From positions 15,634 to 79,633 of the forward strand of contig CAYGZP010000001.1 in assembly GCA_964354405.1 (NCBI GenBank): a stretch of DNA of 64,000 bases, read 5' to 3'. Shown in pieces: positions 1 to 64,000 of the stretch. The position numbers were made by a program, and so were the translations under genes. Below the pieces are notes generated by a model. It made no database searches. It saw nothing but the letters and a program-made list of their open reading frames with translations, and had not been told where the DNA came from. Source of the stretch: Candidatus Woesearchaeota archaeon. GTDB taxonomy: Archaea > Nanobdellota > Nanobdellia > Pacearchaeales > UBA284. Positions within the stretch are counted from its first letter, which is position 1, and each line of letters starts with the position of its first letter.

Positions 1-91
1 GTCAATAAATTAATAAAAGAAACAATTTCTGAAAAACCTTCGCTTTTCTAAATGCCCTTTATCCAATTACTTGTCAATTGTAACTTATCAC

Positions 92-469
92 TTATCTTCT
101 TGCCAAGACAATCACTGCCCCAATCAATCCCAACACTGGCCCGATAACAAATCCGTGTGGTGCAAGTATCAGAGCGAACAGGCTCAAAACAAGCAAGAAT
201 ATCGCAGAGACTCTCGCAGTTTTATGTATTACATAAACCAAGACTATCATCAAGGCACCCAAGATAAAGGATATCAACGAAGCCACTGGTTCCATCGCCC
301 CCATCATCGATATGATCGCGGCAATCATCACTAAAATTCCACCAACCAATCCCAAGATATGTTCTGACTGAACAACTGAGACTTGTCTGGCAGCCGGAGC
401 TTTCGGAGCTCTCATCACTTTTCTTCTAGATTTCACTTTCTTTGCTTTTACTTTCCTCTTTTTTGCCAT
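92..469 (-). CDS. small membrane protein with lysine-rich N-terminal tail (hypothetical)
   Basis: 125-aa ORF. N-terminus MAKKRKVKAKKVKSRRK is followed by three hydrophobic helices. No family recognised. Confidence 0.35.
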   Translation of the reverse strand: MAKKRKVKAKKVKSRRKVMRAPKAPAARQVSVVQSEHILGLVGGILVMIAAIISMMGAMEPVASLISFILGALMIVLVYVIHKTARVSAIFLLVLSLFALILAPHGFVIGPVLGLIGAVIVLARR

Positions 470-491
470 GTATAGCCTATACTTTTGAGAT

Positions 492-878
492 TTAAAAAGT
501 TATCTTTGATTTAGAAAATCCATTAAGTGAAATCTGTTTAACTAATTTATGCATCCTTGCTTTTTCAATTTCTTTCCGTGAAAACCATTTATAATTTGTA
601 ACTTCGTCCATCTTTAGATTAATTCTTCCTTTATTGACCTTACAAATATAATGGAGAGTGTTTTTGCCATTGCGTTCTTTAAGTATATAAAATGGCTTTT
701 TCGCAATATTAATATTTAAATTAATTTCTTCCATAGCTTCTCTTTTCATGGCTTTTCTGTTAGTCTCTCCTTTTTCGACATGCCCCGCAACAAACATCCA
801 TATATCTAATTTTTTGTGATATATCAAAAGCAATTTCTTATTTCTAAAAATCAATCCCGCAGCGACCTCTTGTTTCAT
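492..878 (-). CDS. NUDIX hydrolase
   Basis: Nudix box GHVEKGETNRKAMKREAMEEINL matches the GX5EX7REUXEEXGU pattern; 128 aa. Confidence 0.6.
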   Translation of the reverse strand: MKQEVAAGLIFRNKKLLLIYHKKLDIWMFVAGHVEKGETNRKAMKREAMEEINLNINIAKKPFYILKERNGKNTLHYICKVNKGRINLKMDEVTNYKWFSRKEIEKARMHKLVKQISLNGFSKSKITF

Positions 879-944
879 AAAAATAAAATTTGTTAGAGAC
901 TTATAAATTTATTTAATTGTTCCAAAACAAAAGTTTCTTATTTA

Positions 945-983
945 TTAACCCCTCCTCAGTGACAAACCGAAAAGCTTATAAAT
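945..983 (+). promoter_or_regulatory. conserved upstream element A, copy 1: TTAACCCCTCCTCAGTGACAAACCGAAA followed by TATA-like AGCTTATAAAT
   Basis: Near-identical 38-nt element also at 3613-3650 and 11754-11792, each 20-40 nt upstream of a + strand start codon. BRE/TATA-like 3' half. Confidence 0.55.
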
Positions 984-1006
984 GTGAATCTCTTTAAAAT
1001 AAAACA

Positions 1007-1510
1007 ATGAAAGATTTAGTTAAGTTAGCAATGGCGATGTTTACGTTACTCTCTTTGTCTTGCTATCAAAAGGTAAAAAACGAAGAGAAATTTAAAGGCT
1101 GGTTTGCTTCAGCTATAATTTATGATTATCTTGGACAGGAAAAAAAGGCATTAGACTGTTTAGATTCTCTTCAAATCCATGCAAGAGAAGGAGAACTTCA
1201 ATTTTATAAACGATTGCCAAAAAAAAGGCTTCTTGAATTGTCCGAATGGGATTCTAGAGCTTGGATAGAGCGTGGAAAAATTTATAGAGAATTGGGGGAT
1301 TGTGAAGGAGCTCTAAAATGTTTTAGAACTGCTATTACTACTTATTTGGGAAATGGTGAAAGGTTTGAAAAGTTATCTGACTTGGATTCTTGGGATCCTA
1401 TAATTGCTTCTCGTATAGAAAGCGCTAAAACCTTTAAGGAAATGGGTGAAGAAAAAAGGGCTAAAAACTTTGGAAAAATTCTTGAAAAATATCTTAAGGC
1501 AAATTACTAA
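1007..1510 (+). CDS. putative lipoprotein with TPR-like helical repeats
   Basis: N-terminal signal with LSLSC lipobox-like cysteine. Helical repeats with W/Y/G/A spacing typical of TPR. Preceded by element A. Confidence 0.4.
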   Translation: MKDLVKLAMAMFTLLSLSCYQKVKNEEKFKGWFASAIIYDYLGQEKKALDCLDSLQIHAREGELQFYKRLPKKRLLELSEWDSRAWIERGKIYRELGDCEGALKCFRTAITTYLGNGERFEKLSDLDSWDPIIASRIESAKTFKEMGEEKRAKNFGKILEKYLKANY

Positions 1511-1525
1511 TCGCTTCGATTGAAC

Positions 1526-2596
1526 TTAAACTTTGATTAATTCTAAAATTCTATCTTTGTCTGTGGTATAAACAATCTCAAAGGCCTTAGCTTTAATAAT
1601 GGTCTCTCCTTTTTCTGCATTATGTTTTATATCAAAATTACCAATACCAAAACTACAGGCAGTTGACAAAGCTTTTAAAGGATAATTTTTACTTTCTGCC
1701 GAAATACAATAACTAGGGTCTGTTGAACAGCAAATGAGTGTCTCGCCTTGCGTCACTAATTTCACTATAGCATTTCTTAATTCTTGACCATCTTTGTACA
1801 ATTTTCCTTTTTCTACTTTAAGTGTCTTTTCTTTGGAGATATATTTTGCAATTGTTCCAACATTAGCAGTATATTGACTTAGCATCTGTTTTCCTGACTG
1901 ATCTGATTTGATAAGATATGCATTAGCTTCACTCCATGTCAGCTTCCTTTCATCTGGTTTAGAAAATTCTAAAGTTATGCCTGAAATTTGTAATTCTGGT
2001 TGAGTGTAAGGCCTCTGAAATCCACCATAATAGTAAGTCGAAATTATGCTGCCGGCATACATTACGTTATCTTTTTCTTCTTTATATCTTGGCACTGATA
2101 TTTTTCCGTTACTTATAATTCCATTCTTATCGAAGAATATGCTTGTTGAAAGATAATTTATTTGTGTTATTTTATCTTCTACCATAAACGAAGCGAGATT
2201 ACCAAGCATCGCAGCTATCCTATCTCCTTGGTCTACGTCCCTCTCTTCAATAAAAGTTTCTTCATATTGTAGAGCTGCTATAACACTGCTTAAAGGAGTC
2301 TGACCAACATAAGCTTCGTATTTTTGCTGCTGTTGATCATATTTAACATTAAAGGCGCCCCTAAGTTCTCCTTCATCATAAGTTAATCCATAAGTACTTA
2401 AATGATTTTGAACATTTTCTCGAGGAGTAAAGCAAAAGATAAGATGAAATGTGCCAATCTCGTCTTTCCATAAGTGTGCATATTTATTAGGGTCTTGAGT
2501 TGGAGCGCATCCAAAAATAGCTGTCGCAGAAGATGTTAGAAAAATACTTATTAAAATAAACAAGATAAACAACATAAACAGCACATATTTTCTCAT
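1526..2596 (-). CDS. secreted hypothetical protein
   Basis: 356 aa. N-terminal signal peptide MRKYVLFMLFILFILISIFLTSSATA. No recognisable domain. Upstream region is repeat C copy 1. Confidence 0.45.
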   Translation of the reverse strand: MRKYVLFMLFILFILISIFLTSSATAIFGCAPTQDPNKYAHLWKDEIGTFHLIFCFTPRENVQNHLSTYGLTYDEGELRGAFNVKYDQQQQKYEAYVGQTPLSSVIAALQYEETFIEERDVDQGDRIAAMLGNLASFMVEDKITQINYLSTSIFFDKNGIISNGKISVPRYKEEKDNVMYAGSIISTYYYGGFQRPYTQPELQISGITLEFSKPDERKLTWSEANAYLIKSDQSGKQMLSQYTANVGTIAKYISKEKTLKVEKGKLYKDGQELRNAIVKLVTQGETLICCSTDPSYCISAESKNYPLKALSTACSFGIGNFDIKHNAEKGETIIKAKAFEIVYTTDKDRILELIKV

Positions 2597-2654
2597 AATA
2601 AAATAAAACTTTTAAACTTTTTAAATTTATCTCGGTTTCGCAACTGTTCACTCA

Positions 2655-2772
2655 ACCACGACAAGCTTAATCCAGTATAACAATCTTCTTTAGTTTCAAC
2701 TGAAACAACCGATAACTTTGTATGCCAATTGATAGCTTATATTATCAAATGATAGAAAACATTCACTCAACC
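2655..2772. repeat. intergenic repeat C, copy 1 (about 120 nt, roughly 75-80% identical to 5347-5465) containing inverted repeat TTGATAGCTTATATTATCAA at 2729-2748
   Basis: Direct comparison of the two intergenic regions; both lie 50-170 nt upstream of minus-strand secreted-protein genes. Confidence 0.6.
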
Positions 2773-2810
2773 TTCATTCTTTTATCATTCAAGCAATAAT
2801 TCTTAGAACT

Positions 2811-3185
2811 CTAAGTATTGACAACAAGTTCTTTTTCAAAAATCTCATTAGCTTTTTTAGCAATAGTCCACTGCAATCTAAGCATCTGCCTTACTATTGG
2901 ATTTTTTTCATTAAGTTTAAACATTCTAGCCTTGCCAACCTTTCTTGTTTCAATTACAAGCCCTGCCTTAACAAACTCCGGCCAAAACGACATTAAACTC
3001 GTATAGCTTACTTCAGAGTTTTTTGCTATATCTGTTAAACTGTAATCGAAAGCTTGAAACGTAAGCAAAAAATCTAAAACTCTTAATTTTGGACTGTGCC
3101 CTACAACTTTTAAAAATATTGATTCTGACATATTATTTGCAAGAAATTGATATTTATAAATCCTTCTATTTTTAAACAATATCAT
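2811..3185 (-). CDS. putative winged-helix DNA-binding protein
   Basis: 124 aa, small basic alpha/beta protein with an HTH-like segment (SLTDIAKNSEVSYTSLMSFW). TATA-like CTTATAAATTTT about 40 nt upstream of the 3185 start. Confidence 0.35.
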   Translation of the reverse strand: MILFKNRRIYKYQFLANNMSESIFLKVVGHSPKLRVLDFLLTFQAFDYSLTDIAKNSEVSYTSLMSFWPEFVKAGLVIETRKVGKARMFKLNEKNPIVRQMLRLQWTIAKKANEIFEKELVVNT

Positions 3186-3246
3186 ACAAAAATGAAAACT
3201 TTCTTTTTTAAGAAAATTTATAAGTGTATTTCATCTTTATATTTTT

Positions 3247-3513
3247 ATGAAAGAAGAGGAGATCATTGCTACTTTATTAAAAAAACTGTATTTGGCTGGA
3301 AAAATAGGCCATAGCCATACTCCTTTTGAGAACTTGCCAAAGGGATTTCCCTCAAATATTGGGAAAGAAGTAAAGCAAATAGCAAAAATGCTTGCAAGGA
3401 AAGGCATATTAATTTTAAGTAAGCACAACTATGGCATTGGCGTTTCATTAAATCATAAAAGATTACAAGAAATAAAAGTAATTATTGAAAAAGTTTTTCC
3501 AAATATAGTTTAA
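3247..3513 (+). CDS. hypothetical small protein
   Basis: 88-aa ORF, no recognisable family. Confidence 0.25.
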   Translation: MKEEEIIATLLKKLYLAGKIGHSHTPFENLPKGFPSNIGKEVKQIAKMLARKGILILSKHNYGIGVSLNHKRLQEIKVIIEKVFPNIV

Positions 3514-3534
3514 TAAAATTATTGACTCCTCACT

Positions 3535-3612
3535 TCATCAAAACAGCCTTCTCCGGTTTCAATAATTCTTTAGAATCTTTTGGCTTTAGAAAAACAAAGT
3601 AAGTTATAAGTA
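3535..3612 (-). pseudogene. decayed fragment of a T9SS-like C-terminal sorting domain (repeat B), directly abutting element A copy 2
   Basis: Minus-strand translation gives ...GVNTYNLL.. and ..RIIETGEGCFDEV. Nucleotide-level similar to the 6519-6685 fragment and to the C-terminus of the 11821..12813 product. Stop codons and frameshift are present. Confidence 0.4.
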
Positions 3613-3650
3613 TTAACCCCTCGTCAGTGACAAACCGAAACCTTTAAATA
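3613..3650 (+). promoter_or_regulatory. conserved upstream element A, copy 2
   Basis: TTAACCCCTCGTCAGTGACAAACCGAAACCTTTAAATA, 22 nt upstream of the 3672 start. Confidence 0.55.
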
Positions 3651-3671
3651 TCTTAAACCATTATAAACATA

Positions 3672-4172
3672 ATGAAAAACTTAGAAAACAAACTTGGCTT
3701 CGGAGCAACTATTTTTAGTTTAATCTTAGCTCTATCTACAGCACTTTCTTGCGATAAAAAAGAAAAGGGTTTTGCTTATGTAAGTGAAGGCCCCCCATCT
3801 AAAGAAAAAACAGAAAATCCTGCTGAAATTTATATCAAAAAAGCTTTGAACTTTAAAGAGCAGGGGCAGCTTGACAGCGCCTTAGTTTATTCTACAAAAG
3901 CAATAAATAATCAAAGAATATTAGAAAGTGAGCAGGTAGGAAACATGCATTATCTTAGAGCCCAAATACACCAATATTTTAGTAGAAATAAAGAAGCCAT
4001 CGAAGATTATGAAGATGCAATTTACTGTTATTCTAGTAAGATGATGACAAAAGAATGTATTCCAATATATCTTGAAATGACAGAACTTCATGAAAAATTA
4101 GGCGATAAAGAAAAGGCAGAGGAATGTAAAAGATTAGCTGAAAGATTTGAAGAATACCGCAGAACACATTAA
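3672..4172 (+). CDS. putative lipoprotein with TPR-like repeats
   Basis: 166 aa; signal plus ALSC lipobox-like Cys. Helical repeat content. Same size and architecture as the 1007..1510 product. Confidence 0.4.
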   Translation: MKNLENKLGFGATIFSLILALSTALSCDKKEKGFAYVSEGPPSKEKTENPAEIYIKKALNFKEQGQLDSALVYSTKAINNQRILESEQVGNMHYLRAQIHQYFSRNKEAIEDYEDAIYCYSSKMMTKECIPIYLEMTELHEKLGDKEKAEECKRLAERFEEYRRTH

Positions 4173-4176
4173 TTCT

Positions 4177-5301
4177 CTAACCTCTTAATATTTCCATTAT
4201 TTTTATCAGTTCTTCCTCATTCGAAGGCTTTAAAATCTTAACATTCTTCGTTTGAATTTCAGTTGTGATACCAATTTCTTTTTCTCCTTCAGCAATAATT
4301 TTAAATTCACATTCTTCTGCTAAAGAATATTGCAACTTTCCATCAATTTCACCATAACAAAAAAGATATTCATTTTCTGCTTCACTAACTAAAAATGCTA
4401 AATTCTTACTCCTTAAATCAAAATAAGAAGAATAAAGAAAACGCTTGATTAGAGGAATCTTGACTCCTGCAACTATAGCGCCACTGCTATTTTTCTTAAT
4501 CAAAAAAGAGTTGTAAATCCAAGTATAATTAAACATCCCACTAATTCTTGTGAAATCTCTGATATTTAAAGCAAAATCTGAGCTTTGGTCTATAAAATAA
4601 GTTACATATGAACAAAAATCATCGCCAGGAAGATAGCAATAAATCTTTACCTTAGTATTTGGGGCATCCAACCAAAATGAGCCTAATTTATCATAAGTAT
4701 AACTTATTTTCATATCTTCTTCATAGGGTTCATCAAAAGCCTCATAAAAATACCATGCTTTTGTCTTTTCATCATGAATGCTATAGCTTCCCTTATTATA
4801 AACATAAATTTTCCTTTCGGTAAAATTAATTAAAGCCCTCTCGACCCGAATTTCCCAAGATGCTCTTTTGGCAACAATATCTCCAATTGAACTATCTTTA
4901 AACATAATCACTCCACTAACAATTCTTCCACTTTCATCAAGAGATAAATTTTCAATAATTCTGGCTCTTTGCCATTGCATCTCACGAAACAAAGAATCAG
5001 TTGTGTTAAAAATTCCTCGCATTTGTCTTTCATATTGTGGGAGTTCCTTGACTAAGTCGCTTATTTCTTCTTCTGAGAGCTCTCTCTTAATGATTATTTC
5101 AAACCAATAAGTACTTGTTTCGCCTGCTTCAATGAATTCATGATCTAAATCTTTAGCAATTAGATAAGTAAAAATCGCCCTGCCAGGAACATTGTTTACT
5201 AGCCTTATTGGAAGTGTTTGATCCTCTGCAATAACATTAGAAAACAATAAAATAAATGTTAATAATAACAAAATAGACAGTATTGGTTTTTTCAATTTCA
5301 T
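4177..5301 (-). CDS. secreted hypothetical protein
   Basis: 374 aa; signal peptide MKLKKPILSILLLLTFILLFSNVIA. Repeat C copy 2 lies upstream. Confidence 0.45.
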   Translation of the reverse strand: MKLKKPILSILLLLTFILLFSNVIAEDQTLPIRLVNNVPGRAIFTYLIAKDLDHEFIEAGETSTYWFEIIIKRELSEEEISDLVKELPQYERQMRGIFNTTDSLFREMQWQRARIIENLSLDESGRIVSGVIMFKDSSIGDIVAKRASWEIRVERALINFTERKIYVYNKGSYSIHDEKTKAWYFYEAFDEPYEEDMKISYTYDKLGSFWLDAPNTKVKIYCYLPGDDFCSYVTYFIDQSSDFALNIRDFTRISGMFNYTWIYNSFLIKKNSSGAIVAGVKIPLIKRFLYSSYFDLRSKNLAFLVSEAENEYLFCYGEIDGKLQYSLAEECEFKIIAEGEKEIGITTEIQTKNVKILKPSNEEELIKIMEILRG

Positions 5302-5346
5302 ACGAAAAGAAAATGTCGCGACCTTTTATAATTTATCTTTTATTTA

Positions 5347-5465
5347 ATCACGACAAACTTAATCTATTATAACAACTTTCTCCGACTTCAATCTAAACAA
5401 CTGAAAACTTTATCTCTCAATTGATAACTTATATTATCAACTGATAGAAAACATCCATTCACAAC
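5347..5465. repeat. intergenic repeat C, copy 2, with inverted repeat TTGATAACTTATATTATCAA at 5421-5440
   Basis: Aligns with 2655-2772 (cacgacaa.cttaatc...aactgaaa...caattgata.cttatattatcaa.tgatagaaaacat). Followed at 5500-5560 by a short repeat-B-like segment and a TATA (GATTTATAAAC) for gene 5586. Confidence 0.6.
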
Positions 5466-5585
5466 AGATTATCTCGTCTTCACAACTTTTTTTGTTGGCA
5501 ACCCAGCTTCTTCTGGCTTTATGAAATAAACTCTTAAAGAGAAAAAACGAAAGATTTATAAACAATTGTTAAATAATATTAACAT

Positions 5586-6095
5586 ATGTTAAAAATAATT
5601 AACGATTTAATGGTTTTTTTTGAAGATTGCTATAGAGAAATTAATGTAAGAGAATACGCCAAAATTAAAAAAATATCACCACCCACCGCCTCTAAACTAT
5701 TATCTTATTATTACTCTGAAAAGTTTTTAATGAAAAGAAAATATAAGAATTTACTTTTATTTTCAGCAAACAATCAAAATAAGCACTTTATTGATTTATC
5801 TAGAATATATTGGTCTGAAAGAATGAAAGAATTAATTGAATTCATAGAAAAAAGACTTATTTCTCTAACAATAATATTATTTGGCTCTCTTTCAAAAGCT
5901 GAAGTTAAATTAGATTCGGATATTGATCTGGCCATATTTGCGCATAAAAAAGAATTAAATATAGAAAGTTTTGAAAGAAAGTTCAAACGAAAAATAAGAA
6001 TATTTTGGTTTAAATCAGTAAAAGATATTAAAAGTAAAGAGCTCGCAAATAACATAGTCAATGGATATGTTTTAAAAGGGAGAATATTATTATAA
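5586..6095 (+). CDS. minimal nucleotidyltransferase (MNT) with N-terminal HTH-like region
   Basis: GSLSKAEVKLDSDIDLAIF matches the GS-x(9-13)-DxD polymerase-beta-type NTase motif. 169 aa. Confidence 0.55.
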   Translation: MLKIINDLMVFFEDCYREINVREYAKIKKISPPTASKLLSYYYSEKFLMKRKYKNLLLFSANNQNKHFIDLSRIYWSERMKELIEFIEKRLISLTIILFGSLSKAEVKLDSDIDLAIFAHKKELNIESFERKFKRKIRIFWFKSVKDIKSKELANNIVNGYVLKGRILL

Positions 6096-6097
6096 AA

Positions 6098-6511
6098 ATG
6101 AACTGGAGAGAATGCTGTAATAAAAGGATAGTAAAGAATGTAAACCCTGATTTAGATATGACAATCTCTCTAATCAAAAGTAGCGAGAATAAATTGAAAT
6201 CTGAAGAAAAACTTGTTATGAGCGCAGTAACTGCGAGTTCAAAAATTTCTCTTGTTTATGATTCATTGAGAGAACTTTTAGAAGCATTGGCTTTAAAAGA
6301 AGGATACAAAATTTATAATCATGAATGTTACACTGCTTTCATTAAAGAGATTATAAAAGAAAGTGACAGAGGAGACGAATTTGATGAAATAAGAAAGATA
6401 AGAAATGATGTGAATTATTATGGAAAAGAAATATCTGTAGAAGAGGCTGAAAATGTTATTAATAGAATAAAAAACCTAAGAGTTTCTATATCAAAATTAT
6501 TAAAAAAATAA
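6098..6511 (+). CDS. HEPN-like all-alpha protein, partner of the upstream MNT
   Basis: Start is 3 nt after the MNT stop. All-helical 137 aa. Conserved R..RN motif region (RKIRNDVNYY) lacks the canonical His. Confidence 0.4.
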   Translation: MNWRECCNKRIVKNVNPDLDMTISLIKSSENKLKSEEKLVMSAVTASSKISLVYDSLRELLEALALKEGYKIYNHECYTAFIKEIIKESDRGDEFDEIRKIRNDVNYYGKEISVEEAENVINRIKNLRVSISKLLKK

Positions 6512-6518
6512 CTAACCT

Positions 6519-6685
6519 TTACCTCATCAAAACAACCCTCTCCGGCTTTAGCAATTCTTTGCCATCTTCAGGTTTCAAGAAAACAAAGTAAGCCCCATTA
6601 GCCAAGCCATAAGTATTAATCTTATTGCCTTTTCCTTTATAAGCAATCTTCCCAGAAACGTCATAAAGATAATAATTTATCCTTT
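6519..6685 (-). pseudogene. orphan fragment of a T9SS-like C-terminal sorting domain (no start codon)
   Basis: Minus-strand translation is ERINYYLYDVSGKIAYKGKGNKINTYGLANGAYFVFLKPEDGKELLKPERVVLMR*. It has no Met and a stop lies upstream. Matches the LYDASGRKI...NGVYFV...KLTLLK tail of 11821..12813. Confidence 0.5.
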
Positions 6686-6795
6686 CTTAAAAAGGTTTTG
6701 AGTTAAAGAAAATTATTAGCTAAATCTTCAACTTTTTGTTGATTATTATTTAACCATTTAAGAAAATTTATAAAGCTTTTATTCTTATTCGTTAA

Positions 6796-7896
6796 ATGAA
6801 AAAAGAGTTCATGGATCCTTGGGGGGATACTTTATTAGATTATGAAAAAGCTGCAAAAAAATTTGGTATTCAACCTATTTCTGAAGAAATGAAAAAATTC
6901 TTTAAAAATAATAGATTTTTTTCTAGAAATATTATAATGGCACATAGGGATTTTGACAAAGTTTTTGAAAGAATAAAATCAAAAGAGCCCTTTATTCAAA
7001 TGACTGGAATAGCTTCTTCTGGAAAATTTCATTTTGGTCATAAAATGATAGTAGATTTATTTCTTTCTTTCAAGGAATACAATTCAAAAAATTATTTTGG
7101 AATTTGTGATATTGATGGATATGTTAGTAGGCCAGATTTTAAAGTGCCCTCTTTAGAAAAAGCAAAAGAATATGCTATTAATAATTTAGCTCATGTTCTT
7201 GCATTAGGATTAAATGAAAAAGATGTTTTTGTTCAAAGTAAAAAAGAACAAAGATACTATGAATTTGCTTTTGAATTAAGTAAAAAGATTACTGGAAATA
7301 TGTTTAAAGCAGTTTATGGTCATTTAGATTTAGGAAAAATTTCTGCTAATTTATTGCAATATGCAGATATTTTACATCCACAATTAAAAGAATATGAAGA
7401 TAGAATGCCAAGTATTACAGCGATAGGATTAGAACAAGATCCGCATATAAGAGTAACAAGGGATATTGCAAAAAGATTGCCTTATAATCTTGAATTGCCA
7501 AGCTCACTTTACATTATTTACCAAGGGGGTTTATTAGCTAATAAAAAAATGTCATCGTCACAACCAGAAACTGCTATTTTTCTCGATGATAGTGAAGAAG
7601 AAGCAGCAAAAAAATTAAGAAATTCATTTACAGGGGGGCGAGAAAACATAGAAAAACAAAAAGAACTTGGAGGACAACCCCCAATATGTAGAATTTTTGA
7701 AATATATAGATTCCATCATCCTAATGATGATTTTGTTAAAGAAATAGAAAAAAATTGTAAAGCAGGAAAATTAATGTGTAAAGATTGTAAAAAACAATGT
7801 ATAGATTTTATAATTTCATTTTTAAAAAATCACCAGAAAAAACTTGTAAAAACCAAGAAAATTGCTGAGAAGATGGTATTGAAAGATGATAAATAA
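6796..7896 (+). CDS. trpS: tryptophanyl-tRNA synthetase, archaeal/eukaryotic type
   Basis: Class I aaRS with HIGH-like GKFHFGH and KMSSS. Strong similarity to eukaryotic TrpRS blocks (EQDPHIRVTRDIAKRLPY; SFTGGRENIEKQKELGGQP). Cys-rich C-terminal tail. Confidence 0.75.
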   Translation: MKKEFMDPWGDTLLDYEKAAKKFGIQPISEEMKKFFKNNRFFSRNIIMAHRDFDKVFERIKSKEPFIQMTGIASSGKFHFGHKMIVDLFLSFKEYNSKNYFGICDIDGYVSRPDFKVPSLEKAKEYAINNLAHVLALGLNEKDVFVQSKKEQRYYEFAFELSKKITGNMFKAVYGHLDLGKISANLLQYADILHPQLKEYEDRMPSITAIGLEQDPHIRVTRDIAKRLPYNLELPSSLYIIYQGGLLANKKMSSSQPETAIFLDDSEEEAAKKLRNSFTGGRENIEKQKELGGQPPICRIFEIYRFHHPNDDFVKEIEKNCKAGKLMCKDCKKQCIDFIISFLKNHQKKLVKTKKIAEKMVLKDDK

Positions 7897-8935
7897 ACTT
7901 AATCCTTGGAAAATACCTACTTTAACACCTAAAATATATGAATACCTAATTAAGCATTATTCTTTACAACCTATAGATTTTAAATTAAAAAATAATCCCA
8001 TTTTCTTAAGAAGGAATTTAATAGTAGGTCATTATAAATTTTTAGAATGGTTAAAAAAAGCAGAAAAAGGAGAAAAAGTCGCTTTAGTAAGTGGATTTAT
8101 GACGAGTGGTTTTTTGCATTTAGGAAGTTTGGCTGTAATTAAACAAATAGTATATTATCAAAAAAACTACGGTGCTAAAATAATTATTCCAATAGCAGAT
8201 TTAGAAGCTATTTGTGTTAGAAAAACAAAAAAATCTGAAATAAAAAGAATTTTGATAGATTTTTTAGCTCATTTTTTTGCAACTGGTCTTTCTCCAAAAG
8301 ATACTTTAATATATTTACAAACTAAAAATTTAGAAGTATTAAAACAAGCAAGTTTATTTACAGGAAAGATTAGTTTAGAAAATCTAGAAAAAATATATGA
8401 TAGAAAATTAACTCTTGGAGAAATACACTCTTCATTAGTTATGGCTGCTGATATTCTTTATCCTCAATTTTTTAATTATAAAGGAACTTTAATTAATTTA
8501 GGAATAGATGAAATATGTCATTTTTCTCTTGTAAAAGAATTAATTCCTATATTAGGAAAAGAATTTTATATTCCTAGTATAACATACAATAAAATAATTA
8601 CAGGACTAAATGGATCTAAAATGGGCAAAAGCATACCCAAAAATAGCATACTTCTTCTAGATAAACCAAAAATAGCACGATCTAAATTAATAAAATTAAA
8701 AAACAAAAATATAGAATTATTTCAAAACACTGCTTTTAATATTCTTGAATGGTATTGCGAAGATGATTCTATAATTAAGAAAATTTTAAATATTTCTGAT
8801 AAAAAAGAAGCAAATAACTTGGCAATTAATGAAGCTTGTGATGTAGTTCAAAAACTTTTAGAAAAACATCAAAAAAAATATAGAAAAAATCTTCCAATAG
8901 CAAGAAAGATCGTAAAAGAATTAATGAAAGACTAA
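7886..8935 (+). CDS. tyrS: tyrosyl-tRNA synthetase-like class I aaRS (archaeal/eukaryotic type)
   Basis: GFMTSGFLHLGS (HIGH with the second His replaced) and GSKMGKS. Blocks LYPQ...GIDE...TGLNGSKM resemble archaeal/eukaryotic TyrRS. Overlaps the previous gene by 11 nt (operon). Confidence 0.55.
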   Translation: MINKLNPWKIPTLTPKIYEYLIKHYSLQPIDFKLKNNPIFLRRNLIVGHYKFLEWLKKAEKGEKVALVSGFMTSGFLHLGSLAVIKQIVYYQKNYGAKIIIPIADLEAICVRKTKKSEIKRILIDFLAHFFATGLSPKDTLIYLQTKNLEVLKQASLFTGKISLENLEKIYDRKLTLGEIHSSLVMAADILYPQFFNYKGTLINLGIDEICHFSLVKELIPILGKEFYIPSITYNKIITGLNGSKMGKSIPKNSILLLDKPKIARSKLIKLKNKNIELFQNTAFNILEWYCEDDSIIKKILNISDKKEANNLAINEACDVVQKLLEKHQKKYRKNLPIARKIVKELMKD

Positions 8936-8936
8936 G

Positions 8937-9914
8937 ATGAAAAAAACAATAAAATATAAGGCATTAGAATTGGGTAAAGATGGAAAGTTAAGAATTGTAC
9001 AAAAAGAATTATTTACTTCTAAACCATATGCAAAAATGATTTACAGTGGAATTTGTGGAACTGATAAACATGCAATAAATGGGTCTTTGAAATTAGATCT
9101 TCCAATAGTCCTGGGGCATGAAAATGTTGGAATAGTTAACGGAAAAAGAGTTACGTGGTCAACAATTTTACCATGCAAAAAATGCGCCAATTGCTTATGT
9201 GGAATGGAAAACATATGTGAAAAAAATCAATTGTTTGGAATAACAACAAGAAAACCAATGGCAGGTGGTTTTGGTGAATATACCCCTCTGCCCAAAAATA
9301 CAATATTATTTGAGATTCCTGATGATATAGACGATGATGTTGCTGTTTTAATAGAGACTATGGCAAGTACAAAAGCACTAAATAGAGTTAATTTAAATGG
9401 TAAAAAAATATTGATTATAGGTTCTGGTCCAATAGGGATGTTATCTGCAATTCACGCTAAATCTAAAGGTGCCGAAACTATAGGAATTACAGGGTATAAA
9501 GAACAAGTTAATTTAATAAAAGGCATCATTGATGAATTTTATGAAAAAAACATTCCTGTAAAGAAGATAAAAAGTGAATATGACATTGTTATGGATGCTG
9601 GAGGAAATGTTGGTTCACTTGACTATTCTGTTGAAGCGGTAAAACCAAGAGGAATTGTTATAGAAAGTGGATGCATGGTTAAAGATTTCTTCTTTGACAT
9701 TTCAAAATTAGTCAAAAAAGAACTTACAATGATTACGCAACTAGGTTATGTGCCTAAAGATTTCAAATGGGCTATAGAACTAATCAGAAAAAATAAAAAA
9801 ATATTAAAAAAAGTCATAACTCATAAATTTAAAATTACAGAATATGAGAAAGCGGTTGATGTTCTTAAAAATGTAAAACATGGAAAAGTTATGTTTTCTT
9901 TTAAAGAAAACTAA
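8937..9914 (+). CDS. zinc-dependent alcohol dehydrogenase family (MDR) oxidoreductase
   Basis: GICGTDKH and GHENVG catalytic-zinc motifs, structural-zinc Cys cluster CKKCANCLCG, and GSGPIGM Rossmann motif. Confidence 0.7.
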   Translation: MKKTIKYKALELGKDGKLRIVQKELFTSKPYAKMIYSGICGTDKHAINGSLKLDLPIVLGHENVGIVNGKRVTWSTILPCKKCANCLCGMENICEKNQLFGITTRKPMAGGFGEYTPLPKNTILFEIPDDIDDDVAVLIETMASTKALNRVNLNGKKILIIGSGPIGMLSAIHAKSKGAETIGITGYKEQVNLIKGIIDEFYEKNIPVKKIKSEYDIVMDAGGNVGSLDYSVEAVKPRGIVIESGCMVKDFFFDISKLVKKELTMITQLGYVPKDFKWAIELIRKNKKILKKVITHKFKITEYEKAVDVLKNVKHGKVMFSFKEN

Positions 9915-10687
9915 AGCTTATTCTTTTTGAGTATATTTTTTAATTTCTCCTTATTTAAATCTCCTATTTTAATATCCCCTACTTTTTGTTTATAAGTATA
10001 GACTTCTCCTATTGAATTAACAAAACATGAATCCTCAGGCATATCTTTTGCTTTACATGCATTAATGTTTAGATGGGGAAATTTGGACTTTATCTTTAAA
10101 ATTAGAGAATTATACTCCTCATGAGGAATAGAGAATTTTTTCTTGTATCTTTTGGCCTTATTTAGTGGAACAAATTCAAGTAAAAACCATTCATTTATCT
10201 TATAGGTCTTTAATATATCTCCGATATTTTGTATATCTGAAAAATTCAATCGGGTTATTAATGTTTTAATGTCAACTTTTATTCTGAGGTTATTGAATGT
10301 TTTAATTAAATATAATGTTTTGTTGAAGATGTTTCCGCTTTTTCTCATAATAAAACTTTTTTGGTTATTTGAGCTATCTAAAGTCAAACTAACTATATCA
10401 ACATATTTTAATATTTCTTTTGCTTTGTTTTTTGTAATATTCAGTCCAGTTATATGAGCGCTTATAGATAATCCTTTAGACCGAGCATACTTTAAAATCT
10501 CTAGAAAATCCTTGCAATAAGCAGGGTCCCCTCCACTAAGTATAATCCCTTTAAAACCTGCTTTGACAATTTGGGAAATTATAAACTTTTTGAAATTTGT
10601 TGAAACATCCCTATATCTTTTGTCCCAAAAACAAAAATTACAATTTAAAGGACAAGTGTTCCCCATAAGATAATATGCTATTTTCAT
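9911..10687 (-). CDS. radical SAM domain protein
   Basis: CPLNCNFC (Cx3Cx2C) near the N-terminus; GGDP motif; 258 aa. Confidence 0.55.
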   Translation of the reverse strand: MKIAYYLMGNTCPLNCNFCFWDKRYRDVSTNFKKFIISQIVKAGFKGIILSGGDPAYCKDFLEILKYARSKGLSISAHITGLNITKNKAKEILKYVDIVSLTLDSSNNQKSFIMRKSGNIFNKTLYLIKTFNNLRIKVDIKTLITRLNFSDIQNIGDILKTYKINEWFLLEFVPLNKAKRYKKKFSIPHEEYNSLILKIKSKFPHLNINACKAKDMPEDSCFVNSIGEVYTYKQKVGDIKIGDLNKEKLKNILKKNKL

Positions 10688-10722
10688 TTAATCAATAACA
10701 AGAAAAAGCTTTATAAATTTTC

Positions 10723-11703
10723 TTAAAAATTAATTTTCATGGCTTCTTGAGCTTCCTTTAATGTTTGTTTAGCTACTTTTCTTGCTATTTTGCTTGAATC
10801 ATATAAAATCTGTCTTACTTGTTCTCTTTTAGAAGAATAATGGGCTCTTGTTTCTCTAAATAAAGAAAAATGATTGTATAAAATATCTGTTAATTGTCTT
10901 TTACAATCAACACAACCTCTATGACCACTTGAACACTCTAATTTAAGTTGTTGTTTATTTGGATTATAATAATTGTGAAGCATATATACACTACATATTT
11001 CGGGATGTCCAATATCGGCTTTTCTTATTTTTTGGATATCTGTAATCATAGTTGTTACTTTCTTAAGGAGGTTTTCTTTATTTTCTTCTGGAGAAATAAA
11101 ATTCCCTAAACTTTTACTCATTTTCCTTCCATCAGTACCTAATACTTTAGGATTTTCTGTTAAAATTATTTTAGGTTCTGGAAAAACATAATCAAAGAGG
11201 CCATTAAATCTCCTTATGATTTCTCTTGTTAATTCAAGATGAGGTGCTTGATCTTTTCCTACAGGTATGTGGGTTGCTTTGTATAATGCCATATCTGAAG
11301 CTTGTAATATAGGATAACCAAGAATGCCATAACTAGGATTTTTAATTTTTTCATTTACAACTATCTCTTTATATACAGGACACCGTTCTAACCAAGATAC
11401 GGGTGTTATCATAGAAAGCAAAGTATAAAGTCCAGTGTGCTCTGGAACAAGAGATTGCAAGAATATTGTTGATTTATTAGGATCAATTCCCAAAGATAGC
11501 CAATCAATAACCATTTCAAAAATATTTTCTTTTATTTTTGAATAATCTGTTCTATCTGTCATTGCATGAAAATCTGCAACTTCAAAAAAACATTTTTCTC
11601 CTTCATTTTGTAGTTTTAACCAACTATCAACCACCCCTACAATATGACCTAGATGCAACTTTCCAGTAGGTCTCATTCCACTTAATATTACTTTTTTCTC
11701 CAT
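10723..11703 (-). CDS. trpS2: tryptophanyl-tRNA synthetase, bacterial type (second TrpRS)
   Basis: SGMRPTGKLHLGH, GIDPNKSTIFLQSLVPEH, PVGKDQAPHLELTREIIRRFN and KMSKS align closely with bacterial TrpS. 326 aa. Confidence 0.75.
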   Translation of the reverse strand: MEKKVILSGMRPTGKLHLGHIVGVVDSWLKLQNEGEKCFFEVADFHAMTDRTDYSKIKENIFEMVIDWLSLGIDPNKSTIFLQSLVPEHTGLYTLLSMITPVSWLERCPVYKEIVVNEKIKNPSYGILGYPILQASDMALYKATHIPVGKDQAPHLELTREIIRRFNGLFDYVFPEPKIILTENPKVLGTDGRKMSKSLGNFISPEENKENLLKKVTTMITDIQKIRKADIGHPEICSVYMLHNYYNPNKQQLKLECSSGHRGCVDCKRQLTDILYNHFSLFRETRAHYSSKREQVRQILYDSSKIARKVAKQTLKEAQEAMKINF

Positions 11704-11753
11704 ATTTTTTAAAATGACCTTTATTTTAAATATCTTTCTCGAATAGCGGCTTA

Positions 11754-11792
11754 TTAACCCCTCGTCAGTGACAAACCAAAAAGTTTAAATAT
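11754..11792 (+). promoter_or_regulatory. conserved upstream element A, copy 3
   Basis: TTAACCCCTCGTCAGTGACAAACCAAAAAGTTTAAATAT, about 30 nt upstream of the 11821 start. Confidence 0.55.
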
Positions 11793-11820
11793 CTCTTTAT
11801 CTTATAAATCATATCGAAAA

Positions 11821-12813
11821 ATGTCAAATATAATCACATTAGCCCAACTCATAGCCCAACTTCTAAACACAAATCCCCAAGACATGAAGAACACACAATT
11901 CATTCCTCTCAATCCAGTCCAATATGTCATGATAGATGAAAAAAAAGAAGAAAAAATAAGTCCAAGTCTTGCTGCGCCCATGTTTCATGGAAGGGTATGG
12001 AGAGATTTATATGGGGCTGGTGCAGATAGTGCAGATGTAATCATAACAAATAAAAATGGGATTGATACAGTTATGGCAAGAGTTGGAAGGACAGGGACAA
12101 CCAGTTATTACAGTAGAACTGTTCCAGATGGCTGGGGTTTAGTAATAGGAGATATAGTAATAATAAAAGCAAAAGATATTGATGGTGACAGTGCAAAAAC
12201 ATGGAGAAATGTTACAAGTGCAACCGGAGCAAATCTAGTTATTGACTTGTTCACAGAAAATGTATATAATACTCATAAAGGACACTCATTACTTATCAAA
12301 GCAGTTAAGGATGACTTAATTGATAGTGTTGATGCAAAGTGTTGGGTTAAAGGAAAACCAGATACATTGCAAGATAGATTCAGAAGGAATACTTCATTCT
12401 ATAACATTGCTTTCAACGCAGAAAACTTCCCAACAGCTTCAAGGCCAACTTTGGGAGACAGCATTTTTTTCAAGATGACTACAGGTACTTATGCAGCAGA
12501 ATCAAAAGGACTTTATTTAAATCAGTTTATCGACGGTGATACATTCCCTTCATGCTCATTAAGATTACTTGGCGTAACAGAAGAACAATTAGAAAGAAAA
12601 TTAAGAGATAATAGACTTATCATAACACCAAACCCTTCAAAAGGAATGATTGTCTTGCCATCTCAATTCAAAGGATTCTTGTATGATGCTTCAGGAAGAA
12701 AAATTATGGATATAAAAAATGAAAAACTTGATTTGAGAAATTACTCAAACGGAGTTTACTTCGTGACAGACATTGATAACAAACAAAGAGGAAAATTAAC
12801 TTTACTCAAGTAA
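11821..12813 (+). CDS. hypothetical protein with T9SS-type (Por_Secre_tail-like) C-terminal domain
   Basis: C-terminal 65 aa, ITPNPSKGMIVLPSQFKGFLYDASGRKIMDIKNEKLDLRNYSNGVYFVTDIDNKQRGKLTLLK, matches the consensus of bacterial type IX secretion C-terminal sorting domains. No obvious N-terminal signal peptide. Confidence 0.45.
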   Translation: MSNIITLAQLIAQLLNTNPQDMKNTQFIPLNPVQYVMIDEKKEEKISPSLAAPMFHGRVWRDLYGAGADSADVIITNKNGIDTVMARVGRTGTTSYYSRTVPDGWGLVIGDIVIIKAKDIDGDSAKTWRNVTSATGANLVIDLFTENVYNTHKGHSLLIKAVKDDLIDSVDAKCWVKGKPDTLQDRFRRNTSFYNIAFNAENFPTASRPTLGDSIFFKMTTGTYAAESKGLYLNQFIDGDTFPSCSLRLLGVTEEQLERKLRDNRLIITPNPSKGMIVLPSQFKGFLYDASGRKIMDIKNEKLDLRNYSNGVYFVTDIDNKQRGKLTLLK

Positions 12814-12821
12814 TTTATTAT

Positions 12822-15800
12822 TTATTCTTGCACCCAAGTAATATTTGAGGTTAAACCACCAACATAATAAATAGTTCCTGCTTGAAGATTAAAGTTAAGT
12901 TGATCTTCGGGGAAGTCCCTTATAAATTTACATTGTGAAAAGGTACCTAGTAAATAATACTGTTCAATCGGGTCCCATGCCGCAACAACAGAGGTTTCAT
13001 CATTCCCTAATCCCAAACCTAAAGCTATACACAAATCAACCGCCTTCGCCAACCTCGTGTCAAGAGGAAGAGCGATGTAATTGGCCATGCCGTCCTGATT
13101 TCCATATAAATTATAACTAACTCGCTCAGGAAGCTCTCCGACCCACGTGAAATCATCAAAGTCCATTGTCGCAGCGACAAAGTAAGGCGAGTTGTCTGTG
13201 AGAGGGAAAATTCCTGTGACTGTGTATTCTGGAGGCCCTTGAGTGACTGAATCACCAGGAGTGATATAGCCTCCTTGATATTGGTTTGAATAAGCTGTGT
13301 CTTGCATTATCGCCGCCCCCGTCATATAATTATTTCCTTGTTCAGATTGAGTTTCATATCTGTGATCTTCTTCGTAAATTCCATAAATTCCCTTGCCTCT
13401 GTTGAACCATCCTCTCGCCGAGCCCTGTTGATCCTGTCTCATGACATTCCATCTCGCAATATAATCTATAGGAACAGTGCTAAGTAAGAAATCTTTAGTT
13501 GAGTGAATTCCTTCGATTGGAAGGAACAAGAACCAATTGATGCTTGTTTGAGGAGTCTCACCATAACGTTTAGGTTCATTATATATCAGAGGCTGAGTGT
13601 ATTTAACAAAAATATCTGAGCTTTGGTTGCATGCTATAGCATACTCTCCTTCTTCGCACTGGGCATAAGTTATCAGATTATCAGAAGGCTTGGCCAAGTC
13701 ACATCTGACATTATACCATCCCTCGCTCTTTGAAGGCGCAAAACAGCACTGTGGCTCATCTCCTATAACACATAAATCCTCTTTCAAAAACTCTTCTGTG
13801 CAAGGATCATACCATCCCTCGCGATGCACTCCCTGATAATACTGCCAGCACTCTGGCTTGCAAGCTCCTATTCCAAGTTTAACTTTCGCTATGACTTTAA
13901 AAAATTTCAACCTTTCATCAACTCTCTCTTGCCATGAATTCCCCGAGATACCTTGCCCAATCAAAGTGAAATTGCTCAAATTTCTCTGTCCTTGAACCTT
14001 GTCAGCAGCCAAAACATTTGTGTTCAACAACTGATTTCCTGCAGCAGTCTGCCAAGTTAGTATTAATATTTTGTCAGGGATATTCCACGAGACATCTGTA
14101 TCAAGTTTAGGAAGCGCTGAACAATTTGTTATGTTCATTGCACAATCTTCAGGACAATTGCAATAATTCTCGCAACTCTGGCATAATCCATCTCCGCATT
14201 TAGTGCAGCATTCGCTTCCAACAGACGCACACACGTCACAATCATTAGTTGTTCGATAACAATCCATATCGTAAATGAAACTTGTAGTTAATCCTTCACA
14301 ACACTCTTTATAAGAAGGATGCCCTGGAGGAAATATTGCAAATGCCGAGCATAACTGTTCACAGCAATGTCCACAGTCTTCTGGGCAGTTAGTGCAATTC
14401 TCTCCAATGGTTGCATCACAAATACTATCCCCGCACCATTCTACAGGCTCAACTCCGCCTCCACCGCCGCCGCCAGATGTTCTGACATTAAAACAATGCT
14501 CAATATTGCTCATTGTTGTATTCCATTGATCACTTGAGTCATTAGCCCACTGGTTCCAGCATATTATCTTGCCAGCATCTCCTGCTGTATTAATAGTATT
14601 ATTACACCATCCCGAGTTTCCTGCCATATCGCAAGTCGAGACATTAGTCCAAGTTCCCGAATCATTAGTTCTGAAAACTGCTTGGCTCAACTCAACATCA
14701 TCCTCCCAGTAAACATAAACATTGACATTAGTTCCTTGCCTTACACTCCCTCCTGAATTGTCATCATCTTGGCTGTAATTAGGCGCTGAAGTGTCCCCGC
14801 CGCCGGCCTCGCCCATCGGCGCGAAGATGCTGAAGTTGCTGATATTAACATAAACATAATTGCCAGCAGTGCTGACATTGCTTCCATCAATAATGCTCCA
14901 TGTTCCAAACACTGGCGGATCCCCAGAATATTCCCACATTGCTAAAGTGCTTTCATTGACATCGCCGAGCTCGCTTTCATTGTAAGAGATGTTAAGAGTA
15001 ATCCATGGTGAACTAGGAACCCCCAATACACAATTTTGTTGAGTTTCACAATAAGAGTCATTATAAGTGTCACAAGTTGAGTGAGTGCCTTCGCACCATC
15101 CTCCAACATTCCATGAGCAACCCTGCTGTCCAGGACATTCTTCCTCAAAGAAGTTCCCACAGTCTAAAGCCTCCCCCGCACAAAGGAAAGTGCCTGAGAG
15201 ATCTTCAGTTGTGTTGCTTATATTAAGATACTTGCTTATATTTTGATAGCCGTCAGGGTCGGTTGCAGGTGATGTCGCTGATTTCAAGGCAATATTCCAT
15301 GCATTAAAACTGGTTCTCATGTCATCAACGCTCAAATTAGTCACAGAATCATAACCCGAAGCTGGGTCATCAGCATATTCTATATAAAAGTCATAAATCC
15401 CGCTGTTAGTAATCTCATTGTTAGTGAAATCATTGCTGCCGCTCTCTAACAACGCTTCTCCAGGGCTTGCAATATAAATCGCATAATCCACATCATCAAG
15501 AGTATTGCCTTCAACATCACAATTATCCTCATCACTCAAATAGATTCCATAATCTCCTCCTGAAATGTTATTGAATGAGACATTATGCAAACTTCCTGGG
15601 CCACCGCCCCCTCCTGAAGTTGCATCCAGTAAAACATGAACAGTGTTAGCATCCATAACATTTGAAAAGACAACATCACTATCACATAATCTTGCTACAA
15701 CCCCATATTCATTATTCGTAAAATTATTTTCTTCTATTCGGTTGTTCCCATTCACATCATAAACCCCATAATAATTATTGTTTAAGATAGATTCAGAAAC

Positions 15801-18629
15801 ATTCGAGCTTGAAGTGTATTTCATGTAGACTCCTGCAACGCCCTCTTGGTTGTTTGTATCAATGTTGGAATCTTCAATCAAGACTCCTACAACACCTTCA
15901 GCAAGCAGAATTCCATCTTCACTCGAAACATTCCTGAAAGTCAAATCAGAAGGGTCAACATCATAACTGTATCCTACAATAATCTGCCCAGCATCCAAAT
16001 CCTCGACAAGAGTATTAGAAACATTGCAGTAATAATAAACTGGCTTGCCTTCAACCAAGTTACTCGAGTCAATATCACTGGGCTCTGCGCCACCGCCGCC
16101 AGGAGAATAACAATCTGCGCTAATGTCAAATCCATAACCTTTGGCAGTGGTTATAACATTATCTCTGAATATATTTCGTGATTCAGGAGTGTAAGTTTCA
16201 GTGTTTTGAAGATAAATTCCTGTGGCTCCAACTCCTGAAGTTTCTATGTTGTTATTTCGAATATACTTAAAGTCATCCGCAACATAATTTATATGTATTC
16301 CATAACTATAAACCGGGGTGGCGGCTGTTGTAGCATTTCCATAAGTTATGATATTATTATAATCCACATAGGTTGTACTTGGATACTCTAGATAAATCCC
16401 TTTACAGCCCTTGCAATTAGTCGTGATGTTGTTATTGCTAATATTAGTTTGATTACAATATTCTATCCATATCCCGTTGTTCTCGTCATCGCCAGAAGTG
16501 ATTATAGTGTTGTTGAAGAAAGTGTTGTTGATATCACCTTCAGCATTGCAATATACAGTTCCGTCGCGACTTCCTGTTATACTATCTTCAATATAGTTGT
16601 GGGCAAAAAAGTTGTGATCCCCGTCAAACTCAATTTCTGTGATATTGTAAAGACTATTATTCGCAACGATGTCAGAATTACCCGAGAAATAAAGATAGGC
16701 GCCGCCAGTAAAAATATTATCTGTGACTGTATTGTTATTGCATGCCGATCCCGTGCTACAAACTCCCATCACATTTCCAGTAGTAGGAACAACAATATCA
16801 TTATTATCAATTGTATTATGATTTGAACCTTGATAAAAGTTTATCCCTCTCGAGTTACTATTGATGGTGATTATATTGCCTTCGATTGTGCTGTTTTCTA
16901 CATTATTGAAATAAATCGCATTACTGTTAGCCTGGCTAACATTAATCTGTTCTATAACACAATTTCTTATAGTAACATTATCAAAACCCCCAGAATTATC
17001 AATGGCATACCCCGCGCTATTAACACTATAATTGATAGTATTGCCTTGACAATCAATTGTTATGCTGGCATTATTAATAATAAATGCAGTTCCATTGCAC
17101 TGGACATCTTCAACCAAGACAACACTCTCGTTAGCATAATAAGGGCAAGTCATGTTTCCTGTTCCAAGATAAGCAGTGAAGTGTTTAGGATTGAATGAGA
17201 TGTGAGTTCCATTATCAAGGAACTCTAAACCAGAATCTTTCCACGAGCTCAAACATGCAAAATCATCAATACTCCAATCATCACACTGCAAAATTCTCGC
17301 GATAGGCATTGTGCTTATTTTTTCAAGTGTAATTGTTGCGCTCTCAATTTCTATCTCTTGCGAAGGCTCGATCGCAAATATTTCAGTCAACGCGCCCTGT
17401 GATTTCTGCGCGTCTGTTGGTTGGTCTATCTGAATAATAGTTTCTGGAGGAACTGCAATGAAGTTTATCTCAGATTCAGGCAGTGACACAGGATTTTCCA
17501 TTATCACGCCGCCAGTGACTCCTTCTTGTTCAATATTTTCAACTTGAAGGTTATTCTCAACTCGATTTCCAACTTTAACTTTTCCAATTTTTAATTTTAT
17601 TCTCGGCTCATTTGAAGTTATTTCATCTTGGATATTTCCTTCGCTGTCAACAACTTTTATTGTTATTTCAGCAGGCGAGATGGTTACATCTTGTGATTCT
17701 TGCAATAACTCTTGTCCTTGATAAATAAACTTGACAGTCAAAGTATAAGTTCCTGGCTGTTCAGCTCGTAATCCCAAAGCACCCAACTCCAAATTAAAAT
17801 CTTTCTCTTCGCCAAGGTAACTTTCTCCGAAACCGCTGAAACTTTCAAAATATTCTGTTGATGCTTCCAATATATTATCCTTAATCTCAAGTCTGACACT
17901 ATCATCATCAATCTTTTTGTCTTGAACTCGCACACTCCCAACGATTAAATCCGCGCTCTCGCCCTCTCCAAGTTCATAAGAAAATATTTTTTCAGCCGAG
18001 CATGTCGCCTCAATAATCTTGCCATTTGCATTTTCCTCCAATACAGCAAAACCATCCCATATCCCAAATCTTTTAAATAAAGAAATAATAAATCCAGTCA
18101 ATGGATTTTGTGTCTCTTGATTTTCTTCAGCGCCTTCAGTACTAGTACTATTAGTCTCATTATTTTCTTCTGCTGTTTCTCCAACACTTTCAATCTCCTC
18201 TTCGCCATTCTCGCTGTTCACTTCTGCTTGGCCGATATTCAATTTGAAAGAAATTTCGGGATAAACCATATAATGTCCTTCGAAGCCATAACCAAAACCC
18301 TCTCCGCTCAGCTCTTTATCATCAAAATAAAAAGCCCCATGCTGCTCTTCAAGACTCAAGCCACTCGCATCAACAAACTCTTTTAAACTCATTTCTTTAG
18401 TTGCCTCGCCTAGCGTTGCCACAACTCTTGTTGATGAAGGCAACAGCTCCCCTTCTCTAAGCTTTAAGTTCAACATTCCTTTGACAACTTCATTCGTAGC
18501 AAAATCATTTTTCTCGAAGAAAACAGTTCTCCCAGTTATATCAAACTTGACAAATATTAGTAACAATGCTATAACAAAAAGTACAAAAACACTCAAGACT
18601 ATAGTTCTTAGCTTTTCCTCTTTTAACAT
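12822..18629 (-). CDS. giant (1935 aa) membrane-anchored surface protein with parallel beta-helix repeats
   Basis: N-terminal signal/anchor MLKEEKLRTIVLSVFVLFVIALLLIFV. Long runs of N/G/T/I-rich beta-helix (PbH1-like) repeats. Poly-Gly linkers. Cys-rich modules with the repeated CPEDC motif. Confidence 0.7.
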   Translation of the reverse strand: MLKEEKLRTIVLSVFVLFVIALLLIFVKFDITGRTVFFEKNDFATNEVVKGMLNLKLREGELLPSSTRVVATLGEATKEMSLKEFVDASGLSLEEQHGAFYFDDKELSGEGFGYGFEGHYMVYPEISFKLNIGQAEVNSENGEEEIESVGETAEENNETNSTSTEGAEENQETQNPLTGFIISLFKRFGIWDGFAVLEENANGKIIEATCSAEKIFSYELGEGESADLIVGSVRVQDKKIDDDSVRLEIKDNILEASTEYFESFSGFGESYLGEEKDFNLELGALGLRAEQPGTYTLTVKFIYQGQELLQESQDVTISPAEITIKVVDSEGNIQDEITSNEPRIKLKIGKVKVGNRVENNLQVENIEQEGVTGGVIMENPVSLPESEINFIAVPPETIIQIDQPTDAQKSQGALTEIFAIEPSQEIEIESATITLEKISTMPIARILQCDDWSIDDFACLSSWKDSGLEFLDNGTHISFNPKHFTAYLGTGNMTCPYYANESVVLVEDVQCNGTAFIINNASITIDCQGNTINYSVNSAGYAIDNSGGFDNVTIRNCVIEQINVSQANSNAIYFNNVENSTIEGNIITINSNSRGINFYQGSNHNTIDNNDIVVPTTGNVMGVCSTGSACNNNTVTDNIFTGGAYLYFSGNSDIVANNSLYNITEIEFDGDHNFFAHNYIEDSITGSRDGTVYCNAEGDINNTFFNNTIITSGDDENNGIWIEYCNQTNISNNNITTNCKGCKGIYLEYPSTTYVDYNNIITYGNATTAATPVYSYGIHINYVADDFKYIRNNNIETSGVGATGIYLQNTETYTPESRNIFRDNVITTAKGYGFDISADCYSPGGGGAEPSDIDSSNLVEGKPVYYYCNVSNTLVEDLDAGQIIVGYSYDVDPSDLTFRNVSSEDGILLAEGVVGVLIEDSNIDTNNQEGVAGVYMKYTSSSNVSESILNNNYYGVYDVNGNNRIEENNFTNNEYGVVARLCDSDVVFSNVMDANTVHVLLDATSGGGGGPGSLHNVSFNNISGGDYGIYLSDEDNCDVEGNTLDDVDYAIYIASPGEALLESGSNDFTNNEITNSGIYDFYIEYADDPASGYDSVTNLSVDDMRTSFNAWNIALKSATSPATDPDGYQNISKYLNISNTTEDLSGTFLCAGEALDCGNFFEEECPGQQGCSWNVGGWCEGTHSTCDTYNDSYCETQQNCVLGVPSSPWITLNISYNESELGDVNESTLAMWEYSGDPPVFGTWSIIDGSNVSTAGNYVYVNISNFSIFAPMGEAGGGDTSAPNYSQDDDNSGGSVRQGTNVNVYVYWEDDVELSQAVFRTNDSGTWTNVSTCDMAGNSGWCNNTINTAGDAGKIICWNQWANDSSDQWNTTMSNIEHCFNVRTSGGGGGGGVEPVEWCGDSICDATIGENCTNCPEDCGHCCEQLCSAFAIFPPGHPSYKECCEGLTTSFIYDMDCYRTTNDCDVCASVGSECCTKCGDGLCQSCENYCNCPEDCAMNITNCSALPKLDTDVSWNIPDKILILTWQTAAGNQLLNTNVLAADKVQGQRNLSNFTLIGQGISGNSWQERVDERLKFFKVIAKVKLGIGACKPECWQYYQGVHREGWYDPCTEEFLKEDLCVIGDEPQCCFAPSKSEGWYNVRCDLAKPSDNLITYAQCEEGEYAIACNQSSDIFVKYTQPLIYNEPKRYGETPQTSINWFLFLPIEGIHSTKDFLLSTVPIDYIARWNVMRQDQQGSARGWFNRGKGIYGIYEEDHRYETQSEQGNNYMTGAAIMQDTAYSNQYQGGYITPGDSVTQGPPEYTVTGIFPLTDNSPYFVAATMDFDDFTWVGELPERVSYNLYGNQDGMANYIALPLDTRLAKAVDLCIALGLGLGNDETSVVAAWDPIEQYYLLGTFSQCKFIRDFPEDQLNFNLQAGTIYYVGGLTSNITWVQE

Positions 18630-18766
18630 GATATAATAGTTAACAAATTCGCATTTTTAAACATTTTTATATAATTAGTATATATTATTACAGCATCAGA
18701 TTTGCCGGGTTTTCAATAATGTGTAACAATAGTAACCTTTTTATATGGTTTTTATCTACTTTCATT

Positions 18767-19075
18767 ATGGCAAGAACAAGGATAAAACTCGCGAGCATTG
18801 ATATAAGCAAGCTAAATGAAATTATCACTGCAATAAAAGATATAGCGTCGAAGAGCGGAGTTGTGATAAGAGGGCCTATTCCTCTTCCAACTAAAAAACT
18901 AAAAGTCACGACAAGAAAATCACCATGCGGCAACGGCAAAGCCACTTTTGACAGATTTGAGATGAGAATCCACAAAAGACTTATGGATTTGCCAGCTGAT
19001 GAGCGAGTTCTGCACAGCATAATGAGACTATTGATCCCAAAAGACGTCAATGTAGAGATAGAGATGATTGAGTAG
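18767..19075 (+). CDS. rps10: 30S ribosomal protein S10 (uS10)
   Basis: MARTRIKLASIDISKLNEI...VIRGPIPLPTKKLKVTTRKSP...HKRLMDL is typical S10. ORF-track start at 18719 is probably upstream of the true start. Confidence 0.8.
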   Translation: MARTRIKLASIDISKLNEIITAIKDIASKSGVVIRGPIPLPTKKLKVTTRKSPCGNGKATFDRFEMRIHKRLMDLPADERVLHSIMRLLIPKDVNVEIEMIE

Positions 19076-19125
19076 GGACAAATCTTTTAGAATTTCTGAA
19101 TTTTATACAATTTATATCTTAGAAA

Positions 19126-20046
19126 TTATGGCGGCAAGATAACTAAAGACTTTGGCAAGGTTTCTCGATACATGTAAGCCAAAGCAATTTCAAAAGGCGC
19201 TGAATGACTTGCAGCTGCTGATAAAGTTTTCTCGCAAGTGATTGTTCTTACAGTTGTAACTCCAGTCAATGCATTGATTGAACCGTAAGGTGGAACAGCT
19301 GATTGTAACGAGCAAGCGAAGCCTTCCTCGGCCTTGATGCTTATCTCAACTTGGTTCTTTTTCAATTTTTCATCCAAGTCCTGTGTTTGTAGTTTAACAC
19401 AATCAAGTGTAGGCAAATAAACTTCGCCCTTTCCTTTATTCTCGATAGTAAATGTAACATATAATTTGTTTCCCTGAATACTTTCAGTTAAGCTAGTGAC
19501 TTGTAATGGAGCATTAGTGTTGCTTCCTGTCAATATTTTCTCTCCAGAAATGCTGCAGATTCCATCGCCCTTGCCAACACAAATATTTGTCTGTACGAGT
19601 GTAGCATATTTATAGCAAGAGTCAAGTTTGATTGTAAAGTTAAACTCGGCAGGCAAATTTCTCAAAGGCGGAGTCGCTTGGGTGGCAAAAGTCAATCTTT
19701 CCTTGCCCCCCTCCTGCATTGGGGTTTTCTTGTTCAATAAATTAACATTCTGCAGATGTAATGTAACTCCTTGTAAATTCTCGCCTATCCCGCTCAAGAA
19801 GAAATGCGCATTTCCAGGAGCGATGTCAAAACCCCCGTTGTTTGCGATATCAACATAGATTGGATATTTCTCTTCTGTAACAAGCTGTGATGGAGGCGCG
19901 TCAGCAACAAAATTCATTGTTAAGGCAGTCGTGTTAAAAACTGGCTTGGTTTCTTTCTGGCATCCTTGCTGCCCCGAAACTAAAAATAATCCTCCAATTA
20001 ACAAAGCTAAAACAATTCCAACAAAAATATTATGTTTCTCTTTCAT
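19126..20046 (-). CDS. secreted hypothetical protein (paralog of 20062..20994)
   Basis: Signal peptide ending in the LVSGQQGC motif shared with the adjacent gene; 306 aa; no known domain. Confidence 0.45.
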   Translation of the reverse strand: MKEKHNIFVGIVLALLIGGLFLVSGQQGCQKETKPVFNTTALTMNFVADAPPSQLVTEEKYPIYVDIANNGGFDIAPGNAHFFLSGIGENLQGVTLHLQNVNLLNKKTPMQEGGKERLTFATQATPPLRNLPAEFNFTIKLDSCYKYATLVQTNICVGKGDGICSISGEKILTGSNTNAPLQVTSLTESIQGNKLYVTFTIENKGKGEVYLPTLDCVKLQTQDLDEKLKKNQVEISIKAEEGFACSLQSAVPPYGSINALTGVTTVRTITCEKTLSAAASHSAPFEIALAYMYRETLPKSLVILPP

Positions 20047-20061
20047 TTTCCTCTTTTTTTA

Positions 20062-20994
20062 TTAAGTCTTTATGGCGAAAGGATATTGTTTTTCTATCGC
20101 CACTCCGTAATCCAAGGCGATGACAAGCGGATATGCTTGTTGTGACTCTCCAGATAAATATACAACACTTGAGCATTTTATAAGCCTTTCGTTTTGCATG
20201 GTTACTTTGCCTCTGATAATTTCGCCGTTTGCAAGGGAGCATTGCAATTGCTGCGGCGAGAGTTGTGCTGCAAAATAAGTTGTATTTTCTTCTGTGAAAT
20301 CAGCCGAGTATATTTTTACTTGCTGTTGTCTTTTCAAAGAGATTTCCAAATCAACTTTATAAGAATCCTGAACTCTATGAATAGATTTGGTTGCGGCAAT
20401 CAACAAAGGTGAGGGTTCTTGGGCAAGAGCTATCTGCTCATAACCCGGAGTTGGAATTGAAACAGTTCCTGTAGCCTGAGAACTTTGCCTGTATCGAACT
20501 GAAACATACATTTTTTGGCTCCATGGCTGCTGCGAGGCAGGCAATCCCGCATAACTGTAAAAACCATCTTCTGGAAAATAAACATCAACAGTCGCAGGAG
20601 TTATGTCATCAACAATTTTCTTTCCAGTAAGGGTAGAAGTTTCTTTCTTGACAACATCTGCTGCTTGGATGCTGAAGAACTTGCATTCGCCATTGTCCTG
20701 GCTCGAGATGCCTCCATATGTATCAGCCACATTATCCAAGATGCACACTTCTCCTGTTTTCGATTTTTGATCATAATTTTCTATATGAACCCCGACATAG
20801 AAACTTTCTCCTTGCTGCAGTGTTCTTCCTGAAGCGAGATAATCAACTCCCTCAAACAGATTGAAATCCAATCCATATTTGCCTGCCTGTGTTTTTCCAC
20901 CTCCGCCCAAGCCAAAACCCTCACAGCCCTGTTGAGCAGACACAAGAAGCAGAATAATTGCTAGAGCTCCGACAACAAAAATATTTTTATTCAT
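20062..20994 (-). CDS. secreted hypothetical protein (paralog)
   Basis: Signal peptide ending LLVSAQQGC; 310 aa. Confidence 0.45.
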   Translation of the reverse strand: MNKNIFVVGALAIILLLVSAQQGCEGFGLGGGGKTQAGKYGLDFNLFEGVDYLASGRTLQQGESFYVGVHIENYDQKSKTGEVCILDNVADTYGGISSQDNGECKFFSIQAADVVKKETSTLTGKKIVDDITPATVDVYFPEDGFYSYAGLPASQQPWSQKMYVSVRYRQSSQATGTVSIPTPGYEQIALAQEPSPLLIAATKSIHRVQDSYKVDLEISLKRQQQVKIYSADFTEENTTYFAAQLSPQQLQCSLANGEIIRGKVTMQNERLIKCSSVVYLSGESQQAYPLVIALDYGVAIEKQYPFAIKT

Positions 20995-21032
20995 CTTTCC
21001 TTTTTCTTTCCTCTTTTCATTTTTTATGGTGA

Positions 21033-22295
21033 TTACGGCGACTTGATTATTCTCGCTGAATAAGTCGAGTAAACAATATATTTAGATTCTAGCACGACAG
21101 GAGTTAAAACACTTGTTCTTGGCGCGCTTGAGACATACAGTTGGCAAGGCCACGAGAATTTGTCATAAGTTGAGTCATACTGGGTTGAGTTTCTCAATGC
21201 TCCGTAACTATAATCCTTAATCTCGAGCTCGTGATCAATCCCTTGGAAACCTTCACATTGTATCATGATATCATCTGTGAATTTCAAGTTCATATAATTC
21301 AATTCTTTAAGTTTTACATCTTCTGCTCTTTTCTTCAAAACTATAGTGAACTCATAATCTTTGCCTTCATTGAATGGCATATCATTATTGCTTGCCATCG
21401 CAATGCTATAAGGCGCATTGAACTGCATCGAGCTTCTCACTAATCCTATCTTTGGCTCTTGTCCAATGTGCACAGGCCATGTCGTCTTGACAGTTACTGG
21501 CCGCTCGAGCTCAACAACAACATAATCAGAATAAAGTTGCTTGTCAGCTGCGTCATATATATCGCCGACACATCTCAGACTCGTGTGTAACTCTTCGCCG
21601 AGCTGCGTTGTTCCGAACACAAACTCATCTCCAAAAGCATAAGTTCCCATATTCTCAACTCTTAACTCTTGTCTTTTGTCTTTTCCCAAGTAGCATTTGG
21701 GGGTTACTTTAAGCTCAGCGAGCTCAGGATTGATTACAGTTATCGATACCCCCAGATTAACGCGGTTTTGGACAATCCTGTTTTCTGAAAAACTTACATC
21801 TACTCTAAGCTCCTCTTGCGCACTCTGAACATCAGGAGCTTCCCAATCAATCAAGAAAGGACAAGGCGGCTTCAAGTAGAAACATGCGCCCCAGTTAGTT
21901 CTCAAGTCATGCCATCCCTTGCCGACAGAATCAAACATTGGAGAAGCGAACTTCAAGTACTCGGAAGTCAATGGAAGTTTCCATAAAAATATTCCTGCCC
22001 ATATCACTCCGATAATAATAACCAAAACAAACAGATAAGTCACTGGCTTTTTGAGCCATTCAGGGAGAATATACCATATGAAAGTTATCAAGTATATCGC
22101 GATAAATCCGACGATAAATCCAAATGTGGCCAATATCAAAGAAGCAAACAATCCCTGGAATCCAATGTTGAATATCGCAAACAAGCTCAAGACAACCCCG
22201 ATTACTGCTCCGATAATGCCCCCTGCCAAGCCTGCTGGCAAAGAAGCTTTGAAAGAATCCTCTACACTTAATGTTTTTGGCTCTTCATCAGGCAT
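21033..22295 (-). CDS. membrane protein with about 4 N-terminal TM helices and a large extracytoplasmic domain
   Basis: 420 aa. Hydrophobic helices in residues 20-110, followed by a Cys-containing soluble domain. Third gene of a minus-strand operon 19126-22295. Confidence 0.45.
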   Translation of the reverse strand: MPDEEPKTLSVEDSFKASLPAGLAGGIIGAVIGVVLSLFAIFNIGFQGLFASLILATFGFIVGFIAIYLITFIWYILPEWLKKPVTYLFVLVIIIGVIWAGIFLWKLPLTSEYLKFASPMFDSVGKGWHDLRTNWGACFYLKPPCPFLIDWEAPDVQSAQEELRVDVSFSENRIVQNRVNLGVSITVINPELAELKVTPKCYLGKDKRQELRVENMGTYAFGDEFVFGTTQLGEELHTSLRCVGDIYDAADKQLYSDYVVVELERPVTVKTTWPVHIGQEPKIGLVRSSMQFNAPYSIAMASNNDMPFNEGKDYEFTIVLKKRAEDVKLKELNYMNLKFTDDIMIQCEGFQGIDHELEIKDYSYGALRNSTQYDSTYDKFSWPCQLYVSSAPRTSVLTPVVLESKYIVYSTYSARIIKSP

Positions 22296-22520
22296 TTTTT
22301 CCTCTTTTCTTTATAAAAACCCACTCTTATAAAAAGGTTAAAATTTATTAATATATAATCTTTTCTCTTTCGTATGGATTACGGTTTTTCAGAACAGCGG
22401 AAAAGCAAAAAAAGCTTGAAAAAGAAGCGCGCTTACAATATTTATAAAAGGGGCGGCTCTCAAAGAACAAGGAAAAAACAAGAAAATAAAAAGGGATAAT
22501 AGGCAGATTAAACAAATAAA

Positions 22521-23399
22521 ATGGACTTGATAATATTGAGCGACATCTTGTTGTTTTCCATAGCTTTCGCGTTCTTGATATTCGCCTCGATAACCGACAT
22601 AAAGCGGCGAGAGGTTCCAAACTGGCTTTGTTTCTCATTGATCGCGATTGCTTTCTCCATAAGAATTCTTGCTTCAGTCCTAACATCCCAATTTTCATAC
22701 TTGTTTTATGCAATAATCGCCTTCATACTTTTCTTCATTCTCGCTAATGTGCTTTATTATGCAAAATTCTTCGGCGGGGGGGATGCAAAGCTCATTATGG
22801 CATTGGCGATTGTCTTCGCGACAACTCCCTCTTTCATAATAGCATCATCTTTAGAACTTTTCCAGGAGCCATTTCTCCTAAGTTTCCTGATAAACATTTT
22901 CTTCTTGGGCTCGGTTTACAGCATTTTCTTCATAATATTCTTCGCGATAAAAAATTATAGGAGCCTCAAAACAGAAATAAAAAAAATGTGGAAAAAAAGC
23001 AAGACAATGCGGATAATCTTTCTTGTTCTTGCTATAATCTCTCTTGCATTGACATATTTCTCAACACTATTTCTTCTATTCCCTGTAATCATCTTGCTGT
23101 TCCCTCTTCTCTATATTATAGTCAAGGCAACTGAGAACTCGTGCATGATAAAACTTGTCTCTCCGCGAGAACTGACAGAAGGTGACTGGCTTGTCGGTAA
23201 AATTAAAATGGGCAAAAAAATCATCAAGCCAAGCGTCCATGGCCTAAGCTCTCAAGACATCGCAGCATTAAGAAAAGCAAACAAAAAAGTTCTGATAAAA
23301 TATGGCATCCCTTTCGTGCCAGTGTTTCTCATCGCGCTTGTAGCCACAGCATTGTTCGGCGATTTGATTGTTCTAATAATCAAGGCATTCTTCTTTTAA
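22521..23399 (+). CDS. type IV prepilin / preflagellin peptidase (A24 family, PibD/FlaK-like)
   Basis: Catalytic Asp motifs ITDIKRREVPNWL and GGGDAKL in a polytopic membrane protein; 292 aa. Confidence 0.6.
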   Translation: MDLIILSDILLFSIAFAFLIFASITDIKRREVPNWLCFSLIAIAFSIRILASVLTSQFSYLFYAIIAFILFFILANVLYYAKFFGGGDAKLIMALAIVFATTPSFIIASSLELFQEPFLLSFLINIFFLGSVYSIFFIIFFAIKNYRSLKTEIKKMWKKSKTMRIIFLVLAIISLALTYFSTLFLLFPVIILLFPLLYIIVKATENSCMIKLVSPRELTEGDWLVGKIKMGKKIIKPSVHGLSSQDIAALRKANKKVLIKYGIPFVPVFLIALVATALFGDLIVLIIKAFFF

Positions 23400-24081
23400 C
23401 ATGCCTCATTATTTTCTCGTTCTCGTCTTCTTCTTCCTTCTTTTTAACTTTGGCGATTTTCTCTCTTTCAACTTCAAGTTTGCTTCCGATTTCTCTTGCA
23501 GCTTCTTTTCTTAGCTTCTCGCCTAACTTTTCCAATTCTTTTTTATCAGCTTTAAGTTTGTTCCATTCAAAGCTGACTTTATCCTTGCCATATCGAGGAA
23601 TTAAATTGATGCAGAAATGTTTTACTCGTTGTCCAGCTTCATCGCCCTGAGCAACAAAAACATTTGCAGCTTTTGCTCCAGTGACTTTCAGGAAAACCGG
23701 CATGATTGATTTGACAAAAACAAACAATTTATTTAACAACACATCTGAGATATTTTCTATTTTCTCTAAATGCTGTTTCGGCATCACAAGCATATGCCCT
23801 ACAGACGCAGGATAAACATCTAATATTGCAATAATATCAGAATCTTCATAAATTTTTATTGTATCAAGCTTTCCTTCGATAATCTGGCAAAAAATACATT
23901 CATTCTCTCCATCATTGTGTTGTTTCTGCTGTGCCCTCACAAATTGTTCCAATTGCTCGTTGTTCGCGCTCTTGATTTGTTTTTTCAATGTCTCTGCTTG
24001 TTCCTGTTGCTCTTCAGGAAGATTATCAAGTTGCTCAAGCAACTGTTCTCTGATTTCTTCTGCTTCTTCGTCGCTAAACAT
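23380..24081 (-). CDS. HIT-family-like protein with degenerate histidine triad
   Basis: CIFCQII...GHMLVMPKQH is an HIT N-terminal signature, but the triad region reads HFCINLIPRY (HxCxN instead of HxHxH). Acidic N-terminal and KE-rich C-terminal extensions. Confidence 0.45.
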   Translation of the reverse strand: MFSDEEAEEIREQLLEQLDNLPEEQQEQAETLKKQIKSANNEQLEQFVRAQQKQHNDGENECIFCQIIEGKLDTIKIYEDSDIIAILDVYPASVGHMLVMPKQHLEKIENISDVLLNKLFVFVKSIMPVFLKVTGAKAANVFVAQGDEAGQRVKHFCINLIPRYGKDKVSFEWNKLKADKKELEKLGEKLRKEAAREIGSKLEVEREKIAKVKKKEEEDENEKIMRHVKRRMP

Positions 24082-24125
24082 TTTATTTTTTGTTTTTCTT
24101 TTGATAAAATCTTTTTCTAAAAGAT

Positions 24126-24398
24126 TTAGCCAAAAGCCCTTCTGAAGTCTATGGTTTCAACCGATTGTACATTCTCAATTTTTGCAACAGCGTTCTCAAT
24201 CAAATCCAGATCTTTATTCTCAGGCCAGGCAATAGTCAATATGAGCGCATTCAAGCCAAAAGCAATAGGCTCTATCTCACTCGCGTGTAGCCTTGCTTCC
24301 AAACCCTCTATAACTTCTTTTGCATCAGTTTTTATTTTTTCTAAATCAACTTCAGGAGAAACAGGCATTATTTTTATCTTCAAAGCCGCGACCGCCAT
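24126..24398 (-). CDS. translation elongation factor 1-beta (aEF-1beta)
   Basis: 90 aa. MAVAALKIKIMPVSPEVDLEKIK...IEPIAFGLNALIL matches archaeal EF1B. Confidence 0.7.
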   Translation of the reverse strand: MAVAALKIKIMPVSPEVDLEKIKTDAKEVIEGLEARLHASEIEPIAFGLNALILTIAWPENKDLDLIENAVAKIENVQSVETIDFRRAFG

Positions 24399-24413
24399 TT
24401 TATATCGTTTCCT

Positions 24414-24566
24414 TTAAGGCCCTCCGAAACCACAAGAACATTTATATTTAATACTGAGCTTTCTGCAGCGAACACATCTTACTATCTTATTCTTTTCGCA
24501 TTGTGGGCATTTAAAAATAATATTAACCCCTTCCACTTCTTTTCCGCAACATGTACATTTTACCAT
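24414..24566 (-). CDS. small Zn-ribbon protein (COG2888-like predicted RNA-binding Zn-ribbon); not in ORF track (<60 aa)
   Basis: Manual translation: MVKCTCCGKEVEGVNIIFKCPQCEKNKIVRCVRCRKLSIKYKCSCGFGGP, 50 aa with four Cys pairs. Sits between aIF2-alpha and EF1-beta as in other archaea. Confidence 0.5.
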   Translation of the reverse strand: MVKCTCCGKEVEGVNIIFKCPQCEKNKIVRCVRCRKLSIKYKCSCGFGGP

Positions 24567-24594
24567 TTTGTTTTTAGTTTTATTTTTAGTTTAT

Positions 24595-25368
24595 CTACTT
24601 TTCTTTGATTTCAGCTTTATAATTGTTTTCTTTGGCTTTTGCAAGCAGCTCGCCAAGCAAGTTCTGTAATTTCTTGTTTGCCTCTTTATAATTTGAGCTT
24701 TCCAAACTTACAAGATAATTCGGCGCGCCGATATAACTCACTTCCGCGCCCTTGCCTTCAATCTCAACCAAAACTTTCTTTATTTTCTCTATTCCATCGG
24801 CTGCCTCGCTTGTCAGAGCGATTTTTGATTTTGCCACAATCTTTTTTTCTCTTAGCTTCTCACCAACAACTTCCATTAACTTGTTAATCTCTTCATTGTT
24901 CAACTTTTCTTTTAATAAAACTCTGGCTTCTTCAGGGTTGCTGACTATCTTCTGCAGCAAATCGCTGAACTTTATCTTTTTCTTGAGCGCATTTGTGATT
25001 GACTCTGATTTCGCTTTGTCTTTTATGATTAAATTTAGCACAACCAAAAATTCTTTCTCTCTTTTGTATTCTTGTATAATCTCTTTCTTCTCTTTCGAGC
25101 CCACTCGTCTTAAAGATAAATCAATATGTCCTTTGATACGATCAATTCTGAGCGCTTTGCAGACAATTTTCTGTCCGATTCTTACATAATCCCTGATATT
25201 TCTTATCCTGCCCGGCGCAACCTCACTGAAGCTGATAACTCCCTCTTTGTTATAAGTCTCCAGCTTGACAAAAACGCTTGTCCCGATTACTTTGACTACA
25301 GTTCCAAACAGAACTTCATCATCCTCTGGGAATTCTCTGGCAGATTCTTTGATATTCTCTTCGCTCAT
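24595..25368 (-). CDS. eif2a: translation initiation factor 2 alpha subunit (aIF2-alpha)
   Basis: N-terminal S1 domain GTVVKVIGTSVFVKLETYNKEGVISFSEV...IRNIRDYVRIGQ...GHIDLSLRRV. Confidence 0.85.
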   Translation of the reverse strand: MSEENIKESAREFPEDDEVLFGTVVKVIGTSVFVKLETYNKEGVISFSEVAPGRIRNIRDYVRIGQKIVCKALRIDRIKGHIDLSLRRVGSKEKKEIIQEYKREKEFLVVLNLIIKDKAKSESITNALKKKIKFSDLLQKIVSNPEEARVLLKEKLNNEEINKLMEVVGEKLREKKIVAKSKIALTSEAADGIEKIKKVLVEIEGKGAEVSYIGAPNYLVSLESSNYKEANKKLQNLLGELLAKAKENNYKAEIKEK

Positions 25369-25432
25369 GTTAAAATCTCACAAAATTTATTGTTGACTAT
25401 TTGACTATATCTTTGACTATATCTATTTGAAC

Positions 25433-25618
25433 CTATTTGAAAACTTCAAGAACTTTCGCTCGAACCTTGGATTTGCTCGCGGCTGGCTTAGCCAATATAT
25501 AATTGCAGCCCAAGCATCTTACATTAGTCGTTGCCTTGCCGAATATTGCTTGTTCCGCGCTGCATTTAGGGCATCTAACTCGTACAAACTTGCTCTTGGT
25601 GACTCGTATTTCTTTCAT
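25433..25618 (-). CDS. rps27e: 30S ribosomal protein S27e
   Basis: 61 aa; C4 zinc finger VRCPKCSAEQAIFGKATTNVRCLGCNYILAKP. Confidence 0.85.
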   Translation of the reverse strand: MKEIRVTKSKFVRVRCPKCSAEQAIFGKATTNVRCLGCNYILAKPAASKSKVRAKVLEVFK

Positions 25619-25655
25619 AACTAACCTAAGAAAAATGTGTATTTTAAATCTTTCT

Positions 25656-27065
25656 TTAACACACTAACTTTATCTCTTGCGCGGCAAGTTTCTTTTCCAA
25701 AAGCTCAAGAAACTCGGATTCTTTTTCCTTTGAAATTAAACATCCAGCCGCGTTAATGTGTCCGCCGACCTCGCCGCCAGTCCATTCAACAACATCCTGC
25801 AGAATATTATACAAGTTTATCTCTCCGTTCTTGTTTCTGTCTTTCACAATTCGCGCAGAAACTTTAATTTTTGAATCCTTGCGATATGCCATGCCCACGA
25901 TGATAGTGCCAGTATCATAAATATAAGAAGAAGCCATAATACTTACAATTGTCCCTATGATTGTATCTTTAATCGCATCCTTCGCATTGATAATCACATA
26001 GCCATCGCCCTGGATTTTTGGCTTGCTGTTAACCCAATTCAATCCCTTGACAATATGATGCTTATATTGCGCATAAACTTCCTCTATCTTTGAATGAGCT
26101 CGCTTCGAGTCAGTCAAGAAAGCTAAAGCAAGCGAGCTATAACCCAATCTGCCGCAAGCATTTAACATTGTGCTGATTTCCCTTGCATCGAACAGATGAT
26201 TCAGCAATTTTATTAGATAGATATTATCAAGAACATCTTGATTATGTCCGTTGCTCACTCTTCTCAGCAAAACTGCAGTTATCAATCTCGAAAGTTCATC
26301 CTTATTCAAATCTAAAAGAGTCTTGTAGCCATTATTTGTCTTAACCTCTATCCCTAAATCTCGCAGCATTGTTAGCGCGCCGTTGGGCGAGCCAGTAATC
26401 CCAGGAATGAATATGCTCGAACTGAACTCAAGAGCCTTATGAATCGGCCTCATCGACGAAAATACAGTCAATCCCTTTTTAATCTGCATGCCGCTTTCCT
26501 CAGCGTCTTTTAAAATTCCTCGGGCAGTCTTACCTATATTTTTGTCAAGAACATCCCCAATCAAGCCGAGCACAGCAAGCTGAGCCAGATTTTTATCAGC
26601 TCCAAGCTCCTTGACAAACAGATAAGTTAAACATGAAGCGCTCACTTTTTCATTATTGTAAAGATGCGGCGATATAAAGAATAGATTTTTGTCAGACAAA
26701 TTGTCAGCAGATTGAAACTCCGCTACTTTCGATTCAATTTCATGATGATCTATGACAAAAACACAAACATCTTTGGCAATTTCTTTTATCTGTGCTATCT
26801 TGCTTGAGCCCAAATCCAAAAACACAAGCGCTTTCCATTTCTGCTTCTTAGCTTCTTGAATCAATTGCTCAAGCATCTCCGGCTCAAGCTGTTTCACAGT
26901 AGATATCCAATAAATTTGATTTTCTTTTTTCAGAGATTGCGAGAAAATCGCCGCAGAAGTCAATCCGTCTGTATCGAGATGTGAGATAACGCGGATCATC
27001 CCTTCTTTTGAAAATATTTCTTTCAATTTTTTAACAGCTTCTTCTAACATTTTCCTCTTTTCCAA
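25656..27065 (-). CDS. DHH-family RecJ-like nuclease (GAN/archaeal Cdc45-RecJ homologue)
   Basis: DHH motifs ISHLDTDGLTSAAI and VFVIDHH; DHHA1-like C-terminus with GGH; 469 aa. Confidence 0.7.
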   Translation of the reverse strand: MEKRKMLEEAVKKLKEIFSKEGMIRVISHLDTDGLTSAAIFSQSLKKENQIYWISTVKQLEPEMLEQLIQEAKKQKWKALVFLDLGSSKIAQIKEIAKDVCVFVIDHHEIESKVAEFQSADNLSDKNLFFISPHLYNNEKVSASCLTYLFVKELGADKNLAQLAVLGLIGDVLDKNIGKTARGILKDAEESGMQIKKGLTVFSSMRPIHKALEFSSSIFIPGITGSPNGALTMLRDLGIEVKTNNGYKTLLDLNKDELSRLITAVLLRRVSNGHNQDVLDNIYLIKLLNHLFDAREISTMLNACGRLGYSSLALAFLTDSKRAHSKIEEVYAQYKHHIVKGLNWVNSKPKIQGDGYVIINAKDAIKDTIIGTIVSIMASSYIYDTGTIIVGMAYRKDSKIKVSARIVKDRNKNGEINLYNILQDVVEWTGGEVGGHINAAGCLISKEKESEFLELLEKKLAAQEIKLVC

Positions 27066-27126
27066 TTTCTGATTAATTTCTAGTTCCCCGTAGTCTTTCT
27101 CGCTCTGTTCCTTCCCTAATCCTTGC

Positions 27127-27525
27127 CTACTTTTTCTTTCTTTTCTGATAATGCTCTAACTTTCTTATCTTAGCTTCTGTCAATTGTAATCCTCGCTTAG
27201 CTGTCTTGTCGCCCTTATTCTTCTCAAAATGCTTTCCGAGAGTTTTGGCTTTCTTGCGTAAAGCTGTTAATTCCAGAGGTTGAACCTCTATATTGTTCTC
27301 TTTAAGAATCTTCTCGATTTTCTTTCCAGTGATAATCCTAACACTTGGAATGCCATAATTGTCTCTAAGAGTCAATCCAATCTTAGCAGAATCCATGCCT
27401 TCTTTCGCAAGTTTCACTACAAGTTCTTCTAAATCCTTCGCGCTAAGCTTAATCCAATAGGGCTTTTCCTGTTTAGGAGAGTGGCTTCCTGCTTTTCCTC
27501 TTCCCCCACCATATAATGTTGTCAT
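27127..27525 (-). CDS. rps15: 30S ribosomal protein S15 (uS15/S13e)
   Basis: Full-length similarity to S13e/S15P (SAKDLEELVVKLAKEGMDSAKIGLTLRD...HYQKRKK). Confidence 0.85.
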   Translation of the reverse strand: MTTLYGGGRGKAGSHSPKQEKPYWIKLSAKDLEELVVKLAKEGMDSAKIGLTLRDNYGIPSVRIITGKKIEKILKENNIEVQPLELTALRKKAKTLGKHFEKNKGDKTAKRGLQLTEAKIRKLEHYQKRKKK

Positions 27526-27617
27526 TTTTTCCTTAGTATTAACTCCTATATACTTTTATTTTTAAATCTTTTGTAACTAAAATTTAGAACAAGGAAAAAT
27601 AATCAAGAATTATAAAA

Positions 27618-27690
27618 TAGCCCCGCCCGGATTCGAACCGGGGTCTCAGGCTCCAAAGGCCTAAATGCTTGACCGCTACACTACGGGGCT
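27618..27690 (-). tRNA. tRNA-Gln (anticodon UUG)
   Basis: Manual fold of AGCCCCG/CGGGGCU acceptor, D arm, anticodon stem UAGGC/GCCUG with loop CUUUGGA, and T arm CCCGG-UUCGAAU-CCGGG. 73 nt with an A1 start typical of archaeal tRNA-Gln. A T-run follows. Confidence 0.8.
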
Positions 27691-27752
27691 TTAAGAATTT
27701 CAAGACTGTATCTTTTAAAAACCTTATCAAGAATTCAAGATAACAATAGCCA

Positions 27753-28679
27753 TTACAGTTTTTTTATGAAAATATAACTGCCTAACATCTCGCAATATGC
27801 TTTGGCTTTCTTTGTCATCTCGCCATAAGTCAGAAACAAGACAGGCATTTTCCTCAGCATGCCTTGCTGATAAGCCAGGCTTAGATCAGCCTCGCTGATT
27901 TTTTTCTTTGTAGTTCCAACAACTAATAACTTTGCCTTGCCGAAATTGAAATTAGCATGGACAATGCAAATCAGCTCGCCTTCATTAATTTCCGCGATAA
28001 TCTCCACTCCCTGCCCCTTGAGATGCTCATAAATTTTAGCATAAAAATCTTCCTTGCCTTTCTTCCTCGAAACCTTTGGCCTGACTTCCTTGACTTCCGG
28101 GGCCTCTTTTTTTTCTGCGACAATTTCTTTCTTTTCTTCTCTTACTGCTTTTCTTTTCTTTTTCAAAATTTCCTCTACTTTTTTTAGGGCATCTTCTTGA
28201 GCAAGCAAATGATAACGCCAAAAAGTTTTGTCCTTGCCATCGACAGAAAGCTTCAAAGGCATCGCAAAATCCTTGATGCTTTTCATTGCAACGCGATGCG
28301 CAGGCTCAAGAAACTCCTCATCCAACACTTGCGCATCTTTTAAAATCTGAAAAGCTTCCTTCTCTTTAGCTTGAAGATGATTAACAAAGTTATCAAGCAA
28401 AGCATCTTGCCCTTCAACATAATATAAAGGCGAGCCCCCAACTTTCAGATTAGTGAACTTTACACTTTTGTCATTAACCATCTCGCTCAGCAACGCAGAA
28501 GTAAACAACAATGACATATTGACTTCGCGCGAGATAACACTGGGCAATGATGGCCCCTTGTTTTTCATAAGCTCGACAATCGTCTGTTTTTTCAATTGAA
28601 GTTGCTTAACTCTGTCATTATTATAATTAACTTGCATTTTACTTTTTCTTTCCTCAAGGTCTTGTCCAAGAAACTTCAT
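27753..28679 (-). CDS. hypothetical protein (possible nucleic-acid-binding; KE-rich linker)
   Basis: 308 aa with N-terminal helical domain, KE-rich middle and a conserved-looking C-terminal alpha/beta domain. No confident family. Confidence 0.25.
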   Translation of the reverse strand: MKFLGQDLEERKSKMQVNYNNDRVKQLQLKKQTIVELMKNKGPSLPSVISREVNMSLLFTSALLSEMVNDKSVKFTNLKVGGSPLYYVEGQDALLDNFVNHLQAKEKEAFQILKDAQVLDEEFLEPAHRVAMKSIKDFAMPLKLSVDGKDKTFWRYHLLAQEDALKKVEEILKKKRKAVREEKKEIVAEKKEAPEVKEVRPKVSRKKGKEDFYAKIYEHLKGQGVEIIAEINEGELICIVHANFNFGKAKLLVVGTTKKKISEADLSLAYQQGMLRKMPVLFLTYGEMTKKAKAYCEMLGSYIFIKKL

Positions 28680-29244
28680 AATAAGTCACATCGCCTTCGT
28701 CATCAACTATGCCAATCAACAAATTTTTCTTGGTGCTATGAGCAACTCGATTCTTGGCTGCGAATTCGTGCCATGTTAAGCTCGAGGACTCGTAAACAGG
28801 ATAAAGAATCCATTTGGCATGCTCTTTGCCAGGCCTCACGCCTCTTGGATAAACCCTAAAATCCGCGCCGAACTTCAGCGCAGTCTTCAAAATATATCCT
28901 CTTGAGCGCATATCTTTGAACACGCAGTATTTAGTCCAGAAATTATTATCAAGTTTTCGCGCTTTATCGATAAAAGCCTCATGACTCAATTTTTTCTTGC
29001 CTTCGAACACAACAAGCTTCTTTAAATCCAACAGATACAGAGCCTCAACAAGCGAATAATAGATTTTGTTTTCAATTGGCTCGCCGAAACAGCTCCTGCT
29101 GTACAAATCCCGAGCCTCTTTAGCATTCGAGAAAACCCTCTCGCCAGCCAAAATCGCTTTGAATGTGGCTTTAGAAGCCCTTGACTGCTGAACTTCAGAT
29201 TTTTTCTCTTTTTTCTTTGCTTTTGCTTTCTTTTTCTTTGCCAT
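28654..29244 (-). CDS. endA: tRNA-splicing endonuclease subunit (EndA)
   Basis: Catalytic-domain signatures YSLVEALYL, GYILKTALKFGADFRVY and KEHAKW. Lys-rich N-terminal tail. Confidence 0.65.
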   Translation of the reverse strand: MAKKKKAKAKKKEKKSEVQQSRASKATFKAILAGERVFSNAKEARDLYSRSCFGEPIENKIYYSLVEALYLLDLKKLVVFEGKKKLSHEAFIDKARKLDNNFWTKYCVFKDMRSRGYILKTALKFGADFRVYPRGVRPGKEHAKWILYPVYESSSLTWHEFAAKNRVAHSTKKNLLIGIVDDEGDVTYYEVSWTRP

Positions 29245-29313
29245 TCCCTTTTGTCTTTTTAAAAAGATAAGATAAATATTTAAAACTTGCCCTCTTTCAA
29301 AAAACGAGATAAA

Positions 29314-30213
29314 ATGGAAATCACATTTTTAGGCACAAGTCAGGCAACTCCAACAGCGGAGAAAGGTCAGACAGCAATCCTTTTGACTCATAGCAACGAG
29401 AATATTTTAGTAGACTGCGGCGAAGGAACACAGAGGCAATTTAAGATAGCCAAGCTCAACCCTTGTAAAATCTCTAGGATTTTAATCACTCATTGGCACG
29501 GCGACCATGTTTTAGGATTGCCAGGGCTGTTACAAACTCTAGCTTTAAACAATTACTCAAAAACTTTACAGATATATGGCCCATATGGAACAAGGCAATT
29601 CATGTCGCTATTGCTCAGAACATTCATCTTCAGGGAGAAATTAAAAGTCGATGTCCATGAAATCACAAAAGACGGCACATTCCTCGAAGCAAAAGACTTC
29701 AGGCTCGAAGCTTACAAGATGAAACATTTTGTCCCTTGTCTCGCATTCTCGTTCATCGAGAAAGACAAACACAAGATAAACATGAATTATATCAAAAAAC
29801 AAGGCTTGGAAGAAGGCCCGATTTTAAAAAATCTGCAGGAAGGCAAGAATATTACATGGAAAGGCAAGAAAATTCTCGCGAGCAAAGCCACGACACTGAA
29901 GAAAGGCAAGAAAGTTGCATTTCTCTTTGATACCCTTGCCAATGAAAATTGTGTCAAACTTTCAAAACAAGCTGACTTGCTTATCTCAGAAGCAACTTTC
30001 TTGAGCACAGAACACTCAGACAAGGCACTTGAACGAGGGCATTTGACAGCAAAACAAACCGCAACAATCGCCAAGAAAGCAAAAGCCAAAAAATTAATTC
30101 TCACTCACATCAGCCAGAGATATGCAAAGAACAATCACATAATTCTCGAAGAAGCCAAGAAAGTTTTCAAGAATTCTGAGCTCGCCAAGGATTTTATGAG
30201 CTTGATTGTTTAA
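29314..30213 (+). CDS. rnz: ribonuclease Z (tRNase Z), metallo-beta-lactamase fold
   Basis: MEITFLGTS..., HWHGDH and the C-terminal LTHIS motif. The ORF-track start at 29287 is probably too early, since RNase Z typically starts MEITFLG. Confidence 0.75.
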   Translation: MEITFLGTSQATPTAEKGQTAILLTHSNENILVDCGEGTQRQFKIAKLNPCKISRILITHWHGDHVLGLPGLLQTLALNNYSKTLQIYGPYGTRQFMSLLLRTFIFREKLKVDVHEITKDGTFLEAKDFRLEAYKMKHFVPCLAFSFIEKDKHKINMNYIKKQGLEEGPILKNLQEGKNITWKGKKILASKATTLKKGKKVAFLFDTLANENCVKLSKQADLLISEATFLSTEHSDKALERGHLTAKQTATIAKKAKAKKLILTHISQRYAKNNHIILEEAKKVFKNSELAKDFMSLIV

Positions 30214-30223
30214 AGAATAAAAA

Positions 30224-30631
30224 ATGAAATACAAAATCCACCATAAAATTGCAGGGATTATTCTGAAAAATAAAAAATTATTGATGACTAGAAAATATAA
30301 TGAACCCCATTTTATAATGCCTGGCGGCGAGATAAGAAAAAAAGAAACTCCTGAAAAAACTCTTTCAAGGGAATTAAAAGAAGAATTGAATGTCAAACTT
30401 ATTTCTATGAAATATTTTAATATTTATGTTGCAAAGCATTTCAAAAAGAAAAATGTGTTAGTCATAATGGAAACTTATATTGTAAAGACTAGAGGAAAAC
30501 CAAAAGCGAGTCATGAAATAAACGAATTTTCCTGGATTGATTCTTCATATAAAAAGAAGGGCATCAAACTTGCATCAATAAATTGCGATTACTTAATCCC
30601 AGAATTAAAAAAGAGACATTTGATTATCTAA
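30224..30631 (+). CDS. NUDIX hydrolase
   Basis: Nudix box PGGEIRKKETPEKTLSRELKEELNV; 135 aa. Confidence 0.6.
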   Translation: MKYKIHHKIAGIILKNKKLLMTRKYNEPHFIMPGGEIRKKETPEKTLSRELKEELNVKLISMKYFNIYVAKHFKKKNVLVIMETYIVKTRGKPKASHEINEFSWIDSSYKKKGIKLASINCDYLIPELKKRHLII

Positions 30632-30643
30632 AGAATCTTATTT

Positions 30644-31594
30644 TCATTTCTCTTTCTTCTTGTTTTTCTCTAATCTTGCTTCAGCTTCTTTGATCTTGAG
30701 TTTTTCTTCCATTCCTAATTTTTCCAAAAGCTCCTTGTATCGGTTTCTAATCGTGACTTCTGTAATGCCAGCCACATCAGCGACTTCTCTCTGAGTTTTT
30801 TTCTCATCATTCAGCAATGCCGCGACATACAACGCAGCAGCTGCGATTCCAGCTGGCCCTCTTCCACTGGTTAGCTCGGAAGCTTCTGCTTTCTTCAAGA
30901 TTCTCAACGCATCACTCTGTGTCTTCGGAGAAAGATGCAGCACAGAAGCGAATCTTGCGATGTAATCTTTAGGATTGCTGGGGGTTATCTTCATTACGAG
31001 CTTTCTTGTTATGAAACGATATGTTCTTCCAATCTCTTTTCTCTCGACGTCACTTGCAGCCGAAATTTCATCTAAAGTTCTTGGAATGTTAGAACTTCTG
31101 CAAGCAGCATAGATACAAGCCGAAACAACACTCTCCATGCTTCTTCCTCTAACTAATCCGCGCTGCAATACAAGATTATAGATTCTTGAAGCTTCTTCTT
31201 TCACAAAATTTGGCAAATTCAAGAATGAAGCCACTCTTCGCAACTCAGCCATTGCAAGTCTCAAATTTCTCTCGATGCTTGTTGAAACTCGTTCCTGCCA
31301 TTTCTTGAGTCTGAAAAACTTCCTGATTCTCTTTTCCGAGCCCAATTGATAAATATCACTTATCTCGCCGACATTAGTTGTCAAGCCTTGATCAAATTTC
31401 TGCATGCTTAGGGGCGCGCCACCGCGTCCTTTTTTCTCGCCCTCTTTGAACTGCCGCCATTCCTGGCCCATGTCAATCATTTTCTCTTCGACAACCAACC
31501 CGCAATCACCGCAGATAATCTCGCCTTTTTGCTCGTCGTAGATTAGATTAGTAGAACCACATTCCGGACATTTTTTGACAAAACTAGCAGGCAT
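30644..31594 (-). CDS. tfb: transcription initiation factor IIB (TFB)
   Basis: N-terminal Zn ribbon CPECGS...CGDCG, B-linker and two cyclin-like repeats; 316 aa. Confidence 0.9.
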   Translation of the reverse strand: MPASFVKKCPECGSTNLIYDEQKGEIICGDCGLVVEEKMIDMGQEWRQFKEGEKKGRGGAPLSMQKFDQGLTTNVGEISDIYQLGSEKRIRKFFRLKKWQERVSTSIERNLRLAMAELRRVASFLNLPNFVKEEASRIYNLVLQRGLVRGRSMESVVSACIYAACRSSNIPRTLDEISAASDVERKEIGRTYRFITRKLVMKITPSNPKDYIARFASVLHLSPKTQSDALRILKKAEASELTSGRGPAGIAAAALYVAALLNDEKKTQREVADVAGITEVTIRNRYKELLEKLGMEEKLKIKEAEARLEKNKKKEK

Positions 31595-31626
31595 TTTATA
31601 TTTTTTATTACTCTAAAATTCAACAA

Positions 31627-31662
31627 AAGCTTTATAAATCAACTTAAGAAAGCTTTATAAAT
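31627..31662. promoter_or_regulatory. tandemly duplicated BRE/TATA (AAGCTTTATAAATC x2, 22 nt apart) upstream of tfb
   Basis: Seen directly in sequence. The first copy is about 35-40 nt upstream of the tfb start codon. The TATA core TTTATAAA is palindromic. Confidence 0.5.
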
Positions 31663-31737
31663 CTTTGCTTGGACCTTTTTAAAGATTTATAGCATACATC
31701 ATATAGAAATAATGTCAACTCAACAGTTCAAAAAAAA

Positions 31738-32100
31738 TTATATCAGAACAGCGTTAATCTGTCCTTCTTGACTTGGCCTGCTGGTGACCCTGGCTTTCCC
31801 AAGCTCAGTCTCAATTATCGCGCCTTTGACAATGACATTTTTTCTTGCAAGAAACTTGTTGCTAGGCACTTCAACAACATTTTTTATTTCAACCACCTTG
31901 GCTTTATGAGTTTTGGGATCAATGACATTCGCTTTATTCGCTTTTAAAAAAGTAACTTTGATTTTATTGTCTCTAATCTTCAAGTTTTTCTTCTTTTCAG
32001 CCCCAAGCAAGATAAATCTCTGTGATCTTTTTATCTCAAAGAGCTTTTTCTTTCTGCATTTCTTGTATCTCCCGCCTGTAATTTTTTTTCCTGTTCTCAT
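31738..32100 (-). CDS. rps8e: 30S ribosomal protein S8e
   Basis: MRTGKKITGGRYKKCRKKK...NVIDPKTHKAKVVEIKNVVE...IIETELGKARVTSRPSQEGQINAVLI matches archaeal S8e. Confidence 0.8.
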   Translation of the reverse strand: MRTGKKITGGRYKKCRKKKLFEIKRSQRFILLGAEKKKNLKIRDNKIKVTFLKANKANVIDPKTHKAKVVEIKNVVEVPSNKFLARKNVIVKGAIIETELGKARVTSRPSQEGQINAVLI

Positions 32101-32281
32101 ATAGGAGTCATAAGTGCCTCGTTTAAATATCTTTCTAATTAATCATCAATCTTTCCCATTTATCGACATATATTCCAATTTACCGATGTGGTTTTCGCTG
32201 CATCGATGCAGAAAAGTTTAAAAACTGATTTCAACTTCTTTGCATAAGAATAAATTTCACAACAGAAAAATAAAGAAACAA

Positions 32282-32521
32282 ATGACCAATAGTATAGAAA
32301 GGCCATTAGATTTGTTGAATCAGTCGAAAGGCAAAGAGATTTTGGTTCAGTTGAAAAGTGACAGGCAGCTTGTAGGAACTCTACTAGCATTTGACATACA
32401 CATAAACATCGTTCTGAACAACTCAAAAGAATTAGTGAACGGCGAGATAAAAAGAAACATTGGCTTGACCTTTATCAGAGGCGACACCATAGTTTACATC
32501 TCTCCATCAACAGCGCATTAG
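32282..32521 (+). CDS. Sm-like archaeal protein (LSm/SmAP)
   Basis: RPLDLLNQSKGKEILVQLKSDRQLVGTLLAFDIHINIVLNN matches the Sm1/Sm2 fold. ORF-track start at 32240 probably has an N-terminal extension. Confidence 0.75.
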   Translation: MTNSIERPLDLLNQSKGKEILVQLKSDRQLVGTLLAFDIHINIVLNNSKELVNGEIKRNIGLTFIRGDTIVYISPSTAH

Positions 32522-32617
32522 TTCTTAACTTGATTTACTTGAGCCCTTTTACTTTGATTTTAAGGCAAACAGAAGCGAACAATAATTTTAAAAGTTACAC
32601 CTCTCTTGATAATGCAT

Positions 32618-32701
32618 GCGGGGATTCCGGAGTGGTCTAACGGGCTAGGCTTAGGACCTAGTGGCTTAGTGCCTTCACAGGTTCGAATCCTGTTCCCCGC
32701 A
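32618..32701 (+). tRNA. tRNA-Leu (anticodon UAG), long variable arm
   Basis: Acceptor GCGGGGA/UCCCCGC, anticodon stem CUAGG/CCUAG with loop CUUAGGA, long extra arm, and T loop GGUUCGAAUCC. 84 nt, A73. Confidence 0.8.
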
Positions 32702-32829
32702 TAAGAATCTTTTATAAAAAGATTCTATCAAAACTATCAAGAAACTGAGTTTAGCTATTCGGCTATTTGTAATCACTACCCAATGAATACAAACCGAAAG
32801 ATTTATAAATACCCTATTCTTATGAAATA

Positions 32830-33303
32830 TTGGAGATGTCAAATAGACACATTATCAAAATGCCATTGAAAATAAAAATCGGAAAACGTGAATGGTACCC
32901 AAAAGATAGTTGGGACAAACACAAGAAATGGATGAAGCCAACAGCAATTGGAGCAGGATTAGTAGGGATAGTAGGTACAACTGCATTGATTACTTCAGCT
33001 ATGTTTAGTCGCGGTGAAAAAACTACAGTGCCTCCTAAAGTACTAGAAACTCCAGCCGCAGTTACAGTTGTCCCAAGTAATTACAGTCCACAAGGATTGA
33101 CTCCTGATGACTACGCAGATCCAAAAAACTTAGACCCAGACATGACAATAGGACAAGCTATTCAGGGAAAAGAAGCTTGCTTCGAAATCTATAAGATTGT
33201 ACAAAGAAACATAGAAAATGTTGGATATGTACCAGATGGATACACACCAGGGTACACCCCAAAAGCCCCTACAGTGCCAGAAGGCGACGATAAAGATTAT
33301 TGA
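32830..33303 (+). CDS. hypothetical single-pass membrane protein
   Basis: 157 aa. One TM helix (AIGAGLVGIVGTTALITSAMF), then a Pro/Thr-rich region. Upstream BRE/TATA is ACAAACCGAAAGATTTATAAAT. Confidence 0.3.
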   Translation: MEMSNRHIIKMPLKIKIGKREWYPKDSWDKHKKWMKPTAIGAGLVGIVGTTALITSAMFSRGEKTTVPPKVLETPAAVTVVPSNYSPQGLTPDDYADPKNLDPDMTIGQAIQGKEACFEIYKIVQRNIENVGYVPDGYTPGYTPKAPTVPEGDDKDY

Positions 33304-33352
33304 TTATTATTTTTTATTTTATTTATAACTTCTATCATAAAAAGTTCTGGAT

Positions 33353-36300
33353 TTAAACCTTTAATCTGACTAAAGTTGCTTTAGGATCTGTTTCTCTGTA
33401 TCTTTTTAATTGGGTATAACAGATATTTCCTTGCGCGTTCACTAAAGTTCCCTTTTGTGTAGATGGACCATCTACCAAACAAGTACTGGAAGTATAAGTA
33501 ATATCATCCTCCCAATCAATCGCATTGTTTCCATTATCATCAACAAAAACCAATGCATGGTCATACTCCCTCTTATTCTCATTGTACAAAAACAAAACAT
33601 AAAACTCATCTCTGAACAGGATAGCTCTAGAGACAATTTCAGAAACTTTCATTAATCTTATCTCTTCACCAGTACCAATATCTTTCACAACCTCAACATT
33701 GCTGCTCGCAAGAAGTGTGGGGATACTATCAGATGGGAAGCTCTTGCCAAAGGCCTTTTCAGCAGCTATCGCAACAAGCGAATAACATTCCATTCCTTTG
33801 TAGAGATAATTAATGGACTTTCCATTTTCGGCATTAGGAGTTCTACCTACAAAAGGAACATTTTTGAAAGCCTCCATTTCAGCAACAAGAGGATTTGCAT
33901 TAGTGGATTTCCTGCTAACTTTCAAAACATTCTCTATTCCAACATCATATGCAGATGATTCAAGATAATTATTATTAATTTTGCCAGGTGAAGAAACAGT
34001 GCTTGAGTCTAGTGTAATATCCGCACGATACCAATAACTCCCGACAGCACTATTCGCATTAATACACCAACCATCTCCCGAGATGCTCGTCTCATCATAT
34101 TTTATAGGAACGATCCCATTATAGACATCATCCCCATCATAATACGCCTGAATAGGATAAATATTAAACCATTTTATTGAAGCGTCGCCAGAATATTGTT
34201 TCATTTTTTTGTTTCCTACAGTTAAACTCTCGCCCGAATAATAATCATTTCCCATCTTCACAACAGCACATATTTTAACACTATCTCCATAATTAATCTC
34301 AGGCCCATATCCCTTTTCTCTTTCAATTATATTAAAACTGCCACCATTATTAACACTATAAACAAGAGAAACACTTCCTGCCTGCGGTTGCAATTCTTGT
34401 AACCTTGTTGCAATTCTCCCCAGTAAAACATCAGCATTGCTTAAACTTGCTCTGTTGTTTTCAATCAAAAGTTTCAATGAATTCAAATCTTCAATCGACA
34501 TTGTGTTCAATGATAGCATTTTTTTCTGAAGCGCATCATTGATGCTCTGACATTTGCTCTCGAACCACAAGCAAGCCAAAGAGCACTCGTTCTGCTCGCA
34601 ATCTTGCTGCGTTTTAAAAACAAGATCATTTTCAGCAGGAGCATTTCCACCAAACACATTCCCTATATATTCTATAACTCCTATCCCTTTTGTGTCACCT
34701 TCACATTTGTTAGGGCAGTTCTTACAATTATTATACTTAGAATCCCACCAGCATCCCGATGCTGTATCACAGTTTGTTTTAGTTTTTTGATCCTCGCATT
34801 TCTTTCCTTCCTCTTTCACAACTTTTTCTCTGACTCCAAGTTGCTGATAAACATCCTGACAGTTCTTAGGAGTGCATTTTGAGCCAACATATTTTGTCCT
34901 GTCCGCTTCACTGAAGAAACACAATGGATCTTTAGCACAATCTTGAGTATCACATCCTACTCTTATCTCTAAATGTAAATGATCTCCCTCACTATATCCT
35001 GTGTTATCTGCTTCGCCAAGCTTGTCCCCTGCTTTTACAATATCATCTTTCTTAACTCTCACACTGCCTGTTTTCATATGTCCATAAAATGAGTAAACTT
35101 TTTCTTTTCCAATCTCATGTTCTATTGTAACATAATTTCCATAGCCCGTTCCTTTCGTGCCCATCTCAATCTCATTATTTTCTGCATCAATAACTTTTCC
35201 AGGCGCAACCGCAAGAATAGAAGTTCCCTTAGCAGCATTGATATCTAATCCCTTATGTTCATGTAGTTTTGGTCTCACTCTTTCATATCCAAAACAGCTT
35301 CCTGCGCCAAGAACCCCAACTTGAGGAACAGGCCACATGAATTCGAGCTCTTGAATCTTGACTATTTCTCTGCAGCATTTTTGTCCAGGATGCTCGGAAG
35401 AATCGCTGGGATTGGTTATCCACTCGTAATCTGTAGGGCATGTCACAACAGTCATCCACTTTCCCCCTTGCCCAACAACACATTTATCGCCCGCTTCCAT
35501 CTTCATCTCAGTCTGATAAACCTCTCTCGAAGCATAGAGCTTTGCCTTCAAATCATAAAGCTTTGCTATCGAGAACTCTGCGCGGGCTTTCTCATCTGCT
35601 CTCGCGCATCTCGCGCTTATCTGCTTGAAATCATAAGACAATGAATCAATCTCTTTAGCAATCTCACCAATCTCTGTATCAAGCTGAACTTTCACAGTTT
35701 TCAAATCTTCTACTTTGTAATTTCTGACTTCTGTGATGAACGCATTTACTTTATTTTCAATTGTCTGAAGCTTCGGCTCCAAATTATCCAATTCAATTTG
35801 GCTTTGTGCTGGCGCGCTCAAATTATACTTGTCTATTGCCCATGCAATATCTTTTTGATCTGATTCATTCACTATATTTGCGCGGATTCCTAAATCGCTC
35901 ACAGATTCATTGACAGAATTCATGTCAAGCCAGCATCCAACATCTTTGTTGTCGCAATAACCTATTCTCTTGTATCTCTCTGTCTGCTGTACTGACTCTC
36001 CTGGGTTTCGCGAAGAGCATATTCTTACAATTCCTCTCTTGTATATCTGCGGTTCAAGAGAACTTTCAACATAACTCTGGATGTTTAATGTCGCTGTTGG
36101 AATAATTGATGGAGTGCCACTCACGCATTCTTTGGCTGTCTCAACTGGATTATCGAGTTGATTTTGCAAATAAACATTCTGTAATTCATTCACAGCAAAA
36201 TTAGTCGATGCCTGTCCAAACCCACAAATCTCTTGCTGATTGATTCTAATGCAAATTTCTTTATAGCCGCTGGGGGCAGTGAAATCAGGCGAGATGCTTA

Positions 36301-39300
36301 GATACTGCCCTACTCCCAAGTATCCATAGCCATCTTTTACAAGATATTCTTCTGGGATAAACTGTTCATAATATCCTGATTTTGCTGGGCGTCTCAAATA
36401 TATTGAGTAATAAGCTCCCTGGTCATTTCCTGCAAATATGTAAGCAAAGACTTTGTAATGTGAGTCAGGAGATGCTCCTCCCATTGGAATCTCATCGAAC
36501 CATGCAGTTGCCTGTGTAGGAGACTCGGGCTTTGACAATTCATCCAAGAGATTAGACTGAGTAGGATATGTAGTTGAAACAAATTTCTTGCACACCTCAC
36601 TTCCAATCTGTCCTGTGCTTCTTGCTTTGAACGCATTGAAAGAGTTCAGCGCATAATAATCTGTGAAGTAACGAGCAGCATTTACTGATTGTTTCCATGA
36701 TTCAGAAAACAAAGCATACTCTCCTCCCCCTCTTGATGTTAACGATTCCGTAATCGCGGGAATTCCTGCCTTCAAAAAAGGATCTAATTGCTTCCAGAAG
36801 AACTCGCACATATAAACTGATGTTATCTGATCACAAATTCCAACTGTCTTGCCGCTCTTCAATTGTTCTTGCAGACAATCTCTCCCTGATTTCATTATTC
36901 CGATAAAACTATCAATGCCAGCATGGACTCCTGTCAAGCATATAGGAACTATAACACCCTTGCCATTATCAAAATTAGGCAAGCATAGGAGCAATGAACC
37001 CACAACTCCAGTTTGTACAACATCTTCAACAGGCATTCTCCCGCCGAAGTCGCATCTCGATGCAGGACACATCACAGGGTCGCATAAGTTATACATCAAC
37101 TTACAGTCACTCGCGCTCATGAAATCCTCGCATTGCGCAGAAGCTGTCGAGACAGGCGGTTTTCCAAGAGTATAATCGCCACAACTGGTGTGAATTTTTC
37201 TGTTTCCTGCCGCGAACTCGCGAATTGCTTCTGCCGAGCACTTTTTAGCTTTGTTAATCAAGTTCGAAGAACATCCAGGAGTAATGCAGCCCGCGATTTC
37301 TGGAACATTTCCTGTAGCCAACACAACTTGAGTGCAGCAATCATCTCCTAATGGCCCTGAACTATAATCAAAATTAGGCAAACCATCTACTCCAACATTA
37401 CAAATCCAGAAAGTGTTGATATCTCCACTCTCTTTCCAAGCAGCCATCGCACCTTCCAAGCCTGAGTAGCTTGTTGTCGCAACATACCATCCAGCTCTCG
37501 CGTCAACCGGCATCCATGCCACGAATCCTTCATAAACTCCAGACTCCCAGAACTTAATCTCGCTTCTGTGGGGAGTTTTAATCTCATTGTTGTTGCATAA
37601 AGTTATGTCGACTTCTTCGATATCAGGAACATTTATCTCGCGCAATCTTTTTTCAAGCGAAGGTTCTGTCAATGAGTTATAAAACTTTTGGACATTCCCA
37701 TCGCCATCAATCTTATACAATCTGTTGATAGTGAACTTGTGCTCTGCAGCAGAATCAACAACAGCGATGTAATAAGCTCCAAGATATGAGAAGGCGCTAT
37801 ATCTATCTCCAGCTAAAATTTGAGGATGAGTTCCAAATTTAATCTTATTAATGAAATTCAAATCAGCTCGATACACCTGTGCTTTCAATGACTGTGATTG
37901 TTGTGGCCTTGCAACAGTCGGACTAATCCCAAACTTGCTTGAGAACGCGCTCAATGTATTCAAATCTTTCACTTGTTCAGCTGTCTCTGCCAATGTTCCA
38001 TAACCTCCCTTGATTTTTTCCTGGCATATCGCTGAGTTGGCAATCTCACTCTGGCTTTTTCCCGAGCATTGCTTATAAATATCCAAATCCAAGACAATAT
38101 TCTTGACATCATCTTTGAACAATCTTCCGCTGCTGTAAAGTGTTGAGAAATTTCCCGCTATGTTTTCAGAATTAACAACATTATTCAATATCTTTGCGGT
38201 TTTGCTTTTATCCACGCTCGGCTTTGCTTCGAGCAATTTACTGATATTCGCATATGTAACCCCCTCGAACTCAATTGCTCCATCACCTAAAATAATCCGC
38301 CGCAATTCTTTTTGCTCATATACTTTTATTCCTTCCAGTTCCTGAGGAAAGTTCTTCTCAGCTTCTTCCATGAACTTTTCATCATTTACTGTTTTGCTTA
38401 ATCCAAGCAATCCCCCCGTGGTTGTAACTCCATTCTTCGATTTCACATCGCTGATAAACTTGTTTGTCTTGCTCAATGAGTTTTGAACCAATTCTATATC
38501 ATTATTAATCTCTTTTTCTTTGATTCTGTAACAATCCGAAATGCTCTTGGCATTGATGCCCTGTCTGTAAACTGAATCCGAGCATCTTTGAGTCCAAGGT
38601 TTCATGACAATTTTTCTTGCATATGCCTCGCCACTCAATCCCGAAACAAAATTCTTTATCCATAACACCCCCGCTCCAACCTGACAGACTTTCTTCCATG
38701 TTGTTACAATCTTTCCCAAATTATCGCGGATTTTTTCCAAGCTCGCTATGTTCTTGTTGAGTTTCTCTATAAGCTCGTTAGTTTTCTCAGGAGTAAGTTT
38801 AATAGCTCGCTTTTCAATTCCTATCGCAACTGTAAAATTAGTTATTGTTTCTCTTTCCTTTTCAAAAGGCAACACAGTAACTTTGACTTCTTTTTTTAGT
38901 GTTGTGCTTAAAAGTCTTACTTTAGTGCCGCTGAAGTACTGCCACGAGCCCGCTGCTAATGTAACTTCATTGTTTGTAAGATTTTTCAACCTAATACTTG
39001 TGTCATCTATCTCGCTTACGACCCAATCTCCAATTGTATCATCAACTGTGATTGTTGCTTTAGTATCATTCAACTCAACCTGAGCTTCCTTAGTCCCCAA
39101 ACCTGGCTTCTCAATTGAAATAAGCTCGATATGATAACTTCCGCTCGGCCTTGTCATTGAAACGCTTCTGTCGCCTGCGCCCGCAACAGCTCTTCTTAAT
39201 TCTTCTCTCGCGTTCTCAACTTCGCCGATAATCTCTGGCTCATCGCTCTGCGAATATTTATTAATCAGTTCTGTCAAGATTTCAGCCTGGTCAAGTTTTT

Positions 39301-40963
39301 TATGCATGCTCGAAGCCAAATCAGCTGCGTTGTGCAGCGCGATTACTCCATAATAAGTTCCTTGGGGCGAAGGCTGGTTAGCATAAGCAAATGCAACATC
39401 TCGCCATTTCTGTTTTGCCCCTTTGTACATGTCTTCAATATCTTTTGTGTAATAAATCTGTTCAGGTCCAGTTACAGAGATAATCTTGAACGGTACAGAT
39501 AAACTTCCTACATTCAAATCCAAATCCAACTTGGTTTTTCTTGCATAAAACTCCAAACCTTGCGCATAATTTTGGTTCTTGAACAACTCTTTCATCTCAG
39601 TAATCCATTGAGACTGTGCCATGACATTGAGCTCCAAGTTCACTCCCCTCTTGCTCTTGATATATTCGTGGATTCTGCTGACAATCTTCTCTTTATCTTT
39701 AGGATCAATTAAAACATACTCTTTGCTTCGAGAAAACAAAATCATGAAATCTGTGAATCCTTCATTAGTGTATTCTTTTCCTATAAATCCAACATAAAAG
39801 TGTTTTTGAGAATTATCTTTGTTAATCATAATATCGGTTCCTACAGTTGCTGTAACAGTTCTTGCATCAGGATCCTTGACTTCGATTTGGGCTTCATAAT
39901 CTTTTATTGTCAAAGTTTTGAAGCTCCCGACACACTTTATATCCGCACTGCCGCCATAACTTGAACTTGAGATAATATTGTTTATTTCGCATCCCGAATC
40001 CAATAATGGCTCACTGTTTCCAAGCAAGAGTTCATTTCCATTTACTAACACTCGCGCCCTGGTTGTAGGAACAGTTATTTCATCTAATCTCAACTTTAAT
40101 CCAGCCCCGCAATAAAATCCAGGCAACATTATTTCATCTCTTATTGTAGGATCTACTCCTTCGCGAAGTTCAACTGTTTTTATAGGCGCAGAGTTAGGAC
40201 TGGTGTAAACTGATATCTTCGCAGAACTTAATCCAGTAATCTCCTGCAATTTCAAATAGCCTTTTCCTTTCCAGAATCCAAACTCTTTATATCTCAAACT
40301 CCACTCCCCACTGTCCAACAAAGGCAAGACAAACTGATTCTCATTAATCCCGAAAGTCCGAGCGATGTCATATCTTATCTTCACAGACATATTTGCGATG
40401 ACTTTATCAGGCATTTTGTCTTCGCTGGGCTGCTGTTTTAACTGTATCCAAAGATAACCAAGATTATTCATCGTGGGCAATCCTTCAAATCCCGCTTTTT
40501 TCTGTTCAGCTGGCGCATAATAACTCAGGGCAGCACGGGCAGGCAAGAAATTCACGAATCCAATCTCATTTGATTTGTTCTCGACAACAGGGACAATGCT
40601 TTTGATATAAGGCACCTGGATGAGAGGATTGATTTTGATTCCTGTCATCCTGCAAAGCACAGGAACATCCTGCTCCTCTAACAAATCGCTTCTTACAACA
40701 GCAGGCGAGCAAGCAGCAGGATCAATCAAAACAAGGAAATCCATTCCTGATTTGTTGCAATAATCCGCGCTCCAAGAACTTTGAGTCCAAGGATTTACAG
40801 TATCTGTAGGATAAAGATAATTAGTGTTAGTGTTCGAAAGAGTTTGTCCAAGCTCAGCAGCAGTCATTTGAGCATGAACCCCAACAGCTCCGACAGCCAA
40901 GAAAATGAAAAGCGCAAATGCTATGATTATGCCCACGCCAAATCTTTTTTTATTAAATTGCAT
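33353..40963 (-). CDS. giant (2536 aa) secreted protein containing an M23 (LytM/lysostaphin-like) metallopeptidase domain
   Basis: N-terminal signal peptide. M23 signatures HEHKGLD(INAAKGTSILAVAPGKV), GYGNYVTIEHE and GDHLHLEI are encoded at about 34950-35300. Cys-rich and coiled-coil regions lie elsewhere. Confidence 0.7.
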   Translation of the reverse strand: MQFNKKRFGVGIIIAFALFIFLAVGAVGVHAQMTAAELGQTLSNTNTNYLYPTDTVNPWTQSSWSADYCNKSGMDFLVLIDPAACSPAVVRSDLLEEQDVPVLCRMTGIKINPLIQVPYIKSIVPVVENKSNEIGFVNFLPARAALSYYAPAEQKKAGFEGLPTMNNLGYLWIQLKQQPSEDKMPDKVIANMSVKIRYDIARTFGINENQFVLPLLDSGEWSLRYKEFGFWKGKGYLKLQEITGLSSAKISVYTSPNSAPIKTVELREGVDPTIRDEIMLPGFYCGAGLKLRLDEITVPTTRARVLVNGNELLLGNSEPLLDSGCEINNIISSSSYGGSADIKCVGSFKTLTIKDYEAQIEVKDPDARTVTATVGTDIMINKDNSQKHFYVGFIGKEYTNEGFTDFMILFSRSKEYVLIDPKDKEKIVSRIHEYIKSKRGVNLELNVMAQSQWITEMKELFKNQNYAQGLEFYARKTKLDLDLNVGSLSVPFKIISVTGPEQIYYTKDIEDMYKGAKQKWRDVAFAYANQPSPQGTYYGVIALHNAADLASSMHKKLDQAEILTELINKYSQSDEPEIIGEVENAREELRRAVAGAGDRSVSMTRPSGSYHIELISIEKPGLGTKEAQVELNDTKATITVDDTIGDWVVSEIDDTSIRLKNLTNNEVTLAAGSWQYFSGTKVRLLSTTLKKEVKVTVLPFEKERETITNFTVAIGIEKRAIKLTPEKTNELIEKLNKNIASLEKIRDNLGKIVTTWKKVCQVGAGVLWIKNFVSGLSGEAYARKIVMKPWTQRCSDSVYRQGINAKSISDCYRIKEKEINNDIELVQNSLSKTNKFISDVKSKNGVTTTGGLLGLSKTVNDEKFMEEAEKNFPQELEGIKVYEQKELRRIILGDGAIEFEGVTYANISKLLEAKPSVDKSKTAKILNNVVNSENIAGNFSTLYSSGRLFKDDVKNIVLDLDIYKQCSGKSQSEIANSAICQEKIKGGYGTLAETAEQVKDLNTLSAFSSKFGISPTVARPQQSQSLKAQVYRADLNFINKIKFGTHPQILAGDRYSAFSYLGAYYIAVVDSAAEHKFTINRLYKIDGDGNVQKFYNSLTEPSLEKRLREINVPDIEEVDITLCNNNEIKTPHRSEIKFWESGVYEGFVAWMPVDARAGWYVATTSYSGLEGAMAAWKESGDINTFWICNVGVDGLPNFDYSSGPLGDDCCTQVVLATGNVPEIAGCITPGCSSNLINKAKKCSAEAIREFAAGNRKIHTSCGDYTLGKPPVSTASAQCEDFMSASDCKLMYNLCDPVMCPASRCDFGGRMPVEDVVQTGVVGSLLLCLPNFDNGKGVIVPICLTGVHAGIDSFIGIMKSGRDCLQEQLKSGKTVGICDQITSVYMCEFFWKQLDPFLKAGIPAITESLTSRGGGEYALFSESWKQSVNAARYFTDYYALNSFNAFKARSTGQIGSEVCKKFVSTTYPTQSNLLDELSKPESPTQATAWFDEIPMGGASPDSHYKVFAYIFAGNDQGAYYSIYLRRPAKSGYYEQFIPEEYLVKDGYGYLGVGQYLSISPDFTAPSGYKEICIRINQQEICGFGQASTNFAVNELQNVYLQNQLDNPVETAKECVSGTPSIIPTATLNIQSYVESSLEPQIYKRGIVRICSSRNPGESVQQTERYKRIGYCDNKDVGCWLDMNSVNESVSDLGIRANIVNESDQKDIAWAIDKYNLSAPAQSQIELDNLEPKLQTIENKVNAFITEVRNYKVEDLKTVKVQLDTEIGEIAKEIDSLSYDFKQISARCARADEKARAEFSIAKLYDLKAKLYASREVYQTEMKMEAGDKCVVGQGGKWMTVVTCPTDYEWITNPSDSSEHPGQKCCREIVKIQELEFMWPVPQVGVLGAGSCFGYERVRPKLHEHKGLDINAAKGTSILAVAPGKVIDAENNEIEMGTKGTGYGNYVTIEHEIGKEKVYSFYGHMKTGSVRVKKDDIVKAGDKLGEADNTGYSEGDHLHLEIRVGCDTQDCAKDPLCFFSEADRTKYVGSKCTPKNCQDVYQQLGVREKVVKEEGKKCEDQKTKTNCDTASGCWWDSKYNNCKNCPNKCEGDTKGIGVIEYIGNVFGGNAPAENDLVFKTQQDCEQNECSLACLWFESKCQSINDALQKKMLSLNTMSIEDLNSLKLLIENNRASLSNADVLLGRIATRLQELQPQAGSVSLVYSVNNGGSFNIIEREKGYGPEINYGDSVKICAVVKMGNDYYSGESLTVGNKKMKQYSGDASIKWFNIYPIQAYYDGDDVYNGIVPIKYDETSISGDGWCINANSAVGSYWYRADITLDSSTVSSPGKINNNYLESSAYDVGIENVLKVSRKSTNANPLVAEMEAFKNVPFVGRTPNAENGKSINYLYKGMECYSLVAIAAEKAFGKSFPSDSIPTLLASSNVEVVKDIGTGEEIRLMKVSEIVSRAILFRDEFYVLFLYNENKREYDHALVFVDDNGNNAIDWEDDITYTSSTCLVDGPSTQKGTLVNAQGNICYTQLKRYRETDPKATLVRLKV
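34950..35300 (-). other. M23 peptidase domain within the giant protein (approximate bounds)
   Basis: HxxxD and HxH zinc-ligand motifs in the correct order and spacing. Confidence 0.65.
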
Positions 40964-40976
40964 TTTGGTTTTTTGT

Positions 40977-42833
40977 TTATTTCAGTTGAATATTAACTTG
41001 GCTCGCGCCAATCAAGCTATAAATTTCTATCAGATCATTCAAGTTTGCAGGAATGCTGGAAGTCTCCGCGACAAGGCTGATTTTGCTCTTGCCTTTCAAA
41101 TCAGACTCGGTAACAAAAAATTGAGCTTGACCGCCGCCGAACAGAACATTTGTGAAAGATTGCTGAGGTACATCTAGCTCATAACACTGCTCTTGCATCT
41201 GTCCCATCATTCCGCCGATTCCTTCAACAGGAATCTTGACACAAGTCTCTCCTTTCTGTGCTCCAATCGTGATACTGGCTTCTTTATAGACATAAACTGT
41301 AACATTATAATTTCCCTCACTCAAATTAATCTTTTTCTGTTCAGGATAATATATCGATGAACTCGAACCCTGCGAACTGAAACTAATCAAAGCATACTCG
41401 CCTTGTCTCAAGTTAGGCATTTCAACATCTAACTCGTGTGTAGGGGCCAAAAACATGTTTAACACAACTGGTTCTGTAGTTGTGAACATAAGCCTAGATT
41501 CCTTGAATCCTTGAGCTTTCGCGATAATGAATCCGTTGTAGCATTGAGGAACTAAAGTCTCGAGTTTTGCCTTGCCCTCTATCATTTTTGTTCTGCCTAA
41601 GTTGCACACTTGGTTGAAACATTTGAATGAAACATCAGCCTCGACAGGCACAGAGTTCTCATCATAGCTAAAAATCTTTGCTTCTTGTGTTTTATAGTTG
41701 CATATATCAAACTCAACTTCACTAGACTCTGAAACTGTGGCGTTTCTTGCAACACTTTTATCTATAACAACAACTGTCGCGAACTGGAACAATTCGCCGT
41801 TCTTGTTCAACTGCACAACAACTGGATAATAAACATCATAGACAAAATGATAAGGAACATAACATAATCCAACCATTCCTAAAATTCCTAAACCTTCCTG
41901 CATTCCTATTGGTTCGGCTTTCATAATCTCTCCTTCAGTTGGCCATACTTCAATTCTCGAGTTCCACGCAGGAACATACAAGAAATATGCATTTGATGAG
42001 ACAGTTCCAACATCAACTTCAAAATATTTGTTCTCTGGCTTCGCCAAACTGTAATCGCTTCCCTTGACTTTCAGCGCAGCAATATTTCCTTCTAGCGCGC
42101 TCTTCAATTCCTGTTTAACCTCACTTACTTGCCAAATCTTGGGCGCACAGCTTAGCTCAATATCATCAACAGGCGCATAGAGCCTCAAAACATCGACAGA
42201 ATAATTCTCCAAGAACAAAGTTTTTTGCTCAGCTGTGAAAATTTTACCCGCATCATTGTAAAGCGCGCCAAAATTGCTCTTGGTCGTAATTTTGTGATTA
42301 GTTATCACAATACTTTGTTCATCCCAAGCCATTTTAATTGCCCACGCAACATTTGTTTCAATGCTCGAGCCCTTAATCTTTACATCAACAGCGGGCTCTC
42401 CGCTAATTTCAATTTGATAACCTTCTGATTTTATTGAAGTAAAATCACATTCCTTCACACTCTCGCTCAAATAATTTTCAAACTCGCTCTCGATGCTTGC
42501 AAGTGAGGGTTTTCTTTCTCTCGCGAGATTATTTCCCGAAACATAGAACCAGTAAGGGACTGACATTCCAAGATAATTCAACTGATTCGAGAAAGGCATG
42601 TACTCTGAGCCAGCTTCAAACTCCGGCATATCAATATAACCGCCCTGCATGCCCGCGATCTGGCTTGCTTCTTTGACTTTCACATCAACACAATCTTTAA
42701 AATAGTTCTCAGCAGGCTGCAGTTTTGAAGGCACAGTTACTTGTGGTTTTAGAAATAGGAAGGCTAAGAGAGCGAAAGCTACTATAACTATCGCTATAAT
42801 TATAAATAAAGTAACCTGTGCCTTCTTCTGCAT
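40977..42833 (-). CDS. 618-aa secreted protein with pilin-like (class III-type) N-terminus
   Basis: N-terminus MQKKA/QVTLFIIIAIVIVAFALLAFLFL resembles archaeal prepilin signals. Stop is 14 nt upstream of the giant protein start (same strand, probable operon). Confidence 0.45.
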   Translation of the reverse strand: MQKKAQVTLFIIIAIVIVAFALLAFLFLKPQVTVPSKLQPAENYFKDCVDVKVKEASQIAGMQGGYIDMPEFEAGSEYMPFSNQLNYLGMSVPYWFYVSGNNLARERKPSLASIESEFENYLSESVKECDFTSIKSEGYQIEISGEPAVDVKIKGSSIETNVAWAIKMAWDEQSIVITNHKITTKSNFGALYNDAGKIFTAEQKTLFLENYSVDVLRLYAPVDDIELSCAPKIWQVSEVKQELKSALEGNIAALKVKGSDYSLAKPENKYFEVDVGTVSSNAYFLYVPAWNSRIEVWPTEGEIMKAEPIGMQEGLGILGMVGLCYVPYHFVYDVYYPVVVQLNKNGELFQFATVVVIDKSVARNATVSESSEVEFDICNYKTQEAKIFSYDENSVPVEADVSFKCFNQVCNLGRTKMIEGKAKLETLVPQCYNGFIIAKAQGFKESRLMFTTTEPVVLNMFLAPTHELDVEMPNLRQGEYALISFSSQGSSSSIYYPEQKKINLSEGNYNVTVYVYKEASITIGAQKGETCVKIPVEGIGGMMGQMQEQCYELDVPQQSFTNVLFGGGQAQFFVTESDLKGKSKISLVAETSSIPANLNDLIEIYSLIGASQVNIQLK

Positions 42834-42938
42834 TTGGCTAGCCTCTTTTCTTCTATCTAGATTTTTGGAAAAGGAAAAAAGATTATATAAATCTTCTTCT
42901 ACGTCGTCTTCTCTGCTTTTCTCTATTTCTGCGCTATG

Positions 42939-43283
42939 TTAAAACTTGAAAACGTCTCCAAATTTGCCCACTACAGGCAATGGAGCTTTCTTGCCGCTTA
43001 ATGCGTTGATTACTCCAAGTATCCACAACACAACTAATCCAAGCCAGATTATTGTGCCGATTATCCATCCAATAACTGGGATAAATGCCAAAATTACCCA
43101 GAGTATCCATGCAATTATCCATGTAATGAATAAAACAAGTCCTTGTTTGGCATGGTAGATACTGAAATCTCCTCTCTCGCTCTTAGTGGCCAGAACAATT
43201 ATCGGGCCAATAAGTGGGAGTAAATAACACAAAAACGCAAAAAGCTTTTCATCGTCGCTTCCTTTTTTTGCTTTTTCAGCCAT
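42939..43283 (-). CDS. DUF4870-family small membrane protein
   Basis: LCYLLPLIGPII...FSIYHAKQG signature; 114 aa with 2-3 TM helices. Confidence 0.45.
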   Translation of the reverse strand: MAEKAKKGSDDEKLFAFLCYLLPLIGPIIVLATKSERGDFSIYHAKQGLVLFITWIIAWILWVILAFIPVIGWIIGTIIWLGLVVLWILGVINALSGKKAPLPVVGKFGDVFKF

Positions 43284-43320
43284 TTTTTTTATCTCTTTTT
43301 TTATTTAATCTCTGATTCAG

Positions 43321-43393
43321 TGGACCCGGCTGGGATCGAACCAGCGATTTCAACCACGTCAAGGTTGCGTCGTAACCACTAGACCACGGGTCC
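43321..43393 (-). tRNA. tRNA-Val (anticodon GAC)
   Basis: Acceptor GGACCCG/CGGGUCC, anticodon stem CAACC/GGUUG with loop UUGACGU, and T arm GCUGG-UUCGAUC-CCAGC. 73 nt. Confidence 0.8.
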
Positions 43394-43440
43394 ACCTTGA
43401 CTGAAAACTATAAGAAACTGCAATTTAAAAAGATTAAGTT

Positions 43441-43908
43441 TCAAGATATAAGATCAATAATGCTTTTCTTAAAAAGATCCGCCCTAATCCTAGGGGCTTC
43501 TTCTTCTTCTTTGGATTCTCCAATTATAGAGACATAATCCATTCTTTTCTTTTTGCGTTCAAAGAAATATAATTCCCCGCCCCCATATTCGCAAAAATGG
43601 GATTTTATTTTGCGCTTTTTGAAATAACGCATAATTTCATAATGATTTAATCCTCTTAAAATATTGAAGTCAAATTCTTTGTCTACAACATAAAATCTTC
43701 CTTCTTTAAAACACCATCTAAAAAGCTCGTTGAAATCTTCCAAATTCACTTGATTGTGTTCACAGAAAGAACGCATGATATCTTTGGGGGCTATATAGGG
43801 GGCCATATGTTCTTCATCAGCAAATCTTATGTTCAATTTTCCTTGGGCCCCTTTTTCCTCATCAAATTGTATTCTTAATCTGTCAAATCTATTTTTATTG
43901 TTTGCCAT
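43441..43908 (-). CDS. hypothetical protein
   Basis: 155-aa ORF with good coding texture; no family recognised. Confidence 0.3.
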   Translation of the reverse strand: MANNKNRFDRLRIQFDEEKGAQGKLNIRFADEEHMAPYIAPKDIMRSFCEHNQVNLEDFNELFRWCFKEGRFYVVDKEFDFNILRGLNHYEIMRYFKKRKIKSHFCEYGGGELYFFERKKKRMDYVSIIGESKEEEEAPRIRADLFKKSIIDLIS

Positions 43909-43917
43909 TTTTCTTTC

Positions 43918-44316
43918 CTATCCGAAGATAAATCCTATTCCTTCTGAAGCTCCTTGCTCCAACGCTTCAATTTTTTCTTTAATCTCCTGAGCATCTTTTC
44001 CTCCCAAAACTTTCGCGCCTAAATCAAATAAAACTTTCTCGTTTCTCTCGAAAAATTTCTCATCTCCCGAGATATACAAATATGAAACTTTCTTTTCTAT
44101 GCCCAAGGCCCTTGCCTCTCGCAAAATATAACCATTTTTCTTGAATTCATTGACTCGCCATGCCTTTGCTTTCTCCAAATTGCCCTTGCCTGCCTCTTTC
44201 TCAATCTCAACATCCAACTCGCCTGTTGCAGTGTCCTGAGCTTCCAAGACATTCTTGATTTTCTGCAACTTCGCCAACTTAATCTCATATATTTTTATCA
44301 TAACAAATCTTAGCAA
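43918..44316 (-). CDS. hypothetical protein
   Basis: 132-aa ORF; KE-rich helical; no family recognised. Confidence 0.3.
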   Translation of the reverse strand: MLRFVMIKIYEIKLAKLQKIKNVLEAQDTATGELDVEIEKEAGKGNLEKAKAWRVNEFKKNGYILREARALGIEKKVSYLYISGDEKFFERNEKVLFDLGAKVLGGKDAQEIKEKIEALEQGASEGIGFIFG

Positions 44317-44336
44317 ATCTCCATTTTTAAAAGTTT

Positions 44337-45611
44337 TTACATTCCAGTATAATCTTTCACTTTCTCTTCAAAGTTAAAAAACCAGTCATGAAGTTTGGTT
44401 CCTGCATGATAATATTTTCCTTGCAAAGAAGGCCACACTTCCCGGGTTAAATGAAAGAATCTTCCGAAAGTCTGTACATATATCGCTGTCGCTGCGAAAA
44501 GCAGTGTATCGAAAGTCAGATAAAGAGGAATGAAAGGAATGAACTTCTTGCCGGTTTTTATCCTCAAGAAAGCAGTCATCATAGCGATATTCATCATGGC
44601 AAAATCAAGAGCAGCGAAAAACACAGAATAAACCGAGTTCAATGAAAATAAAAATGTGATAATCAAAACTAATGCCACAAGCTGGATTGCATGAGGCCAT
44701 GCTTCCATAAACTTTTTCCATTTCTTTGTCTGCCCGAAAAAAGAATTAATGTTCACTTTATACCATCGGGTTCTCTGCCTCCAATACTGCTGCAATGTCT
44801 CGACTTCCTCTTCAACTCCTGTCGCTGAGACACCAACAGATTTCCATCCATTATCAATAACTTTTGTAATCACTTCAAGATCATCTAACAGATTTGTGCC
44901 AAATTTTGTTTGCTCCCATGCCTTTCTCCTCAAAGCCTGATTTGCGCCAACAGAAAAAACAGTTTCCGAATCTCGCAGCATCGGCGCGACAAACCTCCAT
45001 TCATCCTCGACAGCCCGCATCATTGTAATAATGCTTTTATAATAATTCCCGCAATGGATTGTTCCCGCAACTGCGCCCACTTTCTCATCCTTGAAAGGCT
45101 GGACAATATCCAGAATCCAGTCTTTCTCAGCAATTACATCAGGATCAGTCATCAGAAGTATCCCGCCCGTGGCTAGTTTTTCTATAGCCAAGTCAAGCAG
45201 CGGGCCCTTCATTGGATATCGCTTTTCAGCTCTCAGATATTTAATCAAGCCTTTTTTCTTATATTCTATACATATCTCGTCTGTCTCATCTTTTGAGGCA
45301 TTATCATAGACAATTATTTCATACTTGCTCTTGGGGTAATTCTGTTTGAGCAGATTGTCAATTATTCTTCTAATTATGTTCCCTCCATCCTTTGAGTAAA
45401 CCATCACAGAAACCATAGGAAAATAATCATGAACAATCTTTTTTCTGCGGGTAGTTAAACTAAAATAAATAATATAGACACAATACAGAAAAATCAGCAG
45501 CAAGAAAAACATAACAATATAAAACCCCGGATTGTTCAGTTCTATAGGCGCTGGCCTTGCTAAACTAATTTCTGGTATGTTTAATTCCATAAGGGGTTGG
45601 ATATCTGCCAT
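44337..45611 (-). CDS. family 2 glycosyltransferase (membrane-bound, cellulose-synthase-like topology)
   Basis: IIVYDNASKDET (DxD-type region), TDPD, and QRTRWYKV resembling Q(R/Q)xRW. TM helices at both ends; 424 aa. Confidence 0.65.
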   Translation of the reverse strand: MADIQPLMELNIPEISLARPAPIELNNPGFYIVMFFLLLIFLYCVYIIYFSLTTRRKKIVHDYFPMVSVMVYSKDGGNIIRRIIDNLLKQNYPKSKYEIIVYDNASKDETDEICIEYKKKGLIKYLRAEKRYPMKGPLLDLAIEKLATGGILLMTDPDVIAEKDWILDIVQPFKDEKVGAVAGTIHCGNYYKSIITMMRAVEDEWRFVAPMLRDSETVFSVGANQALRRKAWEQTKFGTNLLDDLEVITKVIDNGWKSVGVSATGVEEEVETLQQYWRQRTRWYKVNINSFFGQTKKWKKFMEAWPHAIQLVALVLIITFLFSLNSVYSVFFAALDFAMMNIAMMTAFLRIKTGKKFIPFIPLYLTFDTLLFAATAIYVQTFGRFFHLTREVWPSLQGKYYHAGTKLHDWFFNFEEKVKDYTGM

Positions 45612-45633
45612 TCTTTATTCTCGCACAAATAAA

Positions 45634-45705
45634 AGCCTCTGGAGGGATTTGAACCCCCGACCCCCTGTTTACAAAACAGATGCTCTGCCACTGAGCTACA
45701 GAGGC
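45634..45705 (-). tRNA. tRNA-Thr (anticodon UGU)
   Basis: Acceptor GCCUCUG/CAGAGGC, D arm GCUC-AGUGGC-AGAGC, anticodon stem UCUGU/ACAGG with loop UUUGUAA, and T arm GGGGG-UUCAAAU-CCCUC. 72 nt. Confidence 0.8.
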
Positions 45706-45758
45706 ATACGATAAAAGAGTTTAGAAAACTTTTAAACTTTGCCTTTGCTTTCCGAGTT

Positions 45759-46289
45759 TTATGCTTTCACTTTCTCAACTTTCACAACTCGCAACTCGCA
45801 AACAGCCAAAGGATAGACTTTTTTCAAGCGCTTTGACAATTGTCTTTGTAAAATCCCTGTTATCACAGCTTGGAAAATCTGGTCTCTCGTTCTTTCAACA
45901 GCTGTCTTCTCTAAAAAGTCCCGGGCATCATCCCTCAAAGCTTTCATAACGCTTCTGTGGACTTTTTTTCTCGTGATAAGGAAAGGTTTTATTCTCAAAG
46001 CACAATCTTGGGCCTTGACAACAAAGGAATCTTCTACAATGCTGATGTTATGTCCAATTAATCTTCGTATATAAGAAGGATATATCGTGAAAGAGTATAT
46101 CTCGCCGATCATCTCATTCTCAATTTTCTTCACAAGAAATTTTGCCTCACAGTTCTTGCCCTTCAAAATCTTTGTTAAATCCAGCTTGACAACTCTTCCA
46201 ATCAAAAGGTCAGCGTTTGTCGTGAGCAATGGAACTATAGAATCTAATACTTCAAGCCTTACATCAAAAAATTTCTTTTTTTCAACCAT
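45759..46289 (-). CDS. rps3ae: 30S ribosomal protein S3Ae (eS1)
   Basis: Block similarity to archaeal S3Ae (LIGRVVKLDL; YIRRLIGHNISIVED; KVYPLAVCELRVVKVEKV); 176 aa. Confidence 0.6.
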   Translation of the reverse strand: MVEKKKFFDVRLEVLDSIVPLLTTNADLLIGRVVKLDLTKILKGKNCEAKFLVKKIENEMIGEIYSFTIYPSYIRRLIGHNISIVEDSFVVKAQDCALRIKPFLITRKKVHRSVMKALRDDARDFLEKTAVERTRDQIFQAVITGILQRQLSKRLKKVYPLAVCELRVVKVEKVKA

Positions 46290-46312
46290 TTTAGATTTTT
46301 ATTTTTATATTA

Positions 46313-46633
46313 TTATTTTCCTTCCTTTATCTGCCCCTTGCTAGAGCGTCTTCCATAAGTCGCTTGTTTGCTTTTTTTGCAAACTTGACAAGTATAAATC
46401 AACACAACTTTTTTGGTGGATTTAGTTTTTCTTTTCCATTTCCCTATTGCAGCTTTGCTTCCCCATTTGCCTAAGTTTCCCATTCCTCTTCCCCTGCCTC
46501 TTTTCCTGGCTCTCTGGATACTAAATTTTTTCATCGCGCCCCTCTTGATTATTGGGCTTACAAATCCAACTTTATGTTCTGTGTGTTTCTTACAATATGG
46601 ACAATATCTGTTTATTTTCTTTGGAAATTTCAT
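46313..46633 (-). CDS. rpl44e: 50S ribosomal protein L44e (eL42)
   Basis: CPYCKKHTEHKV...CQVCKK zinc-binding pattern and overall L44e similarity. Confidence 0.8.
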   Translation of the reverse strand: MKFPKKINRYCPYCKKHTEHKVGFVSPIIKRGAMKKFSIQRARKRGRGRGMGNLGKWGSKAAIGKWKRKTKSTKKVVLIYTCQVCKKSKQATYGRRSSKGQIKEGK

Positions 46634-46668
46634 TTTTCTTTATTTTTATTTTATTTGATGATATTTGA

Positions 46669-47235
46669 TTATTTTTCTTCGTCTATCAAGGCGGTTTTGC
46701 CGTCTGTCACGAGTATTTCTGCGATTTCTTTCGGCAAATTAGCAACATCACCCTTTTTGAAAGGCCCTAATTCATTGCCATTACTGCCAAAAAATGCGGG
46801 CACTTCCTCTTTAAACCTCACGAAGAGATTTTTTAAATCTTTCTCCTCTTTGACTTGTCCTTCTAATATTGCAGCAACATTCTGATGGTTCTGCTCAAGT
46901 TGTTTCACAGCAACATTAAAGAGTTCTTGTTCATGCACCAAAAGACTTTCAGTGTCGCGCCTACTTATCCCTGTCGCAGCAGCTACAAAAGCCAAATCCA
47001 AAACTTTTCTTTGCCTAATAGCTAATATCTCTTTGATTATACTCAAGGCATTGTCAAGTTGTTTTCGAGTCATTCGTAAAGTGTCAGAAAACAAGTTGCC
47101 TTCTCTCGCAACAATGCTCTTTTTCTCGTTTAAATAAGTGCCAACTTCCTGTAAAAAGTTCTCGGGAAGCGTTTGCAGAGCTTCATTATATTTCTCTTTG
47201 CGCAACACGTCATAAATTTCTTGGTAAGTTATCAT
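46669..47235 (-). CDS. hypothetical helical protein
   Basis: 188-aa ORF; no confident family. Confidence 0.25.
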   Translation of the reverse strand: MITYQEIYDVLRKEKYNEALQTLPENFLQEVGTYLNEKKSIVAREGNLFSDTLRMTRKQLDNALSIIKEILAIRQRKVLDLAFVAAATGISRRDTESLLVHEQELFNVAVKQLEQNHQNVAAILEGQVKEEKDLKNLFVRFKEEVPAFFGSNGNELGPFKKGDVANLPKEIAEILVTDGKTALIDEEK

Positions 47236-47307
47236 TTTCTAAATCCCATCTTAGCCAAACTGACAAGCAACCCTCGATTTAAAAACTTTTATGTAGAATT
47301 CTATCTT

Positions 47308-47883
47308 TCAACATTTCACAGAATACTCAAAATAATCATCCCAAGGATTTTCAAGCTTCATCATCTGCTTCACAGTTAAATGTTCGAAATGCCGCCTGAA
47401 AGGCCTCATTGAATTTCCCGAAGCCGAGATAGCAACATTGACTTTCTTGCTTTTCATCAATTTTAACATATCTTTAATGAAAGCCAACACTCGCTTTTCA
47501 ACCACCTTGATGCTTTCGCCGCTCGGCGGAGGAGTATCATAGCTTCGATGATAAATATCAAACTTCTCCTTGCCATATTTCTCAATAAACTTCTTGTGAC
47601 TCAACCCCTGTAACTTGCCATAACTCCTTTCGCGCAATCTCCAGTCAACTATCTTTTTTTTGCATTCTGGATGATATCTAAGAACTTCTTTGAGTGTTTT
47701 AGTACATCTCAACAAATCACTTGTATAAGCAACCGAGAATTTTTTATTTTTCAGTTTCTTGGCAATAATCTTAGCTTGTTTAATACCAAGAGGAGTCAAT
47801 TTAGAGTCTTTCCATCCCGTAAATATATGATCTCTATTGTAAAACGTCTGCCCATGCCTAAACAAGTAAATCTTGCAAATCAT
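47308..47883 (-). CDS. histidine phosphatase family protein (phosphoglycerate-mutase-like)
   Basis: LFRHGQTFYN...TGWKDSKLTPLGIKQA catalytic RHG motif; 191 aa. Confidence 0.6.
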   Translation of the reverse strand: MICKIYLFRHGQTFYNRDHIFTGWKDSKLTPLGIKQAKIIAKKLKNKKFSVAYTSDLLRCTKTLKEVLRYHPECKKKIVDWRLRERSYGKLQGLSHKKFIEKYGKEKFDIYHRSYDTPPPSGESIKVVEKRVLAFIKDMLKLMKSKKVNVAISASGNSMRPFRRHFEHLTVKQMMKLENPWDDYFEYSVKC

Positions 47884-47930
47884 TTCTGCCTCTTTTATAC
47901 AGTTAATTAATAAAGATTTATAAATTCTTC

Positions 47931-49067
47931 TTGTTTTTCTGTTTCATGTTCAGCTTTTTAAAGAAAAAGATAAAGGAATTCATCACAGGAACGAAGCAAG
48001 AGTTGGCAGAAGAATCAAAAGTTGAGGAAAAAGAACTTAAGCAAGAGATTAAAGAGACAGAAAAAGAAATAGAAGAAGTCAAAGAAGAGATTCAAGAGTT
48101 GAAACAGGAAGAGAAAGGAGAGCGAGATGTTGAAGAAAGAGTAGAAGAAAAGACAGAAGAAGTTGAAGAGGAGAAAGCTCTTGAGGAGAAAAAAGGCGGA
48201 TTATTCTCAAGATTGAAAAAAGTCTTTGTATCAAAAAAGCTTGGCGATGATGAGTTCAACAAGTTTTTCAATGGACTCGAGACAATCCTCATAGAGAACA
48301 ATGTTGCTCTCGAAGCCATTGATGCTCTACGAGTAAAACTCAAGCAAGAACTTGTCAACAAGGAGATTTCTCGCAAGGATTGGGAAAATAAAATTGAAAC
48401 TGCGCTCAAAAACGCAATTTCTTCATTATTGCTCGAGCCTTTTGACTTAATTTCAAAAATAAAACAATCAGAAAAGCCATTTGTAATAGTTTTTTTCGGA
48501 ATAAATGGAAGCGGCAAGACAACAACTATAGCTAAAGTCGCGCACATGCTCAAGCAAAACAAAATAACTAGTGTCTTGGCAGCCAGCGATACATTCCGAG
48601 CAGCAAGCATAGAACAGCTGGAGAAACATTCGAGCAAACTTGGGGTTGAAGTCATTAAACAAAAATACGGAGCAGACCCTGCTGCAGTTGCTTTCGATGC
48701 AATTGCTCATGCAAAATCCAAGGCAATTGATGTTGTGCTTGTGGATACGGCAGGAAGAATGCACACAAAAGCAGACTTGTTGAGAGAGATGGAAAAAATT
48801 GTCCGCGTCACCAAGCCATCATTGAAAATTTTTGTTGGCGAGGCCATAACCGGCAATGATGCTGTAGAACAGGCGCGCTCATTCAACAACACAATTGGCA
48901 TCGACGCTGTTATCTTGACAAAAGCAGATGTAGATGAGAAAGGTGGGGCCACAATAAGTGTGAGTTATATAACAAAAAAGCCTATCTTGTTCCTTGGAAT
49001 GGGCCAGGAATATAGCGACTTAAAAAAATTCGACAAGAAAGAGATTCTTAAGCAATTGTTCGGCTGA
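47931..49067 (+). CDS. ftsY: signal recognition particle receptor FtsY
   Basis: Acidic/KE-rich N-terminus, and NG domain with GINGSGKTTTIAK, DTAGR and TKAD. Confidence 0.8.
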   Translation: MFFCFMFSFLKKKIKEFITGTKQELAEESKVEEKELKQEIKETEKEIEEVKEEIQELKQEEKGERDVEERVEEKTEEVEEEKALEEKKGGLFSRLKKVFVSKKLGDDEFNKFFNGLETILIENNVALEAIDALRVKLKQELVNKEISRKDWENKIETALKNAISSLLLEPFDLISKIKQSEKPFVIVFFGINGSGKTTTIAKVAHMLKQNKITSVLAASDTFRAASIEQLEKHSSKLGVEVIKQKYGADPAAVAFDAIAHAKSKAIDVVLVDTAGRMHTKADLLREMEKIVRVTKPSLKIFVGEAITGNDAVEQARSFNNTIGIDAVILTKADVDEKGGATISVSYITKKPILFLGMGQEYSDLKKFDKKEILKQLFG

Positions 49068-49749
49068 GATAGTGATCTTTAGGAACAATCTTACCATCCT
49101 TCATCCTGATTATCTTGTCAGCATGTTCCGCAATATCCATATCATGTGTCACAACAATGACTGTCGCTTTTTTCTTCAATGCCACGAGCAGCTGCATAAT
49201 CTCGTGGCCTGATTTTGAGTCCAGATTTCCAGTTGGCTCATCCGCGATTATGAGAGATGGCTCATTCACCAAAGCTCTTGCTATAGCAACTCTCTGTTGC
49301 TCGCCGCCCGATAATTGATTAGGAAAATGATTTGCCCTGTGCTCTAACCCCATAATCTTCAAGAGTTCCAAAGCTCTTGTTCTCCTCTCTTTTTCAGAAA
49401 CTCTAGCAATTGTCAAAGGCAATTCAACATTCTCGACTGCCTTCAGAATGGGATGCAAATTAAAGAACTGAAAGATAAATCCTATTTTTTTATTTCTTAA
49501 TTTCGCGAGTTTATTGTCATCAAGTTTGGATGTATCCACCCCATCTAAGTAAATTTTTCCCTTGGTTGGCTTGTCAAGACAACCCATTAAATGTAACAAA
49601 GTGCTCTTGCCACAGCCGCTTGGCCCGACAATCGCCGTGATTTTATTCCTGTGGATTCCAAAAGTGATATCATCAACTGCTTTGACAGTGACTTCCTCAT
49701 CTCCGTAAATCTTGCTCAAGTTCTTAGCATGCAAAACATAATTTTCCAT
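49048..49749 (-). CDS. ABC transporter ATP-binding protein (MacB/LolD-like)
   Basis: Walker A GPSGCGKST, signature LSGGEQQRVAIARAL, Walker B IIADEPTGNLD. Confidence 0.8.
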   Translation of the reverse strand: MENYVLHAKNLSKIYGDEEVTVKAVDDITFGIHRNKITAIVGPSGCGKSTLLHLMGCLDKPTKGKIYLDGVDTSKLDDNKLAKLRNKKIGFIFQFFNLHPILKAVENVELPLTIARVSEKERRTRALELLKIMGLEHRANHFPNQLSGGEQQRVAIARALVNEPSLIIADEPTGNLDSKSGHEIMQLLVALKKKATVIVVTHDMDIAEHADKIIRMKDGKIVPKDHYLSRTIA

Positions 49750-49817
49750 TTTTTGTTTTTATTTTTTCTTTTTATCTTTTATTTTTTTATCTTTTGATAA
49801 AATCTTTTTCTAAAAGA

Positions 49818-51062
49818 TTACTCGTAACGCAACGCTTCTACAGGTTGTAGGTTCGCAGCTCTTCTGGCGGGGAATATCCCAGAGATTATCCCAATTCCAA
49901 CTGAAAACGCGAGTGCAAAAAATATTAATCCAGGTGTTATTGAAACCATTGTCGCGCCTCCAAGGTGTGAGCTCACAAGTAACATTGCTGCAATCTGCCC
50001 GATTATTCCAGATATCACAAATCCCACGAGCAATCCAAGGATTCCTCCGACAAGCCCGATTAATGCAGATTCAACAAGGAACAAATTCATCACATCTTTG
50101 TTAGTCATGCCGAGTGCTTTCAAAATTCCTATCTGCCTTGTTCTCTCTGTGACCGAAGTGAACATGGTATTCGCGATTCCGACAGCTCCGACAACTAATG
50201 ATATCGCAGCAATTCCATAAAGGAACATATTGATTGTCCCAAGAATTCCCATCACGATTTCTTGAAGCATCTTAGGCGTATAGAGAGAAAAATCAAGAGT
50301 CTCCTCAGTAACATGTCTTGATATCATTAATCTCTCTTTGATTTTTTCCGCGATTTCATCTGTTCTTTCTTGTTCAACTTGAATCTCAATAGCATAATAA
50401 TTGTCCACTCCGAATCCCCCAGAATATGGTTCTGCATCATCAAGAGAAAGATAAACTGATTGATCCTCATTTGCGCCGCCCATACCTCCAATCTCATTTA
50501 TTATTCCTATAACTCGGAAAGATTCATTTTCTATTTTAATCTGCGAGCCCAAATAAATCTCTTTATCAAAAGCTTCTTTCGCAACTTTATTCCCCAGAAC
50601 CACAACTCCGCTGTCTCCCTTAGAAAGAAACCTTCCAGATTCCATCGAGACACTTTTTTCTCGCACCTTCGCCCAATTCTCATCAGTGCCCATCAGATAA
50701 AGATTCTTGGTCTCATCAAGATATTCGACATCGACAAAACCAAATAAATCCGGCGCGACATATAGAACTCCCTCAACAGATTTTATAATTTCGATATCAT
50801 TATCATCTAACTCTCCTGGTTCTTTGGCAAAACTTTGCCCTCCGAAACCCCCGCTAAAAGAAGAGCCCGCCATAACATAAACTTGGTTGCTGCCTAGCGC
50901 ACCAAGTTGATTAGAAATGACCCCTTGCATCCCCTGCCCGACAGAAACTATCGCGACAATTGACGCTACTCCGATAATAACCCCAATAATCGTAAGCCAG
51001 CTTCTCAGTCCTCTCGTGGTTAGATTATTCAAGGCAAATTTTAGTGAATCTGTAAATTTCAT
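49818..51062 (-). CDS. ABC transporter permease, FtsX/MacB-like
   Basis: N-terminal TM, large extracytoplasmic domain, then 3 C-terminal TM helices (FtsX fold); 414 aa. Confidence 0.7.
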   Translation of the reverse strand: MKFTDSLKFALNNLTTRGLRSWLTIIGVIIGVASIVAIVSVGQGMQGVISNQLGALGSNQVYVMAGSSFSGGFGGQSFAKEPGELDDNDIEIIKSVEGVLYVAPDLFGFVDVEYLDETKNLYLMGTDENWAKVREKSVSMESGRFLSKGDSGVVVLGNKVAKEAFDKEIYLGSQIKIENESFRVIGIINEIGGMGGANEDQSVYLSLDDAEPYSGGFGVDNYYAIEIQVEQERTDEIAEKIKERLMISRHVTEETLDFSLYTPKMLQEIVMGILGTINMFLYGIAAISLVVGAVGIANTMFTSVTERTRQIGILKALGMTNKDVMNLFLVESALIGLVGGILGLLVGFVISGIIGQIAAMLLVSSHLGGATMVSITPGLIFFALAFSVGIGIISGIFPARRAANLQPVEALRYE

Positions 51063-51111
51063 CTCTCCCCCCTTAGTTGCTTCTTAGTTGCTTAACTGCT
51101 TAAAATGAATT

Positions 51112-51990
51112 TTATTTTTTCCTTCTTTTTTTCAGAATCCTGAACAAGATAAAAATGATTACTATGCCGACTATTCCTATAGCAATATAAATCAGGGTGG
51201 TGTAATTTGGAGTTCCATTGTTGTTTGTCTTCTGTATGTAACTCGAGGCTTTGAAAACAACTGCTTTTTCAACTTCTCTTCTTATTCCTATAGAATCTGT
51301 ATACAATATTTTCACGATAAGCGGGCCGTCCTGGTTCGGCGTTATCTTAAAAGAAGCGATAGTATAATCATTGGCTTCAATGCCCCCTAAAATATTTTTG
51401 TCAGAGCCCAATATCGCAATATTGCTTTGTTCAGGCAGGATAACAGTGACTGAGTTAGCATCCTCATCACCAATGTTTGAGATAGCCAAACTCAAACTAT
51501 TAGTTTTGTAAGAATAATCTTGTATCGCGACATCGAAATCTGTTTTTGTGTCTTCTATTGTGATGTTAAATTCATTCGTGACATAATTTCTCCATTCTTT
51601 GTTAGAATCATAAACATATCTTACACTTATCTCGTTCTCGCCATCGATGGCATCTTTATCAACTCGAACTTTATATTTAACATAAATCGCTTTCTCGTCA
51701 TATTGCCCTATTCCGATGTTCCCCAAATCCTTCACAGCACTCGAATCCAAGGTGAAAGGATATTGCGGGAGGAGTTCAATCAAGAAATCTTTCACTTCCA
51801 GATTTCCTGTATTCTCAACTTTAAACACAACTTCAACATAAGTATTTGGCTGGGCAGGATAAGGGTCTTGATTTAATACAGTAACTTGCATCGCGCTGTA
51901 TCTGTCTTGAGCAAGAGCATTTGGAGAGGTTAGGATGAACAAATTTACAACAATCGTTGCCAATATTAACAAAAATAATCGCTTCCCCAT
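51112..51990 (-). CDS. secreted protein with C-terminal membrane anchor (possible accessory component of the ABC exporter)
   Basis: Signal peptide, beta-rich ectodomain, C-terminal TM plus KKRRKK stop-transfer; 292 aa. Confidence 0.4.
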   Translation of the reverse strand: MGKRLFLLILATIVVNLFILTSPNALAQDRYSAMQVTVLNQDPYPAQPNTYVEVVFKVENTGNLEVKDFLIELLPQYPFTLDSSAVKDLGNIGIGQYDEKAIYVKYKVRVDKDAIDGENEISVRYVYDSNKEWRNYVTNEFNITIEDTKTDFDVAIQDYSYKTNSLSLAISNIGDEDANSVTVILPEQSNIAILGSDKNILGGIEANDYTIASFKITPNQDGPLIVKILYTDSIGIRREVEKAVVFKASSYIQKTNNNGTPNYTTLIYIAIGIVGIVIIFILFRILKKRRKK

Positions 51991-52058
51991 TTTCTTACAA
52001 AAAATTTATCCATCACAGATTTATAAATCTTTATAAATAACTACAGCTTTTCATTTTT

Positions 52059-53432
52059 ATGTTAGACAAATTAGGCGAGACACTGAAAAAAGCATTGAAT
52101 AAGATAGCCTCAAGTGTCTTTATTGACAAGAAGGTCATTGATGATATAACCAAAGAACTCCAGCGAGCGCTTCTTGAAGCAGATGTTGACACCAAGACTA
52201 CAACTGAACTCATAGAAAAGATAAGAAAGAAAGCTAATGAAAACATAAAAGGCTTGGAGAAAAAAGAACAGTTAATCAAACTTATTCATGACGAGTTAGT
52301 TGAGATTCTTGGCAAAGAAGAGCATGAGATTAAAATAGACAAAAAGAAGAAGCCGTTCAAAATAATGCTCCTCGGATTATACGGATGCGGCAAGACAACC
52401 ACTTCAGCAAAACTCGGTTTCTATTACAGCAAAAGAGGATTCAAAACCTGTTTGGTTGGCTTGGATGTTCACAGGCCCGCAGCTCCTGAACAACTCGAGC
52501 AGCTCGCGCAAAAAGCAAGACTCCCATATTTTATTGACAAACAAGAAAAGAATGCTCTGGCAATATGGAAAAAATTCGAGAGCAAGATAAAGCAACACGA
52601 TCTTGTAATCATTGATACTGCTGGAAGAGATGTTCTAAACTCCTCGCTCATCAATGAAATTAATTCTCTATACAAAGAAATCCAGCCCGACATAATCATT
52701 CTAACTCTTGCAGCTGATATTGGCAAGGCAGCCTCGAGCCAAGCACAAGGTTTCAAAAAAGCTTGCCCAATCAATGGAGTGATAGTCACAAGACTTGATG
52801 GAACAGCAAAAGGCGGCGGCGCTCTTGTTTCTTGCGCAGAGACAAACTCCCATATTTTGTTTATAGGAACAGGCGAGAAACTCCAAGATATCGAAACTTT
52901 CGACCCAAGCTCGTTTGTCTCAAGATTGTTAGGAATGGGAGACATCCGCTCGCTATTGGAAAAAGCCAAGCTCATCATAGAAGAAAAAGAACAGGCAAAA
53001 ATGAAATCGCGCTTAGAGGAGGGCAAGTTTACACTTAATGATTTGTATGACCAGATAAAAACAATGCAAAAAATGGGCCCATTAGACAAAATCGCAGACA
53101 TGATTCCAGGACTTGGGGGAGTAAAGACAAAAATGCCCGACCTGTTCAATGTTCAAGAAGCGAAGATGAAACGCTGGAAATTTGCAATAGATTCCATGAC
53201 TCTCCATGAACGCGAGAATCCCGAAACCCTCAACTCCAGCAGGATTCAAAGAATTTCCAAGGGCTCAAATGTCCCAACCAATGAAATCCGCGAGCTGATA
53301 AAACAGCACAAGATGATGAAAGAACTAGTCACTGGCTCAGCAAAAGACATGCAGGGATTAGCTTCTGGACAGATGGACAAGAAAACTCTGCAAAAGCTCG
53401 CAAAGAAATTCGGCAGAGGAATGAGGTTCTAA
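52059..53432 (+). CDS. srp54: signal recognition particle protein SRP54
   Basis: N domain; G domain with GLYGCGKTTT, DTAGR and TRLD; Met-rich M domain at the C-terminus. Confidence 0.9.
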   Translation: MLDKLGETLKKALNKIASSVFIDKKVIDDITKELQRALLEADVDTKTTTELIEKIRKKANENIKGLEKKEQLIKLIHDELVEILGKEEHEIKIDKKKKPFKIMLLGLYGCGKTTTSAKLGFYYSKRGFKTCLVGLDVHRPAAPEQLEQLAQKARLPYFIDKQEKNALAIWKKFESKIKQHDLVIIDTAGRDVLNSSLINEINSLYKEIQPDIIILTLAADIGKAASSQAQGFKKACPINGVIVTRLDGTAKGGGALVSCAETNSHILFIGTGEKLQDIETFDPSSFVSRLLGMGDIRSLLEKAKLIIEEKEQAKMKSRLEEGKFTLNDLYDQIKTMQKMGPLDKIADMIPGLGGVKTKMPDLFNVQEAKMKRWKFAIDSMTLHERENPETLNSSRIQRISKGSNVPTNEIRELIKQHKMMKELVTGSAKDMQGLASGQMDKKTLQKLAKKFGRGMRF

Positions 53433-53465
53433 AAATTTAATCTAAAAAAGTAACAAAAAACAAAA

Positions 53466-53954
53466 TTATCCGCCTTTCTTAGTCAAAAGCCATGCTGCGA
53501 ATATAGTTAATCCTACAAGAAGAACTATCCCCAATATCTGCGGCTGTAGCAAGAATGCCTTGGGCTCGCCCATATACTTGTTTATTACATCTGCAAAAAC
53601 ATAAACTGCCGAAACTAGAAAAATTACAATCAAGACAATCACAATGAACCATGCAAATCCAGGCTTGAAAACTTTTTCCATAGTTTCTTTTCCCATCAAG
53701 CCGACAATCAGCCCAATGAAAAGCAATGAAACAACTAGCGCAGCAAACCACGGCGTCACAACCTTGACATATTCAATCGCGTTCGCAGAAACAAGAAATA
53801 TAATTGCGATGGCAAAACTAGTAAGGATATGGACAAACTTGTTCTCTCCAAGTAATTTTGTCTTGCCAAGCAAAGCATAAGTAACGACAAATACAAGCAA
53901 AAATCCAAACACTGGAACGAAAGTGCCTATTCCAGTCAAATCAATCTCAACCAT
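53466..53954 (-). CDS. small polytopic membrane protein, tandem paralog 1 of 3
   Basis: Shares the LLVFVVTYALLGKTKLLGE-type motif with the next two genes; 4-5 TM helices. Confidence 0.4.
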   Translation of the reverse strand: MVEIDLTGIGTFVPVFGFLLVFVVTYALLGKTKLLGENKFVHILTSFAIAIIFLVSANAIEYVKVVTPWFAALVVSLLFIGLIVGLMGKETMEKVFKPGFAWFIVIVLIVIFLVSAVYVFADVINKYMGEPKAFLLQPQILGIVLLVGLTIFAAWLLTKKGG

Positions 53955-53989
53955 TTTATTATTTTATTTTTTAATTTTTAACTTTTGAT

Positions 53990-54535
53990 TTACTGCGAAC
54001 TGATAGTGCCAAGTTTCTTTCCTTTCTCGCCGCCAACTCCAACGACAAGCGCGACAATGACAAAAGCAACTATGAACACCAATATTAAAGCAGCTGAGTT
54101 TTGCTGCATCCAGTAAAAGGCATTTGCCCCGAAAACATATGTAAAAAATCCTGATTTAGCTAAAACAACTAAAAGTAAAATGAACCCCCCAATTCCAAAA
54201 ACCCATTGCCATGTTTTTTCTTCAGGTTTAAATGCTATTCCAAGCAATATAATCATGACAAGCAATATCGCGATTCCTATTGCCAAGTTTGAGAACAGAT
54301 ACATAAAAAACACAGAAACATAAGGATTTGTTATCGCGAAAAACGCCAAAACAAGCGCAATGACAAGGTTGACTCCCCTGTTCTTGAAAATATTGATTTT
54401 TTCCAATATCGCGAAAACAAGAGTAAACACAAGTAACAAAGGCAACAAGACATCGAATATTCCGAACTGCGCCCATTGGTCTATAACAGTTCTGAAAGAA
54501 CTCATGCCCCAACCATAATCAGTCAATCCGTCCAT
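53990..54535 (-). CDS. small polytopic membrane protein, tandem paralog 2 of 3
   Basis: Motif LLPLLLVFTLVFAILEKINIFK; 181 aa. Confidence 0.4.
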   Translation of the reverse strand: MDGLTDYGWGMSSFRTVIDQWAQFGIFDVLLPLLLVFTLVFAILEKINIFKNRGVNLVIALVLAFFAITNPYVSVFFMYLFSNLAIGIAILLVMIILLGIAFKPEEKTWQWVFGIGGFILLLVVLAKSGFFTYVFGANAFYWMQQNSAALILVFIVAFVIVALVVGVGGEKGKKLGTISSQ

Positions 54536-54600
54536 TTTCCAATCCTCTTTATTATCTTCCTTAATTTATTCTAATCAAAGACCTTTTATATATTTTTCTT

Positions 54601-55086
54601 TTAACTCGAAGGTTGCTTGCCCTTCGCCGATAGCACTAGCGCGACAGCCCCGCCCAAAATCACTAAAAATACTACAACTCCGACTGTTCCTGCAGTTATG
54701 CTTCCTGTCAACTTGTCTAAAACTCCTGCAGCCCATAAAACTGCTGCAATGAAAGCCAAGCCAAAGATTATTCCTAGAGCAATCTGCAATCCCTTGACTT
54801 TATGGATATCAATAAAACCAAACACTAGAAAGTAGCCAAGTAAAATAACAAGGAACACCGCGATAAGCGGCAATAATCTTAGAGTGAATCCAACCATGCT
54901 CTGGGCCCCTATAAACAACAAGCCAATAATTATGGCTATAATCAGATTAGCATATCTCTTCTCCTTGCCCAAAAGCTCGGTTTTTTCAAGTATCGCAAAA
55001 ATAACGACAAAAACGAGCAAGAAAGGAAGTAATATATTCGATAAAAAAGGACTTGAGAGTATCCCCAAGGTTTGTGCATCACCCAT
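54601..55086 (-). CDS. small polytopic membrane protein, tandem paralog 3 of 3
   Basis: Motif LLPFLLVFVVIFAILEKTELLGK; 161 aa. Confidence 0.4.
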   Translation of the reverse strand: MGDAQTLGILSSPFLSNILLPFLLVFVVIFAILEKTELLGKEKRYANLIIAIIIGLLFIGAQSMVGFTLRLLPLIAVFLVILLGYFLVFGFIDIHKVKGLQIALGIIFGLAFIAAVLWAAGVLDKLTGSITAGTVGVVVFLVILGGAVALVLSAKGKQPSS

Positions 55087-55119
55087 TTTTTAATATGAAT
55101 TGCTTTGTTGAGTTTATGT

Positions 55120-55404
55120 TTAATCAACTGGAATGTCGTCTGCCTTTTCTTCCATAATGGGCACTGCAGCCTTGCTTATTATTAAAACCTCTCCAAAAGC
55201 CTTGACATATTGGTGGGGGATTATTAAGCCTCGTGCGCCAGATAAAACTGCAGTCAAAGTGCTGTCTTTTGCGATTCTTACCTTCCATCCGTCTATCTTA
55301 TTCTCGACGATGTTTGCTTCTTCAACAACGCCAAGGTAATCGCCGGCATCAGTAAAAATCTTCATTCCTACAACATCGCTTACTCTTAAGATCTTTAACA
55401 CCAT
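55120..55404 (-). CDS. PRC-barrel domain protein
   Basis: 94 aa; VVGMKIFTDAGDYLGVVEEANIVENKIDGWKV pattern typical of PRC barrels. Confidence 0.5.
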   Translation of the reverse strand: MVLKILRVSDVVGMKIFTDAGDYLGVVEEANIVENKIDGWKVRIAKDSTLTAVLSGARGLIIPHQYVKAFGEVLIISKAAVPIMEEKADDIPVD

Positions 55405-55541
55405 TTTTCTGTTTTATTTAAAAATTGTCGTTTAAATTTAATTTAAATGTAATAATTTTTCAAGAGGAGACAGCTTTATATACTTTTTGATGCTATTTGG
55501 AAATCTTTTTATAATCTTTTTTCCTGAGAATAAAGTCAATA

Positions 55542-57740
55542 TTGGGCGATTTTCCTGATATTTTGACAAAAAGAGGCATGGTAACGAAAGACGAAGTTAG
55601 AGATATCTTAAAAAGTTATGAAGCCAAGATAGCGCGCGAGTTGAAAGAGGAGGCTCCGAGCGATTATTCTGTTGAATACAACAAATTCAGAGAAGAAACT
55701 TTAGCTTCCTTGAATTCTTATGAGAGCGCTTGCAAAAACTTCGGCAAGATTATATCGCTAAAGCTCAATGAGAAAGACGAAGCTAAGATCAAGAGATCTA
55801 TAGAAACAGCACATCTTGAAATAGAACCAAGCCAGGCAGCTGGGTTAGCAGTCTTCGCTCTCATCGCCGGCATTTTCATAACTCTCCTCATCTCAGTCGC
55901 GATTTATCTGTTGACAGAAACTATTCCTACATTAATTTTCATGCTTTTGTTTTTTGTTTCAATCTTTATTTTCTATTATCTTAATACCATGCCGCAAAGA
56001 TTAGAGCAGAAATGGCGCTTAAAGGCCTCAAGCCAGATGGTCCCATGCATCTTGTATCTTGTGGTATATATGAGACACACAAGCAACATGGAGAGCGCTA
56101 TAAGATTCGCCTCGCAGCATCTACAGCCTCCACTCTCTCTTGATTTGAAAAAGATATTCTGGAATGTCGAGACAGCGAAATTCGCCACGATAAAAGATGC
56201 CTTAGACGCTTATCTGGAGACATGGCGCGAGTACAGCATCGAGTTTGTCGAAGCCATTCATCTTGTCGAATCCTCCCTGTACGAGCCACAAGAATCAAGA
56301 AGAATCTCAATTCTCGAGAAAGCTTTGGAAGTTATGCTCGACGGAGTTTACGAAAAAATGCTGAGATACACACATGATGTCCAATCTCCTATAACAAACA
56401 TCTACATGTTGGGCATTGTCCTGCCAACTCTTGGCCTCGCGTTATTACCTTTAGCTTCAACTTTGCTACAAGGTGCGATTCAATGGTATCATGTCGCGAT
56501 ATTATTCAACATAATTGTTCCTTTCCTTGTTTTCTACATGACTAATCAAGTGCTCAGTAAAAGGCCAGGGGGTTTCGGAGAAACCGAGCTCCTTGAGAGA
56601 AATCCCGAATACGCGAGCTACAAAGACAAGAGTCATTATTTCACAGCAGCTTTAATCGCACTTCCCTTCTTTATCATAGGAATTCTGCCGTTATTAATGC
56701 AATTTGGATTAGCAGATGCTTTAGGAATCCAATCAGATTACAGCTTCGAGCAGCTAGGCATTGGTTTCTTTGGCAATCAGACAATGTTCGACTTCAAAAC
56801 AGCTGAAAATGGAGCAACAGTCGGCCCGTTCGGCCCTGTCGCGCTGCTCCTAAGTATTTTAATTCCGTTTTCAATTGCATTATTTTTCGCGATAGCTTAC
56901 AAGTTAAAGACTCGGAAGCTCATAGAAACAAGAAACAAAACAAAAAACCTTGAGCAAGAGTTTTCGTCATCGATATTCCAATTGGGCAATAGACTTGCTG
57001 ATGGAATTCCAGCTGAAATGGCTTTCGGCCGAGTTGCAAGTTCATTGAAAGGAACACCAACAGCGGGCTTCTTTAATACAGTAAACATGAATATCCAGCA
57101 AGCAGGCATGAGCGTAGAACAGGCGATATTCAATCGCTCCCGCGGCGCGATTAATTTTTATCCAAGCGAGCTAGTCAAGACATCGATGCAGATTCTGATT
57201 GAATCAGTAAAGAAAGGTTTACAAGTTGCCGCTCGAGCATTAATGGCAATAAGCGATTATGTTAAGAACATCCACAAAGTCAACGAGAGATTGAAAGACC
57301 TGCTCGCAGAAATCACAAGCGGAATGAAAAGCAACATGACTTTCCTTGCTCCTCTCCTCGCTGCGATAGTGGTGGGATTGGCATCAATGATAACCATGAT
57401 TCTCTCAAGATTACAGTTGATGCTAACAGTGGGCGATCTCTCTGGCACAGAAATGATTGGAGGCATGGGCATCAGTGCGATAACCCAGATGTTCGATGTA
57501 GTAAAAATGATTCCGCCCTTCTGGCTCCAAGTTATCGTAGGAATTTACTTAATAGAAATAATCTTCATTCTTACTCAAACCCTAGTTACAATAGAATCTG
57601 GCGAAGACAGATTGAGCGAGAAAGCAGAAATAAGCAAAATGTTAATGACAGGCATGACTCTTTACACACTCGCGGCATTCATATCAGTAATCGCCCTAGC
57701 CGCATTGGCAGCGGTCGCAGTCTCGGGGATTGTTGTTTAA
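55542..57740 (+). CDS. polytopic membrane protein, candidate FlaJ/TadC-like (T2SS-F-like) pilus platform protein
   Basis: 732 aa with two groups of TM helices separated by cytoplasmic helical domains (AIRFASQHL...; second after residue 450). Size, topology and location beside prepilin-like genes fit an archaeal pilus platform. Sequence-level assignment is tentative. Confidence 0.4.
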   Translation: MGDFPDILTKRGMVTKDEVRDILKSYEAKIARELKEEAPSDYSVEYNKFREETLASLNSYESACKNFGKIISLKLNEKDEAKIKRSIETAHLEIEPSQAAGLAVFALIAGIFITLLISVAIYLLTETIPTLIFMLLFFVSIFIFYYLNTMPQRLEQKWRLKASSQMVPCILYLVVYMRHTSNMESAIRFASQHLQPPLSLDLKKIFWNVETAKFATIKDALDAYLETWREYSIEFVEAIHLVESSLYEPQESRRISILEKALEVMLDGVYEKMLRYTHDVQSPITNIYMLGIVLPTLGLALLPLASTLLQGAIQWYHVAILFNIIVPFLVFYMTNQVLSKRPGGFGETELLERNPEYASYKDKSHYFTAALIALPFFIIGILPLLMQFGLADALGIQSDYSFEQLGIGFFGNQTMFDFKTAENGATVGPFGPVALLLSILIPFSIALFFAIAYKLKTRKLIETRNKTKNLEQEFSSSIFQLGNRLADGIPAEMAFGRVASSLKGTPTAGFFNTVNMNIQQAGMSVEQAIFNRSRGAINFYPSELVKTSMQILIESVKKGLQVAARALMAISDYVKNIHKVNERLKDLLAEITSGMKSNMTFLAPLLAAIVVGLASMITMILSRLQLMLTVGDLSGTEMIGGMGISAITQMFDVVKMIPPFWLQVIVGIYLIEIIFILTQTLVTIESGEDRLSEKAEISKMLMTGMTLYTLAAFISVIALAALAAVAVSGIVV

Positions 57741-57779
57741 TTTTACCCCCTTTAGTCAATGAATTACAAATAATAATTT

Positions 57780-58886
57780 TTATTTTGAATTCCTAAACGC
57801 ATCTTCTAAATTAATAAATTCCCCCCTATCCTTATTATAGGGCATTACTCTTAGAATATTTTGGTTATCATCAACATAAACTAAATAAGTATCTCTATCT
57901 CCCATCCTTAGGTCTTCATTTAAAGGCACTATACAAGTTATTTTAAAACAATTATTGCCCATTAGAACCACCTCTTCTAATTTTATTTTGTAAGAGTCAG
58001 TATAATCAATATTAGTATTGGGATTCTCATACTGTGTAATCTCAAAAGAAGTTGGTGTTAATCTTCTATAAGATATTGAGTCTAATCCCTCTGGAAGCGG
58101 GCACTGAGCTTTGAGATAATTCAAGATATATTCTAGAGACTTTGCAAAAATCTCTTCTTTCCACCTTTCTCCTAAATTTCCTTCTAAATTTTCCGTAGTT
58201 TGCTTTTTTATTTCATAATATCCTTCGCGCAAGCCCAAGTTCTCAAGACTTGCTAAAGGTGTAGAACTTTTGCCATGGCAAAGCCAAACATTGTCTTCTA
58301 TATATCTGGCAATTTTTCTTCCATTTCCATAAATATCGTTTTCGCCAACTGCAAAAACCATTTTCCTTGAAGCTGCAAACTCGCGAGCAGCGCCGACAGT
58401 TATTTCATCAAAAGGTGGGCTGTTAGGATAAATTCGCTTAAGTTTGTTGGGATTAAGTCTCTCATACATTCCTGCCTTGTAATTGCCATTAACGTCTCTG
58501 CCTTCATAATCTGAGGTCCATATTTTTCTACCATTCACATCTTTTATTAAAAAATCTCCAGAAGGATCTATGGCTTTTTTATCGCTCAGCGCTCTGAAAG
58601 AAGCATTGACAACAACATAATATCGTTTAAGCTCTCTTCCGGGATCATCCTTTGGGGGAATTGGATCAATAAGAGAATCTAAATAAACTTTATTAATTTT
58701 TACAGCAATATCCTCCATTATTCTCCAATAACTGCCGTCGTATCCAAACTCCCAAGAATCCCAATATTTCCAATCAACGTTATCTTTTACTCTTTCCATT
58801 TCTTCATATTCTTCTGCTTCTTGAGCTTTAATTAAAGCAGGCGTAAGAAATAGACTAGAAATTAAAAGCCAAGTTTTCCATCCCAT
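57780..58886 (-). CDS. secreted hypothetical protein
   Basis: Sec-type signal MGWKTWLLISSLFLTPALIKAQ; W/Y-rich; 368 aa. Confidence 0.4.
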   Translation of the reverse strand: MGWKTWLLISSLFLTPALIKAQEAEEYEEMERVKDNVDWKYWDSWEFGYDGSYWRIMEDIAVKINKVYLDSLIDPIPPKDDPGRELKRYYVVVNASFRALSDKKAIDPSGDFLIKDVNGRKIWTSDYEGRDVNGNYKAGMYERLNPNKLKRIYPNSPPFDEITVGAAREFAASRKMVFAVGENDIYGNGRKIARYIEDNVWLCHGKSSTPLASLENLGLREGYYEIKKQTTENLEGNLGERWKEEIFAKSLEYILNYLKAQCPLPEGLDSISYRRLTPTSFEITQYENPNTNIDYTDSYKIKLEEVVLMGNNCFKITCIVPLNEDLRMGDRDTYLVYVDDNQNILRVMPYNKDRGEFINLEDAFRNSK

Positions 58887-58927
58887 ATATTAAATAAATT
58901 TTTAAAGTTAAAAAACATTGTGGTTGT

Positions 58928-59107
58928 ATGCGATATAAAGGGGGTAAAAGCAACAAGAAAGGAAAAAAGGGCGTTGAGCGCGAAGTCATAGCATGGGTCA
59001 TAGCATTATTGGTTCTTGCGTTCGCAGTAATCTTAATATTGATTCTTAACAAACAGGGCATAAACGTCATAGATAAAATAAAAGAGTTTTTGCGCTTCGG
59101 AAGATAA
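58928..59107 (+). CDS. small prepilin-like protein (class III signal peptide); not in ORF track
   Basis: Manual translation: MRYKGGKSNKKGKKG/VEREVIAWVIALLVLAFAVILILILNKQGINVIDKIKEFLRFGR, 59 aa. Confidence 0.4.
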   Translation: MRYKGGKSNKKGKKGVEREVIAWVIALLVLAFAVILILILNKQGINVIDKIKEFLRFGR

Positions 59108-59141
59108 GCTAAAAGATAAAGATAAAAAAAAGAGTTAAAAA

Positions 59142-59774
59142 ATGTCATTTGATATATGGGTTATCATAAAGATGATTCTTGGTTTAGTTTTGGTTCTCGG
59201 AGTTGCCTATCTCCTATTCATCGGCCCTGGCAAGCAGCTTTTGATTAGTCTAGGGGTTCTCGGGGGCATGGCAAAAGAAGCTCAAGAATTCAGTGATAAC
59301 AATTTTAATGCTCTATCACAAAAAATTTCATCGTGTCAGGCAATGAAAGATTCAAACTGTTTATGCGAGATTTTTCCTTCGTGGCCAGCAACTTTTGCGA
59401 AAGATTCTGTACTTGTAATCAAAGCGACTGGAAAAGATACATTATTAGAATGGAAATATAATAATAAAGTTTACAGAACACAGATTATAAGCAACTTGTT
59501 CCTGAGCGCAAAAGAAATCGAGACAAAACAGGATATTACTTTCTCATCAACTAAAAACTTGAACTGGAAAAGCGAACCCCCAACATTTGAGCAAGAGGGT
59601 TTGGGAAGCAAGGGTTTCTTAGGTTCTCCCATAGGAAAAAAAGAGTACAAAGTCGTGAGCAGCTCAGTTTACAAAACAGAAAATGGTTTATATCTGTTAA
59701 TTTCAAGAGAAACTCAAAACAAATTATCTGAGCTAGAGCCAATGCTGAGCGCTATAAAGAAATGCAGTTCATAA
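59142..59774 (+). CDS. membrane-anchored hypothetical protein in pilus-like locus
   Basis: N-terminal hydrophobic anchor IWVIIKMILGLVLVLGVAYLLF; 210 aa. Confidence 0.35.
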   Translation: MSFDIWVIIKMILGLVLVLGVAYLLFIGPGKQLLISLGVLGGMAKEAQEFSDNNFNALSQKISSCQAMKDSNCLCEIFPSWPATFAKDSVLVIKATGKDTLLEWKYNNKVYRTQIISNLFLSAKEIETKQDITFSSTKNLNWKSEPPTFEQEGLGSKGFLGSPIGKKEYKVVSSSVYKTENGLYLLISRETQNKLSELEPMLSAIKKCSS

Positions 59775-59838
59775 AAGAAAGTTTTAAAAACAACTCGCGC
59801 TTTAAATTAAATAAATAAAACAGGAAAAAAGAGGGAAA

Positions 59839-60216
59839 ATGAATAAGAAAGCTGTTGAGATGAATGTGAACACAATAATTATAGTGATTCTTGCGATACT
59901 TGTTCTAGTGATTTTGGCTTTATACTTTACAGGAGGTATGACTAATCTTTGGCAAAAGATAACACCAATAGCTCCAAGTTATGATGTCGGCGATATCACA
60001 AGAGCAAAACAGTTCTGTGCGACTTTATGTTTGAGCAACGACAAAATTTCTTATTGTAACTATGTTGCGGCATTGCCAAAGAAAGATGCGCAAAACAAAA
60101 CAGTAGGGACAGATAATAAGCATTGCTGGGAATCTCCTATAAAAGCTTACCAAGAAGCTGAATGTAAAAATGTTGGCTTCGACGACCCAGAATTTTGTAC
60201 AGCTCCGGCAGAATAA
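59839..60216 (+). CDS. prepilin-like protein (class III signal peptide)
   Basis: MNKKA/VEMNVNTIIIVILAILVLVILALYF; Cys-containing globular domain; 125 aa. Confidence 0.5.
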   Translation: MNKKAVEMNVNTIIIVILAILVLVILALYFTGGMTNLWQKITPIAPSYDVGDITRAKQFCATLCLSNDKISYCNYVAALPKKDAQNKTVGTDNKHCWESPIKAYQEAECKNVGFDDPEFCTAPAE

Positions 60217-60246
60217 GCTTAAGCAGTAAACTCAACAAACATTAAA

Positions 60247-60429
60247 ATGCACAACAAGAAAGGCTTAGAGCTTCCTATCAATACAGTTATTATTATAATT
60301 CTTGCACTAATCACGCTAGTAATTCTTTTGTTGATTTTCTCCAGCTCGATGAGGCAAGTAGTCGGGGATTTGATGACAAAGATAAAAGGCGCTTTCGGAT
60401 TCTGGAACGCAACTCAAGTAACCCCGTAA
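60247..60429 (+). CDS. minor prepilin-like protein (class III signal peptide)
   Basis: MHNKKG/LELPINTVIIIILALITLVILLLIF; 60 aa. Confidence 0.5.
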   Translation: MHNKKGLELPINTVIIIILALITLVILLLIFSSSMRQVVGDLMTKIKGAFGFWNATQVTP

Positions 60430-60479
60430 TCAAATCAATCAAAACAAAATTTTAAATATCACAATTTAGTTCTTTATTT

Positions 60480-61571
60480 ATGGATAAAAGAGGCATTCTC
60501 TTAAAGCAGATAATAGAAATCTTAATTGCTGTTGCGATAGTCGTGATAATAATCATAGCAGCCCAAAGATTCTTCGCAACCTATTTCGGAAATCAAAAAG
60601 ATATGCAGGCAAAAGGGACTCTAGATAAAATAACCCAAATCTTAGGAAATTTGACAGAAGCTGAAACAAAGAGGTATGTGTTACAAAGTCCAGGAGGATG
60701 GTACATTGTAGCTTTCGATGCCCAGCATAATGAAAACAATAAATTCGCAAAGCCACAGAAATATGTTAATCAAAATTTGTTATGCATTTGCGACAAGAAA
60801 TGTTCAATCTGCCAGACAATAGCTCTGCCATTGATGCATAACGAGACTCTTGCATTTGTTAAGATAGGGCTTTCGGATATATGGCTAACAAATGCTAAAA
60901 CATATTACAATATTAGTAAAGTCAAGGCAACTGTTTCATCAACGCTCACAGAACAGGAAAAAACAGAAATTTCATTAAAAACCACAACAACAAATCAAGC
61001 AATAACAAACAATAATTATCAGCCAGCCATCGATTCAGCTGTAAGCAAATATTATCCAGAAGTGAAAGAATATATTGCAAATCAACAAGAATTCGCAAAA
61101 ATTATCAAAGCCATAATCGCAATAGAATCCCAAGGTGTATGGAACGCTGTAGGTAGAGATGGGGAAGTTGGCTTGATGCAGTTGATGCCGCAGACAGCCG
61201 ATGCTCTCGGTTTGAAAATTTATGATCCTGATAACAAATTCACAGGACAGGGATGGAATTTTGTAGACTCGCAATACAGCCAAACCAGTTATTACAACTC
61301 TCTCAAAACTCTTGCATCCTCAAAAACCAAGGCTGAGCTCATAGTGATAGACGAGCGCTTCGACGAAACAAAAAATATAGACGCAGCAACAAAACATTTA
61401 GTCTCATACATCAAACAATTCCAAGATTACGAACTTGCTATCATAGCATTCAACGCCGGAGGCGGCGGGGTAACAAACAACTGTAGGCCCCAAGTCATAA
61501 CAGCCTGCAATGTAAATTTTGACGGTTACAAATATTTCCAGAAAGTAAAAACAGCAATGGAGAGCGCATAA
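60480..61571 (+). CDS. prepilin-like N-terminus fused to a family-1 lytic transglycosylase (SLT) domain
   Basis: MDKRG/ILLKQIIEILIAVAIVVIIIIAA, then IIAIESQGVWNAVGRDGEVGLMQLMPQTA (catalytic E-S and GLMQ motifs) and IIAFNAGGGG (AYNAG-like). Confidence 0.6.
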   Translation: MDKRGILLKQIIEILIAVAIVVIIIIAAQRFFATYFGNQKDMQAKGTLDKITQILGNLTEAETKRYVLQSPGGWYIVAFDAQHNENNKFAKPQKYVNQNLLCICDKKCSICQTIALPLMHNETLAFVKIGLSDIWLTNAKTYYNISKVKATVSSTLTEQEKTEISLKTTTTNQAITNNNYQPAIDSAVSKYYPEVKEYIANQQEFAKIIKAIIAIESQGVWNAVGRDGEVGLMQLMPQTADALGLKIYDPDNKFTGQGWNFVDSQYSQTSYYNSLKTLASSKTKAELIVIDERFDETKNIDAATKHLVSYIKQFQDYELAIIAFNAGGGGVTNNCRPQVITACNVNFDGYKYFQKVKTAMESA

Positions 61572-61678
61572 AATGGAAACTGAAATGCTTGTAAGAATCA
61601 TTATAATCGTAGTGCTTTTTGCAACTATAGGCGCGGGAATTTTCTTTTTGCTGAAGCGCTTTGGTGTTGTTTAAATCT

Positions 61679-62023
61679 TTACCATTCTTTTATTTTTTTA
61701 ATTTGAGTTATTCTGCCTTTATCGTAATCAATCATAATTTCATAAGCGCCTTTCTCCTTTTCTTTTTGCATAATCAAAAGATGCTTTCCTTTTCCTTCAC
61801 TTTCGCTTTGCTTTTCAAAATGATAATCAATCTTTTGTCCGTCGTCATAAAAAGTTGACATTTCATAAGGATAGTTAGAATATCTAAAGTTTTTAGCACT
61901 ATCCTCCAATTTGCTAACAAGAGAAGGAGAAATATCCTTACTTCCACCACAGCCAATCAAAAAAAGCAATCCAACACCGGCCAAAAGACTTTTTAATTTA
62001 TTTTCAATTGAATTAGTTGTCAT
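61679..62023 (-). CDS. putative lipoprotein
   Basis: Probable start at internal Met (MTTNSIENKLKSLLAGVGLLFLIGC, lipobox LIGC); the ORF-track N-terminal extension up to 62197 is unlikely to be real. Confidence 0.35.
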   Translation of the reverse strand: MTTNSIENKLKSLLAGVGLLFLIGCGGSKDISPSLVSKLEDSAKNFRYSNYPYEMSTFYDDGQKIDYHFEKQSESEGKGKHLLIMQKEKEKGAYEIMIDYDKGRITQIKKIKEW

Positions 62024-62075
62024 GCACTTAATTAAAAAGGAAAGGTTTATTAAATTTATTGTTATTAAAAATACA

Positions 62076-62981
62076 ATGAAAAATAAAAGAGGCATGACAG
62101 TGCAATCCATGCTCATTGGTATTATTATCACAATTTTGTCAGCTGCGATAATTTTTCTTTTTTTGAGAGCATTTCCATTCACGAGCACAGTTGACAAAGA
62201 AGCCTGTCATAATTCTGTTATTCTAAGAAATAATGCGCTGCTCCGAGGCGAAGGCATTTTGCCTGAAACAATCCCCCTCAATTGCAAAACTCAAGATATT
62301 AAAATCTCCACATCGAATGAAGAAGTCATCAAGCGCGATATAGCCAATTCAATGTATGACTGCTGGTGGATGATGGGCGAAGGCAAGATGGACTTTTTTT
62401 CTGAAAGTGCTTGGCGTGATTGGGGGGTTCCTGGCGCCGGGACAGCAAAATCAAGCTGTGTCATCTGTTCAACAATCACTTTTGAAGAAAACGCTCAAGG
62501 CCATCAAGTTGATTTGTTAAGTTATCTCGAGCAGACAAGGGTTCCATCAAAAAATTTAACATATCTTGAATATCTTAGCCAAGAAGAAAAAGCAGAGTTA
62601 CCAACGGAAATTAAGGTAGAAAAGTTAGACACAAATCAAAATTATGCAATAGTTTTTATGTCAATAAAAGGGGCAGATATAGTGGGAGAAATTAAAAATT
62701 ATATAGGATTTGGCGGCACCACGGCCTTTTTCGTTCCTCGTCTTTTAGCTAAAGGCCTAACTAAAATAGGAGTAAAGGGAGCGACAAAACTAATTCCTGT
62801 TGTTGGTTGGATCATAGCTATAGCAGAAGCTGCCGGTCACACGATTACCTTCTTTACTTCAGCGCACGCAGCCGCAATGCACTGTGATGGTGAGCGCGAA
62901 GGTTGTAATGCTATAATTTTAACCCCGCTAACAGCATCAGACATCGCAGCCCAATGCCAAAACATAGAAAGCATTCCTTAA
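62076..62981 (+). CDS. prepilin-like protein (class III signal peptide), about 300 aa
   Basis: Probable start MKNKRG/MTVQSMLIGIIITILSAAIIFLFL, internal to the ORF-track call 61911..62981; Cys-rich globular part. Confidence 0.45.
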   Translation: MKNKRGMTVQSMLIGIIITILSAAIIFLFLRAFPFTSTVDKEACHNSVILRNNALLRGEGILPETIPLNCKTQDIKISTSNEEVIKRDIANSMYDCWWMMGEGKMDFFSESAWRDWGVPGAGTAKSSCVICSTITFEENAQGHQVDLLSYLEQTRVPSKNLTYLEYLSQEEKAELPTEIKVEKLDTNQNYAIVFMSIKGADIVGEIKNYIGFGGTTAFFVPRLLAKGLTKIGVKGATKLIPVVGWIIAIAEAAGHTITFFTSAHAAAMHCDGEREGCNAIILTPLTASDIAAQCQNIESIP

Positions 62982-62997
62982 ATTTTAATTCTATAAT

Positions 62998-63813
62998 TTA
63001 ATCTGATCCAACTTTTTTGATATTTGTTATCTTTTGTTTCCAGAAGTCTATTGTAAGTTTATAATAATCCCTTCGATCCTGGATTTTTACCATTAAACCA
63101 TAATTATGTACTCCCGTTTTTATATCTCCCCCTTCCTCTAATATATAGAAAACATTTTGTTTCGAAGATTGATCATAAATTTCTCCTGTAAGTCTGTGAA
63201 CAAAAAAATACATCCCATCTTCTAAGTCAGAGATTGTTGTTTCTTTAACTGCTTTTTCTTCTATTTCCTTTCTAACAAGGGGAGGAATTCCGCCGGGATT
63301 AATCGAAGAAAACAAATTCCCTATATTCTTCTTTACATTAGAATAAGTTTCATTAACAACATCTCCGATATTTTTTCCTTTTGGTTTGTTAGTTTGTTCT
63401 TCTGTTGGTTGTTCTTGCGATATTTTGCCCCTTCCTATTGGAACAAGTTTTATATTTTTATCAGCAATCACAAGAGTTTCTCCTTTAAAAAAATAAGAAG
63501 AAGAAGATTCAATAGACCATATGAAAGCTCCTGGGTTCAATTTGGGATCAAGATAATAATTCTTCGATCCCCACTCGTCTGAAAACATCTTATTTTTTTC
63601 TTCATACACATAATACTCCATATATTGACCATTAGTTTTTCTTAGATGATTATTTTTAGAAAACTCCCAAATGTTTCCATTATTTACATCTCTCCATTTA
63701 TGCGCCTGCATTCTCTTCAAATCTCCTTGTTCAGCATTTGCAATTTTTGGCACGCCGAGTAAGAAATATAACAAGCCTCCAAATATCAAAAAATTCCTTA
63801 ATCCTTTTCCCAT
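62998..63813 (-). CDS. secreted hypothetical protein
   Basis: N-terminal signal MGKGLRNFLIFGGLLYFLLGVPKIANA; 271 aa. Confidence 0.4.
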   Translation of the reverse strand: MGKGLRNFLIFGGLLYFLLGVPKIANAEQGDLKRMQAHKWRDVNNGNIWEFSKNNHLRKTNGQYMEYYVYEEKNKMFSDEWGSKNYYLDPKLNPGAFIWSIESSSSYFFKGETLVIADKNIKLVPIGRGKISQEQPTEEQTNKPKGKNIGDVVNETYSNVKKNIGNLFSSINPGGIPPLVRKEIEEKAVKETTISDLEDGMYFFVHRLTGEIYDQSSKQNVFYILEEGGDIKTGVHNYGLMVKIQDRRDYYKLTIDFWKQKITNIKKVGSD

Positions 63814-63874
63814 TTTTAACCCTAATCACTAAATTTATTAATACCCTTTCATTTAAAAAAATATCTGTACTAAG

Positions 63875-64000
63875 ATGATAAAGAATAAAAGAGGCTTCGA
63901 GATAGGATGGGAATTTTTCTTCAACTTGCTTTTTGTTGTAGCCATAATCATAACAGTTACTGTATGGATTAATTCTCAATCTTCCGGAGGAGCAATGAAA
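63875..64000 (+). CDS. prepilin-like protein, 5' partial (runs off window)
   Basis: MIKNKRG/FEIGWEFFFNLLFVVAIIITVTVWI. Confidence 0.4.
   Translation, partial: MIKNKRGFEIGWEFFFNLLFVVAIIITVTVWINSQSSGGAMK

Follow-up and report, generated by a model that had tools for sequence, protein, structure and literature searches.

Promoter copies and gene stumps at a probable rearrangement scar in a surface-protein neighbourhood of a DPANN-type archaeon

Results and discussion

The DNA analysed here, referred to as the window, is a 64-kb stretch of a 420-kb contig from a DPANN-type (Woesearchaeota-like) archaeon, and all repeat copies were counted within these 64 kb. It contains two gene pairs of the same architecture, as an earlier note on this DNA had described: a non-coding repeat, A, is followed by a gene Y on the + strand, by a convergent gene X on the - strand and by a second repeat, C. 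The mosaic seen in that note, of conserved non-coding junctions around genes that cannot be aligned, is also present. Gene Y1 (1007-1510, + strand) is an ORF for a 167-aa TPR protein (TPR_2, E=4.6e-8), whose N-terminus could be read as lipobox-like (LLSLSC). X1 (1526-2596, - strand) encodes 356 amino acids, beginning with a signal-peptide-like segment, and belongs to a small, archaeal family without a Pfam domain. In the second pair, Y2 (3672-4172, + strand) encodes a TPR protein of 166 amino acids with a lipobox-like N-terminus (STALSC), and X2 (4177-5301, - strand) encodes 374 amino acids with a signal-peptide-like N-terminus.

Comparison of the two pairs agrees with the claim that their coding sequences are not alignable, as Y1 and Y2 share only a 37-aa TPR match (E=0.004) and X1 and X2 give no match (E=0.096). 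Profile comparisons of X1 with X2 and of Y1 with Y2 reveal a remote, colinear similarity only, which for the X proteins corresponds to an hhalign probability of 39% (E=3e-4) over 86 colinear columns; X2 is probably a remote paralogue of X1. All four genes have orthologues in related contigs, with identities of 61% and 56% for Y1 (L007 and L008), 64% for Y2 (L004), 43-65% for X1 and 61-74% for X2. Since the orthologues of X1 and X2 are ordinary (43-74% identity), the coding regions evolve conventionally, as ancient paralogues. This contradicts the unconventional evolution proposed in the earlier note, which had itself named conventional evolution of the coding regions as evidence against its reading, and the reading falls in this part. 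X is convergent with a TPR gene of about 166 codons in all relatives that have enough flanking sequence, except L006, in which X2 is present and Y2 is absent. X, secreted and of about 360 amino acids, and Y, a TPR lipoprotein of about 166, evidently form an old convergent two-gene unit, of which X1Y1 and X2Y2 appear to be ancient paralogous versions, located at two separate loci in relatives.

In L007 and L008, X1Y1 is found at another locus, and the relatives' X1Y1 adjoins RNase J and Mre11/Rad50. X2Y2 of the relatives is located after a big Cys-rich protein and a gene named CTD321, and before DUF7129-DisA. None of these neighbours (RNase J, Mre11/Rad50, the Cys-rich protein, CTD321 and DUF7129-DisA) was found within the 64-kb window. 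L004 carries X2Y2, L003 carries TPR265 and X2Y2, and L019 has different secreted and TPR genes in this neighbourhood. In L008, X1 overlaps the upstream gene, which in relatives is a 248-aa gene, and X1 has no promoter of its own. The window evidently retains the ancestral order seen in relatives, composed of a stump of CTD321, X2, Y2, an 88-aa ORF and a winged-helix gene, and X1Y1 appears to have been joined on behind the winged-helix gene. This order of events is read from a few metagenomic contigs, which are short and whose relationship is uncertain; no single relative shows both X loci. A recent tandem duplication of a 2.7-kb unit, after which X and Y came under extreme diversifying selection and the flanks remained conserved, would account for the near-equal spacing of the units (2692 and 2668 nt) and for the like identities of A, B and C (75-79%), B being a third repeat. 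However, the orthologues of X1 and X2 are separate, in other genomes and at different loci, and therefore the X1-X2 split long predates the divergence of the repeats. The orthologues rule out this duplication unless they are recent horizontal transfers, and we regard it as extremely improbable.

Repeat A was recovered between 943-1004 and 3611-3672 with 76% identity, and a third copy, missed in the earlier note, was found at 11752-11821 (84.5% identity to the second copy). A 24-nt core, TTAACCCCTCNTCAGTGACAAACC, has three exact occurrences in the 64 kb, where 0 are expected from 100 shuffles. Copy A1 (943-1006, + strand), the promoter of Y1, is composed of a 32-nt upstream core, TATTAACCCCTCCTCAGTGACAAACCGAAAAG, and a TATA-like CTTATAAAT, with the ATG at 1007. 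In A2 (3611-3671, + strand), the promoter of Y2, the core spans 3611-3642 and is followed by TTTAAATA at 3643-3650 and by the ATG at 3672, a leaderless spacing. A3 (11752-11820, + strand) drives the gene of a 330-aa protein. In L003, L004, L007 and L008, the Y orthologues and CTD321 are preceded by a related motif, GTGAYAAA..GAAA..TTTAAATA; A was rejected as a recombination junction because this promoter motif also precedes orthologous genes in relatives. A is evidently the promoter of the Y and CTD330/321 genes, with a 32-nt core, a BRE/TATA element and a leaderless start. The core is 91-94% identical among the paralogous copies A1, A2 and A3, compared with 70-72% to orthologous promoters (70% for A1 and L007, 72% for A2 and L004). 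The start-codon-proximal part of A1 is nearer to its L007 orthologue (80%) than to A2 (74%), and that of A2 is 76% identical to L004. The core may be a transcription-factor site that serves a small surface-protein regulon. Either gene conversion or co-evolution with the factor could have homogenised the copies of the core in this genome. The three 24-nt cores are identical, a uniformity above that of typical transcription-factor sites, which runs against the reading of the locus that we prefer.

Repeat B (3510-3603 and 6500-6592) was likewise confirmed, with 75.5% identity (E=6e-11) and a local alignment score of 64, where shuffles average 16.6 +/- 2.6. B1 (3533-3606, - strand) consists of the last 24 codons and the stop codon of a gene with a T9SS-like C-terminal domain (TYFVFLKPKDSKELLKPEKAVLMK, then stop) and is truncated exactly at the start of A2. 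B3 (6522-6686, - strand) is a 55-codon stump of such a domain, which ends in YDVSGKIAYKGKGNKINTYGLANGAYFVFLKPEDGKELLKPERVVLMR and a stop codon, is preceded by an in-frame TAA and has no start codon. The middle copy placed by the earlier note at about 5500-5560 stood only against B1, where it is marginal (p~0.006, mononucleotide shuffles), and not against B3 (p=0.27); this element, B2 (5470-5560, - strand), is a possible, strongly decayed stump of a T9SS-like CTD gene and is statistically insecure. The label T9SS-like, also taken from that note, holds in the sense of sub-threshold profile matches, which are 20.1 bits (E=4.6e-4) for the B3 peptide against TIGR04183, with a cutoff of 23, weak Por_Secre_tail matches of B3, and 24.8 bits (E=2.7e-5) for the 330-aa protein against PF18962, with a cutoff of 27. 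This protein, CTD330 (11821-12813, + strand), has the C-terminal domain intact and is homologous to CTD321, the gene preceding X2 in relatives; its gene is inverted here and convergent with that of a 1935-aa protein. The B3 peptide is 40% identical to the C-terminus of CTD330 (E=8e-4) and 78% identical to that of B1 (E=1.6e-9). Between B1 and B3, 14 codons differ, 8 of them synonymously, and 13 of the 16 substitutions are transitions. B was discarded as a recombination junction, B1 and B3 being stumps of a pair of paralogous genes, which diverged when they were still coding. With moderate firmness, they can be described as the 3' stumps of two distinct CTD genes that would have been lost by deletion or insertion.

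Two further gene pairs are located around these repeats. The MNT-type gene (5586-6095, + strand) has an N-terminal HTH-like region and a minimal nucleotidyltransferase domain, with matches to Polbeta (PF18765, E=1.6e-7), NTP_transf_2 (E=1.1e-5) and MntA (E=2.3e-6, below cutoff). Its partner (6098-6511, + strand, 137 aa) is HEPN-like by position and size only. It lacks a significant HEPN match, it has RNDVNYYG where the Rx4-6H motif is expected, and its homologue in L015 matches PF05168 with E=0.35 only, so that of the MNT-HEPN pair proposed earlier the MNT half is retained. The MNT protein and its partner are 33% and 27% identical, respectively, to those of contig L014. A palindrome, TTAACATATGTTAA, with overlapping 24-nt arms that are 83% complementary, extends across the promoter and the start of the intact MNT gene (5564-5607) and is a putative operator. 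The winged-helix gene (2811-3185, - strand) encodes a small DNA-binding protein of 124 amino acids, or 106 from the second ATG, which matches an ArnR1-like WHD (E=4.9e-4, below cutoff) and has 267 DPANN/Nanoarchaeota homologues. Its divergent partner, the 88-aa ORF (3247-3513, + strand), is conserved with it in L019 and L020. We rejected this pair as an insert between the modules; it is native, with an orthologous pair in L019 (77.7% nucleotide identity) that adjoins DUF7129-DisA.

Repeat C was confirmed between 2654-2769 and 5346-5461 with 79% identity (E=7e-23). All of its frames contain stops, and it lacks codon periodicity. Five other archaeal contigs contain exact copies of a 23-nt core of C, directly upstream of the ATG of an HTH-nucleotidyltransferase gene (176-177 aa) that is followed by a 134-aa partner, the two-gene module being intact. 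Comparison of L014 with L015 places the limits of the module 46 nt before the ATG on one side and at the partner gene's stop codon on the other. C1 is 89% identical to the module promoter of L014 at 2545-2590, and C2 83% at 2539-2590. C1 (2647-2772, + strand) consists of a dead module operator/promoter (2707-2752), with, at 2750, the start ATG of an MNT-type nucleotidyltransferase gene that has been lost and 16 codons open, and of a gene stump (2647-2706) that on the - strand resembles the terminal codons of a CTD321-type gene (KLVVVE, then stop). C2 (5339-5464, + strand) has a second dead operator/promoter (5393-5444) and an X2-adjacent stump (KFVVIK, then stop). The start codon, retained in C1, is mutated to CTG in C2. 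Jointly, the X-side half of C and the X promoter align with the 3' end of CTD321 and its downstream promoter in L003 (p<0.001), and also in L004; the match of the X-proximal half to CTD321 3' ends is short, with about 21 nt strong and some pairings at p=0.026-0.16. C was rejected as the promoter of X, its core being the operator, promoter and start codon of an MNT module oriented away from X, and as a recombination junction, being a dead promoter/operator of such a two-gene module with a gene stump. The X1 promoter (2597-2646, - strand) has a TATA-like box, GATAAATTTAAAAAG, about 30 nt before the ATG and resembles the X2 promoter and the promoter downstream of CTD321 in L003 (8900-9085, score 31, p<0.001). 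The X2 promoter (5302-5338, - strand), AAATTATAAAAGG, is orthologous to that of X2 in L004, ATTATAAAAG.

An MNT-type module had evidently inserted antisense into the 3' end of a CTD321-type gene upstream of X, and C is its dead operator, promoter and start codon fused to the last 20 or so codons of that gene, with the X promoter next. A block of about 190 nt with C may have been duplicated in this lineage, which would place it before both X genes. Most likely, the relocated X1 would have been given its promoter by a copy of the X2 upstream region, in a form of promoter capture. The intact MNT pair (5586-6511) appears to be a second, different module at the site of the dead one, a sign of module turnover. 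Alternatively, C, and possibly the A core, could be a MITE-like non-autonomous element inserted independently upstream of X1 and X2. The ends of C are sharp and coincide in both copies, an 11-nt direct repeat, TTCACTCAACC, flanks C1 (2647-2657 and 2762-2772), and C is not present in relatives at the same sites (the CTD321-X2 spacer of L004, of about 60 nt, and X1 of L008). However, C has neither terminal inverted repeats nor a hairpin, the bracketing repeat is not found in C2, only two copies of C occur in the 64 kb, and all occurrences of the core found outside this genome are functional module promoters. It is also unlikely that two independent insertions would have landed equally far from the X starts and would each have brought a similar TATA box, and we consider a MITE-like origin improbable. 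C1 and C2 share their module-side end point, which fits duplication after decay and also a small mobile element.

Of the 37 nt in the operator-plus-start segment of C, 2 are mismatched, compared with 23 of the other 79 nt (Fisher p=0.003), with the TATA box destroyed in both copies, and this uneven conservation is a hint that C has a function and is not purely a relic. The C operator, located about 100 nt upstream of each X promoter, could have been retained as a putative site for an HTH protein of MNT or winged-helix type. This regulatory use, which we regard as possible though rather unlikely, is compatible with the rearrangement history proposed above; a paired palindromic operator, TATCAnTTGATA ... 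TATCAATTG, 21 nt apart, would serve to co-regulate X1 and X2, together with the Y and CTD genes via A. HTH regulators adjoin both copies of C, and three promoters carry near-identical A cores. However, another palindrome, TTAACATATGTTAA, is found at the intact MNT gene in the window, X is regulated without C in relatives, and a short later gene-conversion tract could give the same uneven conservation.

Repeated junction DNA that alternates with gene units also recalls an active, site-specific integron- or CALIN-like array, with B or C as recombination sites and, as mobile cassettes, the X-Y, winged-helix and MNT units. Toxin-antitoxin pairs and signal-peptide proteins are enriched in archaeal integron cassettes, Nanoarchaeota included (PMC9668308); here one unit is toxin-antitoxin-like, others encode signal-peptide proteins, and X-Y units have differing contexts among relatives. 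In contrast to the promoterless co-oriented ORFs of integron cassettes, the units of the window are convergent pairs with their own promoters, and the winged-helix/88-aa unit is syntenic with relatives. The scan of ORFs between 92 and 12813 yielded no recombinase or integrase, A, B and C showed no recombination hairpin fold (z from -1.1 to +1.8), and six contigs showed no strain or structural variants. A-biased mutation was not found in the repeats, their mismatches being ordinary transitions. Given also the ordinary origins of the repeats, such an array is very improbable.

The earlier note had taken A, B and C for recombination-driven cassette junctions and had expected variation between strains. 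The repeats are instead a promoter, a dead promoter with a stump, and gene stumps, and the six independent contigs are all identical. Its hotspot of surface-protein rearrangement survives in a weak, evolutionary sense, because the gene content of this neighbourhood differs across related genomes, and not as a recombination-driven mechanism. Since the repeats consist of a shared promoter motif, dead promoter copies and gene stumps, they argue for a scar and not for a shuffling device. We therefore favour, as the probable reading, that the locus is a scar in a variable surface-protein neighbourhood, an evolutionary hotspot of rearrangement and insertion at which promoters were duplicated, and not a site of programmed cassette variation. 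The junctions are all 100% identical in contigs independently assembled from four sequencing runs, and because these assemblies reproduce every junction, the arrangement is not an assembly artefact.

Organisation of the locus

The region is best explained as a variable surface-protein locus that carries the scar of rearrangements and insertions, together with a promoter duplication; a recombination-driven cassette system, the reading proposed in the earlier note, is not supported. The three repeat families, elements A, B and C, are real and non-random. All-against-all BLASTN of positions 1-7000 against the window recovered C (2654-2769 versus 5346-5461, 79% identity, E = 7e-23), B (3510-3603 versus 6500-6592, 75.5%, E = 6e-11) and A (943-1019 versus 3611-3684, 77%), together with a third copy of A, absent from the earlier note, at 11752-11821, which is 84.5% identical to the second. 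The exact 24-nt core of A occurs three times in the window and in none of 100 shuffles. In the B family, the pair B1 (3533-3606) and B3 (6522-6686) stands, and the claimed middle copy at about 5500-5560 is only marginal. Segment 2770-2830 is also a marginal match to B (p = 0.004 against B1, p = 0.32 against B3), and segment 879-945, upstream of the first A copy, was rejected as a further B stump (p > 0.5).

The window is 64 kb of a 420-kb NCBI contig. Independent assemblies of four sequencing runs cover positions 1-2436 and 2526-6982 with 100% identity, and the gene arrangement is therefore real. The six Logan contigs from these runs are all identical to the window; they show no strain variation, which does not prove that there is none. 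The genes to the left of the window are ordinary ones, for instance those for HisRS and a phosphatase, so the array does not extend leftward. The window is AT-rich, with a G+C content of 27-33% in the first 12 kb and 36-42% beyond; the low-GC first 12 kb could be an acquired segment or a compositional domain. The independent contigs reach over 1-6982 only and not as far as the G+C step, which at about 12 kb coincides with the third A copy, the gene of a 330-aa protein and that of a 1935-aa protein. An archaeal-type S10 is encoded in the window, and L15e, S19e and L31e on related contigs. Homologues of the small winged-helix protein of the window are labelled by source as Nanoarchaeota or DPANN.

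The X-Y gene pairs

Each module is composed of a plus-strand gene Y (Y1, 1007-1510; Y2, 3672-4172), encoding a TPR protein with a lipobox-like N-terminus, and a convergent minus-strand gene X (X1, 1526-2596; X2, 4177-5301), encoding a protein with a signal-peptide-like N-terminus. This layout agrees with the description in the earlier note, and the coding sequences are divergent, as it had stated: BLASTP found no real similarity between X1 and X2, and a single TPR repeat in common between Y1 and Y2. No Pfam domain was found in X1 or X2, and an AF2 model of X2, based on 4 sequences, was unusable (pLDDT 47). Orthologues share 61-74% identity with X2 and 43-65% with X1, whose family is small (10 representatives among 1.8 billion clustered proteins). 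In the related contigs with enough flanking sequence, L006 excepted, X is convergent with a TPR gene of approximately 166 aa, and the 3' ends often overlap. Since this arrangement is kept, X and Y form a conserved functional pair.

The two pairs reside at different loci in the relatives. At the X1Y1 locus of contigs L007 and L008, X1 and a 248-aa gene upstream of it overlap, whereas the genes that Y1 faces are those of RNase J and Mre11/Rad50. At the X2Y2 locus of L003 and L004/5, X2 follows a Cys-rich giant protein and CTD321, a 321-aa protein with a tail resembling those of type IX secretion (T9SS) substrates, while Y2 faces DUF7129-DisA. None of these flanking genes is present in the window. 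Comparison of the X1 and X2 family profiles gave a colinear match of 86 columns (probability 39%, E = 3e-4), and that of Y1 and Y2 a weak match. The two X genes, like the two Y genes, would thus be ancient paralogues at best; recent duplication followed by hyper-divergence is refuted by the separate orthologues, the distinct loci and the remoteness of the profile similarity. A 421-aa secreted protein of L019 was also considered as an X homologue, but homology could not be shown.

The closest X2 relative, on L006 (74% identity), precisely lacks Y2 and the Y2 promoter (L006 860-1060 compared with L004 3620-3810). This difference is a presence/absence polymorphism of the lipoprotein partner. About 25 nt after the X2 stop codon of L006, the DUF7129 promoter region begins, which corresponds to the region beyond Y2 in L004. 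The analysis defines a small, previously uncharacterised gene pair, found only in DPANN-type archaea and consisting of a secreted protein with no known fold match and a TPR lipoprotein, whose copy number and neighbourhood differ between related genomes.

Element A is a promoter

Element A precedes Y1 (A1, 943-1006), Y2 (A2, 3611-3671) and the gene of the 330-aa protein (A3, 11752-11820; gene 11821-12813, plus strand). It consists of a 32-nt core followed by the box TTTAAATA (3643-3650 in A2), with the ATG 26 nt further, a geometry that we take to be that of an archaeal leaderless promoter. In L004, L007 and L008 the motif GTGAYAAA..GAAA..TTTAAATA is found before the Y orthologues, and in L003 before CTD321. 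Since a related motif stands before orthologous genes, A is the native promoter of these genes and not a junction site.

In its presence at three genes of the window and, in related form, at the orthologous genes of relatives, A resembles the shared promoters of archaeal regulons, in which leaderless genes have a factor site upstream of BRE/TATA. It differs from them in that the three cores are 91-94% identical to each other, exceeding their identity to the orthologous promoters (70-72%), which suggests homogenisation and not simple conservation. The start-codon-proximal part of A1 is 80% identical to its orthologue and 74% to A2. We infer that the core is a putative transcription-factor site homogenised within the genome; either gene conversion or co-evolution with the factor could account for this. 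The exact A core, TTAACCCCTCNTCAGTGACAAACC, had 0 matches in GTDB species genomes, JGI metagenomes and IMG/VR. This genome seems to be rich in compact promoters that are nearly identical, and element A is the less surprising for it. Promoter and start-codon segments of unrelated genes match over about 50 nt at 6757-6805 and 10678-10727 (inverted, 88%) and at 866-916 and 3208-3259 (inverted, 81%).

Cell-surface proteins are thought to mediate host attachment of episymbiotic DPANN-type archaea. Given this presumed role, the variable surface-gene locus and the candidate promoter motif for surface-protein genes supplied here are a modestly useful lead, one that would hardly surprise a specialist.

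Element C is a composite relic

Element C lies upstream of both X genes (C1, 2647-2772; C2, 5339-5464). Its best-conserved part, TTGATAATATAAGNTATCAATTG, is found exactly in five other archaeal contigs, one of which is labelled Candidatus Woesearchaeota. In these five it lies immediately before the ATG of an MNT-type gene, as the putative palindromic operator and TATA region of that gene, which encodes a HTH-nucleotidyltransferase of 176-177 aa and is followed by a gene for a 134-aa partner. Across the unrelated contexts of L014, L015 and L017, conservation of the two-gene block begins 46 nt before the ATG and ends at the partner's stop codon, as is expected of a tightly linked operon that moves as a unit. 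In the window, the module promoter is matched on the plus strand, pointing away from X, at 2707-2752 in C1 (89%) and 5393-5444 in C2 (83%). The TATA box is destroyed in both copies; the start codon is kept in C1, where it opens a 16-codon ORF, and is CTG in C2. A small conserved ORF in C was rejected, as all frames contain stops and the mismatches have no codon periodicity. Both copies are predicted to be dead module promoters. No relics of MNT or partner coding sequence were found elsewhere in 1-7000, and the core had 0 matches in IMG/VR, which gives no viral link.

The X-proximal half of C, taken together with the X promoter, is similar to the final codons of CTD321 and the promoter after them in relatives. 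Its ends read KLVVVE* in C1 and KFVVIK* in C2, compared with KFVVVE* in the relatives, and C1 aligned to L003 with a score of 31 against 17 +/- 2.5 (p < 0.001), other pairings being weaker. Derivation from the 248-aa gene was rejected, since that alignment was not significant (p = 0.03-0.15). C is missing in the relatives: in L004 about 60 nt separate CTD321 from X2, and at the X1 locus X1 overlaps the preceding gene. Compared with X and Y, C is therefore young. Judged by sequence, C is a composite relic of a decayed MNT-type module promoter and the 3' end of an upstream gene. The gene before X would have received, in antisense and close to its 3' end, an MNT-type module that later decayed, and what is left, roughly 190 nt with the X promoter, would now be present twice. 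In the relatives X1 lacks a promoter of its own, and the copy before X1 may have been co-opted as its promoter when X1Y1 was relocated.

An exact 11-nt direct repeat, TTCACTCAACC, brackets C1 (2647-2657 and 2762-2772), its first copy coinciding with the putative CTD321 stop region. The bracket, which C2 does not have, would fit a MITE-like element; C has no terminal inverted repeats and two copies in 64 kb, and elsewhere its core occurs only as a module promoter. The composite relic remains our preferred reading. Within it, the operator part is significantly better conserved than the rest (2 mismatches in 37 positions compared with 23 in 79, p = 0.003), and it is thus possible that this part was exapted as a regulatory site. 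It is improbable, in our estimate, that A and C together are the cis-regulatory wiring of a lineage-specific surface-protein regulon, with the A core kept identical at three promoters by gene conversion and an operator, captured from a selfish MNT-type module and duplicated, retained upstream of the two ancient paralogous X genes. If this were true, expression of the surface modules would be controlled by a HTH regulator of toxin-antitoxin type.

The intact MNT pair

The window carries one intact, divergent pair of the same family (5586-6095 and 6098-6511, plus strand), in which the two genes are separated by 2 nt. It is 33% (MNT) and 27% (partner) identical to the L014 pair, and its palindrome differs. 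The earlier note had described it as an inserted MNT-HEPN pair. The MNT domain was confirmed by PF18765 (E = 1.6e-7, 31.8 bits, cutoff 26.9) and PF01909 (E = 1.1e-5, 26.2 bits, cutoff 21). The HEPN assignment was not: the partner has no HEPN match in Pfam/NCBIfam and no sequence match in the PDB, its L015 homologue reached only E = 0.35 with PF05168, and its motif R-N-x-x-x-Y-Y-G lacks the H of Rx4-6H, with Y where that catalytic residue would be. The partners of the window (6098-6511), L014 (3173-3577), L015 (5970-6377) and L017 (936-1340) have an invariant R..RN...YYG in place of Rx4-6H and may be a HEPN lineage that is non-canonical or inactive. A stop codon divides the L017 partner into pieces of 62 and 70 aa.

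Compared with MNT-HEPN (type II/VII) toxin-antitoxin modules, which have an autoregulated palindromic operator, the C core is similar in that it matches the putative operator, the promoter and the start codon of a two-gene module of compact size, present in unrelated surroundings in five archaeal contigs. The differences are that C is a presumed dead 5' fragment only, is duplicated and is oriented away from the neighbouring X genes, and that the partner has no significant HEPN profile match, toxin-antitoxin activity being putative. The intact pair begins 145 nt downstream of the predicted dead promoter in C2, which suggests module turnover at one site. L014, a Woesearchaeota MAG, has an island of small modules (HicAB-like, minimal nucleotidyltransferase, MNT with partner, MazF-like) separated by its own repeated junction sequence, GACTCGCTAGCACTCGTGATTGATAGAAGAATTTTAATG..., at 1318-1447, 2005-2050, 3600-3690 and 4325-4400, which has no hairpin potential on folding.

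Element B and the T9SS-like tails

On the minus strand, B3 contains a 55-codon frame that ends in ...GLANGAYFVFLKPEDGKELLKPERVVLMR* and is preceded by an in-frame stop, and B1 retains the final 24 codons of a similar tail and is cut off at the start of A2. Both lack start codons and are truncated stumps. B3 is similar to the tail, intact in this case, of the 330-aa protein whose gene A3 drives. Of the 14 codons at which the two stumps differ, 8 are synonymous and the others conservative, which indicates that they diverged as functional paralogues and were truncated later.

T9SS is a system of Bacteroidota, and we know of no type IX secretion system in archaea. The earlier note had called these tails T9SS-like. 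In favour of this, the matches run up to the stop codon, and thus to the extreme C-terminus, in the B1 and B3 frames as well as in CTD321 and the 330-aa protein. The final 55-70 aa of B3, of the 330-aa protein and of CTD321 form a beta-rich tail with the pattern ...G.YF..., as in type A domains (Por_Secre_tail, TIGR04183/PF18962). However, the profile matches are weak and all below the curated cutoffs: the B3 peptide reached 20.1 bits with TIGR04183 (E = 4.6e-4, cutoff 23), the 330-aa protein 20.8 bits with TIGR04183 (cutoff 23) and 24.8 bits with PF18962 (cutoff 27), and CTD321 of L003 12.7-14.6 bits with the T9SS tail profiles. The organism is also an archaeon, and B1 and B3 are truncated.

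Nature of the repeat junctions

A, B and C thus correspond to a promoter, to gene stumps, and to a predicted dead module promoter joined to a gene stump, which is not what a recombination-driven cassette would have at its junctions. Folded as DNA, the three elements form no long hairpin (z from -1.1 to +1.8 relative to shuffles), and Pfam/NCBIfam scans of the ORFs between 92 and 12813 found no recombinase or integrase; these ORFs encode NUDIX, TPR, HTH, nucleotidyltransferase, aminoacyl-tRNA synthetase (aaRS), ADH, radical SAM and CTD proteins. One parallel is an integron or CALIN array, a comparison worth making because archaeal integrons with toxin-antitoxin and signal-peptide cassettes exist (Ghaly et al. 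2022, PMC9668308). As in such arrays, small gene units, some of them toxin-antitoxin-like or with signal peptides, alternate here with repeated junction DNA. The defining features are nevertheless missing: there are no attC-like hairpins and no integrase in the scanned ORFs (the latter not being required of a CALIN), and in place of mostly promoterless, co-oriented single-ORF cassettes the units are convergent or divergent gene pairs with their own TATA box about 26-30 nt before the ATG.

Two further origins were rejected. A diversity-generating retroelement (TR/VR) does not fit the mismatches, which are bidirectional transitions (13 of 16 between B1 and B3, 16 of 21 between C1 and C2) and are not confined to adenines; no reverse transcriptase was found among the scanned ORFs. 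For an RNA gene in A, B or C, Rfam gave nothing credible in 800-6900 at E<=5, and the folds are no better than those of shuffles; at gathering thresholds it identified four tRNAs only, outside 800-6900. Patterns of conserved non-coding and variable coding DNA can mimic cassette systems; here, comparison of orthologous loci resolves the repeats into three ordinary sources, a shared promoter, a putative duplicated dead module promoter and gene stumps.

Neighbouring genes

The winged-helix gene (2811-3185) and an 88-aa ORF (3247-3513) are found as the same divergent pair next to DUF7129-DisA in L019/L020 (77.7% nucleotide identity); they are therefore native neighbours and not an insert. On the minus strand, the window has the order CTD321 stump, X2, Y2, 88-aa ORF, winged-helix gene and then C1-X1-Y1. 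The order from CTD321 to the winged-helix gene is probably ancestral, and C1-X1-Y1 stands in place of DUF7129-DisA. Gene content varies among the relatives, as L003 has TPR265, L006 is without Y2 and L019 has other secreted and TPR genes, which supports an evolutionary hotspot.

Three paralogous class-I aminoacyl-tRNA synthetases of the Trp/Tyr type, all PF00579, are encoded at 6796-7896, 7886-8935 and 10723-11703, accompanied by a Zn-ADH-like gene (8937-9914) and a radical SAM gene (9911-10687). Small genomes do not usually have such a group within 5 kb, and the genes might belong to a biosynthetic cluster using aaRS-like enzymes. Giant ORFs are located on the minus strand at 12822-18629 (1935 aa) and 33353-40963 (2536 aa). 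In its C-terminal part the 1935-aa protein is a homologue of the secreted, Cys-rich protein of 652 aa encoded before CTD321 in L003/L004.

Follow-up and report, generated by a model that had tools for sequence, protein, structure and literature searches.

In the Thermococcales, the glycolytic motif (TGM), TATCAC-N5-GTGATA, defines a regulon and is bound by Tgr/TrmBL1, and the effect of this binding depends on the position of the motif relative to the BRE/TATA. The regulon of TFB-RF1 in Pyrococcus furiosus consists of two promoters, those of pf1089 and pf1011, where the footprint of the protein, about 24 nt long, lies directly 5′ of the BRE; TFB-RF1 acts by aiding the recruitment of TFB (PMC5937170). 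The sites of EarA precede the BRE of the archaellum operons by about 9 nt (PMC10665913). A further class of upstream sequence is that of the putative mobile promoters, described by Matus-Garcia et al. in 2012 ("Promoter propagation in prokaryotes"), which are similar sequences lying upstream of non-homologous genes in one genome (PMC3488235). Assignment to this class is by alignment of the upstream regions over at least 50 nt at 80% identity or more.

The element described here is a 26-nt block, TATTAACCCCTC[C/G]TCAGTGACAAACC, that is present three times, always on the plus strand, in the window, that is, the whole 64-kb stretch of DNA that was analysed. The window is part of a contig of at least 420 kb, and the copy counts refer to the window. 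Each copy is followed by a BRE-like segment, a TATA box and a start codon, as follows.

943 to 968, plus strand: upstream element, copy 1, TATTAACCCCTCCTCAGTGACAAACC, at −64 to −39 relative to the ATG at 1007
969 to 983, plus strand: copy 1 BRE-like GAAAAGC and TATA box TTATAAAT, with the ATG 23 nt on
3611 to 3636, plus strand: upstream element, copy 2, TATTAACCCCTCGTCAGTGACAAACC, at −61 to −36 relative to the ATG at 3672
3637 to 3650, plus strand: copy 2 BRE-like GAAACC and TATA box TTTAAATA, with the ATG 21 nt on
11752 to 11777, plus strand: upstream element, copy 3, TATTAACCCCTCGTCAGTGACAAACC, at −69 to −44 relative to the ATG at 11821
11778 to 11791, plus strand: copy 3 BRE-like AAAAAG and TATA box TTTAAATA, with the ATG 29 nt on

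Copies 2 and 3 are identical over the 26 nt, and copy 1 has one mismatch. The 26-mer, which includes the CAGTGAC and TTAACCCC segments, is the second-longest exact direct repeat of the 64-kb window, only one being longer. The initial annotation had reported near-identical copies at these three sites, and this is confirmed: TTAACCCCTCSTCAGTGACAAACC is found at 945–968, 3613–3636 and 11754–11777, all on the plus strand, with 0 copies expected by chance (100 dinucleotide-preserving shuffles), and no further copy of it at up to 3 mismatches was found on either strand of the 64-kb window. The places reported for the block are correct, but it begins 2 nt earlier, with TATTAACC, at 943, 3611 and 11752. 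Exact-pattern scans with AACCCCTCNTCAGTGACAAA of genome, metagenome and viral collections, which do not include the source genome, gave only chance matches inside the coding sequences of unrelated organisms.

The limits of the element are abrupt at both ends. In the 70 nt 5′ of the three copies, similarity is at the level of shuffled sequences (p 0.42–0.97), and the copies diverge again 3′ of the TATA box; over 50 nt, pairwise identity among them is 40/50, 40/50 and 39/50. Copies 1 and 2 are each found again, with 100% identity, in independent assemblies made from several sequencing runs, which excludes an assembly artefact. The repeat and its bounds are thus established.

The TATA boxes, at 976–983, 3643–3650 and 11784–11791, match TTTAWAWA exactly or with one mismatch, and their distances from the ATGs bear out the earlier statement that the block lies 20–40 nt upstream of the start codons. 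For comparison, a generic promoter consensus was made from 31 other upstream regions of the window, each anchored on its best TATA box. It consists of a loose, A-rich BRE at −7 to −3 followed by TTTAWAAA, often 21–24 nt before the ATG, and the 21–29 nt spacing of the copies agrees with it. As in the 31 other promoters, the copies have a TATA box (TTATAAAT or TTTAAATA) with CGAAA or CAAAA directly 5′, which fits the VRAAA-type archaeal BRE (PMC5937170). The 3′ part of the repeat had been read as the genome's BRE/TATA consensus; a correctly spaced core promoter is indeed there, but AAACCGAAA is not a general BRE consensus, its full form being present at only about three other promoters of the window. 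By their sequences, the BRE and TATA of the three copies look strong, not weak. In this they are unlike the classic activator-dependent promoters, and activation is not obviously needed. A basal factor expected to act on such promoters is encoded in the window, as follows.

30644 to 31594, minus strand: TFB (TFIIB-type) gene, with a TFIIB repeat (E 5e-50) and a zinc ribbon

The presence of this gene indicates that the organism uses BRE/TATA-dependent initiation; the window also encodes aIF2-alpha, EF-1-beta and ribosomal proteins of the eukaryote/archaea type, as expected of archaeal DNA, and for one of its proteins the nearest homologue with a name is that of a "Candidatus Pacearchaeota archaeon". 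From the TATA–ATG spacing we infer leaderless or near-leaderless transcripts at the three genes, with transcription starting at the ATG or a few nt before it.

Promoter cores are highly stereotyped in this genome. An identical 24-nt generic promoter, TTTAAGAAAATTTATAAAGCTTTT, is found at 6757–6780 (plus strand) and 10704–10727 (minus strand), with a partial copy at 3207, and it precedes unrelated genes, one for a paralogous aminoacyl-tRNA synthetase of the W/Y type and the other for a radical SAM protein.

The initial annotation had also held that the 5′ part of the repeat is conserved beyond the needs of a basal promoter. This is so: the 31 generic promoters show no conservation there, with no base preference at positions −16 to −8 from the TATA box, positions that are invariant in the three copies. 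Nor does the motif lie upstream of most genes, as a generic promoter would, being carried by only 3 of the approximately 60 genes of the window. Searches with half-motifs elsewhere in the window gave nothing above chance. In an ungapped scan of the 100 nt upstream of 102 other ORFs, taken from the window and the loci of its relatives, the best 26-mer matches averaged 11.9 and reached 15 at most. The element ends 0–1 nt 5′ of the BRE-like GAAA, and its CAGTGAC lies 16–17 nt from the TATA box in the three copies. Its position directly upstream of the BRE, at a fixed distance, is that of an activator site, and both position and specificity are established. The 26-mer has no internal direct repeat, and its only dyad is GTCAGTGAC (4+4 with a 1-nt spacer; GTCAnTGAC) in copies 2 and 3, reduced to TCAGTGA in copy 1 and in the related locus L008.

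A profile built from 11 related promoters gave one additional, borderline match in 126 kb (E ~0.01), as follows.

32770 to 32809, plus strand: borderline fourth promoter of like architecture (GTAATCACTACCCAATGAATACAAACCGAAAGATTTATAAAT), CAGTGAC absent

This promoter precedes the gene for a 155-aa membrane protein, which is convergent with the gene for a 2536-aa giant protein. It resembles the promoter of CTD-321, a gene of the related locus L015 (GTAATCACTAyC...ACAAAmCGAAA-TATA), and might represent a fourth, degenerated promoter of this class.

Compared with the described systems, the element is like the TFB-RF1 sites in being a stretch of similar size directly upstream of the BRE/TATA at a handful of promoters. 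The TFB-RF1 sites, however, form a clear palindrome, TCTG-N5-CAGA, next to weak BREs, whereas the element has a minimal dyad and VRAAA-type BREs; the host organism of TFB-RF1 is also unrelated to the archaeon studied here. The likeness to the EarA/Ptr2-type sites of Euryarchaeota lies in the fixed short distance upstream of the BRE, in the association with cell-surface genes and in the preservation across relatives. In contrast, the EarA motif is a unit of 6–8 nt, often repeated, and the element is one long, non-repetitive 26-mer; the target genes of EarA are different, and no EarA-like gene was recognised here. The TGM, too, defines a regulon and acts according to its position, and its half-site GTGATA may be compared with the GTGAC/GTGATA of the present promoters (GTGATA in L015). 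The present promoters have no second, inverted half-site, however; no gene of the TrmB family was identified, and both lineage and gene set differ.

The genes downstream of the three copies, and those convergent with them, are as follows.

1007 to 1510, plus strand: TPR-A, a TPR protein of 167 aa whose hydrophobic N-terminal segment ends in a Cys, lipobox-like by eye
1526 to 2596, minus strand: 356-aa secreted-type protein, convergent with TPR-A, no family match
3530 to 3620, minus strand: truncated CTD-coding relic; at its broken 5′ end it adjoins copy 2 or shares the first 6 nt of that copy
3672 to 4172, plus strand: TPR-B, a 166-aa TPR lipoprotein-like protein, distant paralogue of TPR-A
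4177 to 5301, minus strand: 374-aa secreted-type protein, convergent with TPR-B, no family match
11821 to 12813, plus strand: CTD-330, a 330-aa protein with a sub-threshold Por_Secre_tail-like (T9SS-type) C-terminal sorting domain
12822 to 18629, minus strand: ORF for a 1935-aa giant surface protein, convergent with CTD-330

The upstream neighbours of the copies are unrelated to each other: a NUDIX gene for copy 1, an 88-aa ORF and the CTD relic for copy 2, and TrpRS for copy 3. The downstream genes had been described as three unrelated ones, which does not hold. TPR-A and TPR-B are weak paralogues of like architecture, both with a lipobox-like N-terminus (approximately 22–35% local identity, E 0.004), and although CTD-330 has no relation to the TPR proteins, the three families are linked in relatives. 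These relatives are represented by loci designated here by L numbers. The pair of TPR-A and the 356-aa protein is kept in L011, L012 and L020, and that of TPR-B and the 374-aa protein in L015 and L016; in L014, a 367-aa orthologue is present, the convergent gene there being cut by the contig end. The pairing of CTD and giant genes is kept in L008, and homologues of the giant protein adjoin CTD-321 in L014 and L015. These last two loci share the gene order giant-like gene, CTD-321, 361/367-aa protein, to which L015 and L016 add the convergent TPR-B gene; in L014, a gene for a 265-aa TPR protein lies between CTD-321 and the 367-aa gene. Since the families stand side by side in relatives, the three promoters belong to one recurring surface-protein neighbourhood.

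Several observations on these proteins and their surroundings may be added. At the N-terminus of CTD-330 (11821–11990), approximately 35 additional residues and a charged segment replace the short signal peptide of the orthologues (MKKTIIPAIIGGLLF...), and its export signal may be altered or lost. The structure prediction for CTD-330 (pLDDT 42) was unusable, and a model of the 356-aa protein (pLDDT 66) had no credible PDB match (best E 0.03, TM <0.2). Two truncated CTD fragments, at 3530–3620 and 6530–6680, both on the minus strand, consist of the sorting domain (...YFVFLKP.D.KELLKPE..VLM.*) without a gene body, and they indicate repeated decay of CTD-protein genes in the island. Upstream of the non-homologous 356-aa and 374-aa genes is a 123-nt block (D1), at 2647–2769 and 5339–5461, read on the minus strand, whose two copies are 78% identical and end just before the BRE/TATA of these genes. 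The block contains the palindrome CAnTTGATAATATAAGyTATCAATTG, and a weak similarity to the ends of CTD genes is confined to its last 15–38 nt (p 0.005–0.09); its position is occupied by CTD genes in L014 and L015. Tentatively, it may be a decayed CTD coding relic, or else a second shared regulatory block. In L019 (880–1010, compared with 3120–3810 of L015), the whole TPR-B gene and its promoter are absent and the neighbours are directly joined; the L019 orthologue of the 374-aa protein is 74% identical, and the loss of TPR-B is a cassette-sized deletion.

In about six related Pacearchaeota-like genomes, the orthologous promoters retain the architecture of those in the window, with (C)AGTGAC or a close variant 16–20 nt before TTTAAATA, as follows.

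L008, CTD family: promoter TTAACTTCTCATCAGTGACAAACCAAAAGATTTAAATAT
L011, TPR-A family: promoter TTACTTCTAGATAGTGTCAAAAAGAAAGATTTAAATAG
L015, TPR-B family: promoter ATAACCCTTCTTCA-[24 nt]-CAGTGATAAATAGAAACATTTAAATAT
L014 and L015, CTD-321: promoter ACTATCTTGTGACAACAAAACGAAAAGTTTAAATAT

Identity to the element is 13–21/26 in these promoters, against 25–26/26 within the genome. The highest score, 21, is that of L008 (genome GCA_023511755.1), which has the variant TTAACTTCTCATCAGTGAC; L011, L012 and L015, aligned at the same position, score 15, which is as high as the best background match (15/26), and the rest score 13–14. In the relatives' loci, GTGAYAA-N6-14-TATA is present at these promoters only. 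The (C)AGTGAC core is common to two non-homologous gene families in several genomes, and this partial conservation in orthologous promoters is established. We conclude that the element is old at the TPR and CTD loci and that its core is under constraint, long-term constraint being demonstrated for the core only. The sole variable base among the three copies, C or G, is also the base changed in L008, to A, as expected for a base that a protein does not contact.

Other parts of the promoters have a different history. The BRE–TATA spacer and the TATA–ATG segment of each copy resemble those of its own gene's orthologues, not those of the other copies. The 5′ half of the element, TTAAC-YYYY-TC, is identical in the three copies of the window and differs between lineages, distant orthologues keeping little of it. 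Since identity within the genome (25–26/26) is far above that of the orthologues, the copies have been homogenised within the genome. The sequences point to gene conversion over short tracts or the copying of promoters, to co-evolution with a regulator, or to both.

We propose, with moderate confidence, that the 26-nt element is a regulator-binding site that abuts the BRE, defines a small surface-protein regulon and has been homogenised within the genome. Each copy would form part of a composite archaeal promoter, as follows. The 3′ 14–15 nt, a purine-rich BRE and a TATA box, would be bound by TFB and TBP. The 5′ 26 nt, at about −64 to −39, would be a sequence-specific site for a transcription regulator, whose most constrained core would be (C)AGTGAC, 16–20 nt 5′ of the TATA box. 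As the site abuts the BRE, a protein on it could reach TFB/TBP and thereby promote or gate the assembly of the pre-initiation complex. The regulon would comprise the two paralogous TPR lipoproteins and the CTD-tailed protein, each of which has as its partner either a large secreted protein or a giant surface protein. Here we infer the binding of a protein, the direction of regulation and the co-expression of the genes. The initial annotation had offered a transcription-factor operator of a small regulon or, alternatively, the terminus of a mobile cassette; the first of these is favoured by a specific element that is absent from other promoters and has an activator-like position, and the second is not supported. 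The small-regulon reading is strengthened by the preservation of the core in the orthologous promoters of two non-homologous families. The earlier observation that copy 2 abuts a truncated CTD fragment is also correct, the CTD-coding relic (3530–3620, minus strand) meeting the 5′ edge of the element, and we read it as a natural deletion map, in which the deletion of a neighbouring CTD gene stopped at the edge of a needed element.

A nearby wHTH protein (2811–3185) had been put forward as a partner for the site. Nothing was found that links it to the motif: its winged-helix match is sub-threshold, no homologue of it was found near the cassettes in the relatives, and no copy of the motif, at up to 3 mismatches, was found at its own promoter.

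The element is real, sharply defined and lineage-restricted; it would be a cis-regulatory element, placed on the ordinary archaeal promoters of linked surface-protein genes, which it is predicted to regulate. This is an ordinary kind of gene control and no new kind of mechanism. To our knowledge, however, transcription control in DPANN archaea is almost wholly unexplored, and we know of no member of the lineage that is genetically tractable. The element ties together the TPR lipoproteins, the CTD-tailed proteins and their giant-protein partners, and offers a handle for capturing the regulator by DNA affinity. It suggests that surface genes, likely the host-contact apparatus of an episymbiont, may be expressed as one programme. 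Identity within the genome, set against drift between species, also makes a small case for studying the coherence of regulons in rapidly rearranging genomes.

The main alternative, which overlaps with the model of a regulator site, is the propagation of a strong promoter. Here, approximately 45 nt would have been copied by short-tract conversion or illegitimate recombination, there would be no dedicated regulator, and near-identity would reflect recency; identity within a genome can indeed come from recent copying without a dedicated factor. The excess of identity within the genome (25–26/26, against 13–21/26 between orthologues) is what such copying would leave, and the 39–40/50 identity of the copies is at the published threshold for mobile promoters (PMC3488235). 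The genome has other identical modules before unrelated genes, one of 24 nt (6757/10704) and one of 28–30 nt (24099/49792/32706), and the upstream neighbours differ in every orthologue, synteny always breaking just 5′ of the promoter. Like the putative mobile promoters, then, the copies are highly similar upstream sequences with unrelated upstream neighbours. Against this, the 40/50 criterion is barely reached, and among the downstream genes TPR-A and TPR-B are distantly paralogous to each other. Since the spacers and TATA–ATG segments match those of each gene's own orthologues, a single block of approximately 45 nt was not pasted, and only the 26 nt upstream are shared. Furthermore, the flanks bear no trace of co-transfer, and the CAGTGAC core is already present, at equal distance, in the orthologous promoters of both families; a core that is ancestral at these loci in other species argues for an old element and against simple recent mobilisation. 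We therefore regard promoter propagation without a regulator as a possible but rather unlikely account.

A stronger form of the regulator-site proposal would join both ideas, in that a promoter-plus-operator module would be kept identical by gene conversion among the non-homologous, fast-evolving surface-protein genes of a DPANN archaeon. We consider this unlikely. Under it, the cell could swap or lose surface cassettes and yet keep them under one switch. The module would be an archaeal "mobile promoter" co-evolving with its regulator, with breakpoints at the 5′ edge of the element (copy 2, L019).

That the element is a recombination site or the terminus of a mobile gene cassette, whether att-like, integron-like or the end of a MITE or IS with an outward promoter, is improbable. 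The abutment of copy 2 on the truncated CTD relic could be taken in this sense, as could L019, which is without TPR-B and its promoter and whose breakpoint is a few nt from L015 sequence resembling the 5′ half of the motif; the genomic context of the cassettes also varies between genomes. However, no inverted or second terminal copy bounds any cassette, and the three copies are equally oriented. Neither target-site duplications nor shared flanks were observed, and Pfam searches of the 64 kb gave no match to an integrase, transposase or recombinase, so the terminal sequence of a mobile cassette, as initially suggested, has neither an inverted partner nor the enzymes in the window. An IS or MITE terminus would be expected to have an inverted-repeat partner, along with either a transposase or a duplicated target site; the window shows none of these. 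The matches in the viral, genome and metagenome collections were chance ones in coding sequence only, and the fixed distance to the TATA box is explained by a promoter role, not by recombination.

Quite improbable is an ORB-like site for a winged-helix protein of the Orc1/Cdc6 type. The reverse strand has a dyad and a G-string, GGTTTGTCACTGACGAGGGG, with a loose likeness to the euryarchaeal ORB consensus, GTTCCAGTGGAAAC-AAA----GGGGG (PMC1868953), in that both combine a dyad centred on CA(G/C)TG with a run of G. But each arm is shorter by one base, and the distance between G run and dyad is 3 nt instead of approximately 10 nt. The copies, separated by 2.7 and 8.1 kb, all point the same way, and each has a fixed place next to a TATA box; there is no AT-rich unwinding element flanked by inverted boxes and no orc1/cdc6 gene within the window. 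Spacing, orientation and gene context thus all speak against membership of the ORB class. Least probable of all is a structured RNA element (a leader, small RNA or ribozyme) on either strand. The reverse strand has CTGACGAG, which may recall a hammerhead core, but no Rfam match at E≤1 was found in 1–12900, the fold energies of both strands are like those of shuffles (z −0.95 to +1.97), conservation ends at the TATA box, which puts the conserved part upstream of the transcript, and the central dyad leaves a 1-nt loop, so that no hairpin is possible. In the whole window, the Rfam 15 matches at gathering score are four tRNAs only. The motif was also considered as a coding relic, the reverse strand reading FRFVTDEG, similar to the YFVTD of CTD tails, and this was rejected, as the relic can be aligned only as far as TTAATA and no frame is open.

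The window contains further repeats and gene groups. A 28-nt intergenic repeat, AATCTTTTA[G/T]AAAAAGATT[T/C]TATCAAAA, is found at 24099–24126 and 49792–49819 on the minus strand and at 32706–32733 on the plus strand. Its chance expectation is zero, it is absent from the relatives' loci, and it contains a perfect 8-bp inverted repeat. The copies begin 0–4 nt after the end of the upstream gene or tRNA-Leu and precede unrelated genes, for a HIT protein, an ABC ATPase and the 155-aa membrane protein. The repeat may form a hairpin for termination or processing, or it may be one more module that has been propagated.

At 5586–6511, flanked by the second cassette and a CTD relic, is a gene for a 169-aa nucleotidyltransferase whose N-terminus is HTH-like (Pfam Polbeta/NTP_transf_2), followed by a gene for a 137-aa protein without a family match. 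The pair suggests a toxin–antitoxin system of the MNT/HEPN type, the HEPN assignment being a reading of the layout. Further on, the segment 6796–11703 has three genes for class-I aminoacyl-tRNA synthetases of the Trp/Tyr type within 5 kb (6796, 7886 and 10723), between which stand genes for a zinc alcohol dehydrogenase and a radical SAM enzyme. This segment is unusually poor in G+C, the content being 31–33% in the first 4 kb of the window, 27–30% over 4–12 kb and approximately 35–42% from 12 kb on.

Follow-up and report, generated by a model that had tools for sequence, protein, structure and literature searches.

The repeat and the secreted-protein genes

We analysed a 64-kb stretch of DNA, referred to in its whole length as the window, which is AT-rich (36.7% GC) and comes from a DPANN (Woesearchaeota-like) archaeon. 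Two genes on the minus strand, at 1526-2596 and 4177-5301, encode proteins with signal peptides (secreted proteins A and B) and, as the initial annotation had described, a repeat of about 120 nt is located upstream of each of them. The features of this part of the locus are:

2647-2772, no strand: repeat copy A (D1-A), a probable composite remnant with 78% ungapped identity to 5339-5461
5339-5465, no strand: repeat copy B (D1-B), aligned with copy A
2621-2637, minus strand: predicted TATA box (2621-2630) and BRE (2630-2637; AACCGAGA) of secreted gene A, from sequence and leaderless geometry
5324-5335, minus strand: predicted TATA box of secreted gene B, from sequence and conservation with the TATA box at copy A

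The two copies could be aligned without gaps (2647-2769 against 5339-5461) at 78% identity with a blastn E value of 6e-27, and the repeat, previously put at 75-80% identity, is therefore real. The perfect 6-bp inverted repeat noted within it was likewise found, TTGATA-N8-TATCAA being exact at 2729-2748 in copy A and at 5421-5440 in copy B, where 0.68 sites per window with no more than one mismatch would be expected by chance. The palindrome had also been placed at the same distance from both start codons; this is incorrect, as the gap is 132 nt in copy A and 119 nt in copy B. The difference arises because of a 14-nt indel (in the 2634-2647 region, present in A only) that separates the repeat from the TATA boxes of the secreted-protein genes, and beyond the indel the similarity of the two copies resumes into the TATA region (approximately 2617-2633 against 5322-5338). 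An nhmmer profile built from both copies recovered only these two, with no third copy in the 64 kb.

Promoters in the window are of the archaeal type, in which a BRE (for example CCGAAA) directly adjoins the 5' side of a TATA box whose end is approximately 23-25 nt before the ATG. The geometry of the predicted BRE and TATA box of secreted gene A agrees with that of the other leaderless promoters in the window, and the stretch that contains them (2597-2665) is 66/68 identical in a sister strain. Secreted proteins A and B showed no significant similarity to each other (BLASTP E 0.096; hhalign 45% probability over 43 columns) and their homolog sets did not overlap. Neither protein matched a Pfam or NCBIfam family, and a look-up of protein A returned no exact record.

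In the sister strain the ortholog of secreted gene A (92% nucleotide identity) keeps the promoter up to the position of 2665 and has no palindrome, and the palindrome is also absent from the ortholog of secreted gene B. The repeat and the D2 block (a second repeat family, listed below) are both absent beside orthologs of secreted gene A at 65%, 49% and 43% identity; these orthologs have kept the convergent TPR lipoprotein gene and are the second genes of an operon.

The right half and the wHTH-MNT/HEPN family

When metagenomes were scanned with the palindrome plus TGATAG as the pattern, 106 stretches were returned, and in approximately 11 of these the resemblance to the repeat reached well past the pattern. 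About 70 of the 106 were unrelated matches, including longer palindromes from gut and other samples, and a scan of a genome collection with a 23-base pattern gave a single match, a coding-region coincidence in a Nitrosocosmicus MAG. At the related metagenome loci the plus strand of the repeat corresponds to AACCGATAGTTTTAAATACCAA-TTGATA-N8-TATCAA-ATGATAGAAAAATCTACC, and the ATG directly after TATCAA opens a 172-aa ORF starting MIEKST (codons ATGATAGAAAAATCTACC), whose end is overlapped by a gene for a protein of 139-140 aa. Since these first loci had been picked by a DNA pattern, further loci were fetched via the protein. Five distinct promoters anchored by protein in this way shared the same BRE-TATA-dyad-ATG layout, with the dyad varying as TTGATA/TTGGTA/TTGGGA, N8 and TATCAA/TACCAA, and the order of elements in the family is BRE, TATA, TTGrkA-N8-TAyCAA and then the ATG with no leader. 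An HMM of the five promoters matched the plus strand at 2706-2759 (E 2e-6) and at 5399-5451 (E 7e-3), and these were the only matches below E 0.01 in the 64 kb. The right half of each copy can be divided as follows:

2707-2728, plus strand: copy A, BRE-like AACCGATA (2707-2714) and decayed TATA box CTTTGTATG (2716-2724), from family alignment and HMM; the region aligns with AACCGATAG-TTTTAAATA-CCAA of the family
2729-2748, plus strand: copy A, palindrome and putative operator, exact and in the same place as the dyad between TATA box and ATG in the family
2749-2799, plus strand: copy A, ATG and 16-codon stub (MIENIHSTFILLSFKQ and stop), a probable remnant of the 5' end of a wHTH-MNT gene
5399-5443, plus strand: copy B, BRE-like AACTGAAA, decayed TATA box CTTTATCTC, palindrome (5421-5440) and CTG (5441-5443), from HMM and alignment

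The right half of each copy is thus most likely, on the strength of this alignment, the promoter and first eight or so codons of a wHTH-MNT/HEPN cassette.

The 172-aa protein belongs to a family of 386 members. Among the best 120 of these, which are 62-97% identical, those that are named come nearly all from Woesearchaeota or Nanoarchaeota. Its Pfam match is Polbeta/NTP_transf_2; MntA_antitoxin is the best match in NCBIfam and the closest PDB sequences are MntA, all below the family cut-offs. The 139-140-aa partner matches Pfam HEPN, so that in the relatives a gene for an MNT-fold nucleotidyltransferase is found immediately 5' of a HEPN gene. An AlphaFold2 model of the 172-aa protein (pLDDT 92.4) has an N-terminal winged helix of H-beta-H-H-beta-beta order followed by an MNT fold, and Foldseek matched one half of the model to MNT antitoxins and the other to DNA binders of the MarR/ArsR/TrmBL2/BldR type. 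A DNA-binding winged helix in the antitoxin is therefore predicted with high confidence.

The window also encodes a pair of this kind:

5547-5585, plus strand: apparently working promoter, from alignment, with BRE ACGAAAG, TATA box ATTTATAAA and dyad TGTTAA-N6-TTAACA before the ATG
5586-6095, plus strand: intact wHTH-MNT gene, matching Pfam Polbeta/NTP_transf_2
6098-6511, plus strand: HEPN-like partner, sharing 34% identity (E 1e-15) with a partner from the family that has a Pfam HEPN match

The wHTH-MNT protein of the window is 28-36% identical to the 172-aa family and matches MntA_antitoxin below the curated cut-off; no other gene of the family was found in the window by tblastn. In an alignment the promoter of the window's gene corresponds column by column to the repeat and the family promoters, although the dyad differs. 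Across the window and family sequences the dyad is symmetric throughout, with the fourth pair varying as A-T, G-T, G-C or T-A. A wHTH/MNT-type gene at position 6957 of the metagenome locus L119 has AGTAT-N9-ATACT between TATA box and ATG, and the differing half-sites at this locus and at 5547-5585 of the window would fit operators that diverge alongside their repressors.

As the family dyad lies between the TATA box and the start of the transcript, it is in the position of a repressor operator, and since the family TATA box ends 24 nt before the ATG, transcription is predicted to start at or within a few nt of the ATG to give a leaderless mRNA. From this arrangement we infer that a dimer of the N-terminal winged-helix domain of the antitoxin would occupy the dyad and block TBP, TFB and RNA polymerase, so repressing the antitoxin's own operon. 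The palindrome is best read as the putative autoregulatory operator of the cassette, on the plus strand and directed away from the secreted-protein genes. The earlier proposal of an operator for a dimeric regulator accordingly keeps the kind of element, but the gene and strand to which it was assigned have to be exchanged for the wHTH-MNT/HEPN cassette and the plus strand.

The first six codons, ATGATAGAAAAATCTACC, are near-invariant in nucleotides, including at synonymous sites, at loci L008, L011, L081, L115, L118, L119, L122, L123 and others (two loci have TCA for TCT), and the proteins behind this start are only 62-97% identical. Such invariance suggests a constraint, which could come from the leaderless mRNA, at its 5' end, or from the footprint of the repressor. 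The HEPN partners of the window (6098-6511), L011 (2223-2645) and L081 (4248-4667) have R(K/R)IRNxxxYYG at the site of the canonical Rx4-6H RNase motif, where a tyrosine replaces the histidine. In view of the missing histidine the activity of the partner is uncertain, and the HEPN 'toxin' may be inactive or act differently.

Exclusion of the transcription machinery is the usual mode of repression in archaea, and the operators of archaeal repressors lie over or just downstream of the TATA box, for example in repression of the MDR1, LrpA, Phr and TrmB type. The family resembles these in having a dyad between TATA box and start and a predicted winged-helix dimer, and differs in that the putative regulator is a fusion to an antitoxin-type enzyme. 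A second point of comparison is the Shewanella oneidensis operon SO_3165/SO_3166 (MntA/HepT, type II/VII), in which the MNT gene is also 5' of, and overlaps, the HEPN gene and a palindrome is also found within the operon's own promoter. The Shewanella MNT antitoxin binds its own promoter, which contains palindromes, and has no predicted DNA-binding domain (PMC4621449). In contrast, the family MNT protein has a fused N-terminal winged helix, its promoter has an archaeal BRE and TATA box and a predicted leaderless start, its HEPN partner has RNxxxYY where Rx4-6H would be expected, and the repeat copies in the window are truncated remnants without genes.

The left half and the history of the locus

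The left half of each copy looks like the leftover last codons and stops of genes whose secreted products have a C-terminal sorting domain:

2648-2714, minus strand: copy A, two stacked 3' remnants of putative sorting-domain (CTD) genes, from translation
5340-5406, minus strand: copy B, the same two remnants, SFQLFRLKSEKVVIID and stop followed by KFVVIK and stop, from translation

In copy A the minus strand reads SYRLFQLKLKKIVILD up to a stop at 2667-2669, and then at once KLVVVE in another frame up to a stop at 2648-2650. Contigs of the sister strain are 92% identical in nucleotides to 969-2664 of the window and diverge after approximately 2665. Past this point the sister strain has an intact sorting-domain gene that ends in LKAGIYFGVVEGSRKKFVVVE, with its stop at the window's 2648-2650, and the left half is colinear with this gene end. 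In the sister strain an intact gene end, GIYFGVVEGSRKKFVVVE and stop, precedes both secreted-protein genes: the ortholog of secreted gene B (72% nucleotide identity) is preceded by a gene for a 321-aa protein with the same tail, ending in KKFVVVE and stop, and the two tails are approximately 95% identical in DNA. In the window, the repeat holds the spot of the sister strain's sorting-domain gene, and its left end would have kept the last codons and the stop. A point against reading the copies as composites is that this assignment of the left half relies on short peptides; the 24-aa and 28-aa queries gave no Pfam match.

The repeat is accompanied by two further repeat families:

942-1004, 3610-3672 and 11751-11821: D2, second repeat family, a promoter block of 60-70 nt with TTATTAACCCCTCnTCAGTGACAAACC(G/A)AAA and then a TATA box
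3510-3603 and 6500-6680, minus strand: R3, third repeat, 75% identical between copies, a sorting-domain remnant

The minus strand of R3 encodes the C-terminal part of a Por_Secre_tail-like sorting domain (ending in GAYFVFLKPEDGKELLKPERVVLMR and stop; Por_Secre_tail PF18962, E 0.0026, below the curated cut-off) and, as no gene body is attached to it, it is taken to be a gene remnant. Two TPR lipoprotein genes and a 330-aa sorting-domain gene have D2 in front of them, as does the TPR gene in the sister-strain contigs L126/L127 (E 5e-5); the conserved part of D2 that lies upstream of the BRE could act as a regulatory site common to cell-surface genes.

It can be seen that the non-coding blocks D2, repeat and R3 are colinear in two tandem units, at approximately 942-3604 and 3610-6595, with D2 at 943-1004 and 3611-3672 and R3 at 3510-3603 and 6500-6592. 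Each unit has the order D2, TPR gene (plus strand), secreted-protein gene (minus strand), repeat, two-gene module and R3, the module being an ArnR-like wHTH gene with an 88-aa gene in unit 1 and the wHTH-MNT gene with the HEPN gene in unit 2. The coding parts of the two units are unrelated or only remotely related. For the ArnR-like gene, a minus-strand ORF of 124 aa (2811-3185), translation most likely begins at an internal Met to give a protein of 106 aa (2811-3131); the end of a TATA box (TTTATAAATA) is found 21 nt upstream of this ATG, and the public annotation has the same start. At L081 an ArnR-like wHTH gene is divergent from a 98-aa gene (88 aa in the window) and lies near a wHTH-MNT/HEPN cassette. 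The ArnR-like protein was considered as a binder of the palindrome and rejected, as there is only a TATCAA half-site in its own promoter and the promoter of the L081 ortholog shows nothing comparable.

Comparison of 969-5270 with the sister-strain contigs L112/L113 and L126/L127 gave 92% identity across secreted gene A and its TPR gene and 72% across secreted gene B and its TPR gene, with different neighbours, and to judge by their sequences the surface-protein region is a recombination mosaic between strains. The repeat copies share 78% identity, whereas the proteins beside them are unrelated or at most remotely related. This counts against reading the copies as composite remnants, since a further event (ectopic recombination or gene conversion, for example) has to be invoked. 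In the simplest history the three-part junction of sorting-domain tail, second tail and cassette promoter would have arisen once and would then have been copied to the paralogous locus by ectopic recombination. In many respects the copies are like the gene remnants found at recombination junctions in variable surface-protein loci: truncated ends keep their stops or starts with no coding constraint, the arrangement differs in the sister strain and sorting-domain remnants lie nearby. They differ from such remnants in that the same three-part junction is present twice, at 78% identity and beside unrelated genes, with the dyad untouched.

We conclude that each copy is probably (at a probability of about 0.6) a patchwork of leftover gene ends, duplicated a single time in a surface-protein locus that is prone to rearrangement. 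The initial annotation had remarked that conservation over 120 nt exceeds what a simple operator needs. Conservation does extend over the full repeat, but we attribute it to the common descent of a composite remnant and not to a longer functional element.

State of the copies and alternative explanations

Several observations indicate decay of the cassette remnants. At the position of the family TATA box, TTTAAATA, copy A has TTTGTATG and copy B has TTTATCTC, each matching at 5/8 positions. The BRE is intact in copy A and degraded in copy B, and the start codon of the cassette is ATG in copy A and CTG in copy B. Similarity between the copies stops at about codon 8, only approximately the first eight codons (to 2772) being inside the repeat, and in neither copy is an intact antitoxin gene attached to the promoter. 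No coding constraint was detected between the copies, there being no excess of synonymous changes in any of the six frames. Given the truncation, the TATA decay and the loss of the ATG in copy B, the cassette remnants have most likely lost their function or at most act as residual binding sites.

There are nevertheless hints, in the intact dyads and in the conserved block at 2726-2762, that binding may still be under selection. In this block 35/37 positions were kept while the TATA box decayed, that is, 2/37 positions differ between the copies against 28/89 elsewhere (p 0.001, post hoc); when the block was set beforehand by homology to the family the p value for its conservation was 0.056, and identity of all 12 half-site positions at the observed divergence had a p value of 0.04. 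Both dyads could, on this evidence, be orphan operators that still work, bound by a wHTH-MNT antitoxin of the TTGATA type encoded elsewhere in the genome, where a cognate MIEKST-type regulator may be present. They might then modulate the divergent secreted-protein genes, titrate the regulator as a decoy or influence the wHTH-containing gene that adjoins each copy (copy A being antisense to 2811-3131 and copy B upstream of 5586). We consider this unlikely: the statistics are marginal or post hoc, the window, 64 kb of a 420-kb contig, has no cognate family member, and none of the best 120 of the 386 family matches is on that contig. Moreover, the dyad is approximately 100-115 bp from the TATA boxes of the secreted-protein genes with a spacing that differs by about 14 bp between the copies, and it is missing beside the orthologs of the secreted-protein genes, both in the sister strain and at greater distance. 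An extended form of this proposal, in which the orphan dyads are kept as working sites for a wHTH-MNT antitoxin and the non-coding blocks serve as anchors for the swapping of surface genes, seems to us quite improbable.

It is very doubtful that the remnant promoters are still active and drive a short plus-strand transcript. At copy A such a transcript would run antisense to the ArnR-like wHTH gene, and at copy B it would give the MNT/HEPN operon an additional start further upstream. Copy A does retain the BRE-like AACCGATA, and the spacing from dyad to former start is intact in both copies. However, the match of only 5/8 positions to the TATA box TTTAAATA in both copies, the degraded BRE and lost ATG of copy B and the lack of conservation downstream of approximately 2772/5465 all argue against such activity.

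That the repeat is a small, non-autonomous MITE-like element inserted upstream of two genes is highly improbable. In its favour, copy A is bounded by an 11-nt direct repeat, TTCACTCAACC (at 2647-2657 and at 2761-2771), and the sister-strain assemblies break near the position of this copy. Nevertheless, the bracket is not significant, because the window has 39 comparable 11-mer repeat positions, and TTCACTCAACC was therefore ruled out as a target-site duplication; it is only partly kept in copy B, and could instead mark microhomology at a recombination joint. There are, in addition, only two copies, no terminal inverted repeats and no match in viral contigs, and the colinearity of the copies with two other conserved non-coding blocks indicates segmental copying.

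The initial annotation had also raised the possibility of a structured 5' leader or small RNA common to both secreted-protein genes, and had suggested RNA structure prediction and covariation as a check. In the window only tRNAs reached the Rfam gathering score, with nothing at E<=1 in 2500-5700, and folding z-scores for copies A and B were -0.8 and -2.1 on the plus strand and +0.4 and -3.0 on the minus strand, with predicted structures that differ and have only the dyad in common, itself varying at one pair across the family. Although the inverted repeat could form a hairpin, the minus strand of copy B has a z-score of -3.0 and compensatory changes are seen at one dyad position across the family, an RNA is hardly credible, since the predicted BRE and TATA box of the secreted-protein genes lie between the repeat and the start codons, so that the repeat should not be in a leader and the mRNAs would be leaderless, the family dyad is upstream of the predicted transcript start, and orthologs lack the element.

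For annotation of the locus, what appeared to be a regulatory RNA or operator of secreted-protein genes becomes, most likely, duplicated debris that includes a toxin-antitoxin promoter. The repeat adds a fresh case to two known kinds of sequence, gene debris and the autoregulatory promoter of a toxin-antitoxin system. If the dyads were working, expression of fast-evolving surface proteins would be linked to how a toxin-antitoxin module stands, and if the repeat, the D2 promoter block and R3 do act as homology anchors, they would be anchors for the swapping of surface-protein cassettes in DPANN archaea. The locus illustrates how surface-protein neighbourhoods are reshuffled in small genomes, with conserved non-coding blocks left between unrelated genes. 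A wHTH-MNT/HEPN cassette that is very conserved, and whose leaderless BRE-TATA-dyad-ATG promoter has a stereotyped layout, is present in many Woesearchaeota and Nanoarchaeota, and this cassette offers a concrete candidate operator-repressor pair in a group with almost no characterised regulators.
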